Shown: one piece after another, positions 1 through 64,000 of the stretch
How the letters are laid out: each line of letters opens with the position of its first letter
How positions within the stretch are numbered: the stretch's first letter is position 1
Source of the DNA: Macrostomum lignano
Lineage: Eukaryota
Direction: 5' to 3'
NCBI GenBank assembly: GCA_002269645.1
Contig: NIVC01001581.1
Coordinates: forward strand, 62,001 to 126,000
DNA: 64,000 nt
Notes under the pieces: generated by a model
Database searches by the model: none
Told to the model about the DNA's origin: nothing
What the model saw: the letters and a program-made list of their open reading frames with translations, nothing else
Made by a program: the position numbers and the translations under genes

Positions 1-1674
1 GGTACTTACGCTGGCAATGACGCTATTGTGGCATTCGCTAGATTGCATAAGCTCAACATAGTTATTCATCAGCTGGCCTCGCCGCCCTGGCAGATTGGCG
101 GTAGCGGCGCCTCCGGCACTAGCGACAACGCTACAGATAGCGTTGTCATGCCAACCCAGCCTAGTAACAAGCAGTTACACCTGGCCTATCACAATGGCGA
201 GCATTATTCTAGTATCAGGCGACTAGGTGATAGGTCAGCTACGCCGGCTAATGTGTCAATCAAATTTGATCAGCAAACTGCTTCAATTTCTGGCAACAAT
301 AAGTCGGCTTTATCAGCGGCCGCCGCTGTTGCCGCTAGCACTTCGTCGATGCCTGAACCGTCCGCGGCCGAGCTTAACACGCTTGTGTCCGAGGTTGTCA
401 ATCGTACAGGTTGCAACGATGTCGATCTGATTGCTGAATCGCTGCGGGAGTTGCAATTCGACCTTGATGAGACGGCGGCCTACGTCTTTCAGGTGAGGAC
501 ACACTGACAGATGCTGAGACACACTGACAGATTCTGAGACACACTGATAGATGCTGAGACACACTGACAGATGCTGAGACACACTGACAGATGCTGAGAC
601 ACACTGACAGATGCTGAGACACACTGACAGATGCTGAGACACACTGACAGATGCTGAGACACACTGACAGATGCTGAGACACACTGACAGATGCTGAGAC
701 ACACTGACAGATGCTGAGACACACTGACAGATGCTGAGACACACTGACAGATTCTGAGACACACTGATAGATGCTGAGACACACTGACAGATGCTGAGAC
801 ACACTGACAGATGCTGAGACACACTGACAGATGCTGAGACACACTGATAGATGCTGAGACACACTGACAGATGCTGAGACACACTGACAGATGCTGAGAC
901 ACACTGACAGATGCTGAGACACACTGACAGATGCTGAGACACACTGACAGATGCTGAGACACACTGACAGATGCTGAGACACACTGACAGATTCTGAGAC
1001 ACACTGACAGATGCTGAGACACACTGACATATTCTGAGACACACTGACAGATGCTGAGACACACTGACAGATGCTGAGACACTGACAGATGCTGAGACAC
1101 ACTGACAGATGCTGAGACACTGACAGATGCTGAGACACACTGACAGATGCTGAGACACACTGACGCAGATGCTGAGACGGATTTTAAAACATACTGAGAC
1201 ATACAATAGAAAGACAGGAAGACACACTAAAATGGACACAAAGTCCTACATTAACATGACATACTAAGGCGTATGCTAAGACACATAAGACTTATGACAC
1301 AGACTTCACTAAGACAGCTACCGAGACACAGACAAACACTAAGATAGACAGTTAATTAATTAATAAAATAAGAATGAAATAAAATAAATTTATTTAATCC
1401 GCAGGTGCTCGAATCTGTAGTTAACGACGAAGCGTCAGTTGGCGCCAATCCGTCCACCCTTGTATTGGAGCAGCAACTGGAGCAACATCAGCTCCAGCAG
1501 CATCGGCAGCGTACTAAACCAACTAAGCGCGAAGCGAAACTATTGAAGAAAGAGCGAGCCACTGAGAGGCACAGGCGCATGCAGCTGCAGTCGGGCGATG
1601 ATGCCGACACAGACGAGACTGGCGCCGCTTCCGCCCTGATGATTCAGGCTGGCTCGCCGTTGCTGCAGCTATGA
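1..1674 (+). CDS. OTUD3: OTU deubiquitinase OTUD3-like, 3' part (exons <1-492, 1405-1674)
   Basis: Frame from base 1 reads GTYAGNDAIVAFARLHKLNIVIHQL...LHLAYHNGEHYSSIRR, matching the OTUD3 OTU C-terminus with the catalytic His loop. It is followed by a UBA-like segment (VVNRTGCNDVDLIAESL) and a basic C-terminal tail. Phase-0 intron CAG|GTGAGG (493) to GCAG|GTG (1404). Confidence 0.9.
497..1190. repeat. 20-bp minisatellite (ACACTGACAGATGCTGAGAC)n in the OTUD3 intron
   Basis: Direct inspection; starts a few nt after the donor; explains ORFs 313-1239, 398-1138 and 489-1202. Confidence 0.97.
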
Positions 1675-2974
1675 TTTTGGTATTCGCTTCTGGATTGTTT
1701 TTTATTTCAATATTGAAGGGCTGCTTGAACAAGGGACTTCTTAGTGCGCCGGGGTTCCCTGCAACCAACAATTGAAGTGGAAATAATTAATATTTTATTA
1801 CATCTATTCTGTTTACTATAAGTCTTTTCTTTATCACTCTTATAAATCCATTCTTATTTATCTGCATATCTATTCTCCGCCTGTCAATATCCATTCTCAG
1901 TCTCTGGGTTTCTACGAGTATTCTCAGTCTCTAGATATCTCTAGATATTTCTTCTCCGTCTTTAAATATCTATTCTCCGTACTTGACCCCTATTCTCCGT
2001 CTTTCAATATCTATTCTTCGTCTCTAAATACTATTCTCAGTCCCTCCACATCTATTCTCATTTCTCCGTCTCTCAATATCTATCTCAGTCTCTCAATATT
2101 TGTTCTGTCTCCCAGTAACTATTCTCTATCTCAATATACAATCTATCTTTAAACAAGTAAATTAGGAAATCGTCAACTAAGCCTTACTTTATTGAATTTC
2201 AGAATCCTGAAGACACAAGCGATAGTATATTTTTAATAATTTAATTTCACATGAAATACCCCATCCTAGTACAGTAGTTTCCTTGTTTACTTTGGTTTCA
2301 CACGCAGGCATGCTTGCTTCATTTCTGTTCTTAACTGTAAATGTTTGCGGTGGTTTATTTGAATATACGTTATAGAATATAAACACACAAATTCGCCTGC
2401 AAGTAATGTGTTCCGTGTTGAAGTAAATAGAAATTTAAGTCCCTTTATTTTATACTTTCGTGAGTCCCGCCCAATGCCTCCATAGTACCCTAGTCCATTT
2501 TTCTGTTTAGATATTTGAACAGTAAAGTTAAGACAGAGCAAATTCTTTTTAGGTTGCTTCTTATATGTTTCGGTGTGTATATGTATATCGCTTATGAATA
2601 GGCCCGCTGTATTAGCTGGAATAAGATTAAAAGATTGGCCTACTTTTTAAAAATATATATAAATATATGGGAACAATATTATCATTTTCCTTTTTCTGTT
2701 AGACGAAAAAAGGTCATCGCTAAGAAGCGCAACAAACAAGAGAGATAAAAAATCTTCTTCAAGAATATTACTGTTGCTAATGCTTTCGCTTTATTGCCTG
2801 TGTGTATATTCATATAAAACATATTTCTGCGATTGAACTGGTATAACGCTGCTTAACTTTAAAAAAACATTTTCTTTGAACTTGTAAACTAACAGATTAT
2901 CACCTTGTTCTGCTTTTTATTTTTTATTTGTTATAATACGAGACAAACTCCCCTAAGTGTTCGTTTCATAAACA

Positions 2975-3445
2975 TCTAAAGATTCACTCTATAGGTATCT
3001 ATAGATAGACGCTATAAACACCTAAAGATTCACTCTATGACTATCTATAGATTTACTCCATAAATATCTCTGATTCTATAGATTTACTCTATAAGCATAT
3101 GTAGATTCACGATCCAGACATTTATAGATTCACTCTATAGGTATATATAGATTTACTTTATAGGTATCTATATATTTACTCCATAAACATCTATAGATTT
3201 ACTCTGTACGCATAAATAGATTCACCATCCAGGCATCTATAGATTCACTGTATAAGCATAGATTTACCAAGCACTTGCAGATTCCCCATTTAATAATCTA
3301 TAAATTCGCCATCCAAGCATGCATCTTTAGATTTGCTATGTAATCATCTATAGATTTGCCATCCAAGCATCTATAGATTCACCATTCAAAAAGCTCTAGT
3401 CGCCATCGAAGCATCTATAGATAGACGTGTATCTTCAGATCCCTA
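2975..3445. repeat. Degenerate ~22-bp tandem repeat (CATCTATAGATTCACTCTATA-like) upstream of PP5
   Basis: Recurrent CTATAGATT(C/T)AC motif. Confidence 0.75.
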
Positions 3446-3521
3446 TAAGCACTATTCTACATCATTACTGCGAACATCGACAACCGTAGCATTAAACAGC
3501 CAGCAAGCCTCAGGTGAGAAA

Positions 3522-6500
3522 ATGACATCAACAGAGTCCGAAGCTCCGGTCGCGTCTCCGACTTCCACCGCCCTGATGGGGCCGACCTCGCCTCCGCCAG
3601 AGGCTGATCAATTTAAAACTGAAGCCAACTCAGCCTTCAACTTGGGCCATTACGATCAAGCTATCGATTTGTACAGCAAGGCTATCAATTTGTACGATAA
3701 ATCCGCTATTTACTATGCTAATAGAAGCTTTGCCTACTTGAGAACCGAGTGCTTTGGCTACGCCCTGTCGGACGCTAGCCGAGCTATCGCACTCGACCAG
3801 TCCTATATCAAAGCCTATTATCGGCGCGCTTCGGCTAATATGGCTTTGGGCAAATTTAAATTGGCCCTAACCGATTTTGAACAGGTGCACAGGCGCCGGC
3901 CTGGCGATTCGGATGCTAAAGCCAAGTATACCGAGTGTAAGAAGATTGTTCAACAGAAAGCGTTCGAGAAAGCTATTGCTTACGAAGAGAAGAGGGTGAG
4001 TTGTCTGCTTTGAGGTACAGATTGACTCGAATATAACAATTAATGAAAGTGCCGTTCGGCTTAGATCCACCAGCACTGCAAGTTAAGCAGACAGTTTACA
4101 GTGTGACTGATCAGAGTAATCTCACTAACAGCAGGTCTTGCCAGTAGCTTTTCTAAAGTATTTTAATAACTGATAGAACAGGGTCGAGATTCTATCGGAA
4201 CTTTTTTATGTACGTTCTCTAACTACCGTCTCTGTTAATCTGTGTGCCTATAATGGTAATGATACCTTCATTTTTTCATTAATAATTTCATTCCGTTCTA
4301 TGTATCCTATGGAGCATGCAAACAGCTGAATGCTGCTATAGTCTTGATTAATCCACGTATTAATTAATGTTAATATATGTCTTAATTAAAACTACAATCT
4401 TCCTTTCTTAATTAAAATCTCCCAGGTAAGCCCGTGCGACGAGATTAGCCAGTCGCTGCAATCAATGACCATCGAAGACAGCTACGACGGGCCCAAACTA
4501 TCGGAGGAAGGCAATAAAGTGACGCGAGAGTTCGTAACCCAACTGCTTGACTATTATAAGAAATCCAAGGTGCTGCATCGGCGCTACGCCTATCAGATTC
4601 TTGTCGATATGAAGGTGAGCAGCGTTCATTAACCATGATAAAAAAACTATCTGATATAATCGCAGCAGCAGCAGGTTTGCGGACACCCTGGTGCAAAGCC
4701 TTCGGCGACTGCGTCTTACACAACCAGTACTAAGGCAATCCTGTACGCAGGCACACACTCGTACACAGAGGGTGTACAGCTGCCCTGACTTTCTAATCGG
4801 TCAGGCATGTAGACTCTGAGTCTTGGAGGCTTACCTTCTCTACACCTGTTAGCCGTAATTCTCCTAGCGAAGTAACGCCCCTGTGTATTTTAGTATTTGG
4901 ACTAGCGCAGTAGCCCCTGTGTATTTTAGTATATGGACTAGCACAGTAGCCCCTGTGTATTTTAGTATTTGGACTAGCACAGTAGCCCCTGTGTATTTTA
5001 GTATATGGACTAGCACAGTAGCCCCTGTGTATTTTAGTATTTGGACTAGCACAGTAGCCCCTGTGTATTTTAGTATATGGACTAGCACAGTAGCCCCTGT
5101 GTATTTTAGTATTTGGACTAGCACAGTAGCCCCTGTGTATTTTAGTATATGGACTAGCACAGTAGCCCCTGTGTATTTTAGTATTTGGACTAGCACAGTA
5201 GCCCCTGTGTATTTTAGTATTTGGACTAGCACAGTAGCCCCTGTGTATTTTAGTATTTGGACTAGCACAGTAGCCCCTGTGTATTTTAGTATTTGGACTA
5301 GCACAGTAGCCCCTGTGTATTTTAGTATATGGACTAGCACAGTAGCCCCTGTGTATTTTAGTATTTGGACTAGCACAGTAGCCCCTGTGTATTTTAGTAT
5401 TTGGACTAGCACAGTAGCCCCTGTGTATTTTAGTATTTGGACTAGCACAGTACCCCCTGTGTATTTTAGTATTTGGACTAGCACAGTAGCCCCTGTGTAT
5501 TTTAGTATTTGGACTAGCACAGTAGCCCCTGTGTATTTTAGTATTTGGACTAGCACAGTAGCCCCTGTGTATTTTAGTATATGGACTAGCACAGTAGCCC
5601 CTGTGTATTTTAGTATTTGGACTAGCACAGTACCCCCTGTGTATTTTAGTATTTGGACTAGCACAGTAGCCCCTGTGTATTTTAGTATTTGGACTAGCAC
5701 AGTAGCCCCTGTGTATTTTAGTATTTGGACTAGCACAGTAGCCCCTGTGTATTTTAGTATTTGGACTAGCACAGTAGCCCCTGTGTATTTTAGTATATGG
5801 ACTAGCACAGTAGCCCCTGTGTATTTTAGTATTTGGACTAGCACAGTAGCCCCTGTGTATTTTAGTATATGGACTAGCACAGTAGCCCCTGTGTATTTTA
5901 GTATATGGACTAGCGCAGTACCCCCTGTGTATTTTAGTATTTGGACTAGCACATTACCCCCTGTGTGTTTTAGCACAATCTGTAGCACATTCTGTTATCA
6001 ATTTTATTATATTTTTATACATAGTGCTAGCTCAATGCATAACCGGCCCCAATTACTCAGGCCCTACTATCAGCAGAAGCCACTCTAGTTGACGTCGCGG
6101 TGCCCGAAGGCACAAAATTCACAATCTGCGGCGACGTGCATGGTCAGTTCTTCGATTTGCTCAACATCTTCGAGCTCAACGGCCTACCCTCGGAGACCAA
6201 TCCCTACCTTTTCAATGGCGACTTTGTCGATCGCGGCAGCTTCTCTGTTGAGTGCATCTTCACGCTGTTCTCCCTGAAGCTGTTGTATCCTAAATCATTC
6301 TTCTTAGCCAGGGGTAATCACGAATCTGAGTACATGAACAAGATTTACGGCTTCGAAGGCGAGGTGAAGGCCAAATATGCCGACAAAATGGTGCAGCTGT
6401 TTCGGGAGGTCTTCAACTTGTTGCCGTTGGTTCATTTGATTGACGGTCGGATTCTTGTCATGCATGGTGGACTGTTCTCTTGTAAGTGCTGTATTTGGCG

Positions 6501-8251
6501 ATACTGTTGCCTCTGTGCGTGTATTATTAAAAATGAACGCCATTTCATTTGAGGGGACGCCAGCACCAGGTTTCCCCATTGAAAGACTTGCGATTGAAAA
6601 CACCGATATGTTATGCATGCCCTTCTCCCCGATTTTCTCAGCCGACGATGTCACTTTGGAGGATATTCGTAAGATCGACCGCAACATGGACATCCCGGAC
6701 TCGGGCCCGATGTCCGAGCTGCTCTGGTCCGATCCGCAAGACCTTCCTGGCAGGGCGCCCTCTAAACGTGGCGTAGCCGTTCAGTTTGGACCGGATGTGA
6801 CTGAAAGATTCTGCAAGGTGAGCCATAAACGCCTCCCATAGTGTCAGTTGCTAGACCGGCCTCCCAGATTCTCCGTTTCTGGGCCAGCCTCCCAGAGTGT
6901 CAGTTGCTGGGCCAGCCTCCCAGAGTGTCAGTTGCTGGGCCAGCCTCCCAGAGTGTCAGTTGCTGGGCCAGCCTCCCAGATCCTCAGTTGCTGGGCCAGC
7001 CTCCCAGATCCTCAGTTGCTGGGCCAGCCTCCCAGATCCTCAGTTGCTGGGCCAGCCTCCCAGATCCTCAGTTGCTGGGCCAGCCTCCCAGATCCTCAGT
7101 TGCTGGGCCAGCCTCCCAGATCCTCAGTTGCTGGGCCAGCCTCCCAGATCCTCAGTTGCTGGGCCAGCCTCCCAGATCCTCAGTTGCTGGGCCAGCCTCC
7201 CAGATCCTCAGTTGCTGGGCCAGCCTCCCAGATCCTCAGTTGCTGGGCCAGCCTCCCAGATCCTCAGTTGCTGGGCCAGCCTCCCAGATCCTCAGTTGCT
7301 GGGCCAGCCTCCCAGATCCTCAGTTGCTGGGCCAGCCTCCCAGATCCTCAGTTGCTGGGCCAGCCTCCCAGATCCTCAGTTGCTGGGCCAGCCTCCCAGA
7401 TCCTCAGTTGCTGGGCCAGCCTCCCAGATCCTCAGTTGCTGGGCCAGCCTCCCAGATCCTCAGTTGCTGGGCCAGCCTCCCAGATCCTCAGTTGCTGGGC
7501 CAGCCTCCCAGATCCTCAGTTGATAGGCCTCCTCCCAGATCCTCAGTTGATAGGCCTCCTCCCAGATCCTCAGTTGCTGGGCCAGCCTCCCAGATCCTCA
7601 GTTGCTGGGCCAGCCTCCCAGATCCTCAGTTGCTGGGCCAGCCTCCCAGATCCTCAGTTGCTGGGCCAGCCTCCCAGATCCTCAGTTGCTGGGCCAGCCT
7701 CCCAGATCCTCAGTTGCTGGGCCAGCCTCCCAGATCCTCAGTTGCTGGGCCAGCCTCCCAGATCCTCAGTTGCTGGGCCAGCCTCCCAGATCCTCAGTTG
7801 ATAGGCCTCCTCCCAGATCCTCAGTTGATAGGCCTCCTCCCAGATCCTCAGTTGATGGGCCTTCTCCCTTAGATCCTGAAGTGAATCAGCCTTTCCACTT
7901 CATTAAAACGAGCTCCTATATATTAGCGTAGATAATTAGAAATCTACATAGTGCACTACTGTACTTGTTAAGCAACCTGTGGCCCCCTCTCCGCTGCAGA
8001 ACAACGGCCTGGACTACATAGTCCGCAGTCACGAAGTGAAGGAGAAAGGCTATGAAGTGGCTCACTCCGGTCGGTGTATTACGGTATTCTCAGCGCCGAA
8101 CTATTGCGACACAATGGGCAACAAGGGTGCCTACATCACCCTGACTGGCGGCAAAGATCTGTCGCCAAAATTTACCAGCTTCGACTGCGTTCCTCATCCG
8201 ACTGTTCGTCCGATGGCCTACAGCAGCTCTCTTATGCAGCTGTTCTCTTGA
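3522..8251 (+). CDS. PPP5C: Serine/threonine protein phosphatase 5 (exons 3522-3995, 4426-4614, 6061-6481, 6642-6817, 8000-8251)
   Basis: N-terminal TPRs ([33 protein letters not shown]); linker [12 protein letters not shown]; PPP motifs GDVHGQ, GDFVDRG, RGNHE, HGG, LLWSDP, RSHE, SAPNYC. All four GT-AG introns keep frame (phases 0,0,1,0). Confidence 0.97.
4745..4835. mobile_element. Dispersed hairpin-containing repeat, copy 1 (SINE-like, unclassified)
   Basis: GTGTACAGC.GCCCTGACTTTCTAATCGGTCAGGCATGTA core shared with 36230-36385 and 62580-62752. Confidence 0.6.
4878..5975. repeat. 36-bp minisatellite in PP5 intron 2
   Basis: (CTGTGTATTTTAGTATTTGGACTAGCACAGTAGCCC)n; source of ORFs 4864-5988 and 4883-6088. 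Confidence 0.97.
6843..7860. repeat. 28-bp minisatellite in PP5 intron 4
   Basis: (CAGTTGCTGGGCCAGCCTCCCAGATCCT)n. Confidence 0.97.
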
Positions 8252-9039
8252 TCGAGTATTTTTTGCAATTAAAAAATACTTCTTTTTTACAAAAATTGTT
8301 AAAAACTGACAAAAGTGCTACTGATAGTAATAGCTACTGTGTCTTTTTTGAATCTGTCTCGCGGCGCTTGATAAGATCAATGAATAGTTAAGTATGATTA
8401 AAAAAAATTGGATATGCTAATTCTAAAATTAATACTTGAAAGTAAAATGTATGACAAACTATATTGCTTTTTTGTGCTGATAAAATGAAAATTTTTTATC
8501 TCAGTAATGCATTTTTCGTATAAAATAAATCAGCCTTCAATGGTTATCGAAGAAACAAATTCCTTCTTTGGATAAAAACTGGGCAGATTTTCACTACTCA
8601 CAGTAGCTTAATATAGTTGGTAAGTTATAATAATAGAAGCCATCTCAACTTTTTGAAATGTTAATACAGTACTATTAGTAACGTGGAAGTTTATATAAAA
8701 ATGCGTTATATAGTGCCATTGCTTGACTAAACTGTTTTTAATTATAGTAGTGTAAGTAGTATGTAGAAAACTATGCTCCTTTATATATTGTATTCCGGCC
8801 TGTTGAAAGTAGCCTTCTGGCTTCTTTTTGTAGTATGTAGCTTTTCCTTAATCTTTAATGCGGCACTGCTGTTGGATTTTAATTAACTTTTAACGTATTT
8901 TCTTACTATATTCCTACGTTTTTTACTACTCAGAAAATTCATTCTTCTACTTACCAATATGAGGTTAAAAGAATTTGTTAGTTTAGCTAAAAAAATAAGA
9001 CTTTCACTTCTACACACTAAATTTATGAATGTGCCTCGG

Positions 9040-9450
9040 TGTACTCAACCCAGCCCTACCCCATCCTCTCTCGGTGTACTCTCCCCAGAACCCACCCCAT
9101 TCACCTTCAGTGTACTCAGCCCAGAACCCACCCTATCCTCCATCGGTGTACTCACCGCAGCACCCACCCCATCCTCCCTCACTGTACTCACCGCAGCACC
9201 CACCCCATCCTCCCTCACTGTACTCACCGCAGCACCCACCCCATCCTCCCTCACTGTACTCACCGCAGCACCCACCCCATCCTCCCTCACTGTACACACC
9301 GCAGCACCCACCCCATCCTCCTTCACTGTACACACCGCAGCACCCACCCCATCCTCCCTCACTGTACACACCGCAGCACCCACCCCATCCTCCTTCACTG
9401 TACACACCGCAGCACCCACCCCATCCTCCCCCAGTGTACTCACCCCAGCA
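9040..9450. repeat. 36-bp C-rich minisatellite, intergenic
   Basis: (ACTGTACTCACCGCAGCACCCACCCCATCCTCCCTC)n. Confidence 0.93.
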
Positions 9451-10147
9451 CCCTCACACTTCACATTAAATCAATTATGGCAATGTAAAACAGTATAGTC
9501 AAACTAATTAAAGTTACTCAATGTGAGCACTCGAATTAAAAAACGATACATCGTATAAACCAGTAGCTTTCACTTGATAATGACGGAATCCGAAACCAAA
9601 AGAAGTGTATGTGTTTTTTTTTCTTTTAAATAAAAGCTAATGTATTACAAAAAAGAGTGTTCAAAGTGTTTTCCGGTGTGCGCTTTTCTCAGCTTAAATC
9701 TTTATTTAGTTTTGCTAAACTTTTGCCTGCAAACATAATAAATTTCATTAAAGTTATGCGTGGCTTACTGCGAGTACCTAAGAATTGTTTTGTTTCTCTA
9801 ACTGTTAGAGTTAATTTCGTTTCACTTTTAGTTTCATCATTCTTATTTCGTAAGTTAAGTAGAATACATGTGCACTGTTAGTTGTTTTTTGCCCACCCTA
9901 AGAATCTACAGATAATTTATAATTGTTTTTTAATTATTAGAAGTGGCAATTTTCCGATAGTTATATGATTATTGTACTACCAAATACCCATATGTCACTC
10001 TGCTAGGCAACAGAATTTGTTAGTTAAATAATAAAATAGAAAACACTGTTGGCATGACTTTGTTTATCTTTTGATACTATTGATCTTTGATTGCTTTAAT
10101 TTAGTTTGTATTTAATTTAGGAATAAAAGAGTAGAGTTAGAAATAGA

Positions 10148-10675
10148 GAGGTGGGGTTAGAAATGCAGGGGTGGGGTTAGAAATGCAGGGGTGGGGTTAG
10201 AAATGCAGGGGTGGGGTTAGGAATGGATGGGTGGGGTTAGAAATGCAGGGGTGGGGTTAGGAATGGATGGGTGGGGTTAGAAATGCAGGGGTGGGGTTAG
10301 AAATGCAGGGGTGGGGTTAGAAATGCAGGGTGGGGTTAGAAATGCAGGGGTGGGGTTAGGAATGGATGGGTGGGGTTAGAAATGCAAGGGTGGGGTTAGG
10401 AATGGATGGGTGGGGTTAGAAATGCAGGGGTGGGGTTAGAAATGCAGGGGTGGGGTTAGAAATGCAGGGGTGGGGTTAGGAATGGATGGGTGGGGTTAGA
10501 AATGCAGGGGTGGGGTTAGGAATGGATGGGTGGGGTTAGAAATGCAGAGGTGGGGTTAGAAATGCAGGGGTGGGGTTAGGAATGGATGGGTGGGGTTAGA
10601 AATGCAGGGATGGGGTTAGAAATGGAGGGGTGGGGTTAGGAATGGATGGGTGGGGTTAGAAATAGAGGAGTGGGA
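10148..10675. repeat. 20-bp G-rich minisatellite with two unit variants, just upstream of CHK1
   Basis: GGGTGGGGTTAGAAATGCAG and GGGTGGGGTTAGGAATGGAT units interspersed. Confidence 0.95.
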
Positions 10676-10781
10676 TTAAAGTTTGATGTGGGTCTAGATA
10701 GCAAATGTTGTTTTAGCGTGATCGGTACATACACGCCATTAAACATTTGTCTATTTCTGTAAGCCCAACACAGCATCAGCA

Positions 10782-13700
10782 ATGTCATTATCAGCATCAT
10801 CAAGCCAATCTTCATCGCCCTATACCGGCCACTTTGCCGAGAACTTTTTCTGGGGCAACACTCTTGGCGAGGGTGGCAACTCCATAGTGAAACTGGTTTA
10901 TAATCCTCAAACTGAGCAGCGAATGGCTTGCAAAATATTCGACTCAAAAGACTCCATGTCTGGTCCGGGTTTCGAAACTCAACGACAAGATCGACTACGC
11001 CAGGTGCGTAAAGAGTACATGATGCTCAAATTGGTGGAGTCCAGTCCGCACGAGAATGTGTGCAAATTTCTGGGCGTCAGACAGGCTGGCGACACGTATT
11101 TCATGTTCTTCGAGTTGCTCACGGGCGGAGAGCTGTTCAATCACATCGTACCGGATGTTGGCATTCCGGCCAGTCTGGCCAAGATGTACTTTGTGCAAAT
11201 TTGCCGGGCAATCGCTCACCTGCAGACTCTGGGCATTGCGCATCGGGATATTAAATGCGAGAATTGTTTGCTGACTGGCGATTTGCGGACTTTGAAGGTC
11301 ACTGATTTCGGTTGGGCTACAATCTATAGGAGTCAGGTGAGTGTCTGGAGTGAGCATTCTTAAGAATTGCCTGTCACCCTTAGCAATCGCCCACAATCCC
11401 ATAAAGAGAATCGCCCACAATCCCATAAAGAGAATCGCCCACAATCCCATAAAGAGAATCGCCCACAATCCCATACAGAGAATCGCCCACAATCCCATAA
11501 AGAGAATCGCCCACAATCCCATAAAGAGAATCGCCCACAATCCCATACAGAGAATCGTCCACAATCTCATAGAGAATCACCCACAATCTCATAGAGAATC
11601 GCCCACAATTCCATAGAGATAATCGCCCACAATCTCATAGAGAGAATCGCCCACAATCTCAGAGAAAATCGCCCACAACCCCACAATCCCACAATCCCAT
11701 AGAGAGAATCGCCCACAATCCCATAGAGAAAATCGTCCACAATCCCATAAAGAGAATCGCCCACAATATCAGAGAATCGCCTAAAATCTCATAGAGAGAA
11801 TCGCCCACAATCTCATAGAGAGAATCTCTCATAATCTCATAGAGATAATCGCCCACAATCTCTGAGAAAATCGCCCACAACCCCATGGAGAGAATCGTTC
11901 ACAATCCCATAAAGAGAATCGCCCACAATATCAGAGAGAATCTCTCAAAATCTCATAGAAGAGAATCCCCCACAATCCAATAGAGAGAATCGCCCAAAAC
12001 ATCAGAGAATAGCCACTCCCCTACTCCGCACCATTCCCCATCTCTTGCCCACTATAGCAGGGCGCAGTCAGAACCCTGGTCGGCGTGGCCGGCACCGAGC
12101 CGTACATGTGCCCGGAGATGCACGTGACCGACAGGCCCTACAGAGCTGAGCCAGTGGACTATTGGTCAGCCGGGGTAGTCCTAATCGCTATGCTCACTGG
12201 CGAAATGCCCTGGGATCGGGCGCATTCCTCGGAGCCGCATTTTGTCGCCTGGGTTCAGGGCAACAACAATCAAATGCCGTTCGATCGACTGACCGCCGAG
12301 CAATTGACCTTCCTGCGTAAGCTGCTGTGCCTCAGGCCTAGTAAACGGCTGTATGGCGACAGCGTCTTGCAGCATCCGTGGATTCGATCCCGCGACCTGC
12401 CCGAGCCAACTAGGGCCAGAGGTGTGACGCCGCAAATTAGTAGCTCACAGGTGAGCTGCCTACAGGGTTTGATATGGGGCAATGTACTTTTATCGGACTT
12501 ACAGTACATAAGACTAGATTGCAAGAAAACTTGAAAACCCATATCCAGTGCGTGTGCATAGCGAGCGAGAGGGAAAATGGGTGTCCCCAGCCAGGCCGAT
12601 AAACAGTTTAGCTTTCCTGTTGCCCGCTCGTGTGTGACTTCGACTTCTCTCCTTCCTGCTCTCTCATTGGCTGAGCTAGATTGGGCCTGCCCCTAGGCTA
12701 TGTTTCGTCCGTCTGACTTTGACCTCTCTCCTTCCTGCTCTCTCATTGGCTTAGCCAGATTAGGCCTGCCCCCTAGACTGACTTGAGTTTCGTCCATTTT
12801 GCGTTCATTTGCGTACATCAATTTTATTGCTTGTTTATTCTTAGCCCCATATGCCAACCCCGAGGAAGGAAAAGAAATTTTATCTGCTACATTAAATTTA
12901 AATGACACTGCGCAGACAAACTACTGATAAAAAAATCTGACATTCTAGTATTTTGTGGATCTTAGGTACTTCAAAATTCAGAGGGTAATTAAATAAGGTA
13001 TGCACTTTGTAGAATAATACAATACATTGTGCATAGTACTTTTAGGGTAAGTACTGTACGGAATTGTCAATCGTTTATGCACAAGCAAAACAGTGCTGTA
13101 ATTTAATTTCACCGCCACCTTTTACCCTCCCCACCCTCCAGGCCGCTCCCGTATCCTTAAACCTGGATGGCGATTCGAACTCGGGCCCGCCGGCCCTGCT
13201 CAGCCCTGGCGTATTTGTCGCCCCGATTGAATCGGCCGAAGACGAAGCGGCCGTAGCAGCCGCCGCTGCCGCGGCCAAGAATCCGCCCCAGATGACTGGC
13301 GGCTTCACCCAACCAGCCCGGTTAGCAGCCATCCCCCTCGGCACCGCCACTCAGGCCGCCGCGGCCGCTGCTGCAGCCGCTCCGATTACCGCCTCGCAAT
13401 TGGACTCAGCCGAGATGCAGCCAATCGGGTTGCACAGAATGGCGCTAAGATTGACTCGATTCTTTACTAGCACTGATGCGGCCGCTACACAGGAGGAACT
13501 GTTAAAGGCATTGGGCATGGTGTCCGAGCTCCGGGTCACCCAGCAGGATCGAGGAGCTATTCACGTGAGTGGGTGTTCTTTGATTGATTATGAGCATCCT
13601 TATGACTGATTATGAGCAACCCTATGATTGATTAGGAGCAACCCGATGATTGATTATGAGCAACCCTATGATTGATTATGAGCATCCCTATGATTAATTT

Positions 13701-14801
13701 TGATCAACCCTATGATTGATTATGAGCAACCCGATAATCAATTATGATCAACCCTATGATTGATTATGAGCAACCCAATGATTGATTATGAGCAACCCAA
13801 TGATTGATTATGAGCAACCCTATGGTTGATTATGAGCAACCCTATAATTGATTATGAGCAACCCAATGATTGATTATGAGCAACACAACGATTGATTATG
13901 AGCAACACAATGATTGATTATGAGCAACCCAATGATTGATTATGAGCAACCCAATGATTGATTATGAGCAACCCAATGATTGATTATGATCAACCCAATG
14001 ATTGATTATGAGCAACTCTATGGTTGATTATGAGCAACCCAATGATTGATTATGAGCAACCCAATGATTGATTATGAGCAACCCTATGATTGATTATGAG
14101 CAACCCAATGATTGATTATGAGCAACCCAATGATTGATTATGATCAACCCAATGATTGATTATGAGCAACTCTATGGTTGATTATGAGCAACCCAATGAT
14201 TGATTATGAGCAACCCAATGATTGATTATGAGCAACCCTATGATTGATTACGAGCAACCCAATGATTGATTATGAGCAACCCTATATGATTGATTATGAG
14301 CAACCCTATGATTGATTATGAGCAACCCAATGATTGATTATGAGCAACCCTATATGATTGATTATGAGCAACCTATGATTGATTGGTTGATAAATCATAA
14401 GCAACCCACCCATATCTCAGGTGACAACCACGCTGCCAGGCACCTATCCGGTGTCATTTAAAATCTGTCTCTATCTGGTTCGCAACTCCAACATTCTGGT
14501 GGAATTTCGTCGTACAGCCGGCAGCGGCCTTCAATTTAGCCAGTTCTATCAGCGGCTCCACTCGCTGCTCAAGCACATTATTAGCCAAGACGACGAGTTG
14601 TGCGGCCTGCTCAAAGCCGCAGTTGATGCCAAGAATTCATCGACTAATAACGCTGCCTCAGCCGCTGCAGCCGATGGCGGGGGCAACGTGAGTTTTATGG
14701 ACTGCTCAGAGCCTTCCGATGTCGGAGCCGCCGCCGCCGCTGCCGTCGGTGATTGCGCCGGCGCTCAGCAGGTTGGCATCGATGAGGATGTTGTTATGTG
14801 A
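10782..14801 (+). CDS. CHK1: Checkpoint kinase 1-like Ser/Thr kinase (exons 10782-11336, 12061-12450, 13142-13564, 14421-14801)
   Basis: Kinase motifs LGEG, [48 protein letters not shown]. Regulatory SSSQ and FTQP, then RLTRFFT and a KA1-like C-terminus (ILVEFRRTAGSGLQF) as in Chk1. Three phase-0 GT-AG introns. Confidence 0.85.
11373..12000. repeat. 24-bp minisatellite in CHK1 intron 1
   Basis: (AATCGCCCACAATCCCATAAAGAG)n, degenerating 3'-ward. Confidence 0.93.
13577..14405. repeat. 22-bp minisatellite in CHK1 intron 3
   Basis: (GATTGATTATGAGCAACCCAAT)n. Confidence 0.95.
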
Positions 14802-14929
14802 ACTCTTATTATTGTATGATGCGTTATGGTTCTATGCGTGTTGCGTTGCTTTATTAGTTGACTTGATTCGTAATAAATTTAGTTATATGTGGTGAAAACT
14901 GCCCAAATATGGCACTTACGCGCCTCTAG

Positions 14930-15540
14930 AACTCCTACAGAGACTACCATGAAATGGGTAAAAAGACTTCGTTAGAATTGCTACAAAGACTCCTCTAGAA
15001 TAGGTACAAAGACTCACTTAGAATCGATACAGGCTCCTCTAGAATAGGTACAAAGACTCACTTAGAATCGATACAGGCTCCTCTAGAATAGGTACAAAGA
15101 CTCACTTAGAATCGATACAGGCTCCTCTAGAATAGGTACAAAGACTCACTTAGAATCGATACAGGCTCCTCTAGAATAGGTACAAAGACTCACTTAGAAT
15201 CGATACAGGCTCCTCTAGAATAGGTACAAAGACTCACTTAGAATCGATACAGACTCCCCAAGAATAGGTACAAAAACTACCCTAGAATAGGTACAAAGAC
15301 TATCCTAGAATAGGTACAAAGACTATCCTAGAATAGGTACAAAGACTTCCCTAGAATAGGTACAAAGACTACCCTAGAATAGGTACAAAAACTACCCTAG
15401 AATAGGTACAAAGACTCACTTAGAATCGATACAGGCTCCTCTAGAATAGGTACAAAGACTCACTTAGAATCGATACAGACTCCCCAAGAATAGGTACAAA
15501 GACTTCCCTAGAATAGGTACACAGACTTCCCTAGAAACGC
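14930..15540. repeat. 44-bp (2x22) minisatellite downstream of CHK1
   Basis: (TAGGTACAAAGACTCACTTAGAATCGATACAGGCTCCTCTAGAA)n mixed with 22-bp monomers. Confidence 0.9.
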
Positions 15541-16134
15541 TACAAAAACTGTTTAGCCTGTGTCTGGTCCGGATACGCCTCCAACGTGTTTTATATATTT
15601 CCAAATTTCTATTTTATAATCTACTGTGCAATAAATTAATATTTATTTTCTTAATATTCTTTCGCCTTGCAGAAGCATTAATAGTTAGCATCAATATTTT
15701 TCTATGCATTTTAACTCCTGCTCAATTATTGTTTTATACCAACGAACTTGACCTTTTTCGTGTCCTTTGTTTCAACTAATTTTCATTCTATGCTACTTGG
15801 TATTTAGTAGTAGTATATCACGCACGGCGTTATTTTTTCCAACTATCCAGCATTTGGCATCAGTTGTATTGTTTAAAAACACAACTTGTATGAAATCTCT
15901 ATTGACTTTTATAAATAATAATATACAATCATTTAATACGGCAGAAACTTTAATTCGCGCCACGAAGCTGCCAAATCAAATTATTTTTAGCACTAGAACT
16001 TTGTACTGGACACTCTTTGTTAATAGCCATTAGATACATTAACGCCAGCTAATTGAGCGGTACGAAACTATTATAGTTGATGACCAAACATGCTGTCGTC
16101 TATGGCCAAAACTCTACTAACTGCCTGGAAATTA

Positions 16135-16358
16135 CACCTTTTCACGTTCAATTTTGAACAAAGTCCAGTTCTAAAAAAACTAGCGGAAATTCAATTCAGA
16201 CAATTCAGACTGGGGACAATTTTGTCTATGGCTAAACCTCGCTTCCGTAGCAGAATGTTTTGAACTGGGTTTTGTTGCCCCAGTCTGAATTGTCTGAATT
16301 GAATTTCCGCTAGTTTTTTTAGAACTGGACTTTGTTCAAAATTGAACGTGAAAAGGTG
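16135..16358. mobile_element. MITE with ~81-bp TIRs and TA flanks (Tc1/mariner-type)
   Basis: 16135-16215 is the reverse complement of 16278-16358; flanked by TA at 16133-16134 and 16359-16360. Confidence 0.75.
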
Positions 16359-16634
16359 TAGTTTCTTTTTAGACACAAGACATAGTCTATAGTAGCGGGT
16401 GGGGCTTTGCTTGCCATCCTTGCTATCCTTGAAGGCTTAAGTCAAAGGCTGGCGAGACTCGCCGAGTCGAACTGTTGACGAGAGCATCGGGTAAGAAGCG
16501 AATAGACCCTGGAAAAAATAATTCTGTTTTTGTCCCTTTTAAATCTGACTTTCAGATCACTTTCTGTCGACATTGCTTGGTCATTCCAATGTCATAAACG
16601 TAGGTCTGCTTCGTAGAACCATGCTGGCAGAAAC

Positions 16635-16875
16635 TGCTGGATGAAGGAACAGAATGGATTGCTAATCTATAGCCTTATCTGCTGGATGAAGGAACAGAAT
16701 GGATTGCTAATCTATAGCCTTATCTGCTGGGTGAAGGAACAGAATGGATTGCTAATCTATAGCCATATCTGCTGGGTGAAGGAACAGAATGGATTGCTAA
16801 TCTATAGCCATATCTGCTGGGTGAAGGAACAGAATGGATTGCTAATCTATAGCCATATCTGCTGGGTGAAGGAAT
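16635..16875. repeat. 45-bp minisatellite, locus 1
   Basis: (CTGCTGGGTGAAGGAACAGAATGGATTGCTAATCTATAGCCATAT)n; same family as 21583-22928 and 49165-49546. Confidence 0.95.
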
Positions 16876-17719
16876 ACACACGTACGTCTTTTATCGTTAC
16901 GATGCAATGGTTTAGGTAGGCCAAAGATCATATATACACAAGATGGGCCACTCATTAACGGCTTATATGGGCATAGAAGCTCTATATAAGATCTATGGTT
17001 TAGGCATGCCATATTATAAAATTAGGATATCTAATATTTAGGCATGCTTTTTAGTAGAAAAAAGTTCTGTAGAAAAGCAGCACATTAATTCGGGTCTTCC
17101 ACTGTTTTATTTAGATTGGCGCTAATCTGTGCTAGAGCTAGTGAGTTCCTCCTCTGATACCAGCTCCCCATTTCGCAGGAATCTACCAGCACTTCTTCCT
17201 CAGTAGCTGCAGTCCAGGCATGCTTTGACTCCCTCGCGACTGTGGCTACTCCTTGTTTTTAAATTATTGAAACCTGCGATAATCAGCCCGACTATTCGAC
17301 TGGCTTAAGTTTCCATCTACATGTGGTATATAAGCTGCTTATCAAACTCATAAGAAGCATATAGAGCCTAACGATATTGGAGTACCGACTGCAAATTTGC
17401 AAATTCGGAAACCAGCTACTCAAGCTACAAAAAAGGAATCTGTTCAAGGCATCCTCACATATTTTTGCTGCTTTTTATTGTTTAAGGACGTTTCCTTAAA
17501 GATCAAATCAAAGATGCTATAAAAGAAAGATTTTACTTGCTTTCCACTGTTTGCTAATAGTAAGCATTATGATATTGAACTCTTCAATTTTATTGCTTTT
17601 GCAATGGCTAAAATCTATAAATTTAAAAAAAGTTTTTTTGGTTCTTGTCACCGATTTAAGGCTTAAATGCTACTGAATCCAATAGATGTAGTAGCATAGT
17701 GTCATACAGAGTCTAAAGT

Positions 17720-18620
17720 TCACCTACAGACCAATTAATTAGCTTTGATAAATTCTAATGTATAGAGATTCACTTGCAGGCCAATTAGCTTTGATAAACT
17801 CTTATCTATTGAGATTCACCAGCATACCAATTAATTAGCCTTGATAAACTCTTATCTATTGAGATTCACCAGCATACCAATTAATTAGCTTTGATAAACT
17901 CTAATCTATAGAGATTCACCTGCAGACCAATTAGCTTTGATAAACTCTAATCTATTCGAGATTCACCTGCAGACCAATTAGCTTTGATAAACTCTAATCT
18001 ATAGAGATTCACCTACAGACCAATTAGCTTTGATAAACTCTAATCTATAGAGATTCACCTGCAGACCAATTAGCTTTGATTAACTCTAATCTACAGAGAT
18101 TCACCTGCAGACCAATTAGCTTAGATAAATTCTAATCTATAGAGATTCACCTGCAGACCAATTAGCTTAGATAAATTCTAATCTATAGAGATTCACCTGC
18201 AGACCAATTAGCTTAGATAAATTCTAATCTATAGAGATTCACCTGCAGACCAATTAGCTTAGATAAATTCTAATCTATTGAGATTCACCTGCAGACCAAT
18301 TAGCTTAGATAAATTCTAATCTATTGAGATTCACCTGCAGACCAATTAGCTTAGATAAATTCTAATCTATAGAGATTCACCTGCAGACCAATTAGCTTTG
18401 ATAAACTCTAATCTATAGAGATGCACCTGCAGACCAATTAGCTTTGATAAACTCTAATCTATAGAGATGCACCTGCAGACCAATTAGCTTTGATAAACTC
18501 TAATCTATAGAGATGCACCTGCAGACCAATTAGCTTTGATAAACTCTAATGTATAGAAATTCACCTGCAGACCAATTAGCTTTGATTAACTCTAATCTAT
18601 AGAGATGCACCTGCAGCCCA
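17720..18620. repeat. 46-bp minisatellite
   Basis: (CCAATTAGCTTTGATAAACTCTAATCTATAGAGATTCACCTGCAGA)n. Confidence 0.93.
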
Positions 18621-18861
18621 ATCAAATTATCAAAGGACCAAAATGCCTTTTTTACCTACGTGCAATGTCAAAACAGCGTTACGATTTTTAACAAATTTAT
18701 TTCACTGATAGTAGCAGTTCAATGATGTTTCAATAATTATTAGTTAATTCATTACAGTTACTGACATTCACAACGAACTGAAATTCGATCAAGAATACCG
18801 TTAGTCAAATTTCAAGTTCCTCGTCACAAGCTTTCAGAGCTTGGTCTGTCTGACTGTCTCG

Positions 18862-21800
18862 TCACTTCTCCATTCGAACGCTGCGTTTCTTTCGTCCACT
18901 GAAAATTAATGAAGCAGTGACAGAGAAATATGATAGAAACACAACCGGCTTAAGCATGCTTGATTAAAAGCAGTTTTTTGTAGGAAAAAATTCACGATTA
19001 AGTATTTTGTTAACCCTATGGCAGAGATTTTCTAATCAACCCGCTCTCATGCTTTGTACAAATGGGAATACCTGAATTTTGATAGATTAACAATACAACA
19101 GCAGCTACACGGCTTGGTTGCGGGGAAGTTCAAAATTTGAATTGAATATTGAAAACTGCTGCACGCACGTGACTGCAAGGTGGTAAGCGGAAGAGCTGTG
19201 GGGGTGGGGACTTGGTGATGGGATCAGGGAGCCGACCTACTAGTCTAGGCGATTGCAGGGGGAGGCAGAGAGGAGAGGGCATGGAGGGTAGGGCAGAGAG
19301 GAGAGGGCAGGGAGGAGAGGGCAGGAAGAGGGTAGGGCAGAGAGGAGAGGGCAGGAAGAGGGTAGGGCAGAGAGGAGAGGGCAGGAAGAGGGTAGGGCAG
19401 AGAGGAGAGGGCAGGAAGAGGGTGGGGCAGGGAGGGTAGGGCAGAGAGGAGTAGGCAGGAAGAGGGTAGGGCAGAGAGGAGAGGGCAGAGAGGGCAGAGA
19501 GGAGAGCGCACAAATTCAGTTTTGTTTACAAAGGTTAATAAACCGGTGATAAAGGTTTAACTCGCCAACGCGCAGAGCTCTCTGATGAGATTTAACAATC
19601 GGGACTGGATTCTGGACCCAGCTTATTGCCGGAGCCCTCAAACAGGGAGAATACTGAAGAGAAGTCTGAGCAGACACTACTACAGAGATTGGCACTCAAG
19701 TTGGTATCTAATGAATTATTCATGAGCAATAGAGACCCCTGTGCTGAGGGTAAAGATAACACCGAGAATCGAGACTATCATATATAATCCGTCACGTCTG
19801 CTGCAATACTGGAATCGATTCAGTATTCGATTTAAACATGAAAAGCTTCTTTTCGAGTGTACGTGTTGACTTTTCAGTCAGAGTTAAGAGAGATTGAGCG
19901 AGACTGGGTGCAGGATGAGGATCGATGCTGGGATATGAGAAAGTTGGGGAGATTTACGAGCTACTCGTACTCGTACCTGCTTTAGAGTATTAACTGGTAC
20001 TCCACTCTTGCGAAAAATACCGTTAGATCTCCTTAAATTGCACCCTCTACAGCTCCTTATACCTGCTTCTACACCTCCCTCTACACCTCCCTCTACATCA
20101 TCATCTACACCTGCCTCTACACCTGCCTCTACACCTCCCTCTACACTTCCCTCTACACCACCATCTACGTCTCCCTCTACACCTCCCTCTACACCTCCCT
20201 CTACACCTCCCTCTACACCTCCCTCTACACCTCTCTCTACACCTCCCTCTACACCTCCCTCTACACCTCTCTCTACACCTCTCTCTACACCATAATCTAC
20301 AACTCCCTCTACACCTCTCTCTACACCTCTCTCTACACCTCCCTCTACAACTCTCTCTACACCTCTCTCTACACCTCCCTCTACACCTCCCTCTACACCT
20401 GCCTCTACACCTGCCTCTACACCTCCCTCTACACCACCATCTACGTCTCCCTCTACACTTCCCTCTACATCTCCCTCTACACCTCCCTCTACACCTCTCT
20501 CTACACCTCCCTCTACACCTCTCTCTACACCTCCCTCTACACCTCCCTCTACACCCGCCTTTACACCACCTACACCATGTCTACAACAAAGAGCACTCCT
20601 CAAACAACGCAGAATCCCCAAAAGTCGCACTTGGCCTGCAGGTCGATCCCGTACTGTCCGCTGGTGGATCCCAGCCTTTCTATCGATGACAGCAGGTCGG
20701 CGAGGCGGTGATCGGAGCTCAGACGCTTCAGAATGGGCCTATAAATTTATGTGACGCAAGTAGATCAGTGCAAGCTTGGTCGAGCTTCAAATGAATTCCG
20801 GCAGTCAGAATACGAGCATAGATACATTCTATCTCTGGCTGTATCATTAAAGACATTTTGAAGCGGCGTCTGGAGTAATTAAATAAATATTAATTACAGG
20901 GCTGGCAGCAGGCTTCTTGAGTAGACAGTTCCAAGACTTAATTAGCATTCAAACAGGACAGCCTGTCTAGCAGCGCCTTCAAAATGGCGTCAAATACAGC
21001 CACCCTCTACAGTCTCTTTTACAGCATTCGCTATGACAGGACTTTTTACAGCAACTTCTATAGCACTTTTTACAGTACCCCTACAGAACTTTCTACAGCA
21101 CCCTCTACAACGCCTCTACAGGTACAGCACTTCATTAACATGTACATCACCCTTTACAGAACTTCATACAGCACCCTTCATACAGCACTTTTTACATCAC
21201 CCTCTAAAGCACTTCCTGCAGTACCCCTACAGCACTTTACAGCACCATCTTACAGCAAGCTACAACAGGAGAAGCTCTGCTGAAATTAAGCGTCGTAGTT
21301 TTAATTGGCATCCAGAATCAGAAGCTATGAATGGCTTGCCTGTGTGAATTTCCTTGCCAAACTCTGGCTTCATCACTGAGCAAACACTGTTTTCTACGTG
21401 TTAAAACTGTCAGTCAACCCTTAGATATCGTTTCAGCAAAACTACAGTGAGAATTTTTGACAATACAAACTGCTTTTTCCAACAGATTCTGGGTTTAAGC
21501 AAACAGTTGTGCTGGGTGTCGGCTGTAAAACATTCAGATATCCGTTTGAGTTCTAAGATACTGCTTAGCTTCCCTCAGTTAGGCCTATAGATTAGCAATC
21601 CATTCTGTTCCTTCATCCAGCAGATATGGATATAGATTAGCAATCCATTCTGTTCCTTCATCCAGCAGATATGGCTATGGATTAAGAATCCATTCTGTTC
21701 CTTCATTCAGCAGATATGGCTATAGATTAGCAATCCATTCTGTTCCTTCATCCAGCAGATATGGCTATAGATTGGCAATCCATTCTGTTCCTTCACCCAG

Positions 21801-23055
21801 CAGATATGGCTATAGATTAGCAATCCATTCTGTTCCTTCACCCAGCAGATATGGCTATAGATTAGCAATCCATTCTGTTCCTTCATCCAGCAGATATGGC
21901 TATAGATTAGCAATCCATTCTGTTCCTTCATCCAGCAGATATGGCTATAGATTAGCAATCCATTCTGTTCCTTCACCCAGCAGATATGGCTATAGATTAG
22001 CAATCCATTCTGTTCCTTCACCCAGCAGATATGGCTATAGATTAGCAATCCATTCTGTTCCTTCACCCAGCAGATATGGCTATAGATTAGCAATCCATTC
22101 TGTTCCTTCATCCAGCAGATATGGCTATAGATTAGCAATCCATTCTGTTCCTTCATCCAGCAGATATGGCTATAGATTAGCAATCCATTCTGTTCCTTCA
22201 TCCAGCAGATATGGCTATAGATTGGCAATCCATTCTGTTCCTTCACCCAGCAGATATGGCTATAGATTAGCAATCCATTCTGTTCCTTCACCCAGCAGAT
22301 ATGGCTATAGATTGGCAATCCATTCTGTTCCTTCACCCAGCAGATATGGCTATAGATTAGCAATCCATTCTGTTCCTTCACCCAGCAGATATGGCTATAG
22401 ATTAGCAATCCATTCTGTTCCTTCACCCAGCAGATATGGCTATAGATTAGCAATCCATTCTGTTCCTTCATCCAGCAGATATGGCTATAGATTAGCAATC
22501 CATTCTATTCTTTCATCCAGCAGATATGGGCTATAGATTAGCAATCCATTCTGTTCCTTCACCCAGCAGATATGGCTATAGATTAGCAATCCATTCTGTT
22601 CCTTCATCCAGCAGATATGGCTATAGATTAGCAATCCATTCTGTTCCTTCATCCAGCAGATATGGCTATAGATTAGCAATCCATTCTGTTCCTTCATCCA
22701 GCAGATATGGCTATAGATTAGCAATCCATTCTGTTCCTTCATCCAGCAGATATGGCTATAGATTAGCAATCCATTCTGTTCCTTCACCCAGCAGATATGG
22801 CTATAGATTAGCAATCCATTCTGTTCCTTTACCCAGCAGATATGACTATAGATTAGCAATCCATTCTGTTCCTTCACCCAGCAGATATGACTATAGATTA
22901 GCAATCCATTCTGTTCCTTCACCCAGCACTAACCTGTGTTGTTGAACTGCAGCAGCCTCTGCCTCATGATCCAGCGGATAGTTGCTAGGCCGGCAGTTGG
23001 CCATTCCAGCTAGCATCAGGGCGCACAGGGTGAGTGTCAGAATTGTGATCTTCAT
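18862..23055 (-). CDS. Secreted amidated neuropeptide precursor, paralog B (exons 23055-22934, 20738-20631, 18898-18862)
   Basis: Spliced translation [88 protein letters not shown]: signal peptide, dibasic site, 31-aa peptide, Gly-basic amidation signal. Two phase-2 GT-AG introns. A likely 5'UTR intron runs from about 24853 to 23070. Confidence 0.8.
19245..19505. repeat. 30-bp purine-rich repeat in intron 2 of neuropeptide gene B
   Basis: (GGGTAGGGCAGAGAGGAGAGGGCAGGAAGA)n. Confidence 0.9.
20045..20580. repeat. 12-bp repeat (CTCTACACCTCC)n in intron 2 of neuropeptide gene B
   Basis: Direct inspection; a degenerate relative lies at about 21000-21250. Confidence 0.92.
21583..22928. repeat. 45-bp minisatellite, locus 2 (intron 1 of neuropeptide gene B)
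   Basis: Reverse complement of the locus-1 unit; begins about 6 nt from the GTTAGT donor at 22933. Confidence 0.97.
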
Positions 23056-23394
23056 AATGGATTTTTAACCTGAAAATGTAGGTGAAGTGAAGAGTTTGCC
23101 CCGGTTTTTGGATAAAATTGATACCATAGCCTATAAAATTCTGCCAATAAAGGTGCGAAGAAAGGAAAATAGCTGTGTATGTTGATCAAGTTGTGTTTTT
23201 CAAAATATGCTTGCTAAATACAAACTTGATTATCGCTAATTACAGTATTGACAGGAAATTTCTAAAATGATACCATTGGAATAAAACATTTGAAGTCAAA
23301 TTTAACTAAATTTTATAGATACATTTATGTTGGAGAATAAAAATATCTACTTTGGAGACAATTTGGAAATATGAATAGAGACAGAGGCAGCTAT

Positions 23395-24435
23395 GAAGGA
23401 GACAGTGAGAGAGTGAGGGAGAGAGTGGGAGAGTGAAGGAGACAGTTAGAGAGTGAGGGTGAGAGTGAGGGAATGAGGGTGAGAGTGAGGGAGTGAGGGA
23501 GACAGTGATGGAATGAGGTAGACAGTGAGAGTGTGAGGGAGACAGTGAGGGAGTGAGGGAGACATTGAGGGAGTGAGGGTGAGAGTGAGGGAATGAAGGA
23601 GGCAGTGAGGGAGTGAGGGAGAGTGAGAGAGTGAGGGTGAGAGTGAGGGAGTGAAGGAGGCAGTGAGGGAGTGAGGGAGACAGTGAGGGAGTGAGGGAGA
23701 CAGTGAGAGTGTGAGGGAGACAGTGAGGGAGTGAGGTAGACAGTGTGAGAGGGAGGGAGTAATGAGAGAGTGAGGGCAGTGAGGGAGTGAGGGGGACAGT
23801 GAGAAAGTTAGGGAGTGAAGGAGTGAGGGAGACAATGAGGGAGTAAGGGAGACAGTGAGGGAGTGAGGGAGACAGTGAGGGAGACAGTGAGAGTGTGAGG
23901 GAGACAATGGGGGAGTGAGGTAAACAGTGTGAGAGGGAGGGAGACAGTGAGGGAATGATGGAGACAGAGGGAGTGAGGGAGTGAGGGAGACATTGAGGGA
24001 GGGAGAGTGAGAGTGAGGGAGTGAAGGAGGCAGTGAGGGAGTGAGGGAGACCACGAGAGAGTGAGGGAGACAGTGAGAGTGTGAGGGAGTCAGTGAGGGA
24101 GTGAGGGAGACAATGAGGGAGTGAGGTAGACAGTGTGAGAGGGAGGGAGACATTGAGAGAGTGAGGGCAGTGAGAGAGTGAAGGAGACAATGAGGGAGTA
24201 AGGGAGACAGTGAGGGAGTAAGGGAGACAGTGAGGAAGTGAGGGAGACAGTCAGAGAGTGAGGGAGACTGTGAAGGGGTAGACAGTGAGGTAGTGAGAGA
24301 GTGAGAGTGGCAGTGAGGTTGGGTAGACAGTGAGGTAGTGAGAGAGTGAGAGTGGCAGTGAGGTTGGGTAGACAGTGAGGTAGTGAGAGAGTGAGAGTGG
24401 CAGTGAGGTTGGGGTAGACAGTGAGGGAGTGGGAG
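23395..24435. repeat. Degenerate GAGTGAGG/GACAGTGA purine-rich repeat
   Basis: Low complexity; lies in the putative 5'UTR intron of gene B. Confidence 0.9.
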
Positions 24436-25547
24436 GGAAACGAATGTGGTTGTGCAAGCTTACGAAGCTCCTAGTCCCGTACTTAAAGAGCTTAGGGGCG
24501 GCTTTAAAACTGATGGGATTTAGATGTTGGAAAATCGGACAGATTTCAGTGAAATTTCAATCAAAATTGTAACTCTGTTTACGTAGCTGAAGGCGTTAAA
24601 GTGACAGATAGCTTCATCAAATAGCTTAAACCTTTTGGTTCATTTTTTTGACAGTTGCATTATTGAATTTTATCCAGTAGATATTGGTCAGGTCGCAAAA
24701 AAAGAAATTTAGAAGAAAGTCAATTTTTGGTGAGAGATGAAATTAAAATTTGCGACATCATAAATTACTAATGAATCAATTCATATTTTAAAAGGTCAAA
24801 AGTGAATTTTAATTGTTACTGGTTAATTAACAGCAGGAGATCGGCATGTCTTACCGATTTAAACGTCTGCGTTTGGCTGAAGAAACGAAAAGAAGTCGAC
24901 TTTGCCAGTTCAAATTGTCTTTCACACGGCAAAGAGAAGAGTTCGAAGTGCCTTCCTGCTTAACCAATTTATGGGAATAGTGGTTATTGGAGGACAAGCG
25001 TACATGGGCTGCTATTGGTCTAGACAGTTTCAACTAATCAGAGAGTAGATGAACTTTGCAAGCAGATCGAAGTAGAAATTTTTTGTATAGCTTAAAAATG
25101 GTAAAAAAATCCGTAAATTCCTCCTGATCACATGATCACATGATACATTTTCAATAAGCATTCTTCAAACCTCATTCAATTGGCTGGCCAAATAGCCGAT
25201 TCAACAACTTTCAACTCTCAGCGCAGGGTCTTCAGAGTCAATAAATATGCTCTTAGTCGTTTCACCAGGCTTCTACTATGTCCAACCTCACCTACTGTAC
25301 AAATCCAAATACCAGTGCAAGAAGGAATTTAGGTCGGTACACGAGAAATGAACCAACCAAAATTCATAATTTTCAATGGCGCCCCAGCCAGCCCGTAACT
25401 CAACTTGCGGTGCGCGGCCTGCGGCAACTACGGCGGCCTCCGCGACACCGCCTGCTGCTTGAATAGGAGCAAGTTGGACTTTTCGCACAGCAGCCGCTGC
25501 AGGCGCAATCCAGCTTCTCGTAGCTCTGCTCATCGGCTTGACAAAGA

Positions 25548-25834
25548 ATATAATCATAATAATTAGCTCGTAGATACACCTCCCCTAATGGCCAGATGTG
25601 CAACCGACAGCTCAGCGTACGGCTGTTCAGTCCAAGGACTGGAGAGGGGGTCACCACACACCCCCTCAATTACCCCAGCTAATGCTGGCACCCATTTTAC
25701 GAAGTACAGCTGGGTGAACTGAAGCAATGCAGAGTTGAATGCAGAGTCTTGCTCAAGGACACAAATTGTTCCGAATGGGATCTGGTATCGAACCCCCGAC
25801 CTTTCAGTCGTGAGTCCGGCGCACTACAACCCCC
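25548..25834 (-). mobile_element. tRNA-derived CORE-SINE, copy 1
   Basis: Minus strand: tRNA-like head (B-box GGTTCGATACC), GTGTCCTTGAGCAAGAC and GTAAAATGGG core motifs, ATT-rich tail; homologous to 40097-40413. Confidence 0.75.
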
Positions 25835-27442
25835 TGTTGGCTACACAACCGCCAACGCCAGATGTTTGTTGACCCAAGAATAGGTAACGAACATCTTTCA
25901 GGACTTTCAATTCAAAGTCCGCGGCGCTGTCCGATGAAATACGGTACCCAGGCCAAGGAGCGTCTCAGAGTAACTTGCATCGCCCCAGAGTCGTTTTAGA
26001 GTCAATGCTGGTAACATATCAGCCAGCAGGCAGTCGACGAAACGCCGAGTCGTACTGCCCCCAGCAGGTGCAGGAGGTGCTGCTGCTCACGCTGCAGGCA
26101 CCCTACCGGCGGGGACAGGCGCGCAATCGTCGTTTCGTCGACTGCCTGCTGGCTGACGCCGGCGCCCCGGACTCTGCCGGCGGAGCGGCCTATGTTCGCA
26201 CTCTGGCTTTGAGACGCGCCTTGTGACACTAGAGACTATCCAGTGTACTTTTTTGTTGTTGTTGCTGGTAACATAGGTAAAAAGGGAGTTCTAGACGATT
26301 CTAAAACGACAAGAAGTCACGGTAAAAGTTCCCGCGCACGAAATATACTTGGAAAGTACTTGAGAAGTGACTTAAGAAAACATTGCATACTTGGAAAGTA
26401 GCTACTTATTGTATGTGCTTGGAAAACTTGGAAAGTACTTAGGCGGTACTTGCCACGAGGTTGTATTGTTGACTTACAAGTACTTGGCAAGTTTGGTTTG
26501 TTTTTTTCTCGGGAAGTGACTCTGCATGGGGTGCTTCTATCAAGGGCGTCGCCATGGATTTTATGTTGGGGGGACAAAGCCAAGAATTCAACATGTACAT
26601 GTACATGACTAAGTTATTACGGTAAATATCCATTATTTTGAGAATCGTGTTGTCAGCGCTCATTTTAGCGCCGCAGGCACTCATTTTAGTGCCACAGGCA
26701 CTCATTTTGGCGACGCAAGCACTCATTTAGGAGGAGCAGATACTCATTTTGGCGCCCTGAAGAAATATTATTGATTACCACAACGCCACAAGGTGGGGTG
26801 GGGGGACAAAGCACTCTGGGGCCGTAGAGTCGTATCCGAGGCTCGCTGAAGTCACTTTGGAATCACTCGACTCGGCTGTACATTCCCTCTGTTGCTAATG
26901 CAGATCAAGAAGAAGCTGCAAGTGTTTGAGCTGTGGCGGATCTGCATGGAACGAGAACCAGTGCAGCGATTGTCAGCACTCCAAGGCAGACCACACGCTG
27001 GAGCTCGGCAAAGCAGCGGCCGATTATGCGGACACATTTCTGAAACTCTAGGCCGATCGTCCAACATATTTGGATGTGTTTCACACACAATTAAGTTTTG
27101 TACATTTGGTGCATTTGGTGCTGTCTGTGTGGACTCGGTGAACGCTCGGCAAGGGCGGCTGACTCCAGAGATTTGAGATCGCAACGATGAGATGCTGAAG
27201 GTGGCGGCGTTCTGCTGGTGCAGTTTCCGCGCAAAAAGACGGACTGCACCATCTGGACGCTGTAGCTGGTGAAGATCTACCAGCGAGTCCTCACAAAACG
27301 AGTCTGCTGTGATGGCACATGGCAGCCGCAATTCTATGGCTACAACCGCGAGTGAATTTAAAAAATTAGGGCTTCCAAATTTAAAAATACCCCAGAATTC
27401 TTGTAAGTTTTTTAGTTTCTGATTTTCTGACATGTAAGCAAG

Positions 27443-28091
27443 TATTGCTTTTGTCAGCCTAACTGAGAATAAAGCCATCCAAAGTGAGAATCCTGCCTAC
27501 GCTGACTGCGAAGGGCCTGGCTGCGTGCAGCCTTAGTCTATGAGCCATAGACTATAAAGGACAAGCAAAGTGATAAAAAGCCATCCAATGTGAGAATCGA
27601 TTGGTCTATGCGTCGTGTATTATTTTATTTTTATACCTTCTGAGCCATATGACTAGCCAATAGCTTGAACGGAATAACGGAAACAGGAACATGCTGTTAG
27701 AGAGGGAGGCGCGCGAAGCGATTGACGACAGTCACTGCTGGGAAAGCTGCCGCGTGGGACCTGCATTGCAGACGACTCTTTGGGCAGTGCATTGAGGGAC
27801 GGCTATTTTAACTCTTTACTTTACTGTACTGTATCATCCAGTGTGTTCCTGTTTCCGTTATTTCGTTCAAGCTATTGGCTAGTCATATGGCTCAGAAGGT
27901 ATAAAATAAAAGAATACACGACGCATAGACCAATCGATTCTCACATTGGATGGCTTTGTATCACTTTGCTTGTCCTTTATAGTCTATGGCTCATAGACTA
28001 AGGCTGCAGGCAGCCAGGCCCTTCGCAGTCAGCGTAGGCAGGATTCTCACTTTGGATGGCTTTATTCTCAGTTAGGCTGACAAAACCAATA
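27443..28091. mobile_element. Foldback/MITE element with ~250-bp TIRs and ~150-bp spacer
   Basis: 27443-27691 is the near-perfect reverse complement of 27844-28091; outermost bases are TA on both sides; no ORF. Confidence 0.85.
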
Positions 28092-29664
28092 TTATTTTTA
28101 CCAATTTCATTCATGCAAATCTAAATATACCAAATCTCTAAGGTTTGTATGCTTGAATGCTTGTCCATAACGCTCTAGTTGCGTGCTTCTGCGTGCTTCT
28201 TTAACTATATACTTTTCTATTTGTGCATGTTCTGTAACTACATGTATATAAAACACGAAACAATTGCAAACGCTTGTTGAAAAATCTTTAAAACTGGCGT
28301 AATTTTTTACTATGAGTAGTGTCTCAGATACTATAAATGTGAAAAAGGACACTGAGACACATGTAAAAGTAAATGTAGTTTGAGGTACATTAAAGTCGTG
28401 TAGCTAGGTATGAGAATTATGGTGAGAGTAGGGTGAGACGTGAGACCCATCAGCCAATGAGAGAGTTCCATTCCATATATATGACGCGCCTCCAAAAAGT
28501 GGTGGCCACCTTAGCGTCCTCTGTGCGAGTCATAACTTTCCAAGAATTTTTTTCCATCACGTTCCGACTAGGAAAAATCCATAGTTTCTCGCTTAATCAT
28601 GCAATTATATCGTTTTGTTGAAAGTTTTAGTTTCTTTAATTACTTACCGAAACCAGGATCAGAAGTGAGACTTTAACTGCTTCTTTAACAATGCTGTGCA
28701 TACTACTTACAAGTCCTTCTGGTAAGTAGTGCATTCCTATTTTTTTACCGTTGTAAATGGAAGCATTTAGAATTTGTAAATTACGAGGCTACATTAGTTA
28801 GCAAAAATGACGAACCATATGAAGAATGTTAATTTTCTTTATTGCGACTCAAATTGGCTTGCGTGTTTTCTTTTCTTTAAAAAGATCTTCTTTTGTACTT
28901 AAATGTACTGCAGTCGCATGGATCACAATATGCATCTGTGGCGAACTTTAAATGTCTCAAAAATAGTTTTTTTAACGGTGTAAACATTAAGCTTATAGCA
29001 AATCAATTATTTGAGTCCTCTCAGAAATCGATTGTTTGCTGATTACAGATTTAACCAAAAAAATGGAACAGCTAAGTAGCCTATAGGCGTGCAGACAAAA
29101 ATTGCATTCTAGAGAATATACGACACTGTATCGAAGATAAAGTTAATTAAATTACCTTGAATACTTTTGCCAATTCTTGAGTAGGGCATTGTTAATAAAG
29201 ATGACAAAGACATTGAATATCGCCTTTTGGTTCTTTTTTAAAATCTTTGATTGGACCTTAAAAATAATAGGAATGCAATAACATCTTGAACAATTGCTTC
29301 AAGATGTTATTTGTTGTCCTTTAATAATTGAAGGACAACATGCGTGTAACACATTGAATCCTATATCCTCGCTACTATGTGTGCTAAGTGTTAAGTTGGT
29401 ATTGTAGATGCGATTGCTTTAAGCCTTGCTTGCATCGTCATCAAAAGAGATAAAAAAATGCTTGATTATGCGTCTTTGTACATTTTGATTTATTGTAGCT
29501 TTGTCACCTTGGCTTTGTGTCATCAATGAATTGATGCCTCAACTGCAGGATTAGTGGGTAAATACGAGCCAGTGTGCACCGAAGAGCAACCAGTTTGGTT
29601 GGTTCGGTTTTATGACCTTGACCTTGCCTTGTTTTTATTTTCTATCGCACGCCACCACCCCCAC

Positions 29665-30020
29665 TAAACCAATCTCACTCCACACCAGCCAATCCCTCTC
29701 TCTCCGTTAGTGGGAATCAATTTCACACCCTTTCCGATTGGCTGACCTATTTTCTCTATAACCGCGCACTCTTTGATACGCCTTGCCCTACCCAACAAGC
29801 TTGTCTTATCTGTATTTTCTACCCCCAAATCCCCTTCGCCGCCAGCCCACGAGACCAATCTCACTCCACACCAGCCAATCCCTCTCTCCCTCCGTTTAGC
29901 GGGATCACTTTCACACCTATCTTTCCGACTGGCTGACCTAATTACTCTATAACCGCTCTCTTTGATACGCCATGGCCTAACCAACAAGCTTGTCTTATCT
30001 GTATTTTCTACACCCCTTCC
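29665..30020. repeat. Diverged tandem duplication of a ~180-bp unit
   Basis: ACCAATCTCACTCCACACCAGCCAATCCCTCTCTC...CAACAAGCTTGTCTTATCTGTATTTTCTAC present twice. Confidence 0.85.
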
Positions 30021-30456
30021 GCCGCCACCCACGCCGCCAAACTCAGCTCGCGCCAGCCACTCCATCCATTCCATCCCTGCTTTGGAGCAAGGACCGCTAG
30101 ACTAGAAGTTATCGTTGTATCAGGACATAATAGTTGATTTAAAGGGAAAATATTTAAAGGCGCTTGACTACCCGCTCCTAAATTAAACTAAATTAAATTA
30201 AGGTATTAAGTTAAGTTAAATCAGCCCTTTTAGTACTTGTCAATTGATACATGCAGTATGTTTGAATAAATTTTAAAGCTGTTTAAATATGGTGGCCAGC
30301 TATGAGTTTAACGGTTTTTTTAGCGGGTTAATCGCATATTGCCATGCCATCTCTAATGAAGATTAAATAGTTTATTGATCCGTAAACATTAAACAGAGAA
30401 GAAAAGTTCACAGTATCGCGTTGTTGCAGCCGACAACCTGTCGAGGTCATCATTAT

Positions 30457-34503
<4,047 letters not shown>

Positions 34504-35335
34504 TTACCTTCTTTAGTGATTCCAACACCCGAGCTGTTTACCACGCCACAGAAGAGATTAAAAAGTGAAATTTCAAGTCCCGTCATACCTTAGGCTAGCT
34601 ATATAGAGCTGGCTGTATAACACAGTCAGCATTCCAACCGACCAATAGAAATTCAGACGGGGTGGGGGGGCTGAGTTAAATTCAGATTCCGGATAAACAA
34701 GAACAAGAACTCGTTGAAGGTCCAGAAGCTCCGCCTGGATGAAGGCCAGTGACCAACGAAGTCAGAGCTGATGCAGACAGATGTGGTCGACGTGCTGATG
34801 AAATTTGGAGGCTTGACAAGGCTGCCTTCTGAAAGAATCGTTGAACATCACGACGGTCTGGGAAGGCTGGCGACTTGGTTCTTGTTTGAGAAGGTGCTCC
34901 AGCACAACACGTTCTTGCGCACCTTTCTCGTTTCGGCGCAGTAAAAATAATAGCCCTAGGTTGTTCCACTATTATGCGTTGAGTCCACTAGAAATTAAAC
35001 TAATGAGTTTCGACTCGAAATAATTATATTTTAATATTTTATGATAAGCGAATTATTTGAGCTCACGAAACTGGCTGATCAGCGGGGCGTGCAGACACTT
35101 CATCAGCTCAAGGATGTTAGCTTTCCCCTTCGAATCGTCCCATTGTGGGCCGCTGAGAATTAGCGCCTCCTCGCTCCGTACACGCAACCTGAATGCGCAA
35201 TCTTGTCATTATTGTTGCATTAAATTTAATCTGACTGGCACTGATAGACATTAATCATAAAAACTTAATGAGTGACATGGTCTGCGAATTCCGTGAGACA
35301 GTTTAGTTGAGTAAGATACTGAACGGAGTTCAATT

Positions 35336-36181
<846 letters not shown>

Positions 36182-36229
36182 TATAGATAGTTGCAGAAGA
36201 GTTGCGCAGGGAACCCTAACGCAACGCCT

Positions 36230-36385
36230 TAGTTTACATCGTCCCACAGCCTGAGCTGAGGAAATCCTGCTCATTCCGCTGACTCCTGGGCGTCGTACAC
36301 ACGCTCACGCAGGATGTACAGCGGCCCTGACTTTCTAATCAGTTAGGCATGTACACTTTCTGTGCCTTGGAGGTTGGCCGTCATG
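36230..36385. mobile_element. Dispersed hairpin-containing repeat, copy 2
   Basis: ACATCGTCCCACA... and GTACAGCGGCCCTGACTTTCTAATCAGTTAGGCATGTACAC...GTGCCTTGGAGGTTGGC shared with the other copies. Confidence 0.6.
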
Positions 36386-36694
36386 GGGGTGGGGGAATCG
36401 CGCGTCAACCCCCAGGCCAATTTTTGCTCACACAAGCCCCAAATGAATGTGGCCTCAGTGCTGCTCCTGTCCCTTTAGTCATTTTAACTTGAATAAGAAA
36501 GTTTGATAAAAATAGTTTTCATTCTATATCCCGAATAATTTGCCTAATTTTCTCACCTTTTTAACTTTCGATTTTCTAAGTATTAAATCGCATCTAGTCT
36601 GAGTTGATTCAATCAATTTAAAGTCGCAGTCTAGGAAATCAGAGAGTTGTTTAGTTGTGTGGCAAATAAACCGAATCTGCAAGGACGCGCAAAC

Positions 36695-36744
<50 letters not shown>

Positions 36745-37635
36745 AGACTCGACGGTTGCCTCACAGTTACTCCTCCCCGAGCTTATAATCCCCTCGCCAA
36801 TCTAATCAGATTTTTAGCGAATACAGCTTGAGAGCTCTGAGGAAAGCATAGCGAAGGCTTTTGAATTTGAATTTCGACTGCCCCCTCCCCTCTGTGGAGC
36901 AGGAGGGTCATTAGAGACGGGCTCACATCGACTTAACAGCCTCTGCAGTTGTTGAAAGCCGCCAAAAATGTCAGGGGAAGTGAAATCCTCTGCCCTACGA
37001 ATGACAGACGACGCGATTTTTAAGGGGGATTAAACGACCGTCGTTTCGATTGAGGATTATTTCAAATTGTCAAATTACGACAAAATATGCGTCACAGCTG
37101 AATGCTGGCTGCTGTCAATGACATTTGAAACTGGCCCAAGCCTCAGTCGGTGTCAGGCCACTGCAGACGCTGCTCTTTGCTGAGGTGAATGCCTTAGAAA
37201 TTCTTAGATTTAGTAAGATCACGACAAATAGCATCTTCACAGCTTCCTGACTAACTGTCGTGACTGACTGACTGACTGACTGACTGACTGAGTGTAGTAA
37301 CCGCATTCGATGCAGAACGCGGGCAGCAGTGCTTGAAATGTTGATGCCTTCCTTAGAACGGCGCAGCTGCTCCGGATTAAACGCCAAAAATAGTTACCCA
37401 AAGTGTGTGCCGTTGTTTTTTTCGTGAAAAATCTCACGAATCATTGAGCTATCAGCACTGCATTTAATGCCACTCGGTTTGAACCTTGAAAACTGCATGA
37501 AATGCATGTACTTGTAACCACAGTGTTAAGATGACGCACTGGAATGTACTTGGTAGGTTTAATAATCGAGTTGTTTAGCACGATCTGGATCTTCTGGCCT
37601 TCGAAAAATAAGTTAAGGCTATTAGGAGCTAAGTT

Positions 37636-38330
37636 TGGATGATAAACACACTGCACTAGACATGGTGGATGATAAACACACTGCACTAGACATGGTGGAT
37701 GATAAACACACTGCACTAGACATGGTGGATGATAAACACACTGCACTAGACATGGTGGATGATAAACACACTGCACTAGACATGGTGGATGATAAACACA
37801 CTGCACTAGACATGGTGGATGATAAACACACTGCACTAGACATGGTGGATGATAAACACACTGCACTAGACATGGTGGATGATAAACACACTGCACTAGA
37901 CATGGTGGATGATAAACACACTGCACTAGACATGGTGGATGATAAACACACTGCACTAGACATGGTGGATGATAAACAGACTGCACTAGACATGGTGGAT
38001 GATAAACACACTGCACTAGACATGGTGGATGATAAACACACTGCACTAGACATGGTGGATGATAAACACACTGCACTAGACATGGTGGATGATAAACACA
38101 CTGCACTAGACATGGTGGATGATAAACACACTGCACTAGACATGGTGGATGATAAACACACTGCACTAGACATGGTGGATGATAAACACACTGCACTAGA
38201 CATGGTGGATGATAAACACACTGCACTAGACATGGTGGATGATAAACACACTGCACTAGACATGGTGGATGATAAACACACTGCACTAGACTTGGTGGAT
38301 GATAAACACACTGCACTAGACATGATGGTT
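37636..38330. repeat. 30-bp minisatellite
   Basis: (GATGATAAACACACTGCACTAGACATGGTG)n, almost perfectly homogeneous. Confidence 0.98.
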
Positions 38331-39754
38331 ATAAACACGCAATAAGAGACTCAGCTGAGTAAATATTCTACCAGGAAGTAACAACAGACAAGATAAATTA
38401 TGACTAGTAATTATTCTTTAAGAATAACTTGGGGCCCACTATAAAGGCTGAGTGTTTTTAATTATATTTGACATTTGCAGATATATGGTAGCCTAAAAAA
38501 TAATGAAACTAGAAAAAAACTAGCTAGAAAATAAACAAAACATAGTAAATTATTAAGGAGGCTAATATTTATTTATTGGTTGGATAATATGTAACAATTT
38601 TCTACTAAATAAATATGAGGGCTGTTTAGTTAAACAAAGAAAAACACAATGGCTGGACAGGACATCCTAAAATGTACGGTAGACACGCAGGCCTCTAGGT
38701 CATGTAGTACACGAAACGCCAATAACGTTGATGTGTAAAATATTTGCACTAAAGCACCTCTCAACTCGTATTAATCTGCAGTTCATTTACAAAGAAAACG
38801 CTCGAATCTTATTAAACCTATTAATTTAATCGAAATAGGAGGTGCAAAAAGGGCTGGATAAGGAAGCCAAAGGAAAAATAGAAAAGGCGAAAAATATATC
38901 GCAACGAAATACCTGACCGAAATAAAAGCTTTCCTATTAGAAAAATTATTATTTGATTGTTAACGTTAGATAATTTGCATTAGATAGATCGCCATTTAAA
39001 CTAACGCCTGGGACTTCGGCTAGTGTACACTTAGAGGATAGGGGTAGAAAGTGGCGGGCGAGTGTACATTTAGAGGATAGGGGTAGAAAGTGGCGGGCGA
39101 GTGTACATTTAGAGGATAGGGTTAGAAAGTGGCGGGCGAGTGTACATTTAAAGGATAGGGGTAGAAAGTCGCGGATTATTGAATATTCAATAAAAACACA
39201 AGAATATTTTCATTAAATTTAAAGTACACAATCAAAACCCGCGCCTACTAAAAAGAACTAAAAAGGATTTCAAACCGTTATACTGCTCGTAGTTTCAACA
39301 ATTATTTAATCAAATGACGATCTATCGATCCACAACTTTCAAACAGCGGCTGTGGTTGCTTCAGCTTATAATACATGCACAGTTACAGCAATCCTAGCCG
39401 TATAAATAAATTAAGTTCAACGCAAATCGTTAATTGCACAATCTACAACTTTAAAACTTGGAAAACAAATTGCTAAGAAGAAAAACTCATTATGTGCAAT
39501 CAGCTTAAGCGCTTTGATAAAACTACAGCTTACTCCAGTGAGTAGTTGAACAGTCGATAAATTTTGTTAATATGCTACTCCGCCTAAAAAGCCGTCTTAT
39601 TGAAATGTAACAGTAACTTTTACTAGAAAATTCCTGATGCTCCAAAAAAACTTGCGACTGTCTCTAGAAGGGCCGTTTTATCAAAGCCTGGTTAAGCAAA
39701 CAATATTGATTGATATGCCAAAAAATCAATAAAGATATTATTAACAAAGTCAGA

Positions 39755-42700
39755 TTATACAGACTTGTTACTGGAATTGCCATCAGTCTTTGTTGCAGAA
39801 TCTTTAGTTGTCATAATAAGTCGCTCTTTGTCAAGCGCCTCTAGAAGTTTAGCCAGATCACTTGAACTCAGACGGGAGTTATCGGAGCCCAGCATCTCAA
39901 TCACCTGCAACATTAACAGTAGAAATTTACAATAAATGAAAATGAAGGACAGACAAGCTATATTCATAAATATTTATAGGTCTTTACTTATTTATTTACC
40001 TAGTATTGATATATACACTGTTATACACGTATGTGCTTATGTATATCTGCAAGATTGTGTCATATTTCCTAAGCTGGAATTTGAAATAGAAATCCTAATA
40101 ATAATAATAATAATAATGATAATATTTGATTCGACCATGTGAGGCAGATGTGCAACCGACAGTTCAGCCGCAGCTATTGCGCGGCGCATCTGAAGGCTGC
40201 GTACGGCTGTTCAGTCCAAGGACTGGGGGGTCGCCACACACCCTCAATTACCCCAGCTAATGCTGGCACCCATTTTACAGTTGAGCGAACTGAAGCAATG
40301 CAGAGTTAAGTGTCTTGCTCAAGGACACAAATTGTTCCGAGTGGGATCGACCTAGTGGAACCCCCGACCTTCAGTCGTGAGACAAAAGCTCTGACCACTA
40401 GGCTACAACCCCCTCCCCCCAAGCATAAACTCAAAGTTACACAACACAATCTTCATAGAATAACGAATTGCATATGCACAAATTCATCCATCCACCATCC
40501 ACCTCCACCATCACCACCACCAAAGCCTATACTAAAAATGAAAATCTTGCTTGTATGCTTGTATGTATGTAATTGATTATCTCCCGAACGGCTTAACCAA
40601 TTTTCGTCGTTTCTTCACCAAAAGATGTCAAATGTTCCCGAATCGGTACATGTATTTTTTTATTAAGTTCTAGCTCATAGCTAAAGGGAATAAATATTCG
40701 AAAACGTGTTTTAAATGGGCTTTTTTAGTGTGTTTCTTATCAACGTGTGCACAGTGAGAGAATTCACAGCCAATTTTAATGATTGCATCGGAGCCAACTG
40801 ATAAGAAAACTCACTGAGCCCCACTGCCCAGATAATTACTCTATTTAACTTGCGTAACCATTTAAGGGGGGAGCAATAAAAATTCTGGATGCTGGCAGAC
40901 TGCTCTAATTAGCTAGTTAGACTACTAAAGATAAGAACACTATAAGTAGTATAAATAGTACAACATTTCAAGAGCATCAGTCATAAAGCAGATTCCACAT
41001 ATTAAAAGACAAATAAAAACACAACAATAAGTCTCACCTTAGTCACGTGATGAATTTCAATTTTTCCGTCGTTATCCTCGTCCAGCAGAGGCAGGATTTT
41101 CTCCCACTGATTGTCGTCTGGGTTGCGCTGGAAGCGCTTCAATGCCAATTGCAGTTCGTTCAAGGACAGCAGCTGTTCGGCCAGTTTGTCCGAGGCTTCA
41201 GACTCCAATTCTTCGTTAATTCGCCTCTGCAAGTCTTGCCGTTCGATTTGAACTTTGCCCATCATGTCGTCGATTTCGCCAACTAATAGATGTAATTTTT
41301 TGCTCAGCAAAGCTTCCGCTTTGGATGTGGGAGCAGCGGCAGGAGACTCGGCGGTTGAAGAGTTGGCTGCATCTTTCAGATCGCGAACTGCCTGGTCTTG
41401 AAGAAGCCGCTCTCCGCCCACCTGCCAAGTTTTGTAGAGCATAGCAAATGGATACAGTAGTAGGTACCCTAATTTCTAAGAATCATTGACCTACTTTCTA
41501 AAACCCACTAACTTACTTTTTAAGAAACACTGATCTACTATCTAGGGATCACTGAGCTGCAATGACCTGCATTCTAAGAATCACTGAATTACATTTCAAA
41601 AATCAATGACCTGCATTCTAAGAATCACTGAATTACATTTCAAAAATCAATGACCTGCATTCTAAGAATCACTGAATTACATTTCAAAAATCAATGACCT
41701 GCATTCCAAGAATCACTGAATTACATTTCGAAAATCAATGACCTGCATTCTAAGAATCACTGAATTACATTTCAAAAATCAATGACCTGCATTCTAAGAA
41801 TCACTGAATTACATTTCAAAAATCAATGACCTGCATTCTAAGAATCACTGAATTACATTTCAAAAATCAATGACCTGCATTCTAAGAATCACTGAATTAC
41901 ATTTCAAAAATCAATGACCTGCATTCTAAGAATCACTGAATTACATTTCAAAAATCAATGACCTGAATTCTAAGAATCACTGAATTACATTTCAAAAATC
42001 AATGACCTGCATTCTAAGAATCACTGACCTACTTCCTAACAATCACTGGCCTACTTGCTAAGAATCACTGACCTTCTTTTTAACAATCACTGACCTACTT
42101 CCTAAGAATCACTGACCTACTTCCTAAGAATCACTGACCTACTTCATAAGAATCACTGACCTACTTCCTAGGAATCGCTGACCTACTTCCTAAGAAAGAA
42201 TCACTGACCTACTTTCTAAGAATCACTGACCTACTTTCTAAGAATCACTAACCTTCACTGACCTACTTTCTAAGAATCACTAACCTTCACTGACCTACTT
42301 TCTAAGAATGATTGACTGACTTAAAAAAATCACCGAGACACACAATTTTCTAGGAATAACTGACTAACAGGTGTTAGAATTGCTGACCTGCTACTGATTC
42401 AAGAATTTTTGGGCCCAATTTCTTAGAATCACTGATCTGCCTTCGCTAGCTTATCTAAGCTCACTGACCACAGGCCATGTACACTCTCTGTTACTTGAGG
42501 GGGGGGGGTTGGCCCCTTAGGCTGTGGATCGTGGCTTGTAAAATGTCAAGACGCTTGTAAAATGCGCCACACACAACACACCTGGCTGATGGCCGACTCC
42601 AGCTGTCTCAGCTCGCCAGAACCAAAAACTCCAAGCGACTTGTCTGTCTGCGCCGATCCGCCATCCAATGGGACGGCAGCCTGCCGCTGTCGGTCCTCCT

Positions 42701-43192
42701 CAGTCTTAGCCAGCTCCATTTCGGCCGCCTCTTTGGTCACATCGGCGTCGGCGGACTTCAGCGCGGCCAGCCGGGTCCGATTGTCGGCTCCAGCGCTGCT
42801 GGCCTCAACGGAGGCTACGGCGCGTTGAGGCAATACGGCGATGGTCTTGCGGAGCAGCTCCTCCTGGTCTAGCGAGTCGGGGAAGTGCAAAGAGCGGGAG
42901 AGCAGCAGCAGAGAGGTTGGCACCTGAGTGAGGTAAGGGGGGGGCAGTTTAATAGTTAAGCTATACGGGACTTTGTACATAGGATATTGTCATTAGTTGG
43001 CTAGTTTGTAGGGTTGCTTTCGGCGCTGCCGAAGATCAAGGTGACAGACAGCCTGCAGCCAGTGAGGATAGACAGACAGACAGACAGACAGACAAGCAAA
43101 CAAACAAACAAACAAACAAGACAGACAGACAGACAAGCAAGCAAACAAACAGACAGAGAGACAGACAGACAGACAGACAGACAAGCAAGCAA

Positions 43193-43224
<32 letters not shown>

Positions 43225-43232
43225 GCAAGCAA

Positions 43233-43277
<45 letters not shown>

Positions 43278-43321
43278 CAAACAAACAAACAAACAAGACA
43301 GACAGACAGACAAGCAAACAA

Positions 43322-43352
<31 letters not shown>

Positions 43353-43361
43353 AGCAAACAA

Positions 43362-43393
<32 letters not shown>

Positions 43394-43401
43394 GCAAGCA
43401 A

Positions 43402-43433
<32 letters not shown>

Positions 43434-43441
43434 GCAAGCAA

Positions 43442-43478
<37 letters not shown>

Positions 43479-43481
43479 CAA

Positions 43482-43531
<50 letters not shown>

Positions 43532-43985
43532 CAGACAGACAGACAAGCAAACAAACAAACAGACAGACAGACAGACAAGCAAACAAGCAAACAAACAAAC
43601 AAACAAACAAACAAGACAGACAGACAGACAAGCAAACAAACAAACAAACAAGACCATACATGCGCAACGTCCAAAATTCGGTCGGCCGTGCGACTTAGTT
43701 TTAACAAAAATGCGACGTAGTTTTTGGCCAAAAATGCGACTTACATGTAAAAAAACCCTAAAGCAAAATTAACGCAACTTTGGGTAAACGGCGGGAGTAA
43801 CTATGACTGTCTTATCAGGCAAAAATGCCTCGTCAGCTACTTAGTACTACTGCGTGGGTATTTTTTGGGTGGGCATTTTTTGCGACTTCCTTGGTTGGCT
43901 GCCAAATCAGTCGGCCGGATCGGCCGACTCGGCCGACTGTTGCGCATGTATGAACAAGACAGACAGACAAGCAAGCAAACAAACA

Positions 43986-44063
<78 letters not shown>

Positions 44064-46262
44064 TGCACTAACCTTGCTATTCAGATGAAGGTCCAGCCAC
44101 TGCGCGAGCTGCTGCCGCAGGCGCTCCTCGGACATGCCCAAAGATCGCATACCCCTGGCCCGGCAGGCGGCCTGCAACTCGGCCACGTTCAGCTTATCTA
44201 AGCCTTCTGATTGGATCAGCTGATCGTCGGCGTGCAATTGGCGCAATCGAATCTCCAGTTGCAGTTCAATAAGAGCTTTGGACCCAACAGCTGGCACTTC
44301 TAGCAGTTTACAGATGGCCGCCAGTTGCGGCCGCTCCAGGTTGTCCAAAGTCAGCTCGTCGGCGAATAAGCGAGAGAAGCGCAGCAGTTCATCTGTGGTG
44401 GCGTAGCGTCCGACTGTGCTGCATTTCTCAACGAATTTACGAAAGTCGTCCAGAGATTTGCGCACCTGAGAATGAAACAGCGAATGGGCAGGTGCGGGCA
44501 CTGGTTTGGCTGGTTGTTTCATTCTGATGAAGTTGGAAGCGGAGAGAAATTATATGCCACCTGAAGGACAGGTAAAGCTAGCTGATTAACTCCTGAAGGA
44601 CACCTGAAGGACAAGTAGTGAAGCTAGCTGATTAACTCCTGAAGGACACTAGGACAGGTAGTAAAGCTAGCTGATTAACTCCTGAAGGACACTAGGACAG
44701 GTAGTGAAGCTAGCTGATTAACTCCTGAAGGACACCTGAAGGACAAGTAGTGAAGCTAGCTGATTAACTCCTGAAGGACACTAGGACAGGTAGTAAAGCT
44801 AGCTGATTAACTCCTGAAGGACACTAGGACAGGTAGTAAAGCTAGCTGATTAACTCCTGAAGGACACTAGGACAGGTAGTAAAGCTAGCTGATTAACTCC
44901 TGAAGGGCACTAGGACAAGTAGTGAAGCTAGCTGATTAACTCCTGAAGGACACCTGAAGGACAGGTAGTAAAGCTAGCTGACTAACTCCTGAAGGACACT
45001 AGGACAGGTAGTGAAGCTAGCTGATTAACTCCTGAAGGACAGGTAGATGTTGAAAGACTCATAAAACATTAGAAAAAAATAATCTGAAGCATATCACCTC
45101 ATCCGTAGCATCTTTAGTCTTGAATCCTTCCTGCAAAGTGGCCTGAAGAAACTTGGCAGTTTCAAGCTTGGCTTTAAGACGAACTCGCAATTTCTCAGCC
45201 TCTTTGTCTTTCTCTTGGAACGTACTGGGCAGCATGAAGGGCATAAACTTCAAGTAGAATGGCAATAGAAGCTCCATAAATGGTACCACAATGAAGAACA
45301 AGAACGGCACCATGCGAAACAGGTCGGCAACTGTGCGAACGAAATGTCGCCTCTCTCGCCTACTAATGGGCTTACCGCGCATGTACTTGAAGCCGATTCT
45401 GCTGGCAATTCGAATCTCCAACACAAGCAGTCGCATGCCATTCCAATAGTGCACGATTTCATGCCAAATCCTAGCAGGCAAAGACGGCTTTGGTTGTTGA
45501 ACTTGAGGAACTTTCTTGTCATTGTATTTCGAATCCTTGTTTTTATCACTATCGGGGCTTGTGGAACTTAAACAACGGATAGTAAGAAAATTATTGGCAT
45601 TGCGATTGTTACTAGTGATTATACTACTGGCGATAGTAGTATAATGAATCAACGAGTTATTATTATGCAATCTAAGAGTGAGAGGCGAGTAATGTGTCTG
45701 CTGGTGTTGTAAATGCAACTGCTTGTAAGCTGCATTGCTGCTTAGACAATGGTGATTCTGCTTCAGACAGCTGTTTCTAAAAGGGAATGGCAATGAGAAA
45801 TATAGTTTGTTTATACATTGTATGAAATATTGATTTAGAATTTATGCTTCATGTTTTACCTAAAATACCATCTTAGATATAGGGCAGGCTGTTGTGCTCT
45901 TGATACAAGAACATGTTGCATTTCCTTAGATAGAACAGAAAAATAAAAAAGTATTAGATTTAATTTAAATATATATTACACATTGTTAGCTTTTACAAAA
46001 GAATTCTCTTTAGGCTTAATATCTCAGCAATCCCCCTTCCAAGCCTTGACATCTTAGCAATCCCCCCTAAGCCTTGACATCTCAGCAATCTGTCCAAGCC
46101 TTGACATCTTAGCAATTCTCCTAATAAGCCTTGACATCTTAGAAAATCCCCCAAAAGCTTTGACATCTTAGCTAAATCTCCTAATAAGCTTTGGCATCTT
46201 AGCAATTTCCTGGATAAGCCCTTGACATCTTAGTGATTCTTCTAAGCGCTAAGCCTTACCAT
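39755..46262 (-). CDS. LETM1: LETM1 mitochondrial inner-membrane protein with EF-hand (exons 46262-46260 tentative, 45924-45860, 45776-45098, 44465-44073, 42923-42582, 41421-41038, 39904-39755)
   Basis: [93 protein letters not shown] and EF-hand LDEDNDGKI. All junctions are GT-AG and in frame. The start exon is uncertain (ATG at 46262 or 45921). Confidence 0.93.
40097..40413 (-). mobile_element. tRNA-derived CORE-SINE, copy 2 (LETM1 last intron)
   Basis: A-box-like TAGCCTAGTGG, GTGTCCTTGAGCAAGACACTTAAC and CTGTAAAATGGG motifs, (ATT)n tail. Confidence 0.78.
41560..42310. repeat. 44-bp then 22-bp minisatellite in a LETM1 intron
   Basis: (TCACTGAATTACATTTCAAAAATCAATGACCTGCATTCTAAGAA)n followed by AAGAATCACTGACCTACTTTCT units. 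Confidence 0.93.
43068..43651. repeat. (CAGA)/(CAAA) compound microsatellite in a LETM1 intron
   Basis: Direct inspection; a second tract lies at about 43955-44061. Confidence 0.97.
44560..45047. repeat. 43-45-bp minisatellite in a LETM1 intron
   Basis: (GCTAGCTGATTAACTCCTGAAGGACACTAGGACAGGTAGTAAA)n. Confidence 0.92.
46015..46250. repeat. Degenerate ~28-bp repeat in the putative first LETM1 intron
   Basis: AAGCCTTGACATCTTAGCAAT recurs. Confidence 0.85.
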
Positions 46263-46887
46263 CTTAAGACATCAACATTTTTAAATGATGCTATTTGTAT
46301 ATTTGACATGACACTTCTTTTATGCATAACATGGCACTTTTATTAAATGAAGTTTTTATTCAAAAAAACTATACAACAAAGTCTAAGATTACAACCCAGG
46401 TTGCCATACAAAGCAATTAGGATGCAATTGATTTCTGTGTTAGTCAATATTAGTTTTCATTAAAATTAACAATATGGTTACATAATTTCAATCAAGTCAA
46501 GTGCTATATACTGCCACACTATATTTTCAATATTCTAACAATTCAAGTCAAAGTCACAGTTCAATAAGTAGGCTCTAAACTGGTAATAAATAAGAAGCCT
46601 AATATGATATAATCTTCATCATAATTAGAATCCAATTAGTCATTTTTTCTAGCATTCTTAATCTTACAGTTACAATGCATATCAAAGTTGAAAATTCTGC
46701 TTGAACTTCACAAAAAGCATGCTTTCTTGAATATTAATCCTTTTAGCAAAGAGCAATTTCTTAGCCATAACATTATCATACTATAGAAAAATTTCTGATT
46801 TAATAGTGCATGTTTAAAAGTATAAATGTAATCAAATAAATCGATTTACTGATTTTCCATAGATAAATAACACCAACAGTTCAATAA

Positions 46888-47249
46888 TAATAGTACATTA
46901 ATACCCATGCTTTAAGGGCGTTAATGGGAAAATCAGAGGGCACCGTTAGGCACCCGAGGATTTCTTATTAACGCCCACAAAGCATGGGTATTACTATTAT
47001 TGTGCCATAGACATTTGTGTCCTTGACAAAGTGGAACAAAATTAGCGGGCAGTTAATGACATTAACTACCCGCTAATTTGCATTAAAGTAAGTTTGAAAT
47101 AGACAAAGACAATCGGGCGTTAAATGTCATTAACTGCCAGCTAATTTGAATTAAAGTAAGTTTGACTCCTGCAAGCGGGCTTAAATGTAGCCTATGGCTT
47201 TAAAAGGCAAGAATAAGTGCCCAGCGGGCACAAAGGTCATGGTACAATA
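46888..47249. mobile_element. Unclassified multi-hairpin element, copy 2 (inverted relative to copy 1)
   Basis: Reverse complement of 30724-31097 with a diverged terminal hairpin arm. Confidence 0.75.
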
Positions 47250-47260
47250 GAACTCATGAC

Positions 47261-47459
47261 CAGGGGCGTAGGGAGGGGGGATAGATAGGGGAGGATGTAT
47301 CCCCCCTGAAGAGCCTGACCAAAACTTTTTTGTTGCCTTTTGTTGCTATACATGCTACCATGTGACTCCGTCATAGCACTTTCACCTTGGTGTATCCCCC
47401 CCGTAGAAAATTCACCTTGGTGTATCCCCCCCGTAGGAAATTCCTGGCTACGCCCCCTG
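47261..47459. mobile_element. hAT-type MITE
   Basis: TIRs CAGGGGCGTAG / CTACGCCCCCTG; perfect 8-bp TSD CTCATGAC at 47253-47260 and 47460-47467. Confidence 0.88.
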
Positions 47460-48460
47460 CTCATGACATAAAGTGTCATATAATAGCTGTAAATAGATTT
47501 TGACCCTGGAAGGTTTTATAAATTGCCTAATTGAGACTAAAAAAGGTAAATAAACTTAATTCAGGCTATGGCCTAATTGCAGATTTAAAGTATGTTTATA
47601 TAAAATACCAGTTTTAAATGTAAATATTCAAACTTAAAGCCGCATTTGTTAGTGATAATCAGTTTATTAGTTAATAGTTTTTCCACATATTTATTCTTAG
47701 AAACGGAATTAGATTATAGTTTTGAAAAAAAACTGTGAGTTTACAAAAACAAAAAGTCAATTATACTTGTGAAAAACTAGCTCAAACTACTTCTATGCGC
47801 TATTCAAACTACTTTTTTAAGATATACTTTAAATATTTTTTTACTTTTTTAGCGCTTAATGTCTTTACATAAAAACAGTAGCATTTTGACTTGGGATTGT
47901 TTATTCGAATTTATATGCATTGCATTGCCTATGCTATGCAGAATCGTCGTCCTTCCCTTTAGTTTAGGCCTTTATTATTCAATTAATCGAGTTAAAAATG
48001 AGCAAAAAAACATAAATATCAATTGCATTTTGTTTATATCGCAACTAAAATAACAAACAGTTAAGCATATCAGTTATGTTTATTTTTTAATTGTGAATAA
48101 TTTATAATGCATACAATACAATGTCTAAAATATATATTGACTGGCTACAAGTTTCTAATCTGGTATGGAAATAGACGATGTCAAACATGTAGCTTTTTTC
48201 TATCTGTAATGATTTTGTTTAATACCATGACTATATAGCATTTGGTATAATCACTTGTTTAGTTTTTATAGGTCATAATGTTTCAATTTTTTTTCAATTG
48301 CACTAGCTAGCTAACATTTTGAAATTTAAATTTACTAAAGCTTCAAGAATCAATATTTTTACATACATCAAAAGACCTCTATAAAGTAAGCACAATTATA
48401 TTTTCTACTCATCTAAACATAAAACTTCCAGCTAGAGTCACAGACTTTTCATGTGCAACA

Positions 48461-49757
48461 ATGTACAGCGATTCAACTGTCACACCTCGGACTCAGAGGC
48501 GACAAGAGATTTGCCAGCGTAGGTTGGACTACTTGGCTAGAAATGGCGAGCGGCTACTTAGTAGCAATGGGTAAGTTGTTAACTAATTGTAAAAAAAGTA
48601 AACAAACCTAAAAATATTGCAAAGCCTTTACACAATGACTTTAATATTGGTAATTTTCCAGTCACCTCAGCAGCCACAGGATTGACAGCTCGAAAGGTAC
48701 AAACCTAAGCTCGCCGCGTGCGAAAGCAAATACGTTTAAAGCAGCGGCAGCGCCAACAGCAACAACAACAAATAAAGAGAGGCAAGTCAGAAACAGTCAG
48801 ACAGCTGCCTCAAGCAACAAAGTCAGGCAGCACTCAGCAGAAGCAACTGCACAAAGGCCCTGCATCAGTGCCCCTTTCAACTTGGGAGCAGCGCAACATT
48901 CTGATGAGGACGCCGCAATCGAGTCCGAATTTCATACTCATCGACCGGGGCCAGAGTTCGATCCAGCTTACGATGATGAAGCTACTAGAGAGGCTGGAAT
49001 GGCCACATCTCGCAGCACCGAGCTGCTATTGGAGACACAACGCAACCATCTGCAGGATATTGTGCAGCAGTCTAGAAGATCTGCTGCTGCCGCTGCGAGT
49101 CTGTTGCAGGAAAAGCAGAACTCTAAGAGGTTTGAGCACCTGGATTCTGCCCTAAATAATTCTGACTACAGATTAGCAATCCATTCTGTTCCTTCATCCA
49201 GCAGATATGGCTATAGATTAGCAATCCATTCTGTTCCTTCACCCAGCAGATATGGCTATAGATTAGCAATCCATTCTGTTCCTTCACCCAGCAGATATGG
49301 CTATAGATTAGCAATCCATTCTGTTCCTTCACCCAGCAGATATGGCTATAGATTAGCAATCCATTCTGTTCCTTCATCCAGCAGATATGGCTATAGATTA
49401 GCAATCCATTCTGTTCCTTCACCCAGCAGATATGGCTATAGATTAGCAATCCATTCTGTTCCTTCACCCAGCAGATATGGCTATAGATTAGCAATCCATT
49501 CTGTTCCTTCACCCAGCAGATATGGCTATAGATTAGCAATCCATTCCATCTGTTCCAGACCGCATTCAAGAAGCCAGAGCTACCAGCATCAGCAGCCGCA
49601 GCGCCCGACACAGCAGCGAGCTGCTGCTGACGACACAGACGAGTTTCTGCGCGAGCTTGAAGCTCGCCACAAGATGCGCCAATCGAGACGACTGCCAGAT
49701 TATGACGCCATTCTGCGCCAACTCGACAGCGAGTTGGACAGCGTCGGAGTCGATGTG

Positions 49758-49809
<52 letters not shown>

Positions 49810-52800
49810 CGGTGCGGGTGGCACGAGACCAGCGTCCACGTCGCGCCCCTGGACACCCCGCCAATGTGGCAGGAGCTCCGTGCGTCCCTGCCATCGACGG
49901 GGTGACGAATTGGTCTCACCTCCGGGTATGCAGCCTGGGAGAGCTGTCCCCCAACGTTGGGTTGGCGGTGGATGGCGGTTTTTACAGCGTAAGTCGGTCT
50001 GCGGAGGAGCCCTGCGCACCGGGACTCGGGTCCCCACGCTCTCTGGCCACCCGCCGCAGGCCGCAAATTGGATTCCGCCGTCTACTGCCCGCCCGCGCAG
50101 GGTCAGCGCCCCGGCTGCATGGGGCTACGCCCCCGGTCCTATTAGCTACGTCTAGCTACAATGTCCGTGACCCGAAAAAGAAAGAAAGAAAGCAGGCGGT
50201 GCACAGCAGCGAGAAGCACTTGGTTCAAAGACAGCAATTCCAACAAAAAAATCAGAAGCAGAGGTCTGCTAGCTTTCGGTTGGCAATCTCTTCAAATATT
50301 GTTATAGATAAAATTCACTGTTTTCTAGTCTCCTTGGATTCTCCCCTTCATCCAGTTCGAATTCTCCACTTGGGATTTCCTAGCTCTAGAGTTCACCCAG
50401 TTTGGATTCTCCATTTGGTATTCCCCCAGCTCTGGAATTCCCCCAGTTTGGATTCTTGTAATGGCTATAGTAAGAAGGCCGGAGTTTGCTGAGACGAAAG
50501 GTGGAGCCCTGCTAGGTGGGCTGATCGATGCTTATTTATTTTCAGACTATGGAATAAAATCACGCCACCAGAGTGGGGGTGAAGAATCGCCGCACTTGAA
50601 GTGCATGAATTGTACGCAAGGCCGATGTACATATAAATTGGGCTCGCGTGAGCACTACATCTCTCCACGCGCGGATTATTAACAGGGGAATAAAAAACAA
50701 AATATTGTGACTAAAAAGTACATTGTCAAGGTCTGCTGCTGCAAAGCAATCACTGAGACTCAATGTCTCCTGAGGTCCGGCTCCTTGTAGTTCTTGGCCT
50801 CGTCTTTGGCCTGGCGCGGGTGCGGCCTGGCCGCGATCGGATCGGCGGGCTCGTCGGGCGCCTCTTGGCCGCCGGTCTCGCCGATGGACTCGGCCTGCTG
50901 CGTGGCCGGGGGCTCCGGCAGCTTCTTGACCTGAGTGGCGTGCCGTCGGCAAGTGGTCTCGCCACGCTGAATGACCAGGGCATCTCCATGAACCTCGGCC
51001 ACAGTCCACGGTACGGTTTCAAAGAAGGTGTCCGTTTTTTGTCGGTGCTGCTGGCGCCGTAGGACGCGGTCACCTGGTTGGATTTGATGGTCAGCGGCTC
51101 GTTCTCGCTGGTCGCGGTAGTCCTTCATCTTCTCCTTGGCCTTCGAATCCGCTCCGGCAATGGCGGCTCGCGTCGCTTTCACAGGTCGCGAGTGGTGAAG
51201 ACTGGGGATTGTGTCATTGACTTGGCGTCCGAAGAGCAGGTTTGCCGGGGCGACTCCTGTCGAGCTGTGCGGCGTGCGCCGGTACGCGGCCAGGTATTCG
51301 TCGACAGCTGCCGTCCAGTCTTTGCCTTCGGCGACAGCTGCGCGTATGGCTTTGTTGAGGCCCTTGTTGCAGCGCTCGGTGGCTCCGTTAGCCTGCGGGT
51401 AGAGCGGCGTGATCCGATGATGGTGGACTCCTTGGCCTTTCAGGAAGCAGCTGGTGAAATCCGATGATGAGAAAGGCGGCCCGTTGTCGGTTGACACCTT
51501 GAGCGGCTGGCCGAAGATGCTAAACCACCGTCTGAGCACGCGTATGGCGGCGGCGGCCGTTGTGTCTGCCATAACTTCAACCAGCGGAAATCGAGAAAAG
51601 TGATCGGTGCAGACGAGTAACGACTTTCCTTTGACGGGCCCCAGGAAGTCAAGGCCGAGATCGAGCCACGGCCCATCCGGCAGATCCGTCGGCTTCAAGG
51701 GCGTTGCCTTCGTAGTCGCCTCGCTGTTGCAGGCCGCGCAGCTGATGCAGGTGGCCACATGAGTCTCCACTGCCGAGCGCATGCCGGGCCACCAGACCTT
51801 TGACTGCAGGCGGTCCAGTGTCTTCCGCATGCCTTGGTGTCCTAGATGGGCCAGTTGAAGGCACCGGAACCGCAGCACTGCAGGCACGAACAGCTGGCTG
51901 CCGCGCAATAGGAGGCCGTCGTGTTCCGACAGCTCGTGCCTGACGCCTCGGATGTCCTTCAGATCCGCGTCCTTGGAGTCCCAGCTGCCGGTGCGAATGG
52001 CGCGGCGGGCAGCCTGCACTGTCGGGTCCTGCTCCGAAGCTGCCTTGATCGCTGATATGCTGAGAGACACCGGAGTCGCCGCCTGGACGACCATGGCAAC
52101 GAACGCTGCGTCGGCCCGCTCGCCTCCGTTGTTTGGCGGCAGCGGTAGCGGTTGCCGGCTGAGCACGTCGGACGGGTTTCCGGCTCCGGGCTGGTAAATG
52201 ACGCTGAAGGCAAGGTCCTGCAGTCGGAGAGCCATGCGTTCAATTCTGGGCGGCGGCCGAGACCCTGGGCTGAACATCGAGACGAGCGGTCTGTGGTCAG
52301 TTATGACTTTAAAGTGCTCACAGCCGCTGAGAAAATGATGAAATTTTAGACAGCCATACTTTACTGCGAGTGCCTCGCGCTCGGTCTGGGAGTACCGCTG
52401 CTCGGTGGCGCTGAGGCTGCGGCTCGCGTAGGCCACCGGTCGAATCGAACCATCAGGCTGCACTTGGGCTAGGATGGCGCCGGCTCCGGTTGGACTGGCA
52501 TCGACGATCAGCTGGGACTGCAGGTCTTTGCTGAAGAATGCCAGCGCCTGGCTACTGGCTATCGTGCGCTTGATGTCGATGAAAGCTGCTTCTTGATGGT
52601 CGCCCCACGCCCACTCTGCCCCGTGCTTTGTCAGATCTCGGAGCGGCCGTGCCCTGTCGGACAGGTTGCTAATGAAGCGAGCGACAAAGGTGACGAGGCC
52701 GAGGAAGGACCTGACCTCGGTAGCGTTGGTCGGTCTTTTGAAGCAGTTAATGGCCGCCACCTTCTCTGTGCTGGGATGGATTCCGGCTGCGGTGAGGCGC

Positions 52801-55800
52801 ATGGCCAGGAAGTCGACTTCTTGCTGCGCGAACCTGCACTTCGCCGGGTTGAGGGTGATATTGTGGTCTCGCAACCGCTGCAGACAGTCGCGCAGTCGCT
52901 GGTTGTGCTCTTCGATACACTTGGCGTAGATGAGGATGTCGTCGTGTACCCAGCGCACGCCGGGGAGTCCGCTCAGAACAGTTGTCATCACGCGCTGCAG
53001 GATTTCAGAGGCTGACGTGTAGCCCATGCAGAGGCGCCTCAGTCGCATAAGGCCTAGTGGCGTTGAGAAGGTCAGGAGCTCCCTCGAATCTTCGGCCACC
53101 TCGATTTGATGAAAGGCCTTGGCGACATCTAACTCTGAGAAACATGTTGATCCGGCCATCTCGTCCGTAACCTCCTCAAATGTGGGAATCGGTTGCTTCT
53201 CGGGAATCACGAATTTGTTGACCTCGCGGAGATCCTGGGTGATGCGGATTCGTCCCTTGTCGTCCTTTGGAACAGCCACCATTCTTGAGCACCATGCTGT
53301 AGGTCCGTGGACACGCTCGATGATGCCCTGAGCAAGCTGCTCTTCCAGCTCTTTTCTGACGGCGTCTCTGAGGTGCACTGGCACGCGTGACGGTGCTTGG
53401 CATGTTGGCGTGGCTTCGGGACGCAGCTTGATGGTAACGCGGACGCCTTTGACGCAGCCGATGCCGTGAAACCTATCCTCGAATTCGGTCAGGACGCTTT
53501 GCAGCTGCGGGTTGTCGGTCGGGTGCTGGTCGTTGATGCTTCGTGACCCGGTGAGACCTGCCACTAATACGGGTTGCTTGTTGGCTCCTGGGCCGACCTG
53601 TAGCATGCCGAGCTCGGTGCTGGTCTGTCTTCCGATGATGGGGGTGCAGCTGCTTTTTATGATGATGAAGTTCGGCTGCAGCTTGTGCCCGTTTGCCGCC
53701 ACGATCAGCCTGGCCTGTCCCTCAACGGCCAGCGGTTGGCTTGCGCCAAGTGGGAAAACCCTTGTGCTGCAGGGCTCGATCCTGGTGCCCGGGTTGCTGA
53801 TCCGCCTGAAGGTGCACAGGTCGAGCACGTTGCAGCTCGCTCCGCTGTCGATGAGCGCCCTGACTGCGTGGCCGTTGATGCTGATGACGAATTTTGCGCT
53901 CCCGTTCTTGTCTTCCAGTGTGCAGAACACTTCCTCGCATGACTGGTCGGTCGGCTCGTCCGAGTCGTGGCCAAGTGCGTTGATGCGCGAACGGCTACTG
54001 AGACAAGCCTTAGCGAGGTGGTTCATCTTGCCACAGCTATCGCACTTCTTGCCCTGAGCCTTGTTGCAGCTTCGGTGTCCAGACTCTCCGCAGCGGATGC
54101 ATTTGCTGTTAGTCTTTGGCGGCTCGCGGGCTGACCCACCTGGCTGGCGGCGGCGCAGCATGTTGACGTCTTCGGAGGTGGCAGCGCTTTTCGACATGAT
54201 GGCAGCTTGCTTTTCGGCCGCCTCATGAGTTCTTGCCAGCTGTAGAGTGTCTGCGAGACTGATGTTTGGCACGTTTAAGAGTCGCTTCCTGAGGGCATCG
54301 CTGCGGCAACAGGCCACGATTTGATCTCGGATCAGTGACTGCTGCAGGTCTCCAAACTGGCACGCTTCTGATGCGCTCCACAGTCTGCTGTACCATGAGT
54401 CGATCTGTTCTCCATCCTCTTGAAGGCAATTCCGGAATTGGTATCGGATGAAGACGACATTGTCGCGGCCTTTAAACTGTTTGTTGAAAGTCTCGATAAG
54501 TGTTGAAATGTTTGCACTTTGGCCTTCTGCGATTGTTTCGCTGTTAGCAATCTCTTTGTACATGTCGCTGATTTCCTTTCCGGCCGTGTAGAGCAGAATT
54601 TCCCGCTTTTGGGCCTCATTGGTGATGCCACTGGCCGCCAGGTAGCGGTGTAGGTTGTCAGCCCATTCTTGCCAGCGTTTGCTGACAGTGTGTGGGTCTT
54701 CTCTAATGCTGAATGATGCGGGGGCGGCAGTTGCAAGGCCATGGCTCGCTCTTGCGACGCCAATGTAATGGCTATAGTAAGAAGGCCGGAGTTTGCTGAG
54801 ACGAAAGGTGGAGCCCTGCTAGGTGGGCTGATCGATGCTTATTTATTTTCAGACTATGGAATAAAATCACGCCACCAGAGTGGGGGTGAGGAATCGCCGC
54901 ACTTGAAGTGCATGAATTGTACGCAAGGCCGATGTACATATAAATTGGGCTCGCGTGAGCACTACAATTCTCTACTTGGGATTTCCCCAGCTCTAGTATT
55001 CACCCAGTTTGGATTCTCCATTTGGTATTTTTCCAGCTCTGGAATTCCCCCAGTTTATATTCTCTACTTGGGATTTCCCCAGCTTTAAGATTCACCCAGT
55101 TAGAATTCTCCACTTGGGATTTCCCCAGCTCTAGAATTCACCCAGTTTGGATTCTTCACTTGGGATTCCTCCGAAGTGTAGGTTTAACCCTCCTGGGATT
55201 CTCTTTTTAGGATTCCCCAGCTTGGGGTTGACGTAGCCGGGATTCTCTATATGGGATTTCTCACCCTCGGGATTCCCACTTTGAATTTTTTAAATCAAAT
55301 TGGACTCCCCTCAAAATTTAGTTTTAAGACTTAATTTTCCAATTGAGTCACGTGACTGCCAATCCCGATCGCAGATCTCCACAGTCGCAGCATCAGCCGG
55401 AGGTCGATTATCACAAACACCTGAACGCCGTTAAGCGGCATCACGAAGATCTTCAGCGTCGGGTAGCTGAGGAGTGGACTGAGCAGCGACTGCGCGAGAG
55501 CAACTCGCGAGCCTCGCTGGAGAGGTACTTCGCCAGCCTGAGGGAGATCAGCCCGCGCTCGGAGGTTCGCGTTCAATTAATAATTTGTGGTTTATTCTAA
55601 TTGCTCCTAGATTAATGAGTTTGGGATATTAAGATTATTCAGCCCAAATATTTAGGAATATTCGGTATATTATTATGAATTTATACTTATGAATATGAGT
55701 TTGAAATAATTTAAGGACAAAGTTGGGATTTGGGATAATAAAGGGCAAAGTGGGGATTTGGGATAATAAAGGCCAAAGTGGGAATTTGGGATATTAAAGG

Positions 55801-56641
55801 TCAAAGTGTGGGAATCGGGATATTAAAGGTCAAAGTGGGGATTTGGGATATTAAAGGTCAAAGTGTGGAAATTGGGATATTAAAGGTCAAAGTGGGGATT
55901 TGGGATATTAAAGGTCAAAGTGTGGGAATCGGGATATTAAAGGCCAAAGTGGGGATTTGGGGATATTAAAGGCCAAAGTGTGGGAATCGGGATATTAAAG
56001 GCCAAAGTGGGGATTTAAGATATTAAAGGCCAAAGTGGGAATTTGGGATATTAAAGATCTAAGTGGGAATTTGGGATATTAAAGGTCAAAGTGGGAATTT
56101 GGGATATTAAAGGTCAAAGTGGGAATTTGGGATATTAAAGGTCAAAGTGGGGGAATTTGGGATATTAAAGGTCAAAGTGGGAATTTGGGATATTAAAGGT
56201 CAAAGTGGGGACAAAACTCGAACACTTCCGGTTGCTATACCGCTAACGCAGGCCTCGGAGATTGCTCAACAGTTTGAACCGGTGCCAGACTATGCAGCAG
56301 GTGACGGCACCAAAGGCGCACCAGAGCTGATCCGCTGTCCAGAATGCGGCGAGGCGACCGACGCTCGCGACAACCTGACCTGGTGCCCAAACTGCGGTCG
56401 CTGCCTGACTGTCGTTGTCAACGACGCCACCAACGACAAAGACTGGGCGACTGTTGCGTCGAATTCGTCCAGGTCGGAATCGGGGGCTTCTTCGACGGTG
56501 ACTTCGCTGCCAGCCGGCCTGTCATTTGCTGATGGTCTGGACGCCAGTCAGCACCGGGAGATGCAGCGGCGCCGATGGCAGAAGGAGCTTCTGTCTCCGG
56601 ATCTGCTGCAGGAATTGCGCTTGGATTTGCCGCCCGAGTGA
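48461..56641 (+). CDS. Uncharacterised protein with polyQ, coiled-coil-like segments and a C-terminal CxxC...CxxC zinc ribbon (exons 48461-48570, 48662-49129, 49559-50263, 55348-55564, 56252-56641)
   Basis: ATG 48461 (MYSDSTVTPRTQRRQEIC...); consecutive GT-AG junctions keep frame (phases 2,2,2,0); last exon has RCPECGEATDARDNLTWCPNCG. One acceptor is an unusual GAG (55347). Exon 3 contains a retroposon insertion. Confidence 0.65.
49165..49546. repeat. 45-bp minisatellite, locus 3, inside the 429-bp intron 49130-49558
   Basis: Same unit as locus 2; intron AG|GTTTGA...TTCCAG|A. Confidence 0.93.
49816..49917 (+). ncRNA. HDV-like self-cleaving ribozyme fold
   Basis: P1 GGGTGGC/GCCCCT; P2 GAGACCA/TGGTCTC; P3 GCG/CGC with L3 TCCACGT; P1.1 CC/GG; P4 CACCCCG/CGGGGTG plus TGGCAGG/CCTGCCA; J4/2 ACGAAT with candidate catalytic C at 49906. 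G1 is the first base after the TSD. Confidence 0.82.
49816..50190 (+). mobile_element. 375-bp non-autonomous non-LTR retroposon (SIDE/SINE-like) with 5' HDV-like ribozyme and GAAA-repeat tail
   Basis: 12-bp TSD AGCAGGCGGTGC at 49804-49815 and 50191-50202; 3' tail GAAAAAGAAAGAAAGAA; GC-rich body with no transposase or RT. Confidence 0.88.
50457..54966 (-). mobile_element. Full-length Ty3/Gypsy LTR retrotransposon, antisense in an intron
   Basis: 203-bp TG..CA LTRs at 50457-50659 and 54764-54966 with 1 visible mismatch; 5-bp TSD ATTCT; candidate PBS TGGCGTCGC next to the 5' LTR; short purine tract GGAGAGA before the 3' LTR; domain order PR-RT-RH-IN. Confidence 0.97.
50760..54742 (-). CDS. Gag-Pol polyprotein of the Gypsy element
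   Basis: Gag with two CCHC-like knuckles, protease LIDSGAS, RT (WVHDDILI), RNase H DAS, integrase HHCC and D,D-E (TDNGP, ANGATER). The ATG at 54742 is one base out of frame with the Gag body. Confidence 0.93.
55725..56210. repeat. ~28-30-bp minisatellite in the last intron of the unknown gene
   Basis: GGGATATTAAAGGTCAAAGTGGGAATTT units. Confidence 0.92.
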
Positions 56642-56744
56642 CGAAAGTTTTTTGGGTTGATCATTGCGATAGACCTAGCTGGCTACTGTCAGTAGCAACC
56701 GATGCCAATTTATAGCATCTTTTAGTCGACTTTAGAATTTCCGG

Positions 56745-58328
56745 TTGATGATTTTACTAGTGAGTTGTGACACTTCCGGTTGATGATTTTACTAGTGAGT
56801 TGTGACACTTCCGGTTGATGATTTTACTAGTGAGTTGTGACACTTCCGGTTGATGATTTTACTAGTGAGTTGTGACACTTCCGGTTGATGATTTTACTAG
56901 TGAGTTGTGACACTTCCGGTTGATGATTTTACTAGTGAGTTGTGACACTTCCGGTTGATGATTTTACTAGTGAGTTGTGACACTTCCGGTTGATGATTTT
57001 ACTAGTGAGTTGTGACACTTCCGGTTGATGATTTTACTAGTGAGTTGTGACACTTCCGGTTGATGATTTTACTAGTGAGTTGTGACACTTCCGGTTGATG
57101 ATTTTACTAGTGAGTTGTGACACTTCCGGTTGATGATTTTACTAGTGAGTTGTGACGCTTCCGGTTGATGATTTTACTAGTGAGTTGTGACACTTCCGGT
57201 TGATGATTTTACTAGTGAGTTGTGACGCTTCCGGTTGATGATTTTACTAGTGAGTTGTGACACTTCCGGTTGATGATTTTACTAGTGAGTTGTGACGCTT
57301 CCGGTTGATGATTTTACTAGTGAGTTGTGACACTTCCGGTTGATGATTTTACTAGTGAGTTGTGACACTTCCGGTTGATGATTTTACTAGTAAGTTGTGA
57401 CACTTCCGGTTGATGATTTTACTAGTGAGTTGTGACACCTCCGGTTGATGATTTTACTAGTGAGAATTGTGACACTTCCGGTTGATGATTTTACTAGTGA
57501 GTTGTGACACTTCCGGTTGATGATTTTACTAGTGAGAATTGTGACACTTCCGGTTGATGATTTTACTAGTGAGTTGTGACACTTCCGGTTGATGATTTTA
57601 CTAGTGAGTTGTGACACCTCCGGTTGATGATTTTACTAGTGCGTTGTGACACCTCCGGTTGATGATTTTACTAGTGAGTTGTGACACTTCCGGTTGATGA
57701 TTTTACTAGTGAGTTGTGACACCTCCGGTTGATGATTTTACTAGTGAGAATTGTGACACTTCCGGTTGATGATTTTACTAGTGAGTTGTGACACTTCCGG
57801 TTGATGATTTTACTAGTGAGAATTGTGACACTTCCGGTTGATGATTTTACTAGTGAGTTGTGACACTTCCGGTTGATAACTTTACTAGTGAGTTGTGACA
57901 CTTCCGGTTGATGATTTTACTAGTGAGTTGTGACACCTCCGGTTGATGATTTTACTAGTGAGTTGTGACACTTCCGGTTGATGATTTTACTAGTGAGTTG
58001 TGACACTTCCGGTTGATGATTTTACTAGTGAGTTGTGACACTTCCGGTTGATGATTTTACTAGTGAGTTGTGACACTTCCCGTTGATCAGCAAGTTGTGA
58101 CTCTCCGGTTGATGATGTTACTAGTGTGTTGTGAAGCTTCCGGTTGATGATTTTACTAGTGAGTTGTTAGTTTTGGCACTTCCGGTTGATGCTTTTACTA
58201 GTGAGTTGTTAGTTGTGGCACTTCCGGTTGATGCTTTTACTAGTGAGTTGTTAGTTGTGGCACTTCCGGTTGATGCTTTTACTAGTGAGTTGTTAGTTGT
58301 GGCACTTCCGGTTGATGCTTTTACTAGT
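56745..58328. repeat. 35-bp minisatellite (about 45 copies) between convergent genes
   Basis: (GTGACACTTCCGGTTGATGATTTTACTAGTGAGTT)n. Confidence 0.97.
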
Positions 58329-59328
58329 ACATTCTCAAACATGAGAACTCAGCAAAAGTTAATGTTTTTAATCTCAACAGAAATTGTTCTTTGTTATTAT
58401 GCTACTAAAATTAGTTCACTTATTATCAATTTGATCACACATTGAGCTTAATACACATTAATCGATGGTTTTCCTATAAAAATTCATATACTTAAGCTAG
58501 AATTTGTTTAACAGCATAGCACAGTGCGACATTTATGTAAACATGTTTTTTCTTAATAGTAAGTGCATGATGTAAGTTGGGCGAATGGCGGTTCCTGTTC
58601 TATTATGTTTTTTTTCTATTTAGCTAAAAACACGATTGTAATAGATTGTAAATGTTTACGTGTAAATTTTGTAAAAGTGAAATACAAATAATATATTCAC
58701 TATGTTTTCTTAACGACTGCAATTCATAATGGCAGAAAATGTGTTCAAATACTGTGCACTAATCGTACTGTTTTTTAAAGACTGGGTCAGTAAAAATCAA
58801 AAATTTATTGATGAGCAATGGCTAAAATTTTTGTGTTTTATTCATTTCTCACTTTAATTTTTGCTATAAGGCAAGCATACTGTACTACCTACATTTTGGA
58901 GAAATAGTAATACATTTGACAATTGTCTCAGAATAGAGCTGCGTATTTACAATTTGATATCTGTAAGACTGTAAAGTATATTTCAGTACATAAACTGCCT
59001 CTAATTCACTATTTGTAAGGGACTTCATAGGTTGGTGAGTTTTTTTGCAAAACGTTCACGAGTAGTTCAGTGAGTAAGTTCATAAGTAAGGTCATAAGTG
59101 AGGTCTTGAGAGAGTTCATGAGTGAGTTCATGAGTGAGGTCATGACCTCAGTTCAAGTGAGCTCAAGTAAGTGAGGTCATGAGTGAGTTCATAAAGGAGG
59201 TCATGAGTGAGTTCATGAGTGAAGTCATGAGTGAGTTCTTAATGGAGGTCATGAGTGAAGTCATAAGTGAGGTCATGAGTGAGCTTCTGAGTGAGTTCAT
59301 GCTTCACTATTGAGTTTATGAGTGGTAT

Positions 59329-59613
59329 TTAGGACTGATCATCGTACTCGAAGCGTGGTTCCTCCATCTCAGCGTCCTCGAACTCCTCTCTCCCCGTGGC
59401 CAGTCGGGGGTCCTCTTCGCTGTCGCCAGCTGAATGCCAGCTATTGCTAACGACAGTGCCAGTCGAAGGTTCGGCCGCGGCGCCTGAGGCCCGGCGGTGA
59501 CCCAGCGGTGACCCCGGGACACCGGGTACTCCGAGGTTTGATCGCCAGGTGTCGGCGAACTGTCGCTGTCGTTGCTGCTGCTGCTGCTGTTGTTGTTGTT
59601 GTTGTTGTTGTTT

Positions 59614-59678
<65 letters not shown>

Positions 59679-62600
59679 GATGAAGCTGAATTTGAAGCAG
59701 AGTTGAGCCACATTCCGCAGGAGAGAAGCTGATGGGGGAGCACCTGTTGATGAGGTGCATGGTTTGTAGGGGAAGAAATTAAATATTAGATAGGTAGGAA
59801 AGGATCTCGCTGAGCCCCATGGGTCCATGATCTATAGCTAGATCATCAATTGATCTATAGCTAGATCATCAATTGATCTATAGCTAGATCATCAATTGAT
59901 CTATAGCTAGATCATCAATTGATCTATAGCTAGATCATCAATTGATCTATAGCTAGATCATCAATTGATCTATAGCTAGATCATCAATTGATCTATAGCT
60001 AGATCATCAATTGATCTATAGCTAGTTTACGAGCTATCAAGCTGTCTACAAACAAGGTATGTATAGCTTTAAAGACCCAGTATCTCTGGCTTTAAGGAAC
60101 CGAGATACCGGATCATTGAAAGGATTCAATGATCCGGTATCTCGCACTTCGACGACCCCGGTATCTCACACTTTGAAGACCTGGTATTATCTACTTTAAA
60201 GAACCGGTATCTCACACTTTAAAGACCCGGTATCTTCTAATTTAAAGACTCTCGCACTTCAGAGACCCGGTATCTCGCACTTCGAAGACCCGGGATCTCA
60301 CACTTCAGTGACCCGGTATCTAACACTTCAGAGACCCGGTATCTAAAACTTCAAAGACCCGGTATCTAACACTTAAAAGAACCGTTATCTCACAATTCAA
60401 AGACCCGGTATCTTGTACTTCAAAAGACCCGGGATCTCACACTTCAGTGACCCGGTATCTAACACTTCAGAGACCCGGTATCTAAAACTTCAAAGACCCG
60501 GTATCTCACACTTTTAAGACCCGGTATGTCACACTTTAAAGACCTGGTATCTCACATTTAAAAGAACCGGTATCTTGTACTTTAAAGACCCGGTATCTCA
60601 CACTTCAGAGACCCGGTATCTCACACTTCAGAGACCCAGTATCTCACACTTCAGAGACCCGAGAGATATGCCAAGCTACAACAGGCCTGACCTGGCTGAC
60701 AGGTGTCCCCGATGCTGCTGCAGCTCCGCACCGGAGTTCGCACAGGGGTCAGTCAGCAGGCAGTCCACTGAGCGGCCAAAAGTTCCAGCCATTCGCGGCA
60801 GATTTCCGCCAATAACACCCGCGGGATGCACCGCGGCAGCGGCATCGCCGTGCTGACCCTCCGGGGTTGCGTCGTCAAAGGATCGGTACGGATGGAACGC
60901 TTCGGGTTCGTGATTGTACAGCAGGGCATAGCCGCGACCCTGCTCGGGATTGGGCTCGAGCACGGCGATGCACTGACTGCGGGGGACGTAGACAACGCAG
61001 CTGGGCGACCGGAGGCCGTCCTGCGAGTCAATGATGGTCCAGATCCTGCCGCTGGGCAGCACGATTCCGACGGTGTCGTGCAGCGTCACCAGGATGTTGC
61101 CGTCGTGATCGCAGCCGATGCCGATTGGAGGCGGATCCAAAGCTTCGGCGGTCAGCAGGCGAAAGTCTTTGTAGCTGTACACGTGCAGCGGCGCGCCCCC
61201 GAAGGTGAACACCTGCGACAGGGCGAGGTGGGTGGTGATTGAAGTTTCAAGGTACCCTGCAGTCATTGAAGCATTGTATTAAACCAGGGGGTCGGCAGAC
61301 TTCGGCCCGTGGGCCACCCGCGGCCATCGGAGCCTCTCTATCCGGCCCTCGGGTCATCTGAAAGTTCACAATAGCAATCCGGCCCGCTCAATGTTTGCGT
61401 TTTTTCTCAGCTCTTTCCCTTTTCTCCTCTCTCCCCTCTCCTCTCTCTCCTCTCCTCTCTCTCCTCTCCTCTCTCCCCTCTCCTCTCTCCCCTCTCATCT
61501 CTCCCCTCTCATCTCTCCCCTCTCCTCTCTCCCCTCTCCTCTCTCCCCTCTCCTCTCTCTCCTCTCCTCTCTCTCCTCTCCTCTCTCTCCTCTTCTCTCT
61601 CTCCTCTCCTCTCTCTCCTCTCCTCTCTCTCCTCTCCTCTCCTCTTTCTCCTCTCTCCCCTCTCCTCTCTCCTTTCTCCTCTCTCCCCTCTCCTCTCTCC
61701 CTTCTCCTCTCTCCCCTCTCCTCTCTCCCTTCTCCTCTCTCCCCTCTCCTCTCCTCTCTCTCCTCTCCTCTCTCTCCTCTCCTCTCTCTCCTCTCCTCTC
61801 TCCCCTCTTCTCTCTCCTCTCCTCTCTCTCCTCTCCTCTCTCTCCTCTCTCCCCTCTCCTCTCTCCTTTCTCCCCTCTCCTCTCTCCCCTCTCCTCTCTC
61901 CCCTCTCCTCTCTCCCCTCTCCTCTCTCCCCTCTCCTCTCTCCCCTCTCCTCTCTGCCCTCTCCTCTCTCCCCTCTCCTCTCTCCCCTCTCATCTTTCCC
62001 TTCTGGCTTTGAGTAAAGGATGCCTGAACTTTGCAAGCAGTCCACCTTGACGCTGTAGTTGCCCCTGTCAGTCACCAGAATCCGTCTGTCCAGCGTCACC
62101 GCCAGACCCTCCGGTCGGTTCAAGTCGCCCGGCCCGGAGCCCAGCTGGCCGATCCGGTTTCTGAGGGCACCGCTGGGCCACAGGATGAAGACGCAGTGCT
62201 GCCCAGCATCCGCAATCAGGTAATAATCGTTTTGAGTAGCCGCAACGCCTCGAGGTTCGCGAAATAGGCTGACGGACTGGTTGATCAGCCTCAGGAACTC
62301 GCCGTTCTCGCTGCTGAACAGCTTGAGCTGAGCATGGATGGTGTCCACCACAGCCACGCTGCCGTCGCTGATCACGGCGACTCCCGAGGGTGCGTTCAAG
62401 TTCCAGTCGGAGTCGCCCGGTTCGCCGAAAGCGAGTCGAACGTCGCCGACCGGAGTGACGATAAGGACTCGGTGACTGCCGGCGTCTGAGATCACCAGGT
62501 CGCCTGGATGGAGTGGTTGAGGTTCTCAGCAGCGCTACTAGGGAGTTTCTGAGTTCTGAGTCTGAGCTTTATCAGTGAAAATGCGACATCGTCCCACACA

Positions 62601-63317
62601 ACCAGCGCTGCCTCCTGAGCACAGACAAGTGAGCCAATACTGTACACAGACACGCACTCACACACACGCTCACAAAGGGTGTACAGCGGACCTTCGACTT
62701 TCTAATCGGTCAGGGATGTACACTGTCTGTGCCTTGGGGGTTGGCCCTCATGGCTGAGAATCGTACTGACAACTCACCTGGCCAATTTTCGTGCGCCAGC
62801 ACCAGAGGCGCCAGCACCAGAGGCGCCAGCACCAGAGGCGCCAGCACCAGAGGCGCCAGCACCAGAGGCGCCAGCACCAGAGGCGCCAGCACCAGAGGCG
62901 CCAGCACCAGAGGCGCCAGCACCAGAGGCGCCAGCACCAGAGGCGCCAGCACCAGAGGCGCCAGCACCAGAGGCGCCAGCACCAGAGGCGCCAGCACCAG
63001 AGGCGCCAGCACCAGAGGCGCCAGCACCAGAGGCGCCAGCTGCAGCTACAGCTGCTGCAGACGTATCGGCGCCACATCAACTCACCAGTCTGTGTTGCTG
63101 CCAAACCAGCCGCGACCCGAACTGCGTGCCTCCCGGTCGGCGCCAAGCGGCACCTCAGCTTGTCGCTCTGCACGCATGGCAACGGCTCGCCGACAAGAAT
63201 ATGCCCGAAGCCAGGCCGGGTTTTGCCGCTGAACGCCACGGTAAAATTGTTGATCAACCTGCGCATGGTCTCCATGCCCTGGGTCAGTATGGTTTGTTGG
63301 TGTATCGCCAGTTTCAC
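59329..63317 (-). CDS. NHL-repeat beta-propeller protein (TRIM-NHL-like C-terminus) with polyQ tail (exons ~63317-63086, 62503-62046, 61212-60692, 59743-59329; 5' end uncertain)
   Basis: NHL repeats GDLVISDAGSHRV, LNAPSGVAV, FREPRGVAA, LNRPEGLAVTLDRRILVTDRGNYSVKVF. Junction phases 1,0,2 are consistent. No RING or B-box is seen in the window. Confidence 0.85.
59828..60025. repeat. 23-bp self-complementary minisatellite
   Basis: (TGATCTATAGCTAGATCATCAAT)n. Confidence 0.96.
60070..60665. repeat. Degenerate ~23-bp repeat (AGACCCGGTATCTCACACTTCAG)
   Basis: Direct inspection; lies in an NHL-gene intron. Confidence 0.88.
61410..62000. repeat. CT-rich low-complexity tract in an NHL-gene intron
   Basis: (CTCTC/CTCC)n. 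Confidence 0.95.
62580..62752. mobile_element. Dispersed hairpin-containing repeat, copy 3
   Basis: ACATCGTCCCACA... GTGTACAGCGGACCTTCGACTTTCTAATCGGTCAGGGATGTACAC...GTGCCTTGGGGGTTGGC. Confidence 0.6.
62793..63040. repeat. 15-bp perfect repeat (GCGCCAGCACCAGAG)n in an NHL-gene intron
   Basis: Direct inspection. Confidence 0.97.
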
Positions 63318-63711
63318 ACTTCAGTGTACTCAATTTGACTTCATCCGGATTTTTTCTAGTAAGATCTGCATGCCCATTTATACACGCATATCTATCCCAA
63401 TGTTTGAGCAGATTAAACTGAACACGTAGTAGCATGCGTACACGCACCTGGGAAGAAATCTAAAACGTCTATAATTTAATATTTGAACAAGATAGTTGGA
63501 AAAAAATTAATCATCAATTCAAACAAACCAGATATAGCTCGCATTGGGGCAACTGGCAACTGCTCACAGGTAAGAAGAAATTCAGTCCAAATTCTTTACT
63601 CTTACATTTGTATTTACATGTAGATTCTGCTATTTACAGTCTACAGTGCATATACCGAGCGTATTGTAACAGATACACGGGATACACAGCGGACTTAACT
63701 TGTGGACTGCA

Positions 63712-64000
63712 TGGCGCCAAACTGTCAGATATATATCTGTGCCATTTTCTACTGGAACTAGCGCCAAACTGTCAGATATATATCTGCGCCATTTTCTACT
63801 GGAACTAGCGCCAAACTGTCAGATATATATCTGCGCCATTTTCTACTGGAACTGGCGCCAAACTGTCAGATATATATCTGTGCCATTTTCTACTGGAACT
63901 AGCGCCAAACTATCAGATATATATCTGTGCCATTTTCTACTGGAACTAGCCCCAAACTGTCAGCTATATATCTGTGCCATTTTCTACTGGAACTGGCCCC
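63712..64000. repeat. 47-bp minisatellite running off the window end
   Basis: (GCGCCAAACTGTCAGATATATATCTGTGCCATTTTCTACTGGAACTA)n. Confidence 0.93.

Follow-up and report, generated by a model that had tools for sequence, protein, structure and literature searches.

A probable SIDE-like retroposon with a candidate HDV-like ribozyme, inserted in frame beside a CAG run in a coding exon of Macrostomum lignano

Exon 3 of a five-exon gene of the flatworm Macrostomum lignano carries a 375-bp insert that is very probably a short, non-autonomous, SIDE-like non-LTR retroposon composed of a candidate ribozyme, a 3′ domain and a tail (Table 1). The insert lies in sense orientation, 7 nt beyond a CAG run coding for polyglutamine (polyQ), in the 64,000-nucleotide stretch of DNA that was analyzed (the window). 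A duplication, an A-rich tail and a precise empty site, all three hallmarks of target-primed reverse transcription, are present. The sequence description in the original prediction, a ribozyme-headed retroposon at the 3′ edge of the CAG run with the residues QAV doubled by the duplication, is supported. Non-LTR elements with an HDV-like ribozyme at the 5′ end, and non-autonomous derivatives combining such a ribozyme with a 3′ end, are well known (PMC3774820, PMC3414825); the literature searched holds no report of HDV-ribozyme non-LTR elements or derivatives for Macrostomum.

Table 1 Host gene, insertion and predicted ribozyme parts, in window coordinates
Feature	Position	Strand	Description or basis
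Host gene (Macrostomum lignano)	48461..56641	+	5 exons; matches to proteins P0001-P0003
Host gene exons	48461-48570, 48662-49129, 49559-50263, 55375-55564, 56252-56641	+	homology and canonical splice sites
CAG run	49759-49808	+	16.7 units
(CAG)16 encoding Q16	49761..49808	+	sequence; paralogue has (CAG)6
Target-site duplication, 5′ copy AGCAGGCGGTGC	49804..49815	+	perfect 12-nt direct repeat
Non-autonomous retroposon, 375 bp	49816..50190	+	65% G+C; flanking duplication; absent from paralogue L001
HDV-like ribozyme candidate	49816..49917	+	first 102 nt; structure map and Rfam alignment
P1	49816-49822 with 49845-49850	+	six pairs; U49819 bulged
P2	49825-49831 with 49911-49917	+	7 bp
P3	49832-49834 with 49842-49844	+	
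L3	49835-49841	+	UCCACGU
P1.1	49836-49837 with 49851-49852	+	2 bp
P4	49854-49860 with 49898-49904; distal helix 49867-49873 with 49887-49893	+	
J4/2	49905-49910	+	ACGAAU
J4/2 cytosine	49906	+	position of HDV catalytic C75; G-A-A next
Structured 3′ domain	49918..50173	+	predicted long irregular hairpin
A-rich, (GAAA)n-like 3′ tail GAAAAAGAAAGAAAGAA	50174..50190	+	read from sequence
Target-site duplication, 3′ copy AGCAGGCGGTGC	50191..50202	+	perfect 12-nt direct repeat

Host gene and insertion site

The exon belongs to a real five-exon gene that is intact apart from the insert. All of its donors and acceptors are canonical and the same as in the syntenic paralogue L001 (NIVC01000073.1) of the public M. 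lignano assembly, whose intact CDS is 98% identical (28 differences in 1443 nucleotides; dN/dS 0.34). The conceptual product, 620 aa long or 491 aa once the insert is removed, matches the M. lignano proteins P0001-P0003 at E = 1e-139 to 1e-145; P0001 runs uninterrupted across the insertion site (...VKQQQQQQAVHSSEKH...). The C-terminus carries a CxxC...CxxC zinc-ribbon-like motif, and the Pfam matches of the protein are zinc-ribbon matches only, all weak. Together, the intact gene and the P0001-P0003 matches bear out the earlier claim that the insertion lies in a coding exon. The genome is duplicated, and at least one intact paralogue exists (L001/P0001, plus the P0003 and P0005 models). A mechanical ORF of 536 aa (48882-50492) was rejected as the gene, its middle being intron 2, which contains a 45-bp tandem repeat (49166-49546). 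Intron 3 of the insert-bearing allele holds a young LTR retrotransposon.

Direct reading of the L001 sequence gives the filled/empty junction. The empty site, GTGAAG(CAG)6GCGGTGCACAGCAGCG, contains the duplicated 12-mer once and lacks the insert. In the window the two copies of the 12-mer are spaced 387 nt apart, whereas chance alone would yield about 0.01 such repeats in 601 nt; the first 1-2 nt of the duplication are ambiguous with the element tail, giving a length of 10-12 bp. The element entered exon 3 after the divergence of the host gene's paralogues. That the insert is instead an assembly artefact, a chimeric join or misplaced read, would be compatible with inspection of the locus in one assembly only, but we regard this as extremely improbable given the perfect duplication, the tail and the precise empty-site counterpart, the avoidance of exactly this segment in an independently annotated protein of the same allele type, and a second copy elsewhere, in the protein P0004.

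Fold of the candidate ribozyme and layout of the element

The 5′ portion of the element is predicted to form a nested double pseudoknot with five helices in canonical order and 32 of 32 pairs standard. A G1·U wobble (G49816 with U49850) closes P1, and the predicted cleavage site lies 5′ of G49816, the first base past the duplication. L3 aligns to HDV UCCUCGCU with U20, C21, C22 and G25 placed as in HDV, and the Rfam alignment and structure map likewise place the C-G-A-A of J4/2 as in HDV; from its position, C49906 is the putative catalytic cytosine. The Rfam model RF00094 (HDV_ribozyme) matches 49814-49918 over its full length at 26.8 bits, with E = 0.087 over 601 nt and 4227 families, or about 2e-5 for the single family, and does not score the perfect P2 (7 bp) and P1.1 (2 bp). 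Because the gathering score is 50, we class the element as HDV-like in fold and not as a member of RF00094. The whole window has no Rfam match at gathering thresholds, and an all-family scan of it lacks the HDV match at E ≤ 5, so the match carries weight only in a search directed at this one family. The CPEB3 model gives only 12.8 bits on the insert.

A descriptor scan also finds the ribozyme site, with the real match beginning at insert base 1, although the descriptor was composed after the sequence had been seen and gives 0.72 matches per block-shuffled window. Its second match (62645-62413, − strand) was rejected as chance, being A/T-richer, without duplication or tail, and in keeping with that false-positive rate. 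Dinucleotide shuffles of the insert yield any descriptor match, at any position, in 7 of 3000 cases (0.23%). It could be argued that the HDV-like fold arose by chance in a G+C-rich SINE or retrocopy, with the 5′ end set by transcription initiation or 5′ truncation, and the sub-threshold Rfam score, the non-trivial number of descriptor false positives per 128 kb and a minimum-free-energy z of only −0.6 for the 105-nt ribozyme segment alone would all allow this. We nevertheless consider it very unlikely, as the single-family E-value is low, the core nucleotides agree with HDV at each position, no more than 0.23% of the shuffled inserts produce a match anywhere, and the fold begins at the exact first insert base in two independent insertions. 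A 20-mer from the ribozyme core, searched against a metagenome collection, returned 27 loci, all of them chance matches of 20-26 nt in unrelated contigs, and these were discarded.

Downstream of the ribozyme, the 3′ domain presumably serves the reverse transcriptase of a partner LINE as its recognition site, by analogy with the R2 and R1 SIDEs (PMC3414825), and the fold of the whole element has z = −3.9 against shuffles. The element is present in a single copy in the 64-kb window, neither the window nor L001 holds sequence related to it, a candidate partner included, and its only stop-free frame has no Pfam match; it is without a reverse transcriptase or other ORF.

A second copy and proximity to CAG runs

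A second, near-identical copy lies inside the annotated WD-repeat protein P0004, where it was seen through the protein model. This copy is in sense orientation, starts exactly at G1 after QQQQQQQPQR and is identical to the insert over 77 aa (231 nt). It encodes the same G-W-H and V-A-P-L-D residues, so that the strand lengths of P1 are equal in the two copies, and the bulged U (in the W codon, TGG) is kept. P1 stems of R2 ribozymes have 6-7 bp, and a quarter of them are mismatched at the top of the stem; imperfections of P1 are uncommon in HDV-like ribozymes and are associated with lost cleavage in vitro (PMC3774820). With its strand lengths and U shared by both copies, the P1 bulge, as read from the sequences, belongs to the family as a whole or to its master copy, and the original prediction's description of P1 as damaged does not hold in the sense of private damage. 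A six-frame chimeric protein query and a HMMER search of one frame revealed no other annotated copies. The insert protein searches also gave a weak, probably low-complexity match to P0007.

The P0004 model crosses the copy by means of an invented 54-nt intron (equivalent to 49880-49933) and a 1-nt indel. Its reading frame there contains stops, and we therefore rejected the idea that the family was designed for coding compatibility. In both known copies (2/2, one of them inferred from protein) the junction falls 7-9 nt past a CAG/polyQ run on its 3′ side, a proximity shared by only about 2e-4 of the positions in the window. These two insertions raise a preference for CAG runs as a new lead. We tentatively picture a young family with a partner endonuclease that nicks DNA within or next to CAG/CTG repeats, leading to repeated sense landings at polyQ-coding tracts of expressed genes; such a picture is possible, though short of probable.

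Outcomes for the host transcript and known systems

The insertion adds 387 nt, or 129 codons, and the host frame is stop-free throughout; repeat and frame analysis thus agree with the earlier claim of a sense, in-frame, stop-free insert of this spacing. The other two sense frames of the insert contain 3 and 2 stops, and the antisense frames 3, 4 and 3. From composition, the chance of an open frame is 0.034 for a given frame and 0.108 for any sense frame, and a random sequence of the same composition would be both in frame and stop-free in about 1% of cases, including a factor of 1/3 for length. With one open sense frame, the element would keep the frame in about 1 in 9 of its exonic insertions in sense orientation.

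This last figure fits an ordinary neutral or mildly harmful insertion in a redundant gene, in which the P1 bulge leaves the ribozyme inactive, the frame reflects chance or survivorship, and there is no regulation. The P0004 copy in a different frame with stops, the intact paralogue with its 98% identical CDS, the young LTR retrotransposon in the same allele and the association of P1 imperfections with inactivity (PMC3774820) point the same way, and we hold this reading to be a real possibility, if not the probable one. It accords poorly, however, with a ribozyme core that is otherwise flawless and with two copies near-identical over 231 nt whose 5′ ends are full-length at G1. Such copies argue that the element moved recently and that the predicted cleavage site fixed its 5′ ends, an outcome difficult to obtain with an inactive ribozyme. 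Intact paralogues are the probable reason why the insertion is tolerated; the 98% identical paralogue explains tolerance more simply than damage to P1, the reason offered by the original prediction.

Two outcomes had been foreseen, a gain of 129 residues or cleavage of the mRNA; the list is incomplete, as a published protein model skips the region. P0002 represents essentially this allele, differing from the conceptual protein by 1 aa, and reads ...SVGVD|SQHQPEV..., omitting the segment VKQn...KQRSPQ, which spans the polyQ tract and the place of the insert. The same annotation includes P0003, a protein of the paralogue type that lacks the insert, and there the segment is retained. The element could thus be real and the region non-coding in this allele, with the mRNA spliced around the insert from a cryptic donor that precedes the CAG run (GAT|GTGAAG, 49753/49754) to an acceptor inside exon 4, giving a product about 38 residues short and without foreign peptide. 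P0002, so close to the conceptual protein, favors such a route by leaving out what P0003 keeps, yet we judge it unlikely: its donor is weak and its acceptor lies 10 nt beyond the conserved GATCGCAG|A, and in the window intron 3 keeps both of its conserved splice sites intact. The two unusual choices together hold the frame, as an ab initio predictor would do, and the splice structure of P0002 looks like a predictor's rescue.

On the reading that we prefer, that of a SIDE-like retroposon, the promoter-less element would be transcribed within the host pre-mRNA, and the ribozyme would cut 5′ of G49816 to yield element RNA with a precise 5′-OH end, as ribozymes are known to cleave at the 5′ ends of R4, Dong, baggins, L1Tc and RTE (PMC3774820). 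The reverse transcriptase of the partner LINE would then bind the 3′ domain and copy the RNA into a new nick, probably in or beside CAG/CTG repeats; the SIDEs made of a ribozyme and a 3′ end are a precedent for this layout (PMC3414825). Host transcripts that cleave themselves would be lost as mRNA, and the built-in knockdown or switch suggested by the original prediction would depend on such cleavage. Uncleaved transcripts would add 129 residues to the protein, probably disordered, between Q16-AV and QAVHSSEKH.

The locus is a clean natural case: a coding exon holding, in sense, what looks like an intact HDV-like ribozyme. Because the matched empty paralogue is in the same genome, cleavage, read-through of 129 residues and splicing around the insert are directly comparable, and M. 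lignano is a tractable model flatworm for comparing these three outcomes. If the CAG preference extends genome-wide, the element would be a retroposon seeking polyQ-coding exons, which bears on promoter-less transcription and the evolution of polyQ tracts. Should such a polyQ-targeting family exist, its placement would supply transcription and expose host mRNAs to self-cleavage or peptide insertion, and in a duplicated genome the insertions could survive as natural alleles with an exonic ribozyme.

The closest parallels include the R2 and R2/R1 SIDEs (short internally deleted elements) of Drosophila (PMC3414825), which like the element are non-autonomous, a few hundred bp long and without an ORF. 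These SIDEs have a 5′ HDV-like ribozyme, a 3′ end for the partner reverse transcriptase and co-transcription with a host unit, as proposed for the element, but they reside in rRNA genes at R2 or R1 targets, whereas the Macrostomum element lies in a Pol II protein-coding exon, has a (GAAA)n-like tail and inhabits a flatworm. In Dong (R4 clade, Bombyx mori; PMC3774820) the ribozyme cleaves the 5′ junction, as predicted for our element, and a trinucleotide microsatellite likewise adjoins; Dong, however, is autonomous and (TAA)n-specific in non-coding repeats, while the two insertions considered here have junctions 7-9 nt past a coding CAG run. In Trypanosoma cruzi, the LINE L1Tc and NARTc, a truncated derivative of it that is non-autonomous (PMC3185411, PMC4035085), share a 5′ HDV-like ribozyme that frees the element from co-transcripts, as proposed for Macrostomum, although the trypanosomatid Pr77 is also an internal promoter, transcription there is polycistronic and there is no sequence relation to our element. 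Among flatworms, the non-LTR retrotransposons of Schistosoma mansoni (PMC8501958) use a self-cleaving ribozyme in their life cycle, but theirs are twister variants, not HDV-like, and belong to a different flatworm lineage. The mammalian CPEB3 ribozyme (PMC10919898) resembles the candidate in being HDV-like, in sense and in a host pre-mRNA, where its cleavage competes with production of the mature mRNA; it is intronic, single-copy, conserved and non-mobile, whereas the Macrostomum candidate is exonic and recently inserted.

Insertion into a coding exon of the host gene

Two copies of the direct repeat AGCAGGCGGTGC, spaced 387 nt apart, are separated by 375 bp that terminate in GAAAAAGAAAGAAAGAA. 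The locus L001 (NIVC01000073.1 in assembly GCA_002269645.1, encoding the M. lignano protein P0001) is collinear with the window across ~26 kb, with about 90–96% identity in non-coding sequence and 98% in CDS. At the matching site it reads GTGAAG(CAG)6GCGGTGCACAGCAGCG, with a single 12-mer and the insert absent, and P0001 reads VKQQQQQQAVHSSEKH. Whether a paralogue or a very divergent allele, L001 carries a precise empty site, and the insertion is therefore younger than the divergence of the window from L001. The perfect 12-nt duplication and this empty site bear out the insertion proposed in the original prediction. The polyQ-coding CAG run holds 16 units in the insert allele (49761–49808) versus 6 in L001 (12261–12278), reflecting either an expansion linked to the insertion or plain microsatellite drift.

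Three M. lignano proteins match the conceptual product of the frame around the insert (E 1e-139 to 1e-145), and mapping the matching M. lignano proteins back onto the window yields a five-exon gene whose single product is 620 aa with the insert and 491 aa without it. The spliced product differs by 1 residue from one of these three, the M. lignano protein model P0002. The splice sites are canonical and the same as in L001, and dN/dS between the window gene and L001 is 0.34; judged by its sequence, the host gene is intact apart from the insert, with past constraint. Since the insert sits in exon 3 of this protein-supported gene, its assignment to a coding exon was correct. The mechanical ORF at 48882–50492, probably the one followed in the original prediction, is only partly exonic. 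Intron 2 is filled by 8.5 copies (98% matches) of a tandem repeat of 45 bp, and as this unit length is divisible by three, a spurious ORF (YGYRLAIHSVPSPSR repeated) stays open across it. The same array is ~3x longer in L001 (about 10700–12056), where intron 2 measures 1381 nt versus 429 nt in the window.

Features of the window and of the predicted ribozyme
Feature	Position or sequence	Strand	Remark
Host gene exon 1	48461-48570	+	protein mapping
Host gene exon 2	48662-49129	+	protein mapping
Intron 2 45-bp repeat	49166-49546
Host gene exon 3	49559-50263	+	protein mapping; contains insert
Direct repeat copies	49804-49815; 50191-50202
Intron 3 46-bp array	50347-50456; 54967-55196
LTR retrotransposon	50457-54975	-	ORF 50760-54563 (-)
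Host gene exon 4	55375-55564	+	protein mapping
Host gene exon 5	56252-56641	+	protein mapping
Protein kinase domain	10782-11360	+
NHL repeat	61512-62495	-
Long tandem arrays	489-1111; 57000-58300; 61400-63040		also elsewhere
P1	GGG(U)GGC with GCCCCU	+	G1·U wobble closes helix
P2	GAGACCA with UGGUCUC	+	7 bp
P3	GCG with CGC	+
L3	UCCACGU	+	U, CC and G at HDV positions
P1.1	CC with GG	+
P4	7 bp	+	extended by second 7-bp helix
J4/2	ACGAAU	+	cytosine 49906 at position of C75 in HDV

The duplication and insert together add 387 nt, or 129 codons, and the host frame is open throughout, as had been claimed: it contains 0 stops across the insert, versus 2–4 in each of the other five frames. From composition (65% G+C), the probability of an open frame is 0.034 for a given frame and 0.108 for any sense frame. 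With one open sense frame, roughly 1 in 9 sense exonic insertions of the element would keep the host ORF (1/3 for phase times 1/3 for total length). Because selection removes frame-breaking exon insertions, survivorship would leave the in-frame state, which is no evidence of design.

Antisense to the host gene, intron 3 carries a Ty3/gypsy-type LTR retrotransposon whose uninterrupted 1267-aa ORF encodes RT, RNase H and integrase domains. Its 212-bp LTRs share 98% identity, and there is an apparent duplication of ATTCT. L001 lacks this retrotransposon, which in the window interrupts a 46-bp tandem array that is unbroken in L001; counting the ribozyme retroposon, the window allele therefore has two young transposon insertions. 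The window is full of long tandem arrays, which yield ORFs overlapping in several frames and weak, spurious matches to Rfam and Pfam; examples are the sR43 matches at 489–1111, most of them spaced by 60 or 120 bp. Among the genuine coding signals are the protein kinase domain, the NHL repeat and a LETM1-like gene syntenic with L001 2349–8176.

Predicted HDV-like fold at the element boundary

The Rfam HDV_ribozyme model matches over its full length (model positions 1–89) at 49814–49918 with E = 0.087 (601 nt x 4227 families), or ~2e-5 for this family alone; in an untargeted Rfam scan of the whole window the match does not survive. As its 26.8 bits lie below the gathering score of 50, the element is kept out of Rfam RF00094. 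The Rfam model leaves pseudoknots unscored, and the HDV-like structure was written out separately. In the predicted fold every HDV element is present, with standard pairs at 32/32 positions, and the sole irregularity is a bulged U49819 in P1.

An HDV-like descriptor, generous and composed after the sequence was seen, matches the window twice. It is weak evidence by itself, since block-shuffled windows average 0.72 matches. The second match, at 62645–62413 (-), lies without duplication, tail or G+C-rich helices and is attributed to chance, in keeping with that rate. Among shuffles of the insert, 7/3000 have a match at any position. The real match begins at insert base 1, and the predicted cleavage site, directly 5′ of G1 (G49816), therefore falls on the boundary set independently by the target-site duplication. 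This coincidence is the strongest argument for the candidate ribozyme. Cleavage at the 5′ junction is a property of the HDV-like-ribozyme elements R4, Dong, baggins, L1Tc, RTE and Drosophila R2 (PMC3774820). By eye, the host flank plus G1 (GGUGCG, 49811–49816) can form 6 bp with CGCGCC (49842–49847), a segment made up of the 3′ strand of P3 and the first bases of the 3′ strand of P1; the ribozyme fold could face competition from this helix, which is particular to the site of the window insertion.

A second copy and a possible preference for CAG runs

A six-frame query with the insert returned one protein, P0004 (UniRef A0A1I8HT69), a M. lignano WD-repeat model. Its residues 271–291 (GWHETSVHVAPLDTPPMWQEL) equal the translation of 49816–49878, and residues 297–347 are an other-frame translation of 49950–50102, for a total of 77 identical residues, with a single 1-nt indel within a C5 tract. 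The copy lies within the segment 258–347, directly after QQQQQQQPQR and sense within the gene, and G1 is the exact start of homology, next to a different flank. These correspondences indicate a repeated family that was active very recently. Protein searches found no further copies beyond P0004, whose copy is known from the protein model alone. The model crosses the element through a 54-nt 'intron' (equivalent to 49880–49933) and exits at the donor ...CGCAG/GTCAGC; needing both, it looks like a predictor's construct, and the segment probably entered the public protein set as an annotation artefact derived from a transposon. Because this copy is read in a stop-containing frame, coding compatibility is not a general property of the family. 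The P0004 G-W-H and V-A-P-L-D codons fix both P1 strand lengths and the bulge U, so the 'damaged P1' of the original prediction is common to both copies rather than private to the window.

Both known insertions, one of them inferred from protein, lie 7–9 nt 3′ of a CAG/polyQ run. A ~12-nt duplication would place the first (bottom-strand) nick within the CTG run or at its end. The 64-kb window has only two CAG/CTG runs of at least 5 units, and thus ~2e-4 of its strand-aware positions are at most 12 nt downstream of such a run. Two of two insertions beside CAG runs would appear far from chance even with strong exon enrichment, at n=2. Transduction of the CAG flank at the 5′ end is unlikely, since the run is already at the empty site and the 7–9-nt spacers differ between the two sites. 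CAG-run specificity of the element is possible.

Proposed mechanism and relation to known elements

With the anatomy, insertion, exon context and open frame of the element established, a mechanism can be proposed from R2, SIDE and L1Tc biology (PMC3414825, PMC3774820, PMC3185411). The element, without a promoter, would be transcribed inside the host pre-mRNA, and the ribozyme would cut 5′ of G49816 to give an element RNA with a 5′-OH. The reverse transcriptase of a partner LINE would then recognise the strongly structured 3′ domain (folding z-score of the whole element, −3.9) and prime at a nicked target. Given transcription within the host and release by the ribozyme, a sense copy in an expressed gene would be a potential source copy.

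Three fates may await the host transcript. Cleavage would destroy the mRNA, and read-through would give the 620-aa protein, whose 129-residue insert is R/P/G/A-rich and has no protein-family match. The third is splicing around the insert region. The public model P0002 (UniRef A0A1I8JCZ8), which annotates essentially the window allele, takes GAT/GTGAAG (49753/4, 5′ of the CAG run) as donor and an AG 10 nt into exon 4 as acceptor, leaving out the polyQ, the insert, what is left of exon 3 and the three initial codons of exon 4; it is weak evidence for such splicing because two unusual sites exactly preserve the frame. The insert also contains a perfect 5′ splice-site consensus, AGCG/GTAAGT, at 49989–49994, with AG-ending stretches downstream at ~50048, 50100 and 50196, and cryptic splicing within it is conceivable. 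Tolerance would be explained most economically by simple redundancy, through the intact paralogue and the models P0003 and P0005.

The position of the insert is unusual and experimentally useful. In architecture and presumed mechanism the element is a SIDE-like, HDV-ribozyme-headed non-autonomous non-LTR element. The literature searched contains no report of an HDV-like ribozyme for Macrostomum; for flatworms, it describes twister-variant ribozymes in elements of Schistosoma (PMC8501958). A precedent for repeat specificity is Dong, a (TAA)n-specific member of the R4 clade whose HDV-like ribozyme has been shown to cut the repeat/element junction (PMC3774820).

Follow-up and report, generated by a model that had tools for sequence, protein, structure and literature searches.

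Background

Among the ribozymes associated with non-LTR retrotransposons, HDV-like ribozymes cleave at the 5' junction of the R4, Dong, baggins, L1Tc and RTE elements (PMC3774820), in line with the statement in the original prediction for this locus that such ribozymes release the 5' ends of retrotransposon RNAs. They are used both by LINEs and by non-autonomous SINEs (PMC6765202), and in the elements termed SIDEs the ribozyme is joined to a LINE 3' end (PMC3414825). No report connecting Macrostomum with any ribozyme was found in our literature search.

In this work we analyzed a 64,000-nt stretch of the Macrostomum lignano genome (contig NIVC01001581.1, positions 62,001 to 126,000, hereafter the window), in which an HDV-like fold lies at the 5' end of a short insertion. 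We propose that the insertion, which occupies window positions 49816-50190, is probably one copy of a young, non-autonomous, SIDE-like non-LTR retroposon with a ribozyme head and a LINE-type 3' end, co-transcribed with host DNA, trimmed at its 5' end by the ribozyme and copied by the enzyme of a LINE. The element type itself is already well described; what is new here is the animal group and an odd P1 helix.

Results

Boundaries and genomic context of the insertion

The retroposon is a 375-bp insertion on the plus strand (all features below are on this strand), made up of a ribozyme head, a structured body and a tail. It is flanked by a perfect target-site duplication (TSD), AGCAGGCGGTGC, found at 49804-49815 on the left and as AGCAGGCGGTGC again at 50191-50202 on the right (direct-repeat comparison, 100% identity, 12/12 bp). 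The left repeat ends at 49815 and therefore G49816 (G1 of the ribozyme) is the first base past the TSD. The 3' tail, AAAAAGAAAGAAAGAA (50175-50190), is an A-rich simple repeat read from the sequence; (GAAA)n tails are typical of LINE-dependent elements.

The surroundings consist of a CAG repeat and unique sequence. A (CAG)16 microsatellite (49761-49808), the only plus-strand CAG run of at least five units in the window, lies directly 5' of the insertion, with 7 nt of unique DNA between it and G1. No rRNA match, the mark of an R2/R1-type insertion into 28S rDNA, was found in the window, and self-BLAST of the 64 kb detected neither further copies of the element nor tandem copies able to give 3' processing. 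A stop-free frame of 129 codons runs across the element; when the element is removed, the spanning open reading frame (ORF) has no homologue and no Pfam domain. The window also carries a gypsy element, and outside it no non-LTR reverse transcriptase or endonuclease domain was detected in 90 ORF pieces. LETM1-like exons are present as well, with best matches only about 50% identical.

The HDV-like ribozyme fold

The fold covers 102 nt (49816-49917), as located by descriptor search, Rfam RF00094 alignment and pair check, and the predicted cleavage site of such a fold lies 5' of G49816. P1 (RF00094 alignment and pair check) is formed by the 5' strand GGGTGGC (RNA GGGUGGC, 49816-49822), in which U49819 is bulged, and the 6-nt 3' strand GCCCCT (RNA GCCCCU, 49845-49850), next to which stands the GG of P1.1. 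J1/2 is AC (49823-49824, read from the sequence). The P2 5' strand GAGACCA (49825-49831) pairs with the 3' strand TGGTCTC (RNA UGGUCUC, 49911-49917) in seven Watson-Crick pairs (-9.9 kcal/mol). P3 (49832-49844; GCG 49832-49834 with CGC 49842-49844) closes L3, TCCACGT (RNA UCCACGU, 49835-49841), whose C49836 and C49837 pair with GG at 49851-49852 to give P1.1 (pair check). P4 (49854-49904) consists of two 7-bp helices and an internal loop, i.e., an outer helix CACCCCG (49854-49860)/CGGGGTG (49898-49904) and an inner helix TGGCAGG (49867-49873)/CCTGCCA (49887-49893). J4/2, ACGAAT (RNA ACGAAU, 49905-49910), places C49906 at the catalytic-C position.

P1, P2, P3, P1.1 and P4 thus occur in the canonical nested double-pseudoknot order, and when the region was written as a pseudoknotted structure all 32 proposed pairs (32/32) were standard. 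The active-site features, L3 UCC.CG, P1.1 CC/GG and J4/2 C-AAU, equal the Rfam HDV consensus line. Minimum free energy (MFE) folding, whether of the ribozyme alone or of the full element, retains P2 and P4. The observation of an HDV-like fold at the element's 5' end is confirmed: the original prediction had listed all elements of the double pseudoknot in order and had put G1 directly after the TSD, and both the structural claims and the boundary were verified throughout. The covariance-model search that it recommended gave an end-to-end RF00094 alignment with a score under the threshold of the family, as detailed below.

Specificity of the match

A hand-written HDV descriptor allowed at most one P1 defect and demanded three Watson-Crick pairs in P3, CC at L3 positions 2-3 pairing with the P1.1 GG (P1.1 CC/GG), at least five Watson-Crick pairs in P2, at least four pairs in P4, and CNRA in J4/2. 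Its only match on both strands of the window was the site at 49816-49917. Dinucleotide-shuffled windows gave one match in 60 shuffles, about 0.02 per shuffled window (128 kb, both strands), and shuffled sequence of the element's composition gave one match in 40 x 64 kb. A looser version with G-U pairs allowed everywhere returned two other weak sites in the window. Descriptor scans of the minus strand yielded no HDV-like ribozyme.

In a 601-nt scan against 4227 Rfam families, RF00094 aligned globally (model 1-89/89) to 49814-49918. The score of 26.8 bits (E = 0.087) is below the 50-bit gathering score that sets family membership; the alignment places a 35-nt insert at the element's long P4. Recalculated by arithmetic for a single family across the whole window, E is about 2e-3. 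The gathering scan of the window was empty, RF00094 included, and in the whole-window E-value scan the HDV model was absent and all matches were weak snoRNA/miRNA-like noise. The MFE of the 102-nt ribozyme differed little from that of shuffles (z = -0.47); MFE folding is blind to pseudoknots, and this value is therefore no test of the ribozyme fold.

The 3' body and coding capacity

Downstream of the ribozyme, folding revealed a long imperfect hairpin of about 70 bp (49928-50120, apex near 50026-50029) followed by two small 3' hairpins (50121-50133 and 50134-50167). The 3' body is far more stable than shuffled sequence (z = -4.9), and the long hairpin is a candidate recognition structure for a partner reverse transcriptase. 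A reverse transcriptase gene would need far more than the 375 bp of the element. No Pfam domain was detected in the ORF spanning it, and the 375 nt hold no delta-antigen-like ORF. No tRNA, A box or B box, the pol III promoter parts of a canonical SINE, was found in the element, nor did the targeted 601-nt scan place it in any Rfam small-RNA family. A search with the concatenated translation of all six frames gave a single protein homologue, UniRef100_A0A1I8HT69, which itself carries an exonised copy of the element. Frames +1 and +2 were also searched exhaustively by profile, which returned the same entry and two unrelated repetitive proteins.

A second copy and the irregular P1 helix

UniRef100_A0A1I8HT69, a Macrostomum lignano protein, includes 21 + 51 residues identical to the translated window segments 49816-49878 and 49949-50101, i.e., the two are identical over 72 codons. 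Homology sets in at G1, upstream of which the flank differs from that of the window copy. This second copy, visible solely as the translated sequence of a gene-model protein, is an independent, nearly identical insertion at another locus, in a different M. lignano gene. Both known copies (n = 2) lie 7-9 nt downstream of a CAG run. The entry also illustrates an annotation hazard, since a deposited M. lignano protein model here contains translated ribozyme sequence; the model includes a putative intron of 53 nt.

P1 in the window copy contains six pairs, arranged as 3 bp, the bulged U49819 and a further 3 bp, with a G1-U35 pair among them; the canonical P1 is an unbroken helix of 6-7 bp that begins at the cleavage site with G1 paired to U. 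The energy of the P1 found here is -7.0 kcal/mol, and -11.8 kcal/mol when repaired, so that the interruption costs the helix about 5 kcal/mol. Positions 50046-50052 are perfectly complementary to the P1 5' strand and could act as a competitor of P1. To our knowledge, a bulged-nucleotide P1 geometry of this kind is undescribed for active HDV-like ribozymes. The second copy keeps the same frame and identical residues over its first 63 nt and must therefore carry the same 6-nt P1 3' strand; with no frameshift in that stretch, the bulge is a family trait and not damage to the window copy.

The original prediction had regarded the P1 3' strand as one A short, a defect that might attenuate this particular copy; a copy-specific defect is unsupported, given the in-frame second copy. 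Its assignment to a ribozyme-headed non-autonomous retroposon family is supported by the TSD, the A-rich tail, the lack of any Pfam family, a length too short for a reverse transcriptase and the second copy, where the word family stands for two copies, one of them seen only as protein.

Searches beyond the window

A 21-mer of the catalytic core was found in six metagenome contigs and six bacterial genome contigs; these were rejected as chance matches in GC-rich DNA with dissimilar flanks. Neither this 21-mer nor a 26-mer of the body was present in viral contigs, and a full-text literature search with the element sequence gave no match.

Discussion

In the SIDE-like retroposon that we favor, the element would have no promoter of its own and would be transcribed inside a longer host transcript. 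The HDV-like ribozyme would fold co-transcriptionally and cleave 5' of G49816, so that the released RNA would have a fixed 5' end. An autonomous LINE would supply the reverse transcriptase that binds the long hairpin, the small hairpins and the (GAAA)n tail, and this enzyme would nick the target and copy the RNA by target-primed reverse transcription, producing the 12-bp TSD. If the ribozyme is the maker of the 5' end, it would work despite the irregular P1 or be tuned by the bulge.

The irregular P1 also lends itself to the opposite reading, i.e., a relic descended from a LINE's HDV-like ribozyme and catalytically dead through the bulge. In that case the G1 end would have come down from a master copy, or would reflect the site where transcription starts or reverse transcription that runs to full length. 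The helix is indeed weakened by about 5 kcal/mol. Mismatches in P1 are uncommon among HDV-like ribozymes and go along with absent or reduced cleavage in vitro; they were tied to lost cleavage in the horseshoe crab R2 ribozyme and in two other cases, although R2 ribozymes tolerate both a 4-nt P1 and P1 mismatches (PMC3774820). A promoter role of the head is conceivable, since in L1Tc one 77-nt stretch serves as promoter and ribozyme at once (PMC3383444). We consider the relic unlikely, however: two near-identical independent insertions both start at G1 and both are bulged, so it was the bulged version that transposed recently, and the active-site nucleotides are all intact. Mere chance, in which a GC-rich retroposon permits an HDV-like drawing and no ribozyme exists, would account for a score of 26.8 against a 50-bit threshold, for the silence of the whole-window Rfam scans, for an MFE no better than that of shuffles and for the two weak sites that appear once G-U pairs are admitted. 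It is very improbable nonetheless: the stricter descriptor matches shuffled sequence at only about 0.02 per 128 kb, its sole real match begins with the very base that follows the TSD, the core positions in L3, P1.1 and J4/2 agree with the HDV consensus, and the MFE comparison, which cannot score pseudoknots, is uninformative.

Least probable of all, in our estimate, is that the two insertions are LINE-mediated retrocopies of a small ribozyme-processed RNA (delta-like, viroid-like or retrozyme-like, with a rod-like body) and no dedicated transposon family. A linear monomer from HDV-type cleavage would begin at G1, as the insertions do, the hairpin body is rod-like (z = -4.9), and among the Rfam models it is the HDV one that matches best. 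Against such an origin stand the 375 nt devoid of a delta-antigen-like ORF or a protein homologue in any frame (apart from the second copy), the lack of a minus-strand ribozyme and of tandem copies for 3' processing, the LINE-type (GAAA)n tail, and the absence of the 21-mer core and the body 26-mer from viral contigs.

The SIDE-like retroposon may be given a more specific and distinctly doubtful form, that of an HDV-ribozyme-headed SIDE that seeks CAG repeats and lands in sense orientation at the 3' edge of polyglutamine-coding tracts, so that exonic copies would add an in-frame peptide and make the host mRNA self-cleave, the ribozyme working with its conserved P1 bulge. Should the preference for CAG tracts prove real, polyQ-coding genes in a regeneration model organism could be repeatedly disrupted or modified by the element. 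The SIDE-like reading by itself would extend the use of HDV-type ribozymes for cutting retroposon 5' ends to macrostomid flatworms and to a SIDE-like element outside rDNA, and the element offers a natural P1-bulge variant for probing the tolerance of the HDV fold.

Relation to known ribozyme-bearing elements

The closest parallels are the R2 SIDEs and R2/R1 hybrid SIDEs of Drosophila (Eickbush & Eickbush 2012, PMC3414825), which likewise are short and non-coding and begin directly with an HDV-like ribozyme, joined to a structured LINE 3' end. They depend on co-transcription and on the target-primed reverse transcription machinery of a LINE in trans, of which the counterpart here is inferred, and the TSD of the hybrid SIDEs (14 bp) is similar in size to the 12 bp found here. 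The Drosophila elements reside in 28S rDNA at R2 or R1 sites, whereas the present one lies in single-copy DNA beside a CAG run, without a known parent LINE, with a bulged U in P1 and in a flatworm host. Dong of Bombyx mori and the R4 lineage (PMC3774820) share the HDV-like ribozyme at the 5' junction and, in Dong, a trinucleotide microsatellite target, (TAA)n. Dong, however, is autonomous and protein-coding and its 5' end directly abuts the repeat, whereas here 7 nt of unique DNA precede G1 and a 12-bp TSD is present; a Dong-like target preference would be drawn from two copies only, both 7-9 nt after (CAG)n.

Trypanosomatid NARTc and RIME, with their partners L1Tc and ingi, are non-autonomous elements that keep the LINE's HDV-like head and are released from co-transcripts (PMC3185411, PMC4035085, PMC3383444). 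Their hosts are protists, and their head is the 77-nt Pr77, also a promoter, which has no sequence relation to the element here. The HDV ribozyme family RF00094 has the same nested double-pseudoknot order and the same L3 UCC.CG, P1.1 CC/GG and J4/2 C-AAU, aligned over the full model; the ribozyme of M. lignano differs in its score (26.8 bits, with the gathering score at 50), its interrupted P1, its much longer P4 and its location in a cellular retroposon instead of a virus. Within the Platyhelminthes, self-cleaving ribozymes that define non-LTR RNA ends occur in the Schistosoma Sm-alpha SINE (hammerhead), in twister-variant LINEs (PMC8501958) and in Schmidtea R2 (PMC3774820); unlike the HDV-headed element in M. 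lignano, these flatworm elements carry ribozymes of other classes (hammerhead, twister) or belong to the rDNA-specific R2.

Insertion site and genomic surroundings

A GC-rich insert of 375 bp occupies window positions 49816-50190 and is bounded by two perfectly matching 12-bp direct repeats, AGCAGGCGGTGC, at 49804-49815 and 50191-50202 (the target-site duplication, TSD); its 3' end is AAAAAGAAAGAAAGAA. As the original prediction had held for an HDV-like ribozyme at the very 5' end of a short retroposon, the first ribozyme base, G49816 (G1), directly follows the left repeat. A (CAG)16 run, the sole (CAG) run of at least five units on that strand in the 64 kb, lies 7 nt upstream of the insert, and the TSD starts within its final CAG units. 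Comparison of the window with itself revealed no further copy of the element within the window. Element plus TSD (387 bp) are in frame and stop-free within a 536-aa ORF (48882-50492, + strand), which also crosses a 45-bp minisatellite and has neither a protein homologue nor a Pfam domain; the chance of an in-frame open insertion is about 1 in 9, and this placement was therefore given little weight.

The 45-bp minisatellite unit is found at both 49166-49546 and 21707-22536, approximately 27 kb apart, and thus represents a dispersed minisatellite family; one array is located 270 bp upstream of the retroposon. Both strands carry long spurious ORFs, in several frames, that arise from further minisatellite arrays (313-1239, 4864-6088, 6841-7872, 19884-20630, 23306-24190, 37441-38345, 42993-43772, 61388-62050 and 62791-63100); the crowding of these arrays fits a very repeat-rich genome. 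About 145 bp downstream of the retroposon lies a gypsy-type LTR retrotransposon (50347-55172, - strand) with an intact 1267-aa Pol containing RT, RNase H and integrase; its LTRs carry a 46-bp tandem repeat and are 98% identical across their 212-bp unique part, and the element looks recently inserted. Host genes include LETM1-like exons (43833-45841, - strand), whose best relatives in the databases reach about 50% identity, together with a protein-kinase exon (10743-11363, + strand) and an NHL-repeat protein (60676-62495, - strand), and PPP5-type phosphatase, TPR and KA1 domains were matched among the ORF pieces. Rfam also gave weak matches below threshold (E of about 1-9) to families of C/D-box snoRNAs and miRNAs at 30967-31088 (+), 59838-60011 (-) and 36676-36810 (-); these are probably noise or repeats.

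The HDV-like fold of the predicted ribozyme head

The HDV-like drawing of the first 102 nt (49816-49917) was reproduced exactly, part by part: P1, GGGUGGC/GCCCCU (49816-22/49845-50); J1/2, AC (49823-24); P2, GAGACCA/UGGUCUC (49825-31/49911-17); P3, GCG/CGC (49832-34/49842-44), closing L3, UCCACGU (49835-41); P1.1, CC/GG (49836-37/49851-52); P4, two 7-bp helices within 49854-49904; and J4/2, ACGAAU (49905-10), which includes C49906 at the position of the catalytic C. In the pseudoknotted notation, every one of the 32 base pairs is standard. The sole irregular part is P1, in which U49819 must bulge because the 3' strand has only 6 nt, leaving 3 + 3 pairs at -7.0 kcal/mol versus -11.8 kcal/mol for a continuous helix. 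The minimum free energy (MFE) of the 102 nt alone gave no signal (z = -0.47), ordinary MFE folding being blind to pseudoknots; P2 and P4 were retained in MFE folds of the 102 nt alone and of the whole element. A UGA stop codon, placed by the fold at the P4/J4/2 border (49903-49905), stands directly before the catalytic C. A stop codon in J4/2 is conserved in Drosophila R2 elements and absent from SIDEs (PMC3414825), and the UGA of the flatworm element may be a coincidence.

Could such a fold have arisen by chance? The Rfam HDV model aligned over its full length (1-89 of 89) to 49814-49918, matching the consensus at L3 (UCC.CG), CUGG and the C-AAU of J4/2; at only 26.8 bits, the score fell below the 50-bit gathering score. 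Over 601 nt and 4227 families the E-value was 0.087; by our arithmetic it is about 2e-3 for that one family across the whole window. The match was reported neither in the Rfam gathering scan nor in the whole-window E-value scan. We also used a descriptor with at most one defect in P1, three Watson-Crick pairs in P3, at least five in P2, at least four pairs in P4, CC as the second and third bases of L3, pairing with the GG of P1.1 (P1.1 = CC/GG), and CNRA in J4/2. On both strands of the real window it matched at 49816 alone; 60 dinucleotide-shuffled windows gave one match, and so did shuffled sequence of the element's composition (40 x 64 kb). A looser descriptor allowing G-U everywhere took in two extra AT-rich chance sites, and the signal is therefore carried by the stricter features. 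Since the sole match starts exactly at the first base after the TSD, a chance origin of the HDV-like fold is very unlikely.

The body of the element

The remainder of the element, 49918-50190, folds at -137 kcal/mol versus -110.8 +/- 5.3 kcal/mol for shuffles (z = -4.9), and consists of a hairpin of approximately 70 bp (49928-50120), two small hairpins (50121-50133 and 50134-50167) and a tail after the last of these. Apart from the P0001 copy described below, no frame of the element had a homologue in the protein collection. Within the body, the 15-nt segment 50040-50054 shows 87% complementarity to 49814-49828 and includes GCCACCC (50046-50052), the perfect complement of the P1 5' strand. Pairing of the two (-13.5 kcal/mol) is stronger than that of the bulged P1 itself, and the predicted helix may compete with P1 in the full RNA or be regulatory.

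A second copy in Macrostomum lignano

When the stop-free frames of the element were joined and searched against the protein collection, the only match was P0001 (UniRef100_A0A1I8HT69), a deposited Macrostomum lignano model of a WD-repeat protein; an exhaustive profile search of proteins returned no further copy. Residues 271-291, GWHETSVHVAPLDTPPMWQEL, are identical to translated window 49816-49878, and residues 297-347 to frame +1 of 49949-50101. Judging by the alignment, the model apparently jumps the equivalent of 49880-49932 as a 53-nt GT..AG mini-intron, dropping the TGA at the P4/J4/2 border, and in our reading it requires one C less in the C-run at 49947-49951. Translation of the retroposon's ribozyme and body as coding sequence within P0001 is likely an annotation artefact, with real exonisation as the alternative. 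Homology begins at G1, upstream of which P0001 reads QQQQQQQPQR versus (S)nRRC in that frame of the window; the shared start and different flank mark the P0001 copy as a separate insertion that shares the 5' end, and the anticipated family of putatively ribozyme-headed elements stands at two copies, one of them seen as protein. The P0001 copy makes M. lignano or a close relative the probable source of the window, although the best relatives of the LETM1-like exons are only about 50% identical and the ORF around the insertion has no homologue.

The first 63 nt of the P0001 copy contain no frameshift, so its P1 3' strand also has 6 nt. The short strand, originally regarded as possible damage to this copy, is instead a family feature. 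As the two copies are nearly identical, the family is young, and covariation would be uninformative even from both DNAs. In both copies a CAG/polyQ run (window 49761-49808; P0001 residues 260-270) ends 7-9 nt before the element, so that the edges of CAG repeats may be preferred as targets (n = 2, one copy ascertained through a protein database).

Proposed mechanism and comparison with known elements

The element would be transcribed inside a longer host transcript, the predicted ribozyme would cleave 5' of G49816 co-transcriptionally, and an autonomous LINE would bind the 3' hairpins and tail through its reverse transcriptase, insert the element by target-primed reverse transcription and generate the 12-bp TSD. 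P1 mismatches are uncommon and tied to lost in vitro cleavage (PMC3774820), which counts against confident activity; R2 ribozymes tolerate a 4-nt P1 and mismatches (PMC3774820), and the version with the bulged P1 is the one transposing recently.

HDV-like ribozymes cleave at the 5' junction of R2, R4, Dong, baggins, L1Tc and RTE elements (PMC3774820), SIDEs combine a ribozyme head with the 3' end of a LINE (PMC3414825), and LINEs and non-autonomous SINEs both use such ribozymes (reviewed in PMC6765202). By analogy, we infer that the retroposon follows the logic established for these elements, and its putative way of working resembles that of SIDE, NARTc and RIME. Unlike an R2 SIDE, it has no rDNA target, and that identity was rejected for this reason; a canonical pol III SINE was likewise rejected, no tRNA, A box or B box being present in the element. 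It also scores under the HDV threshold of Rfam. Known flatworm ribozyme retroposons carry hammerhead or twister variants, or are rDNA R2 elements (PMC8501958, PMC3774820), and we found no literature linking Macrostomum to ribozymes or containing the element sequence. The unusual P1 and the possible CAG preference are the points deserving pursuit: like the LINE Dong, which is specific for (TAA)n and carries an HDV-like ribozyme (PMC3774820), the two flatworm copies lie near a trinucleotide repeat, here CAG rather than (TAA)n.
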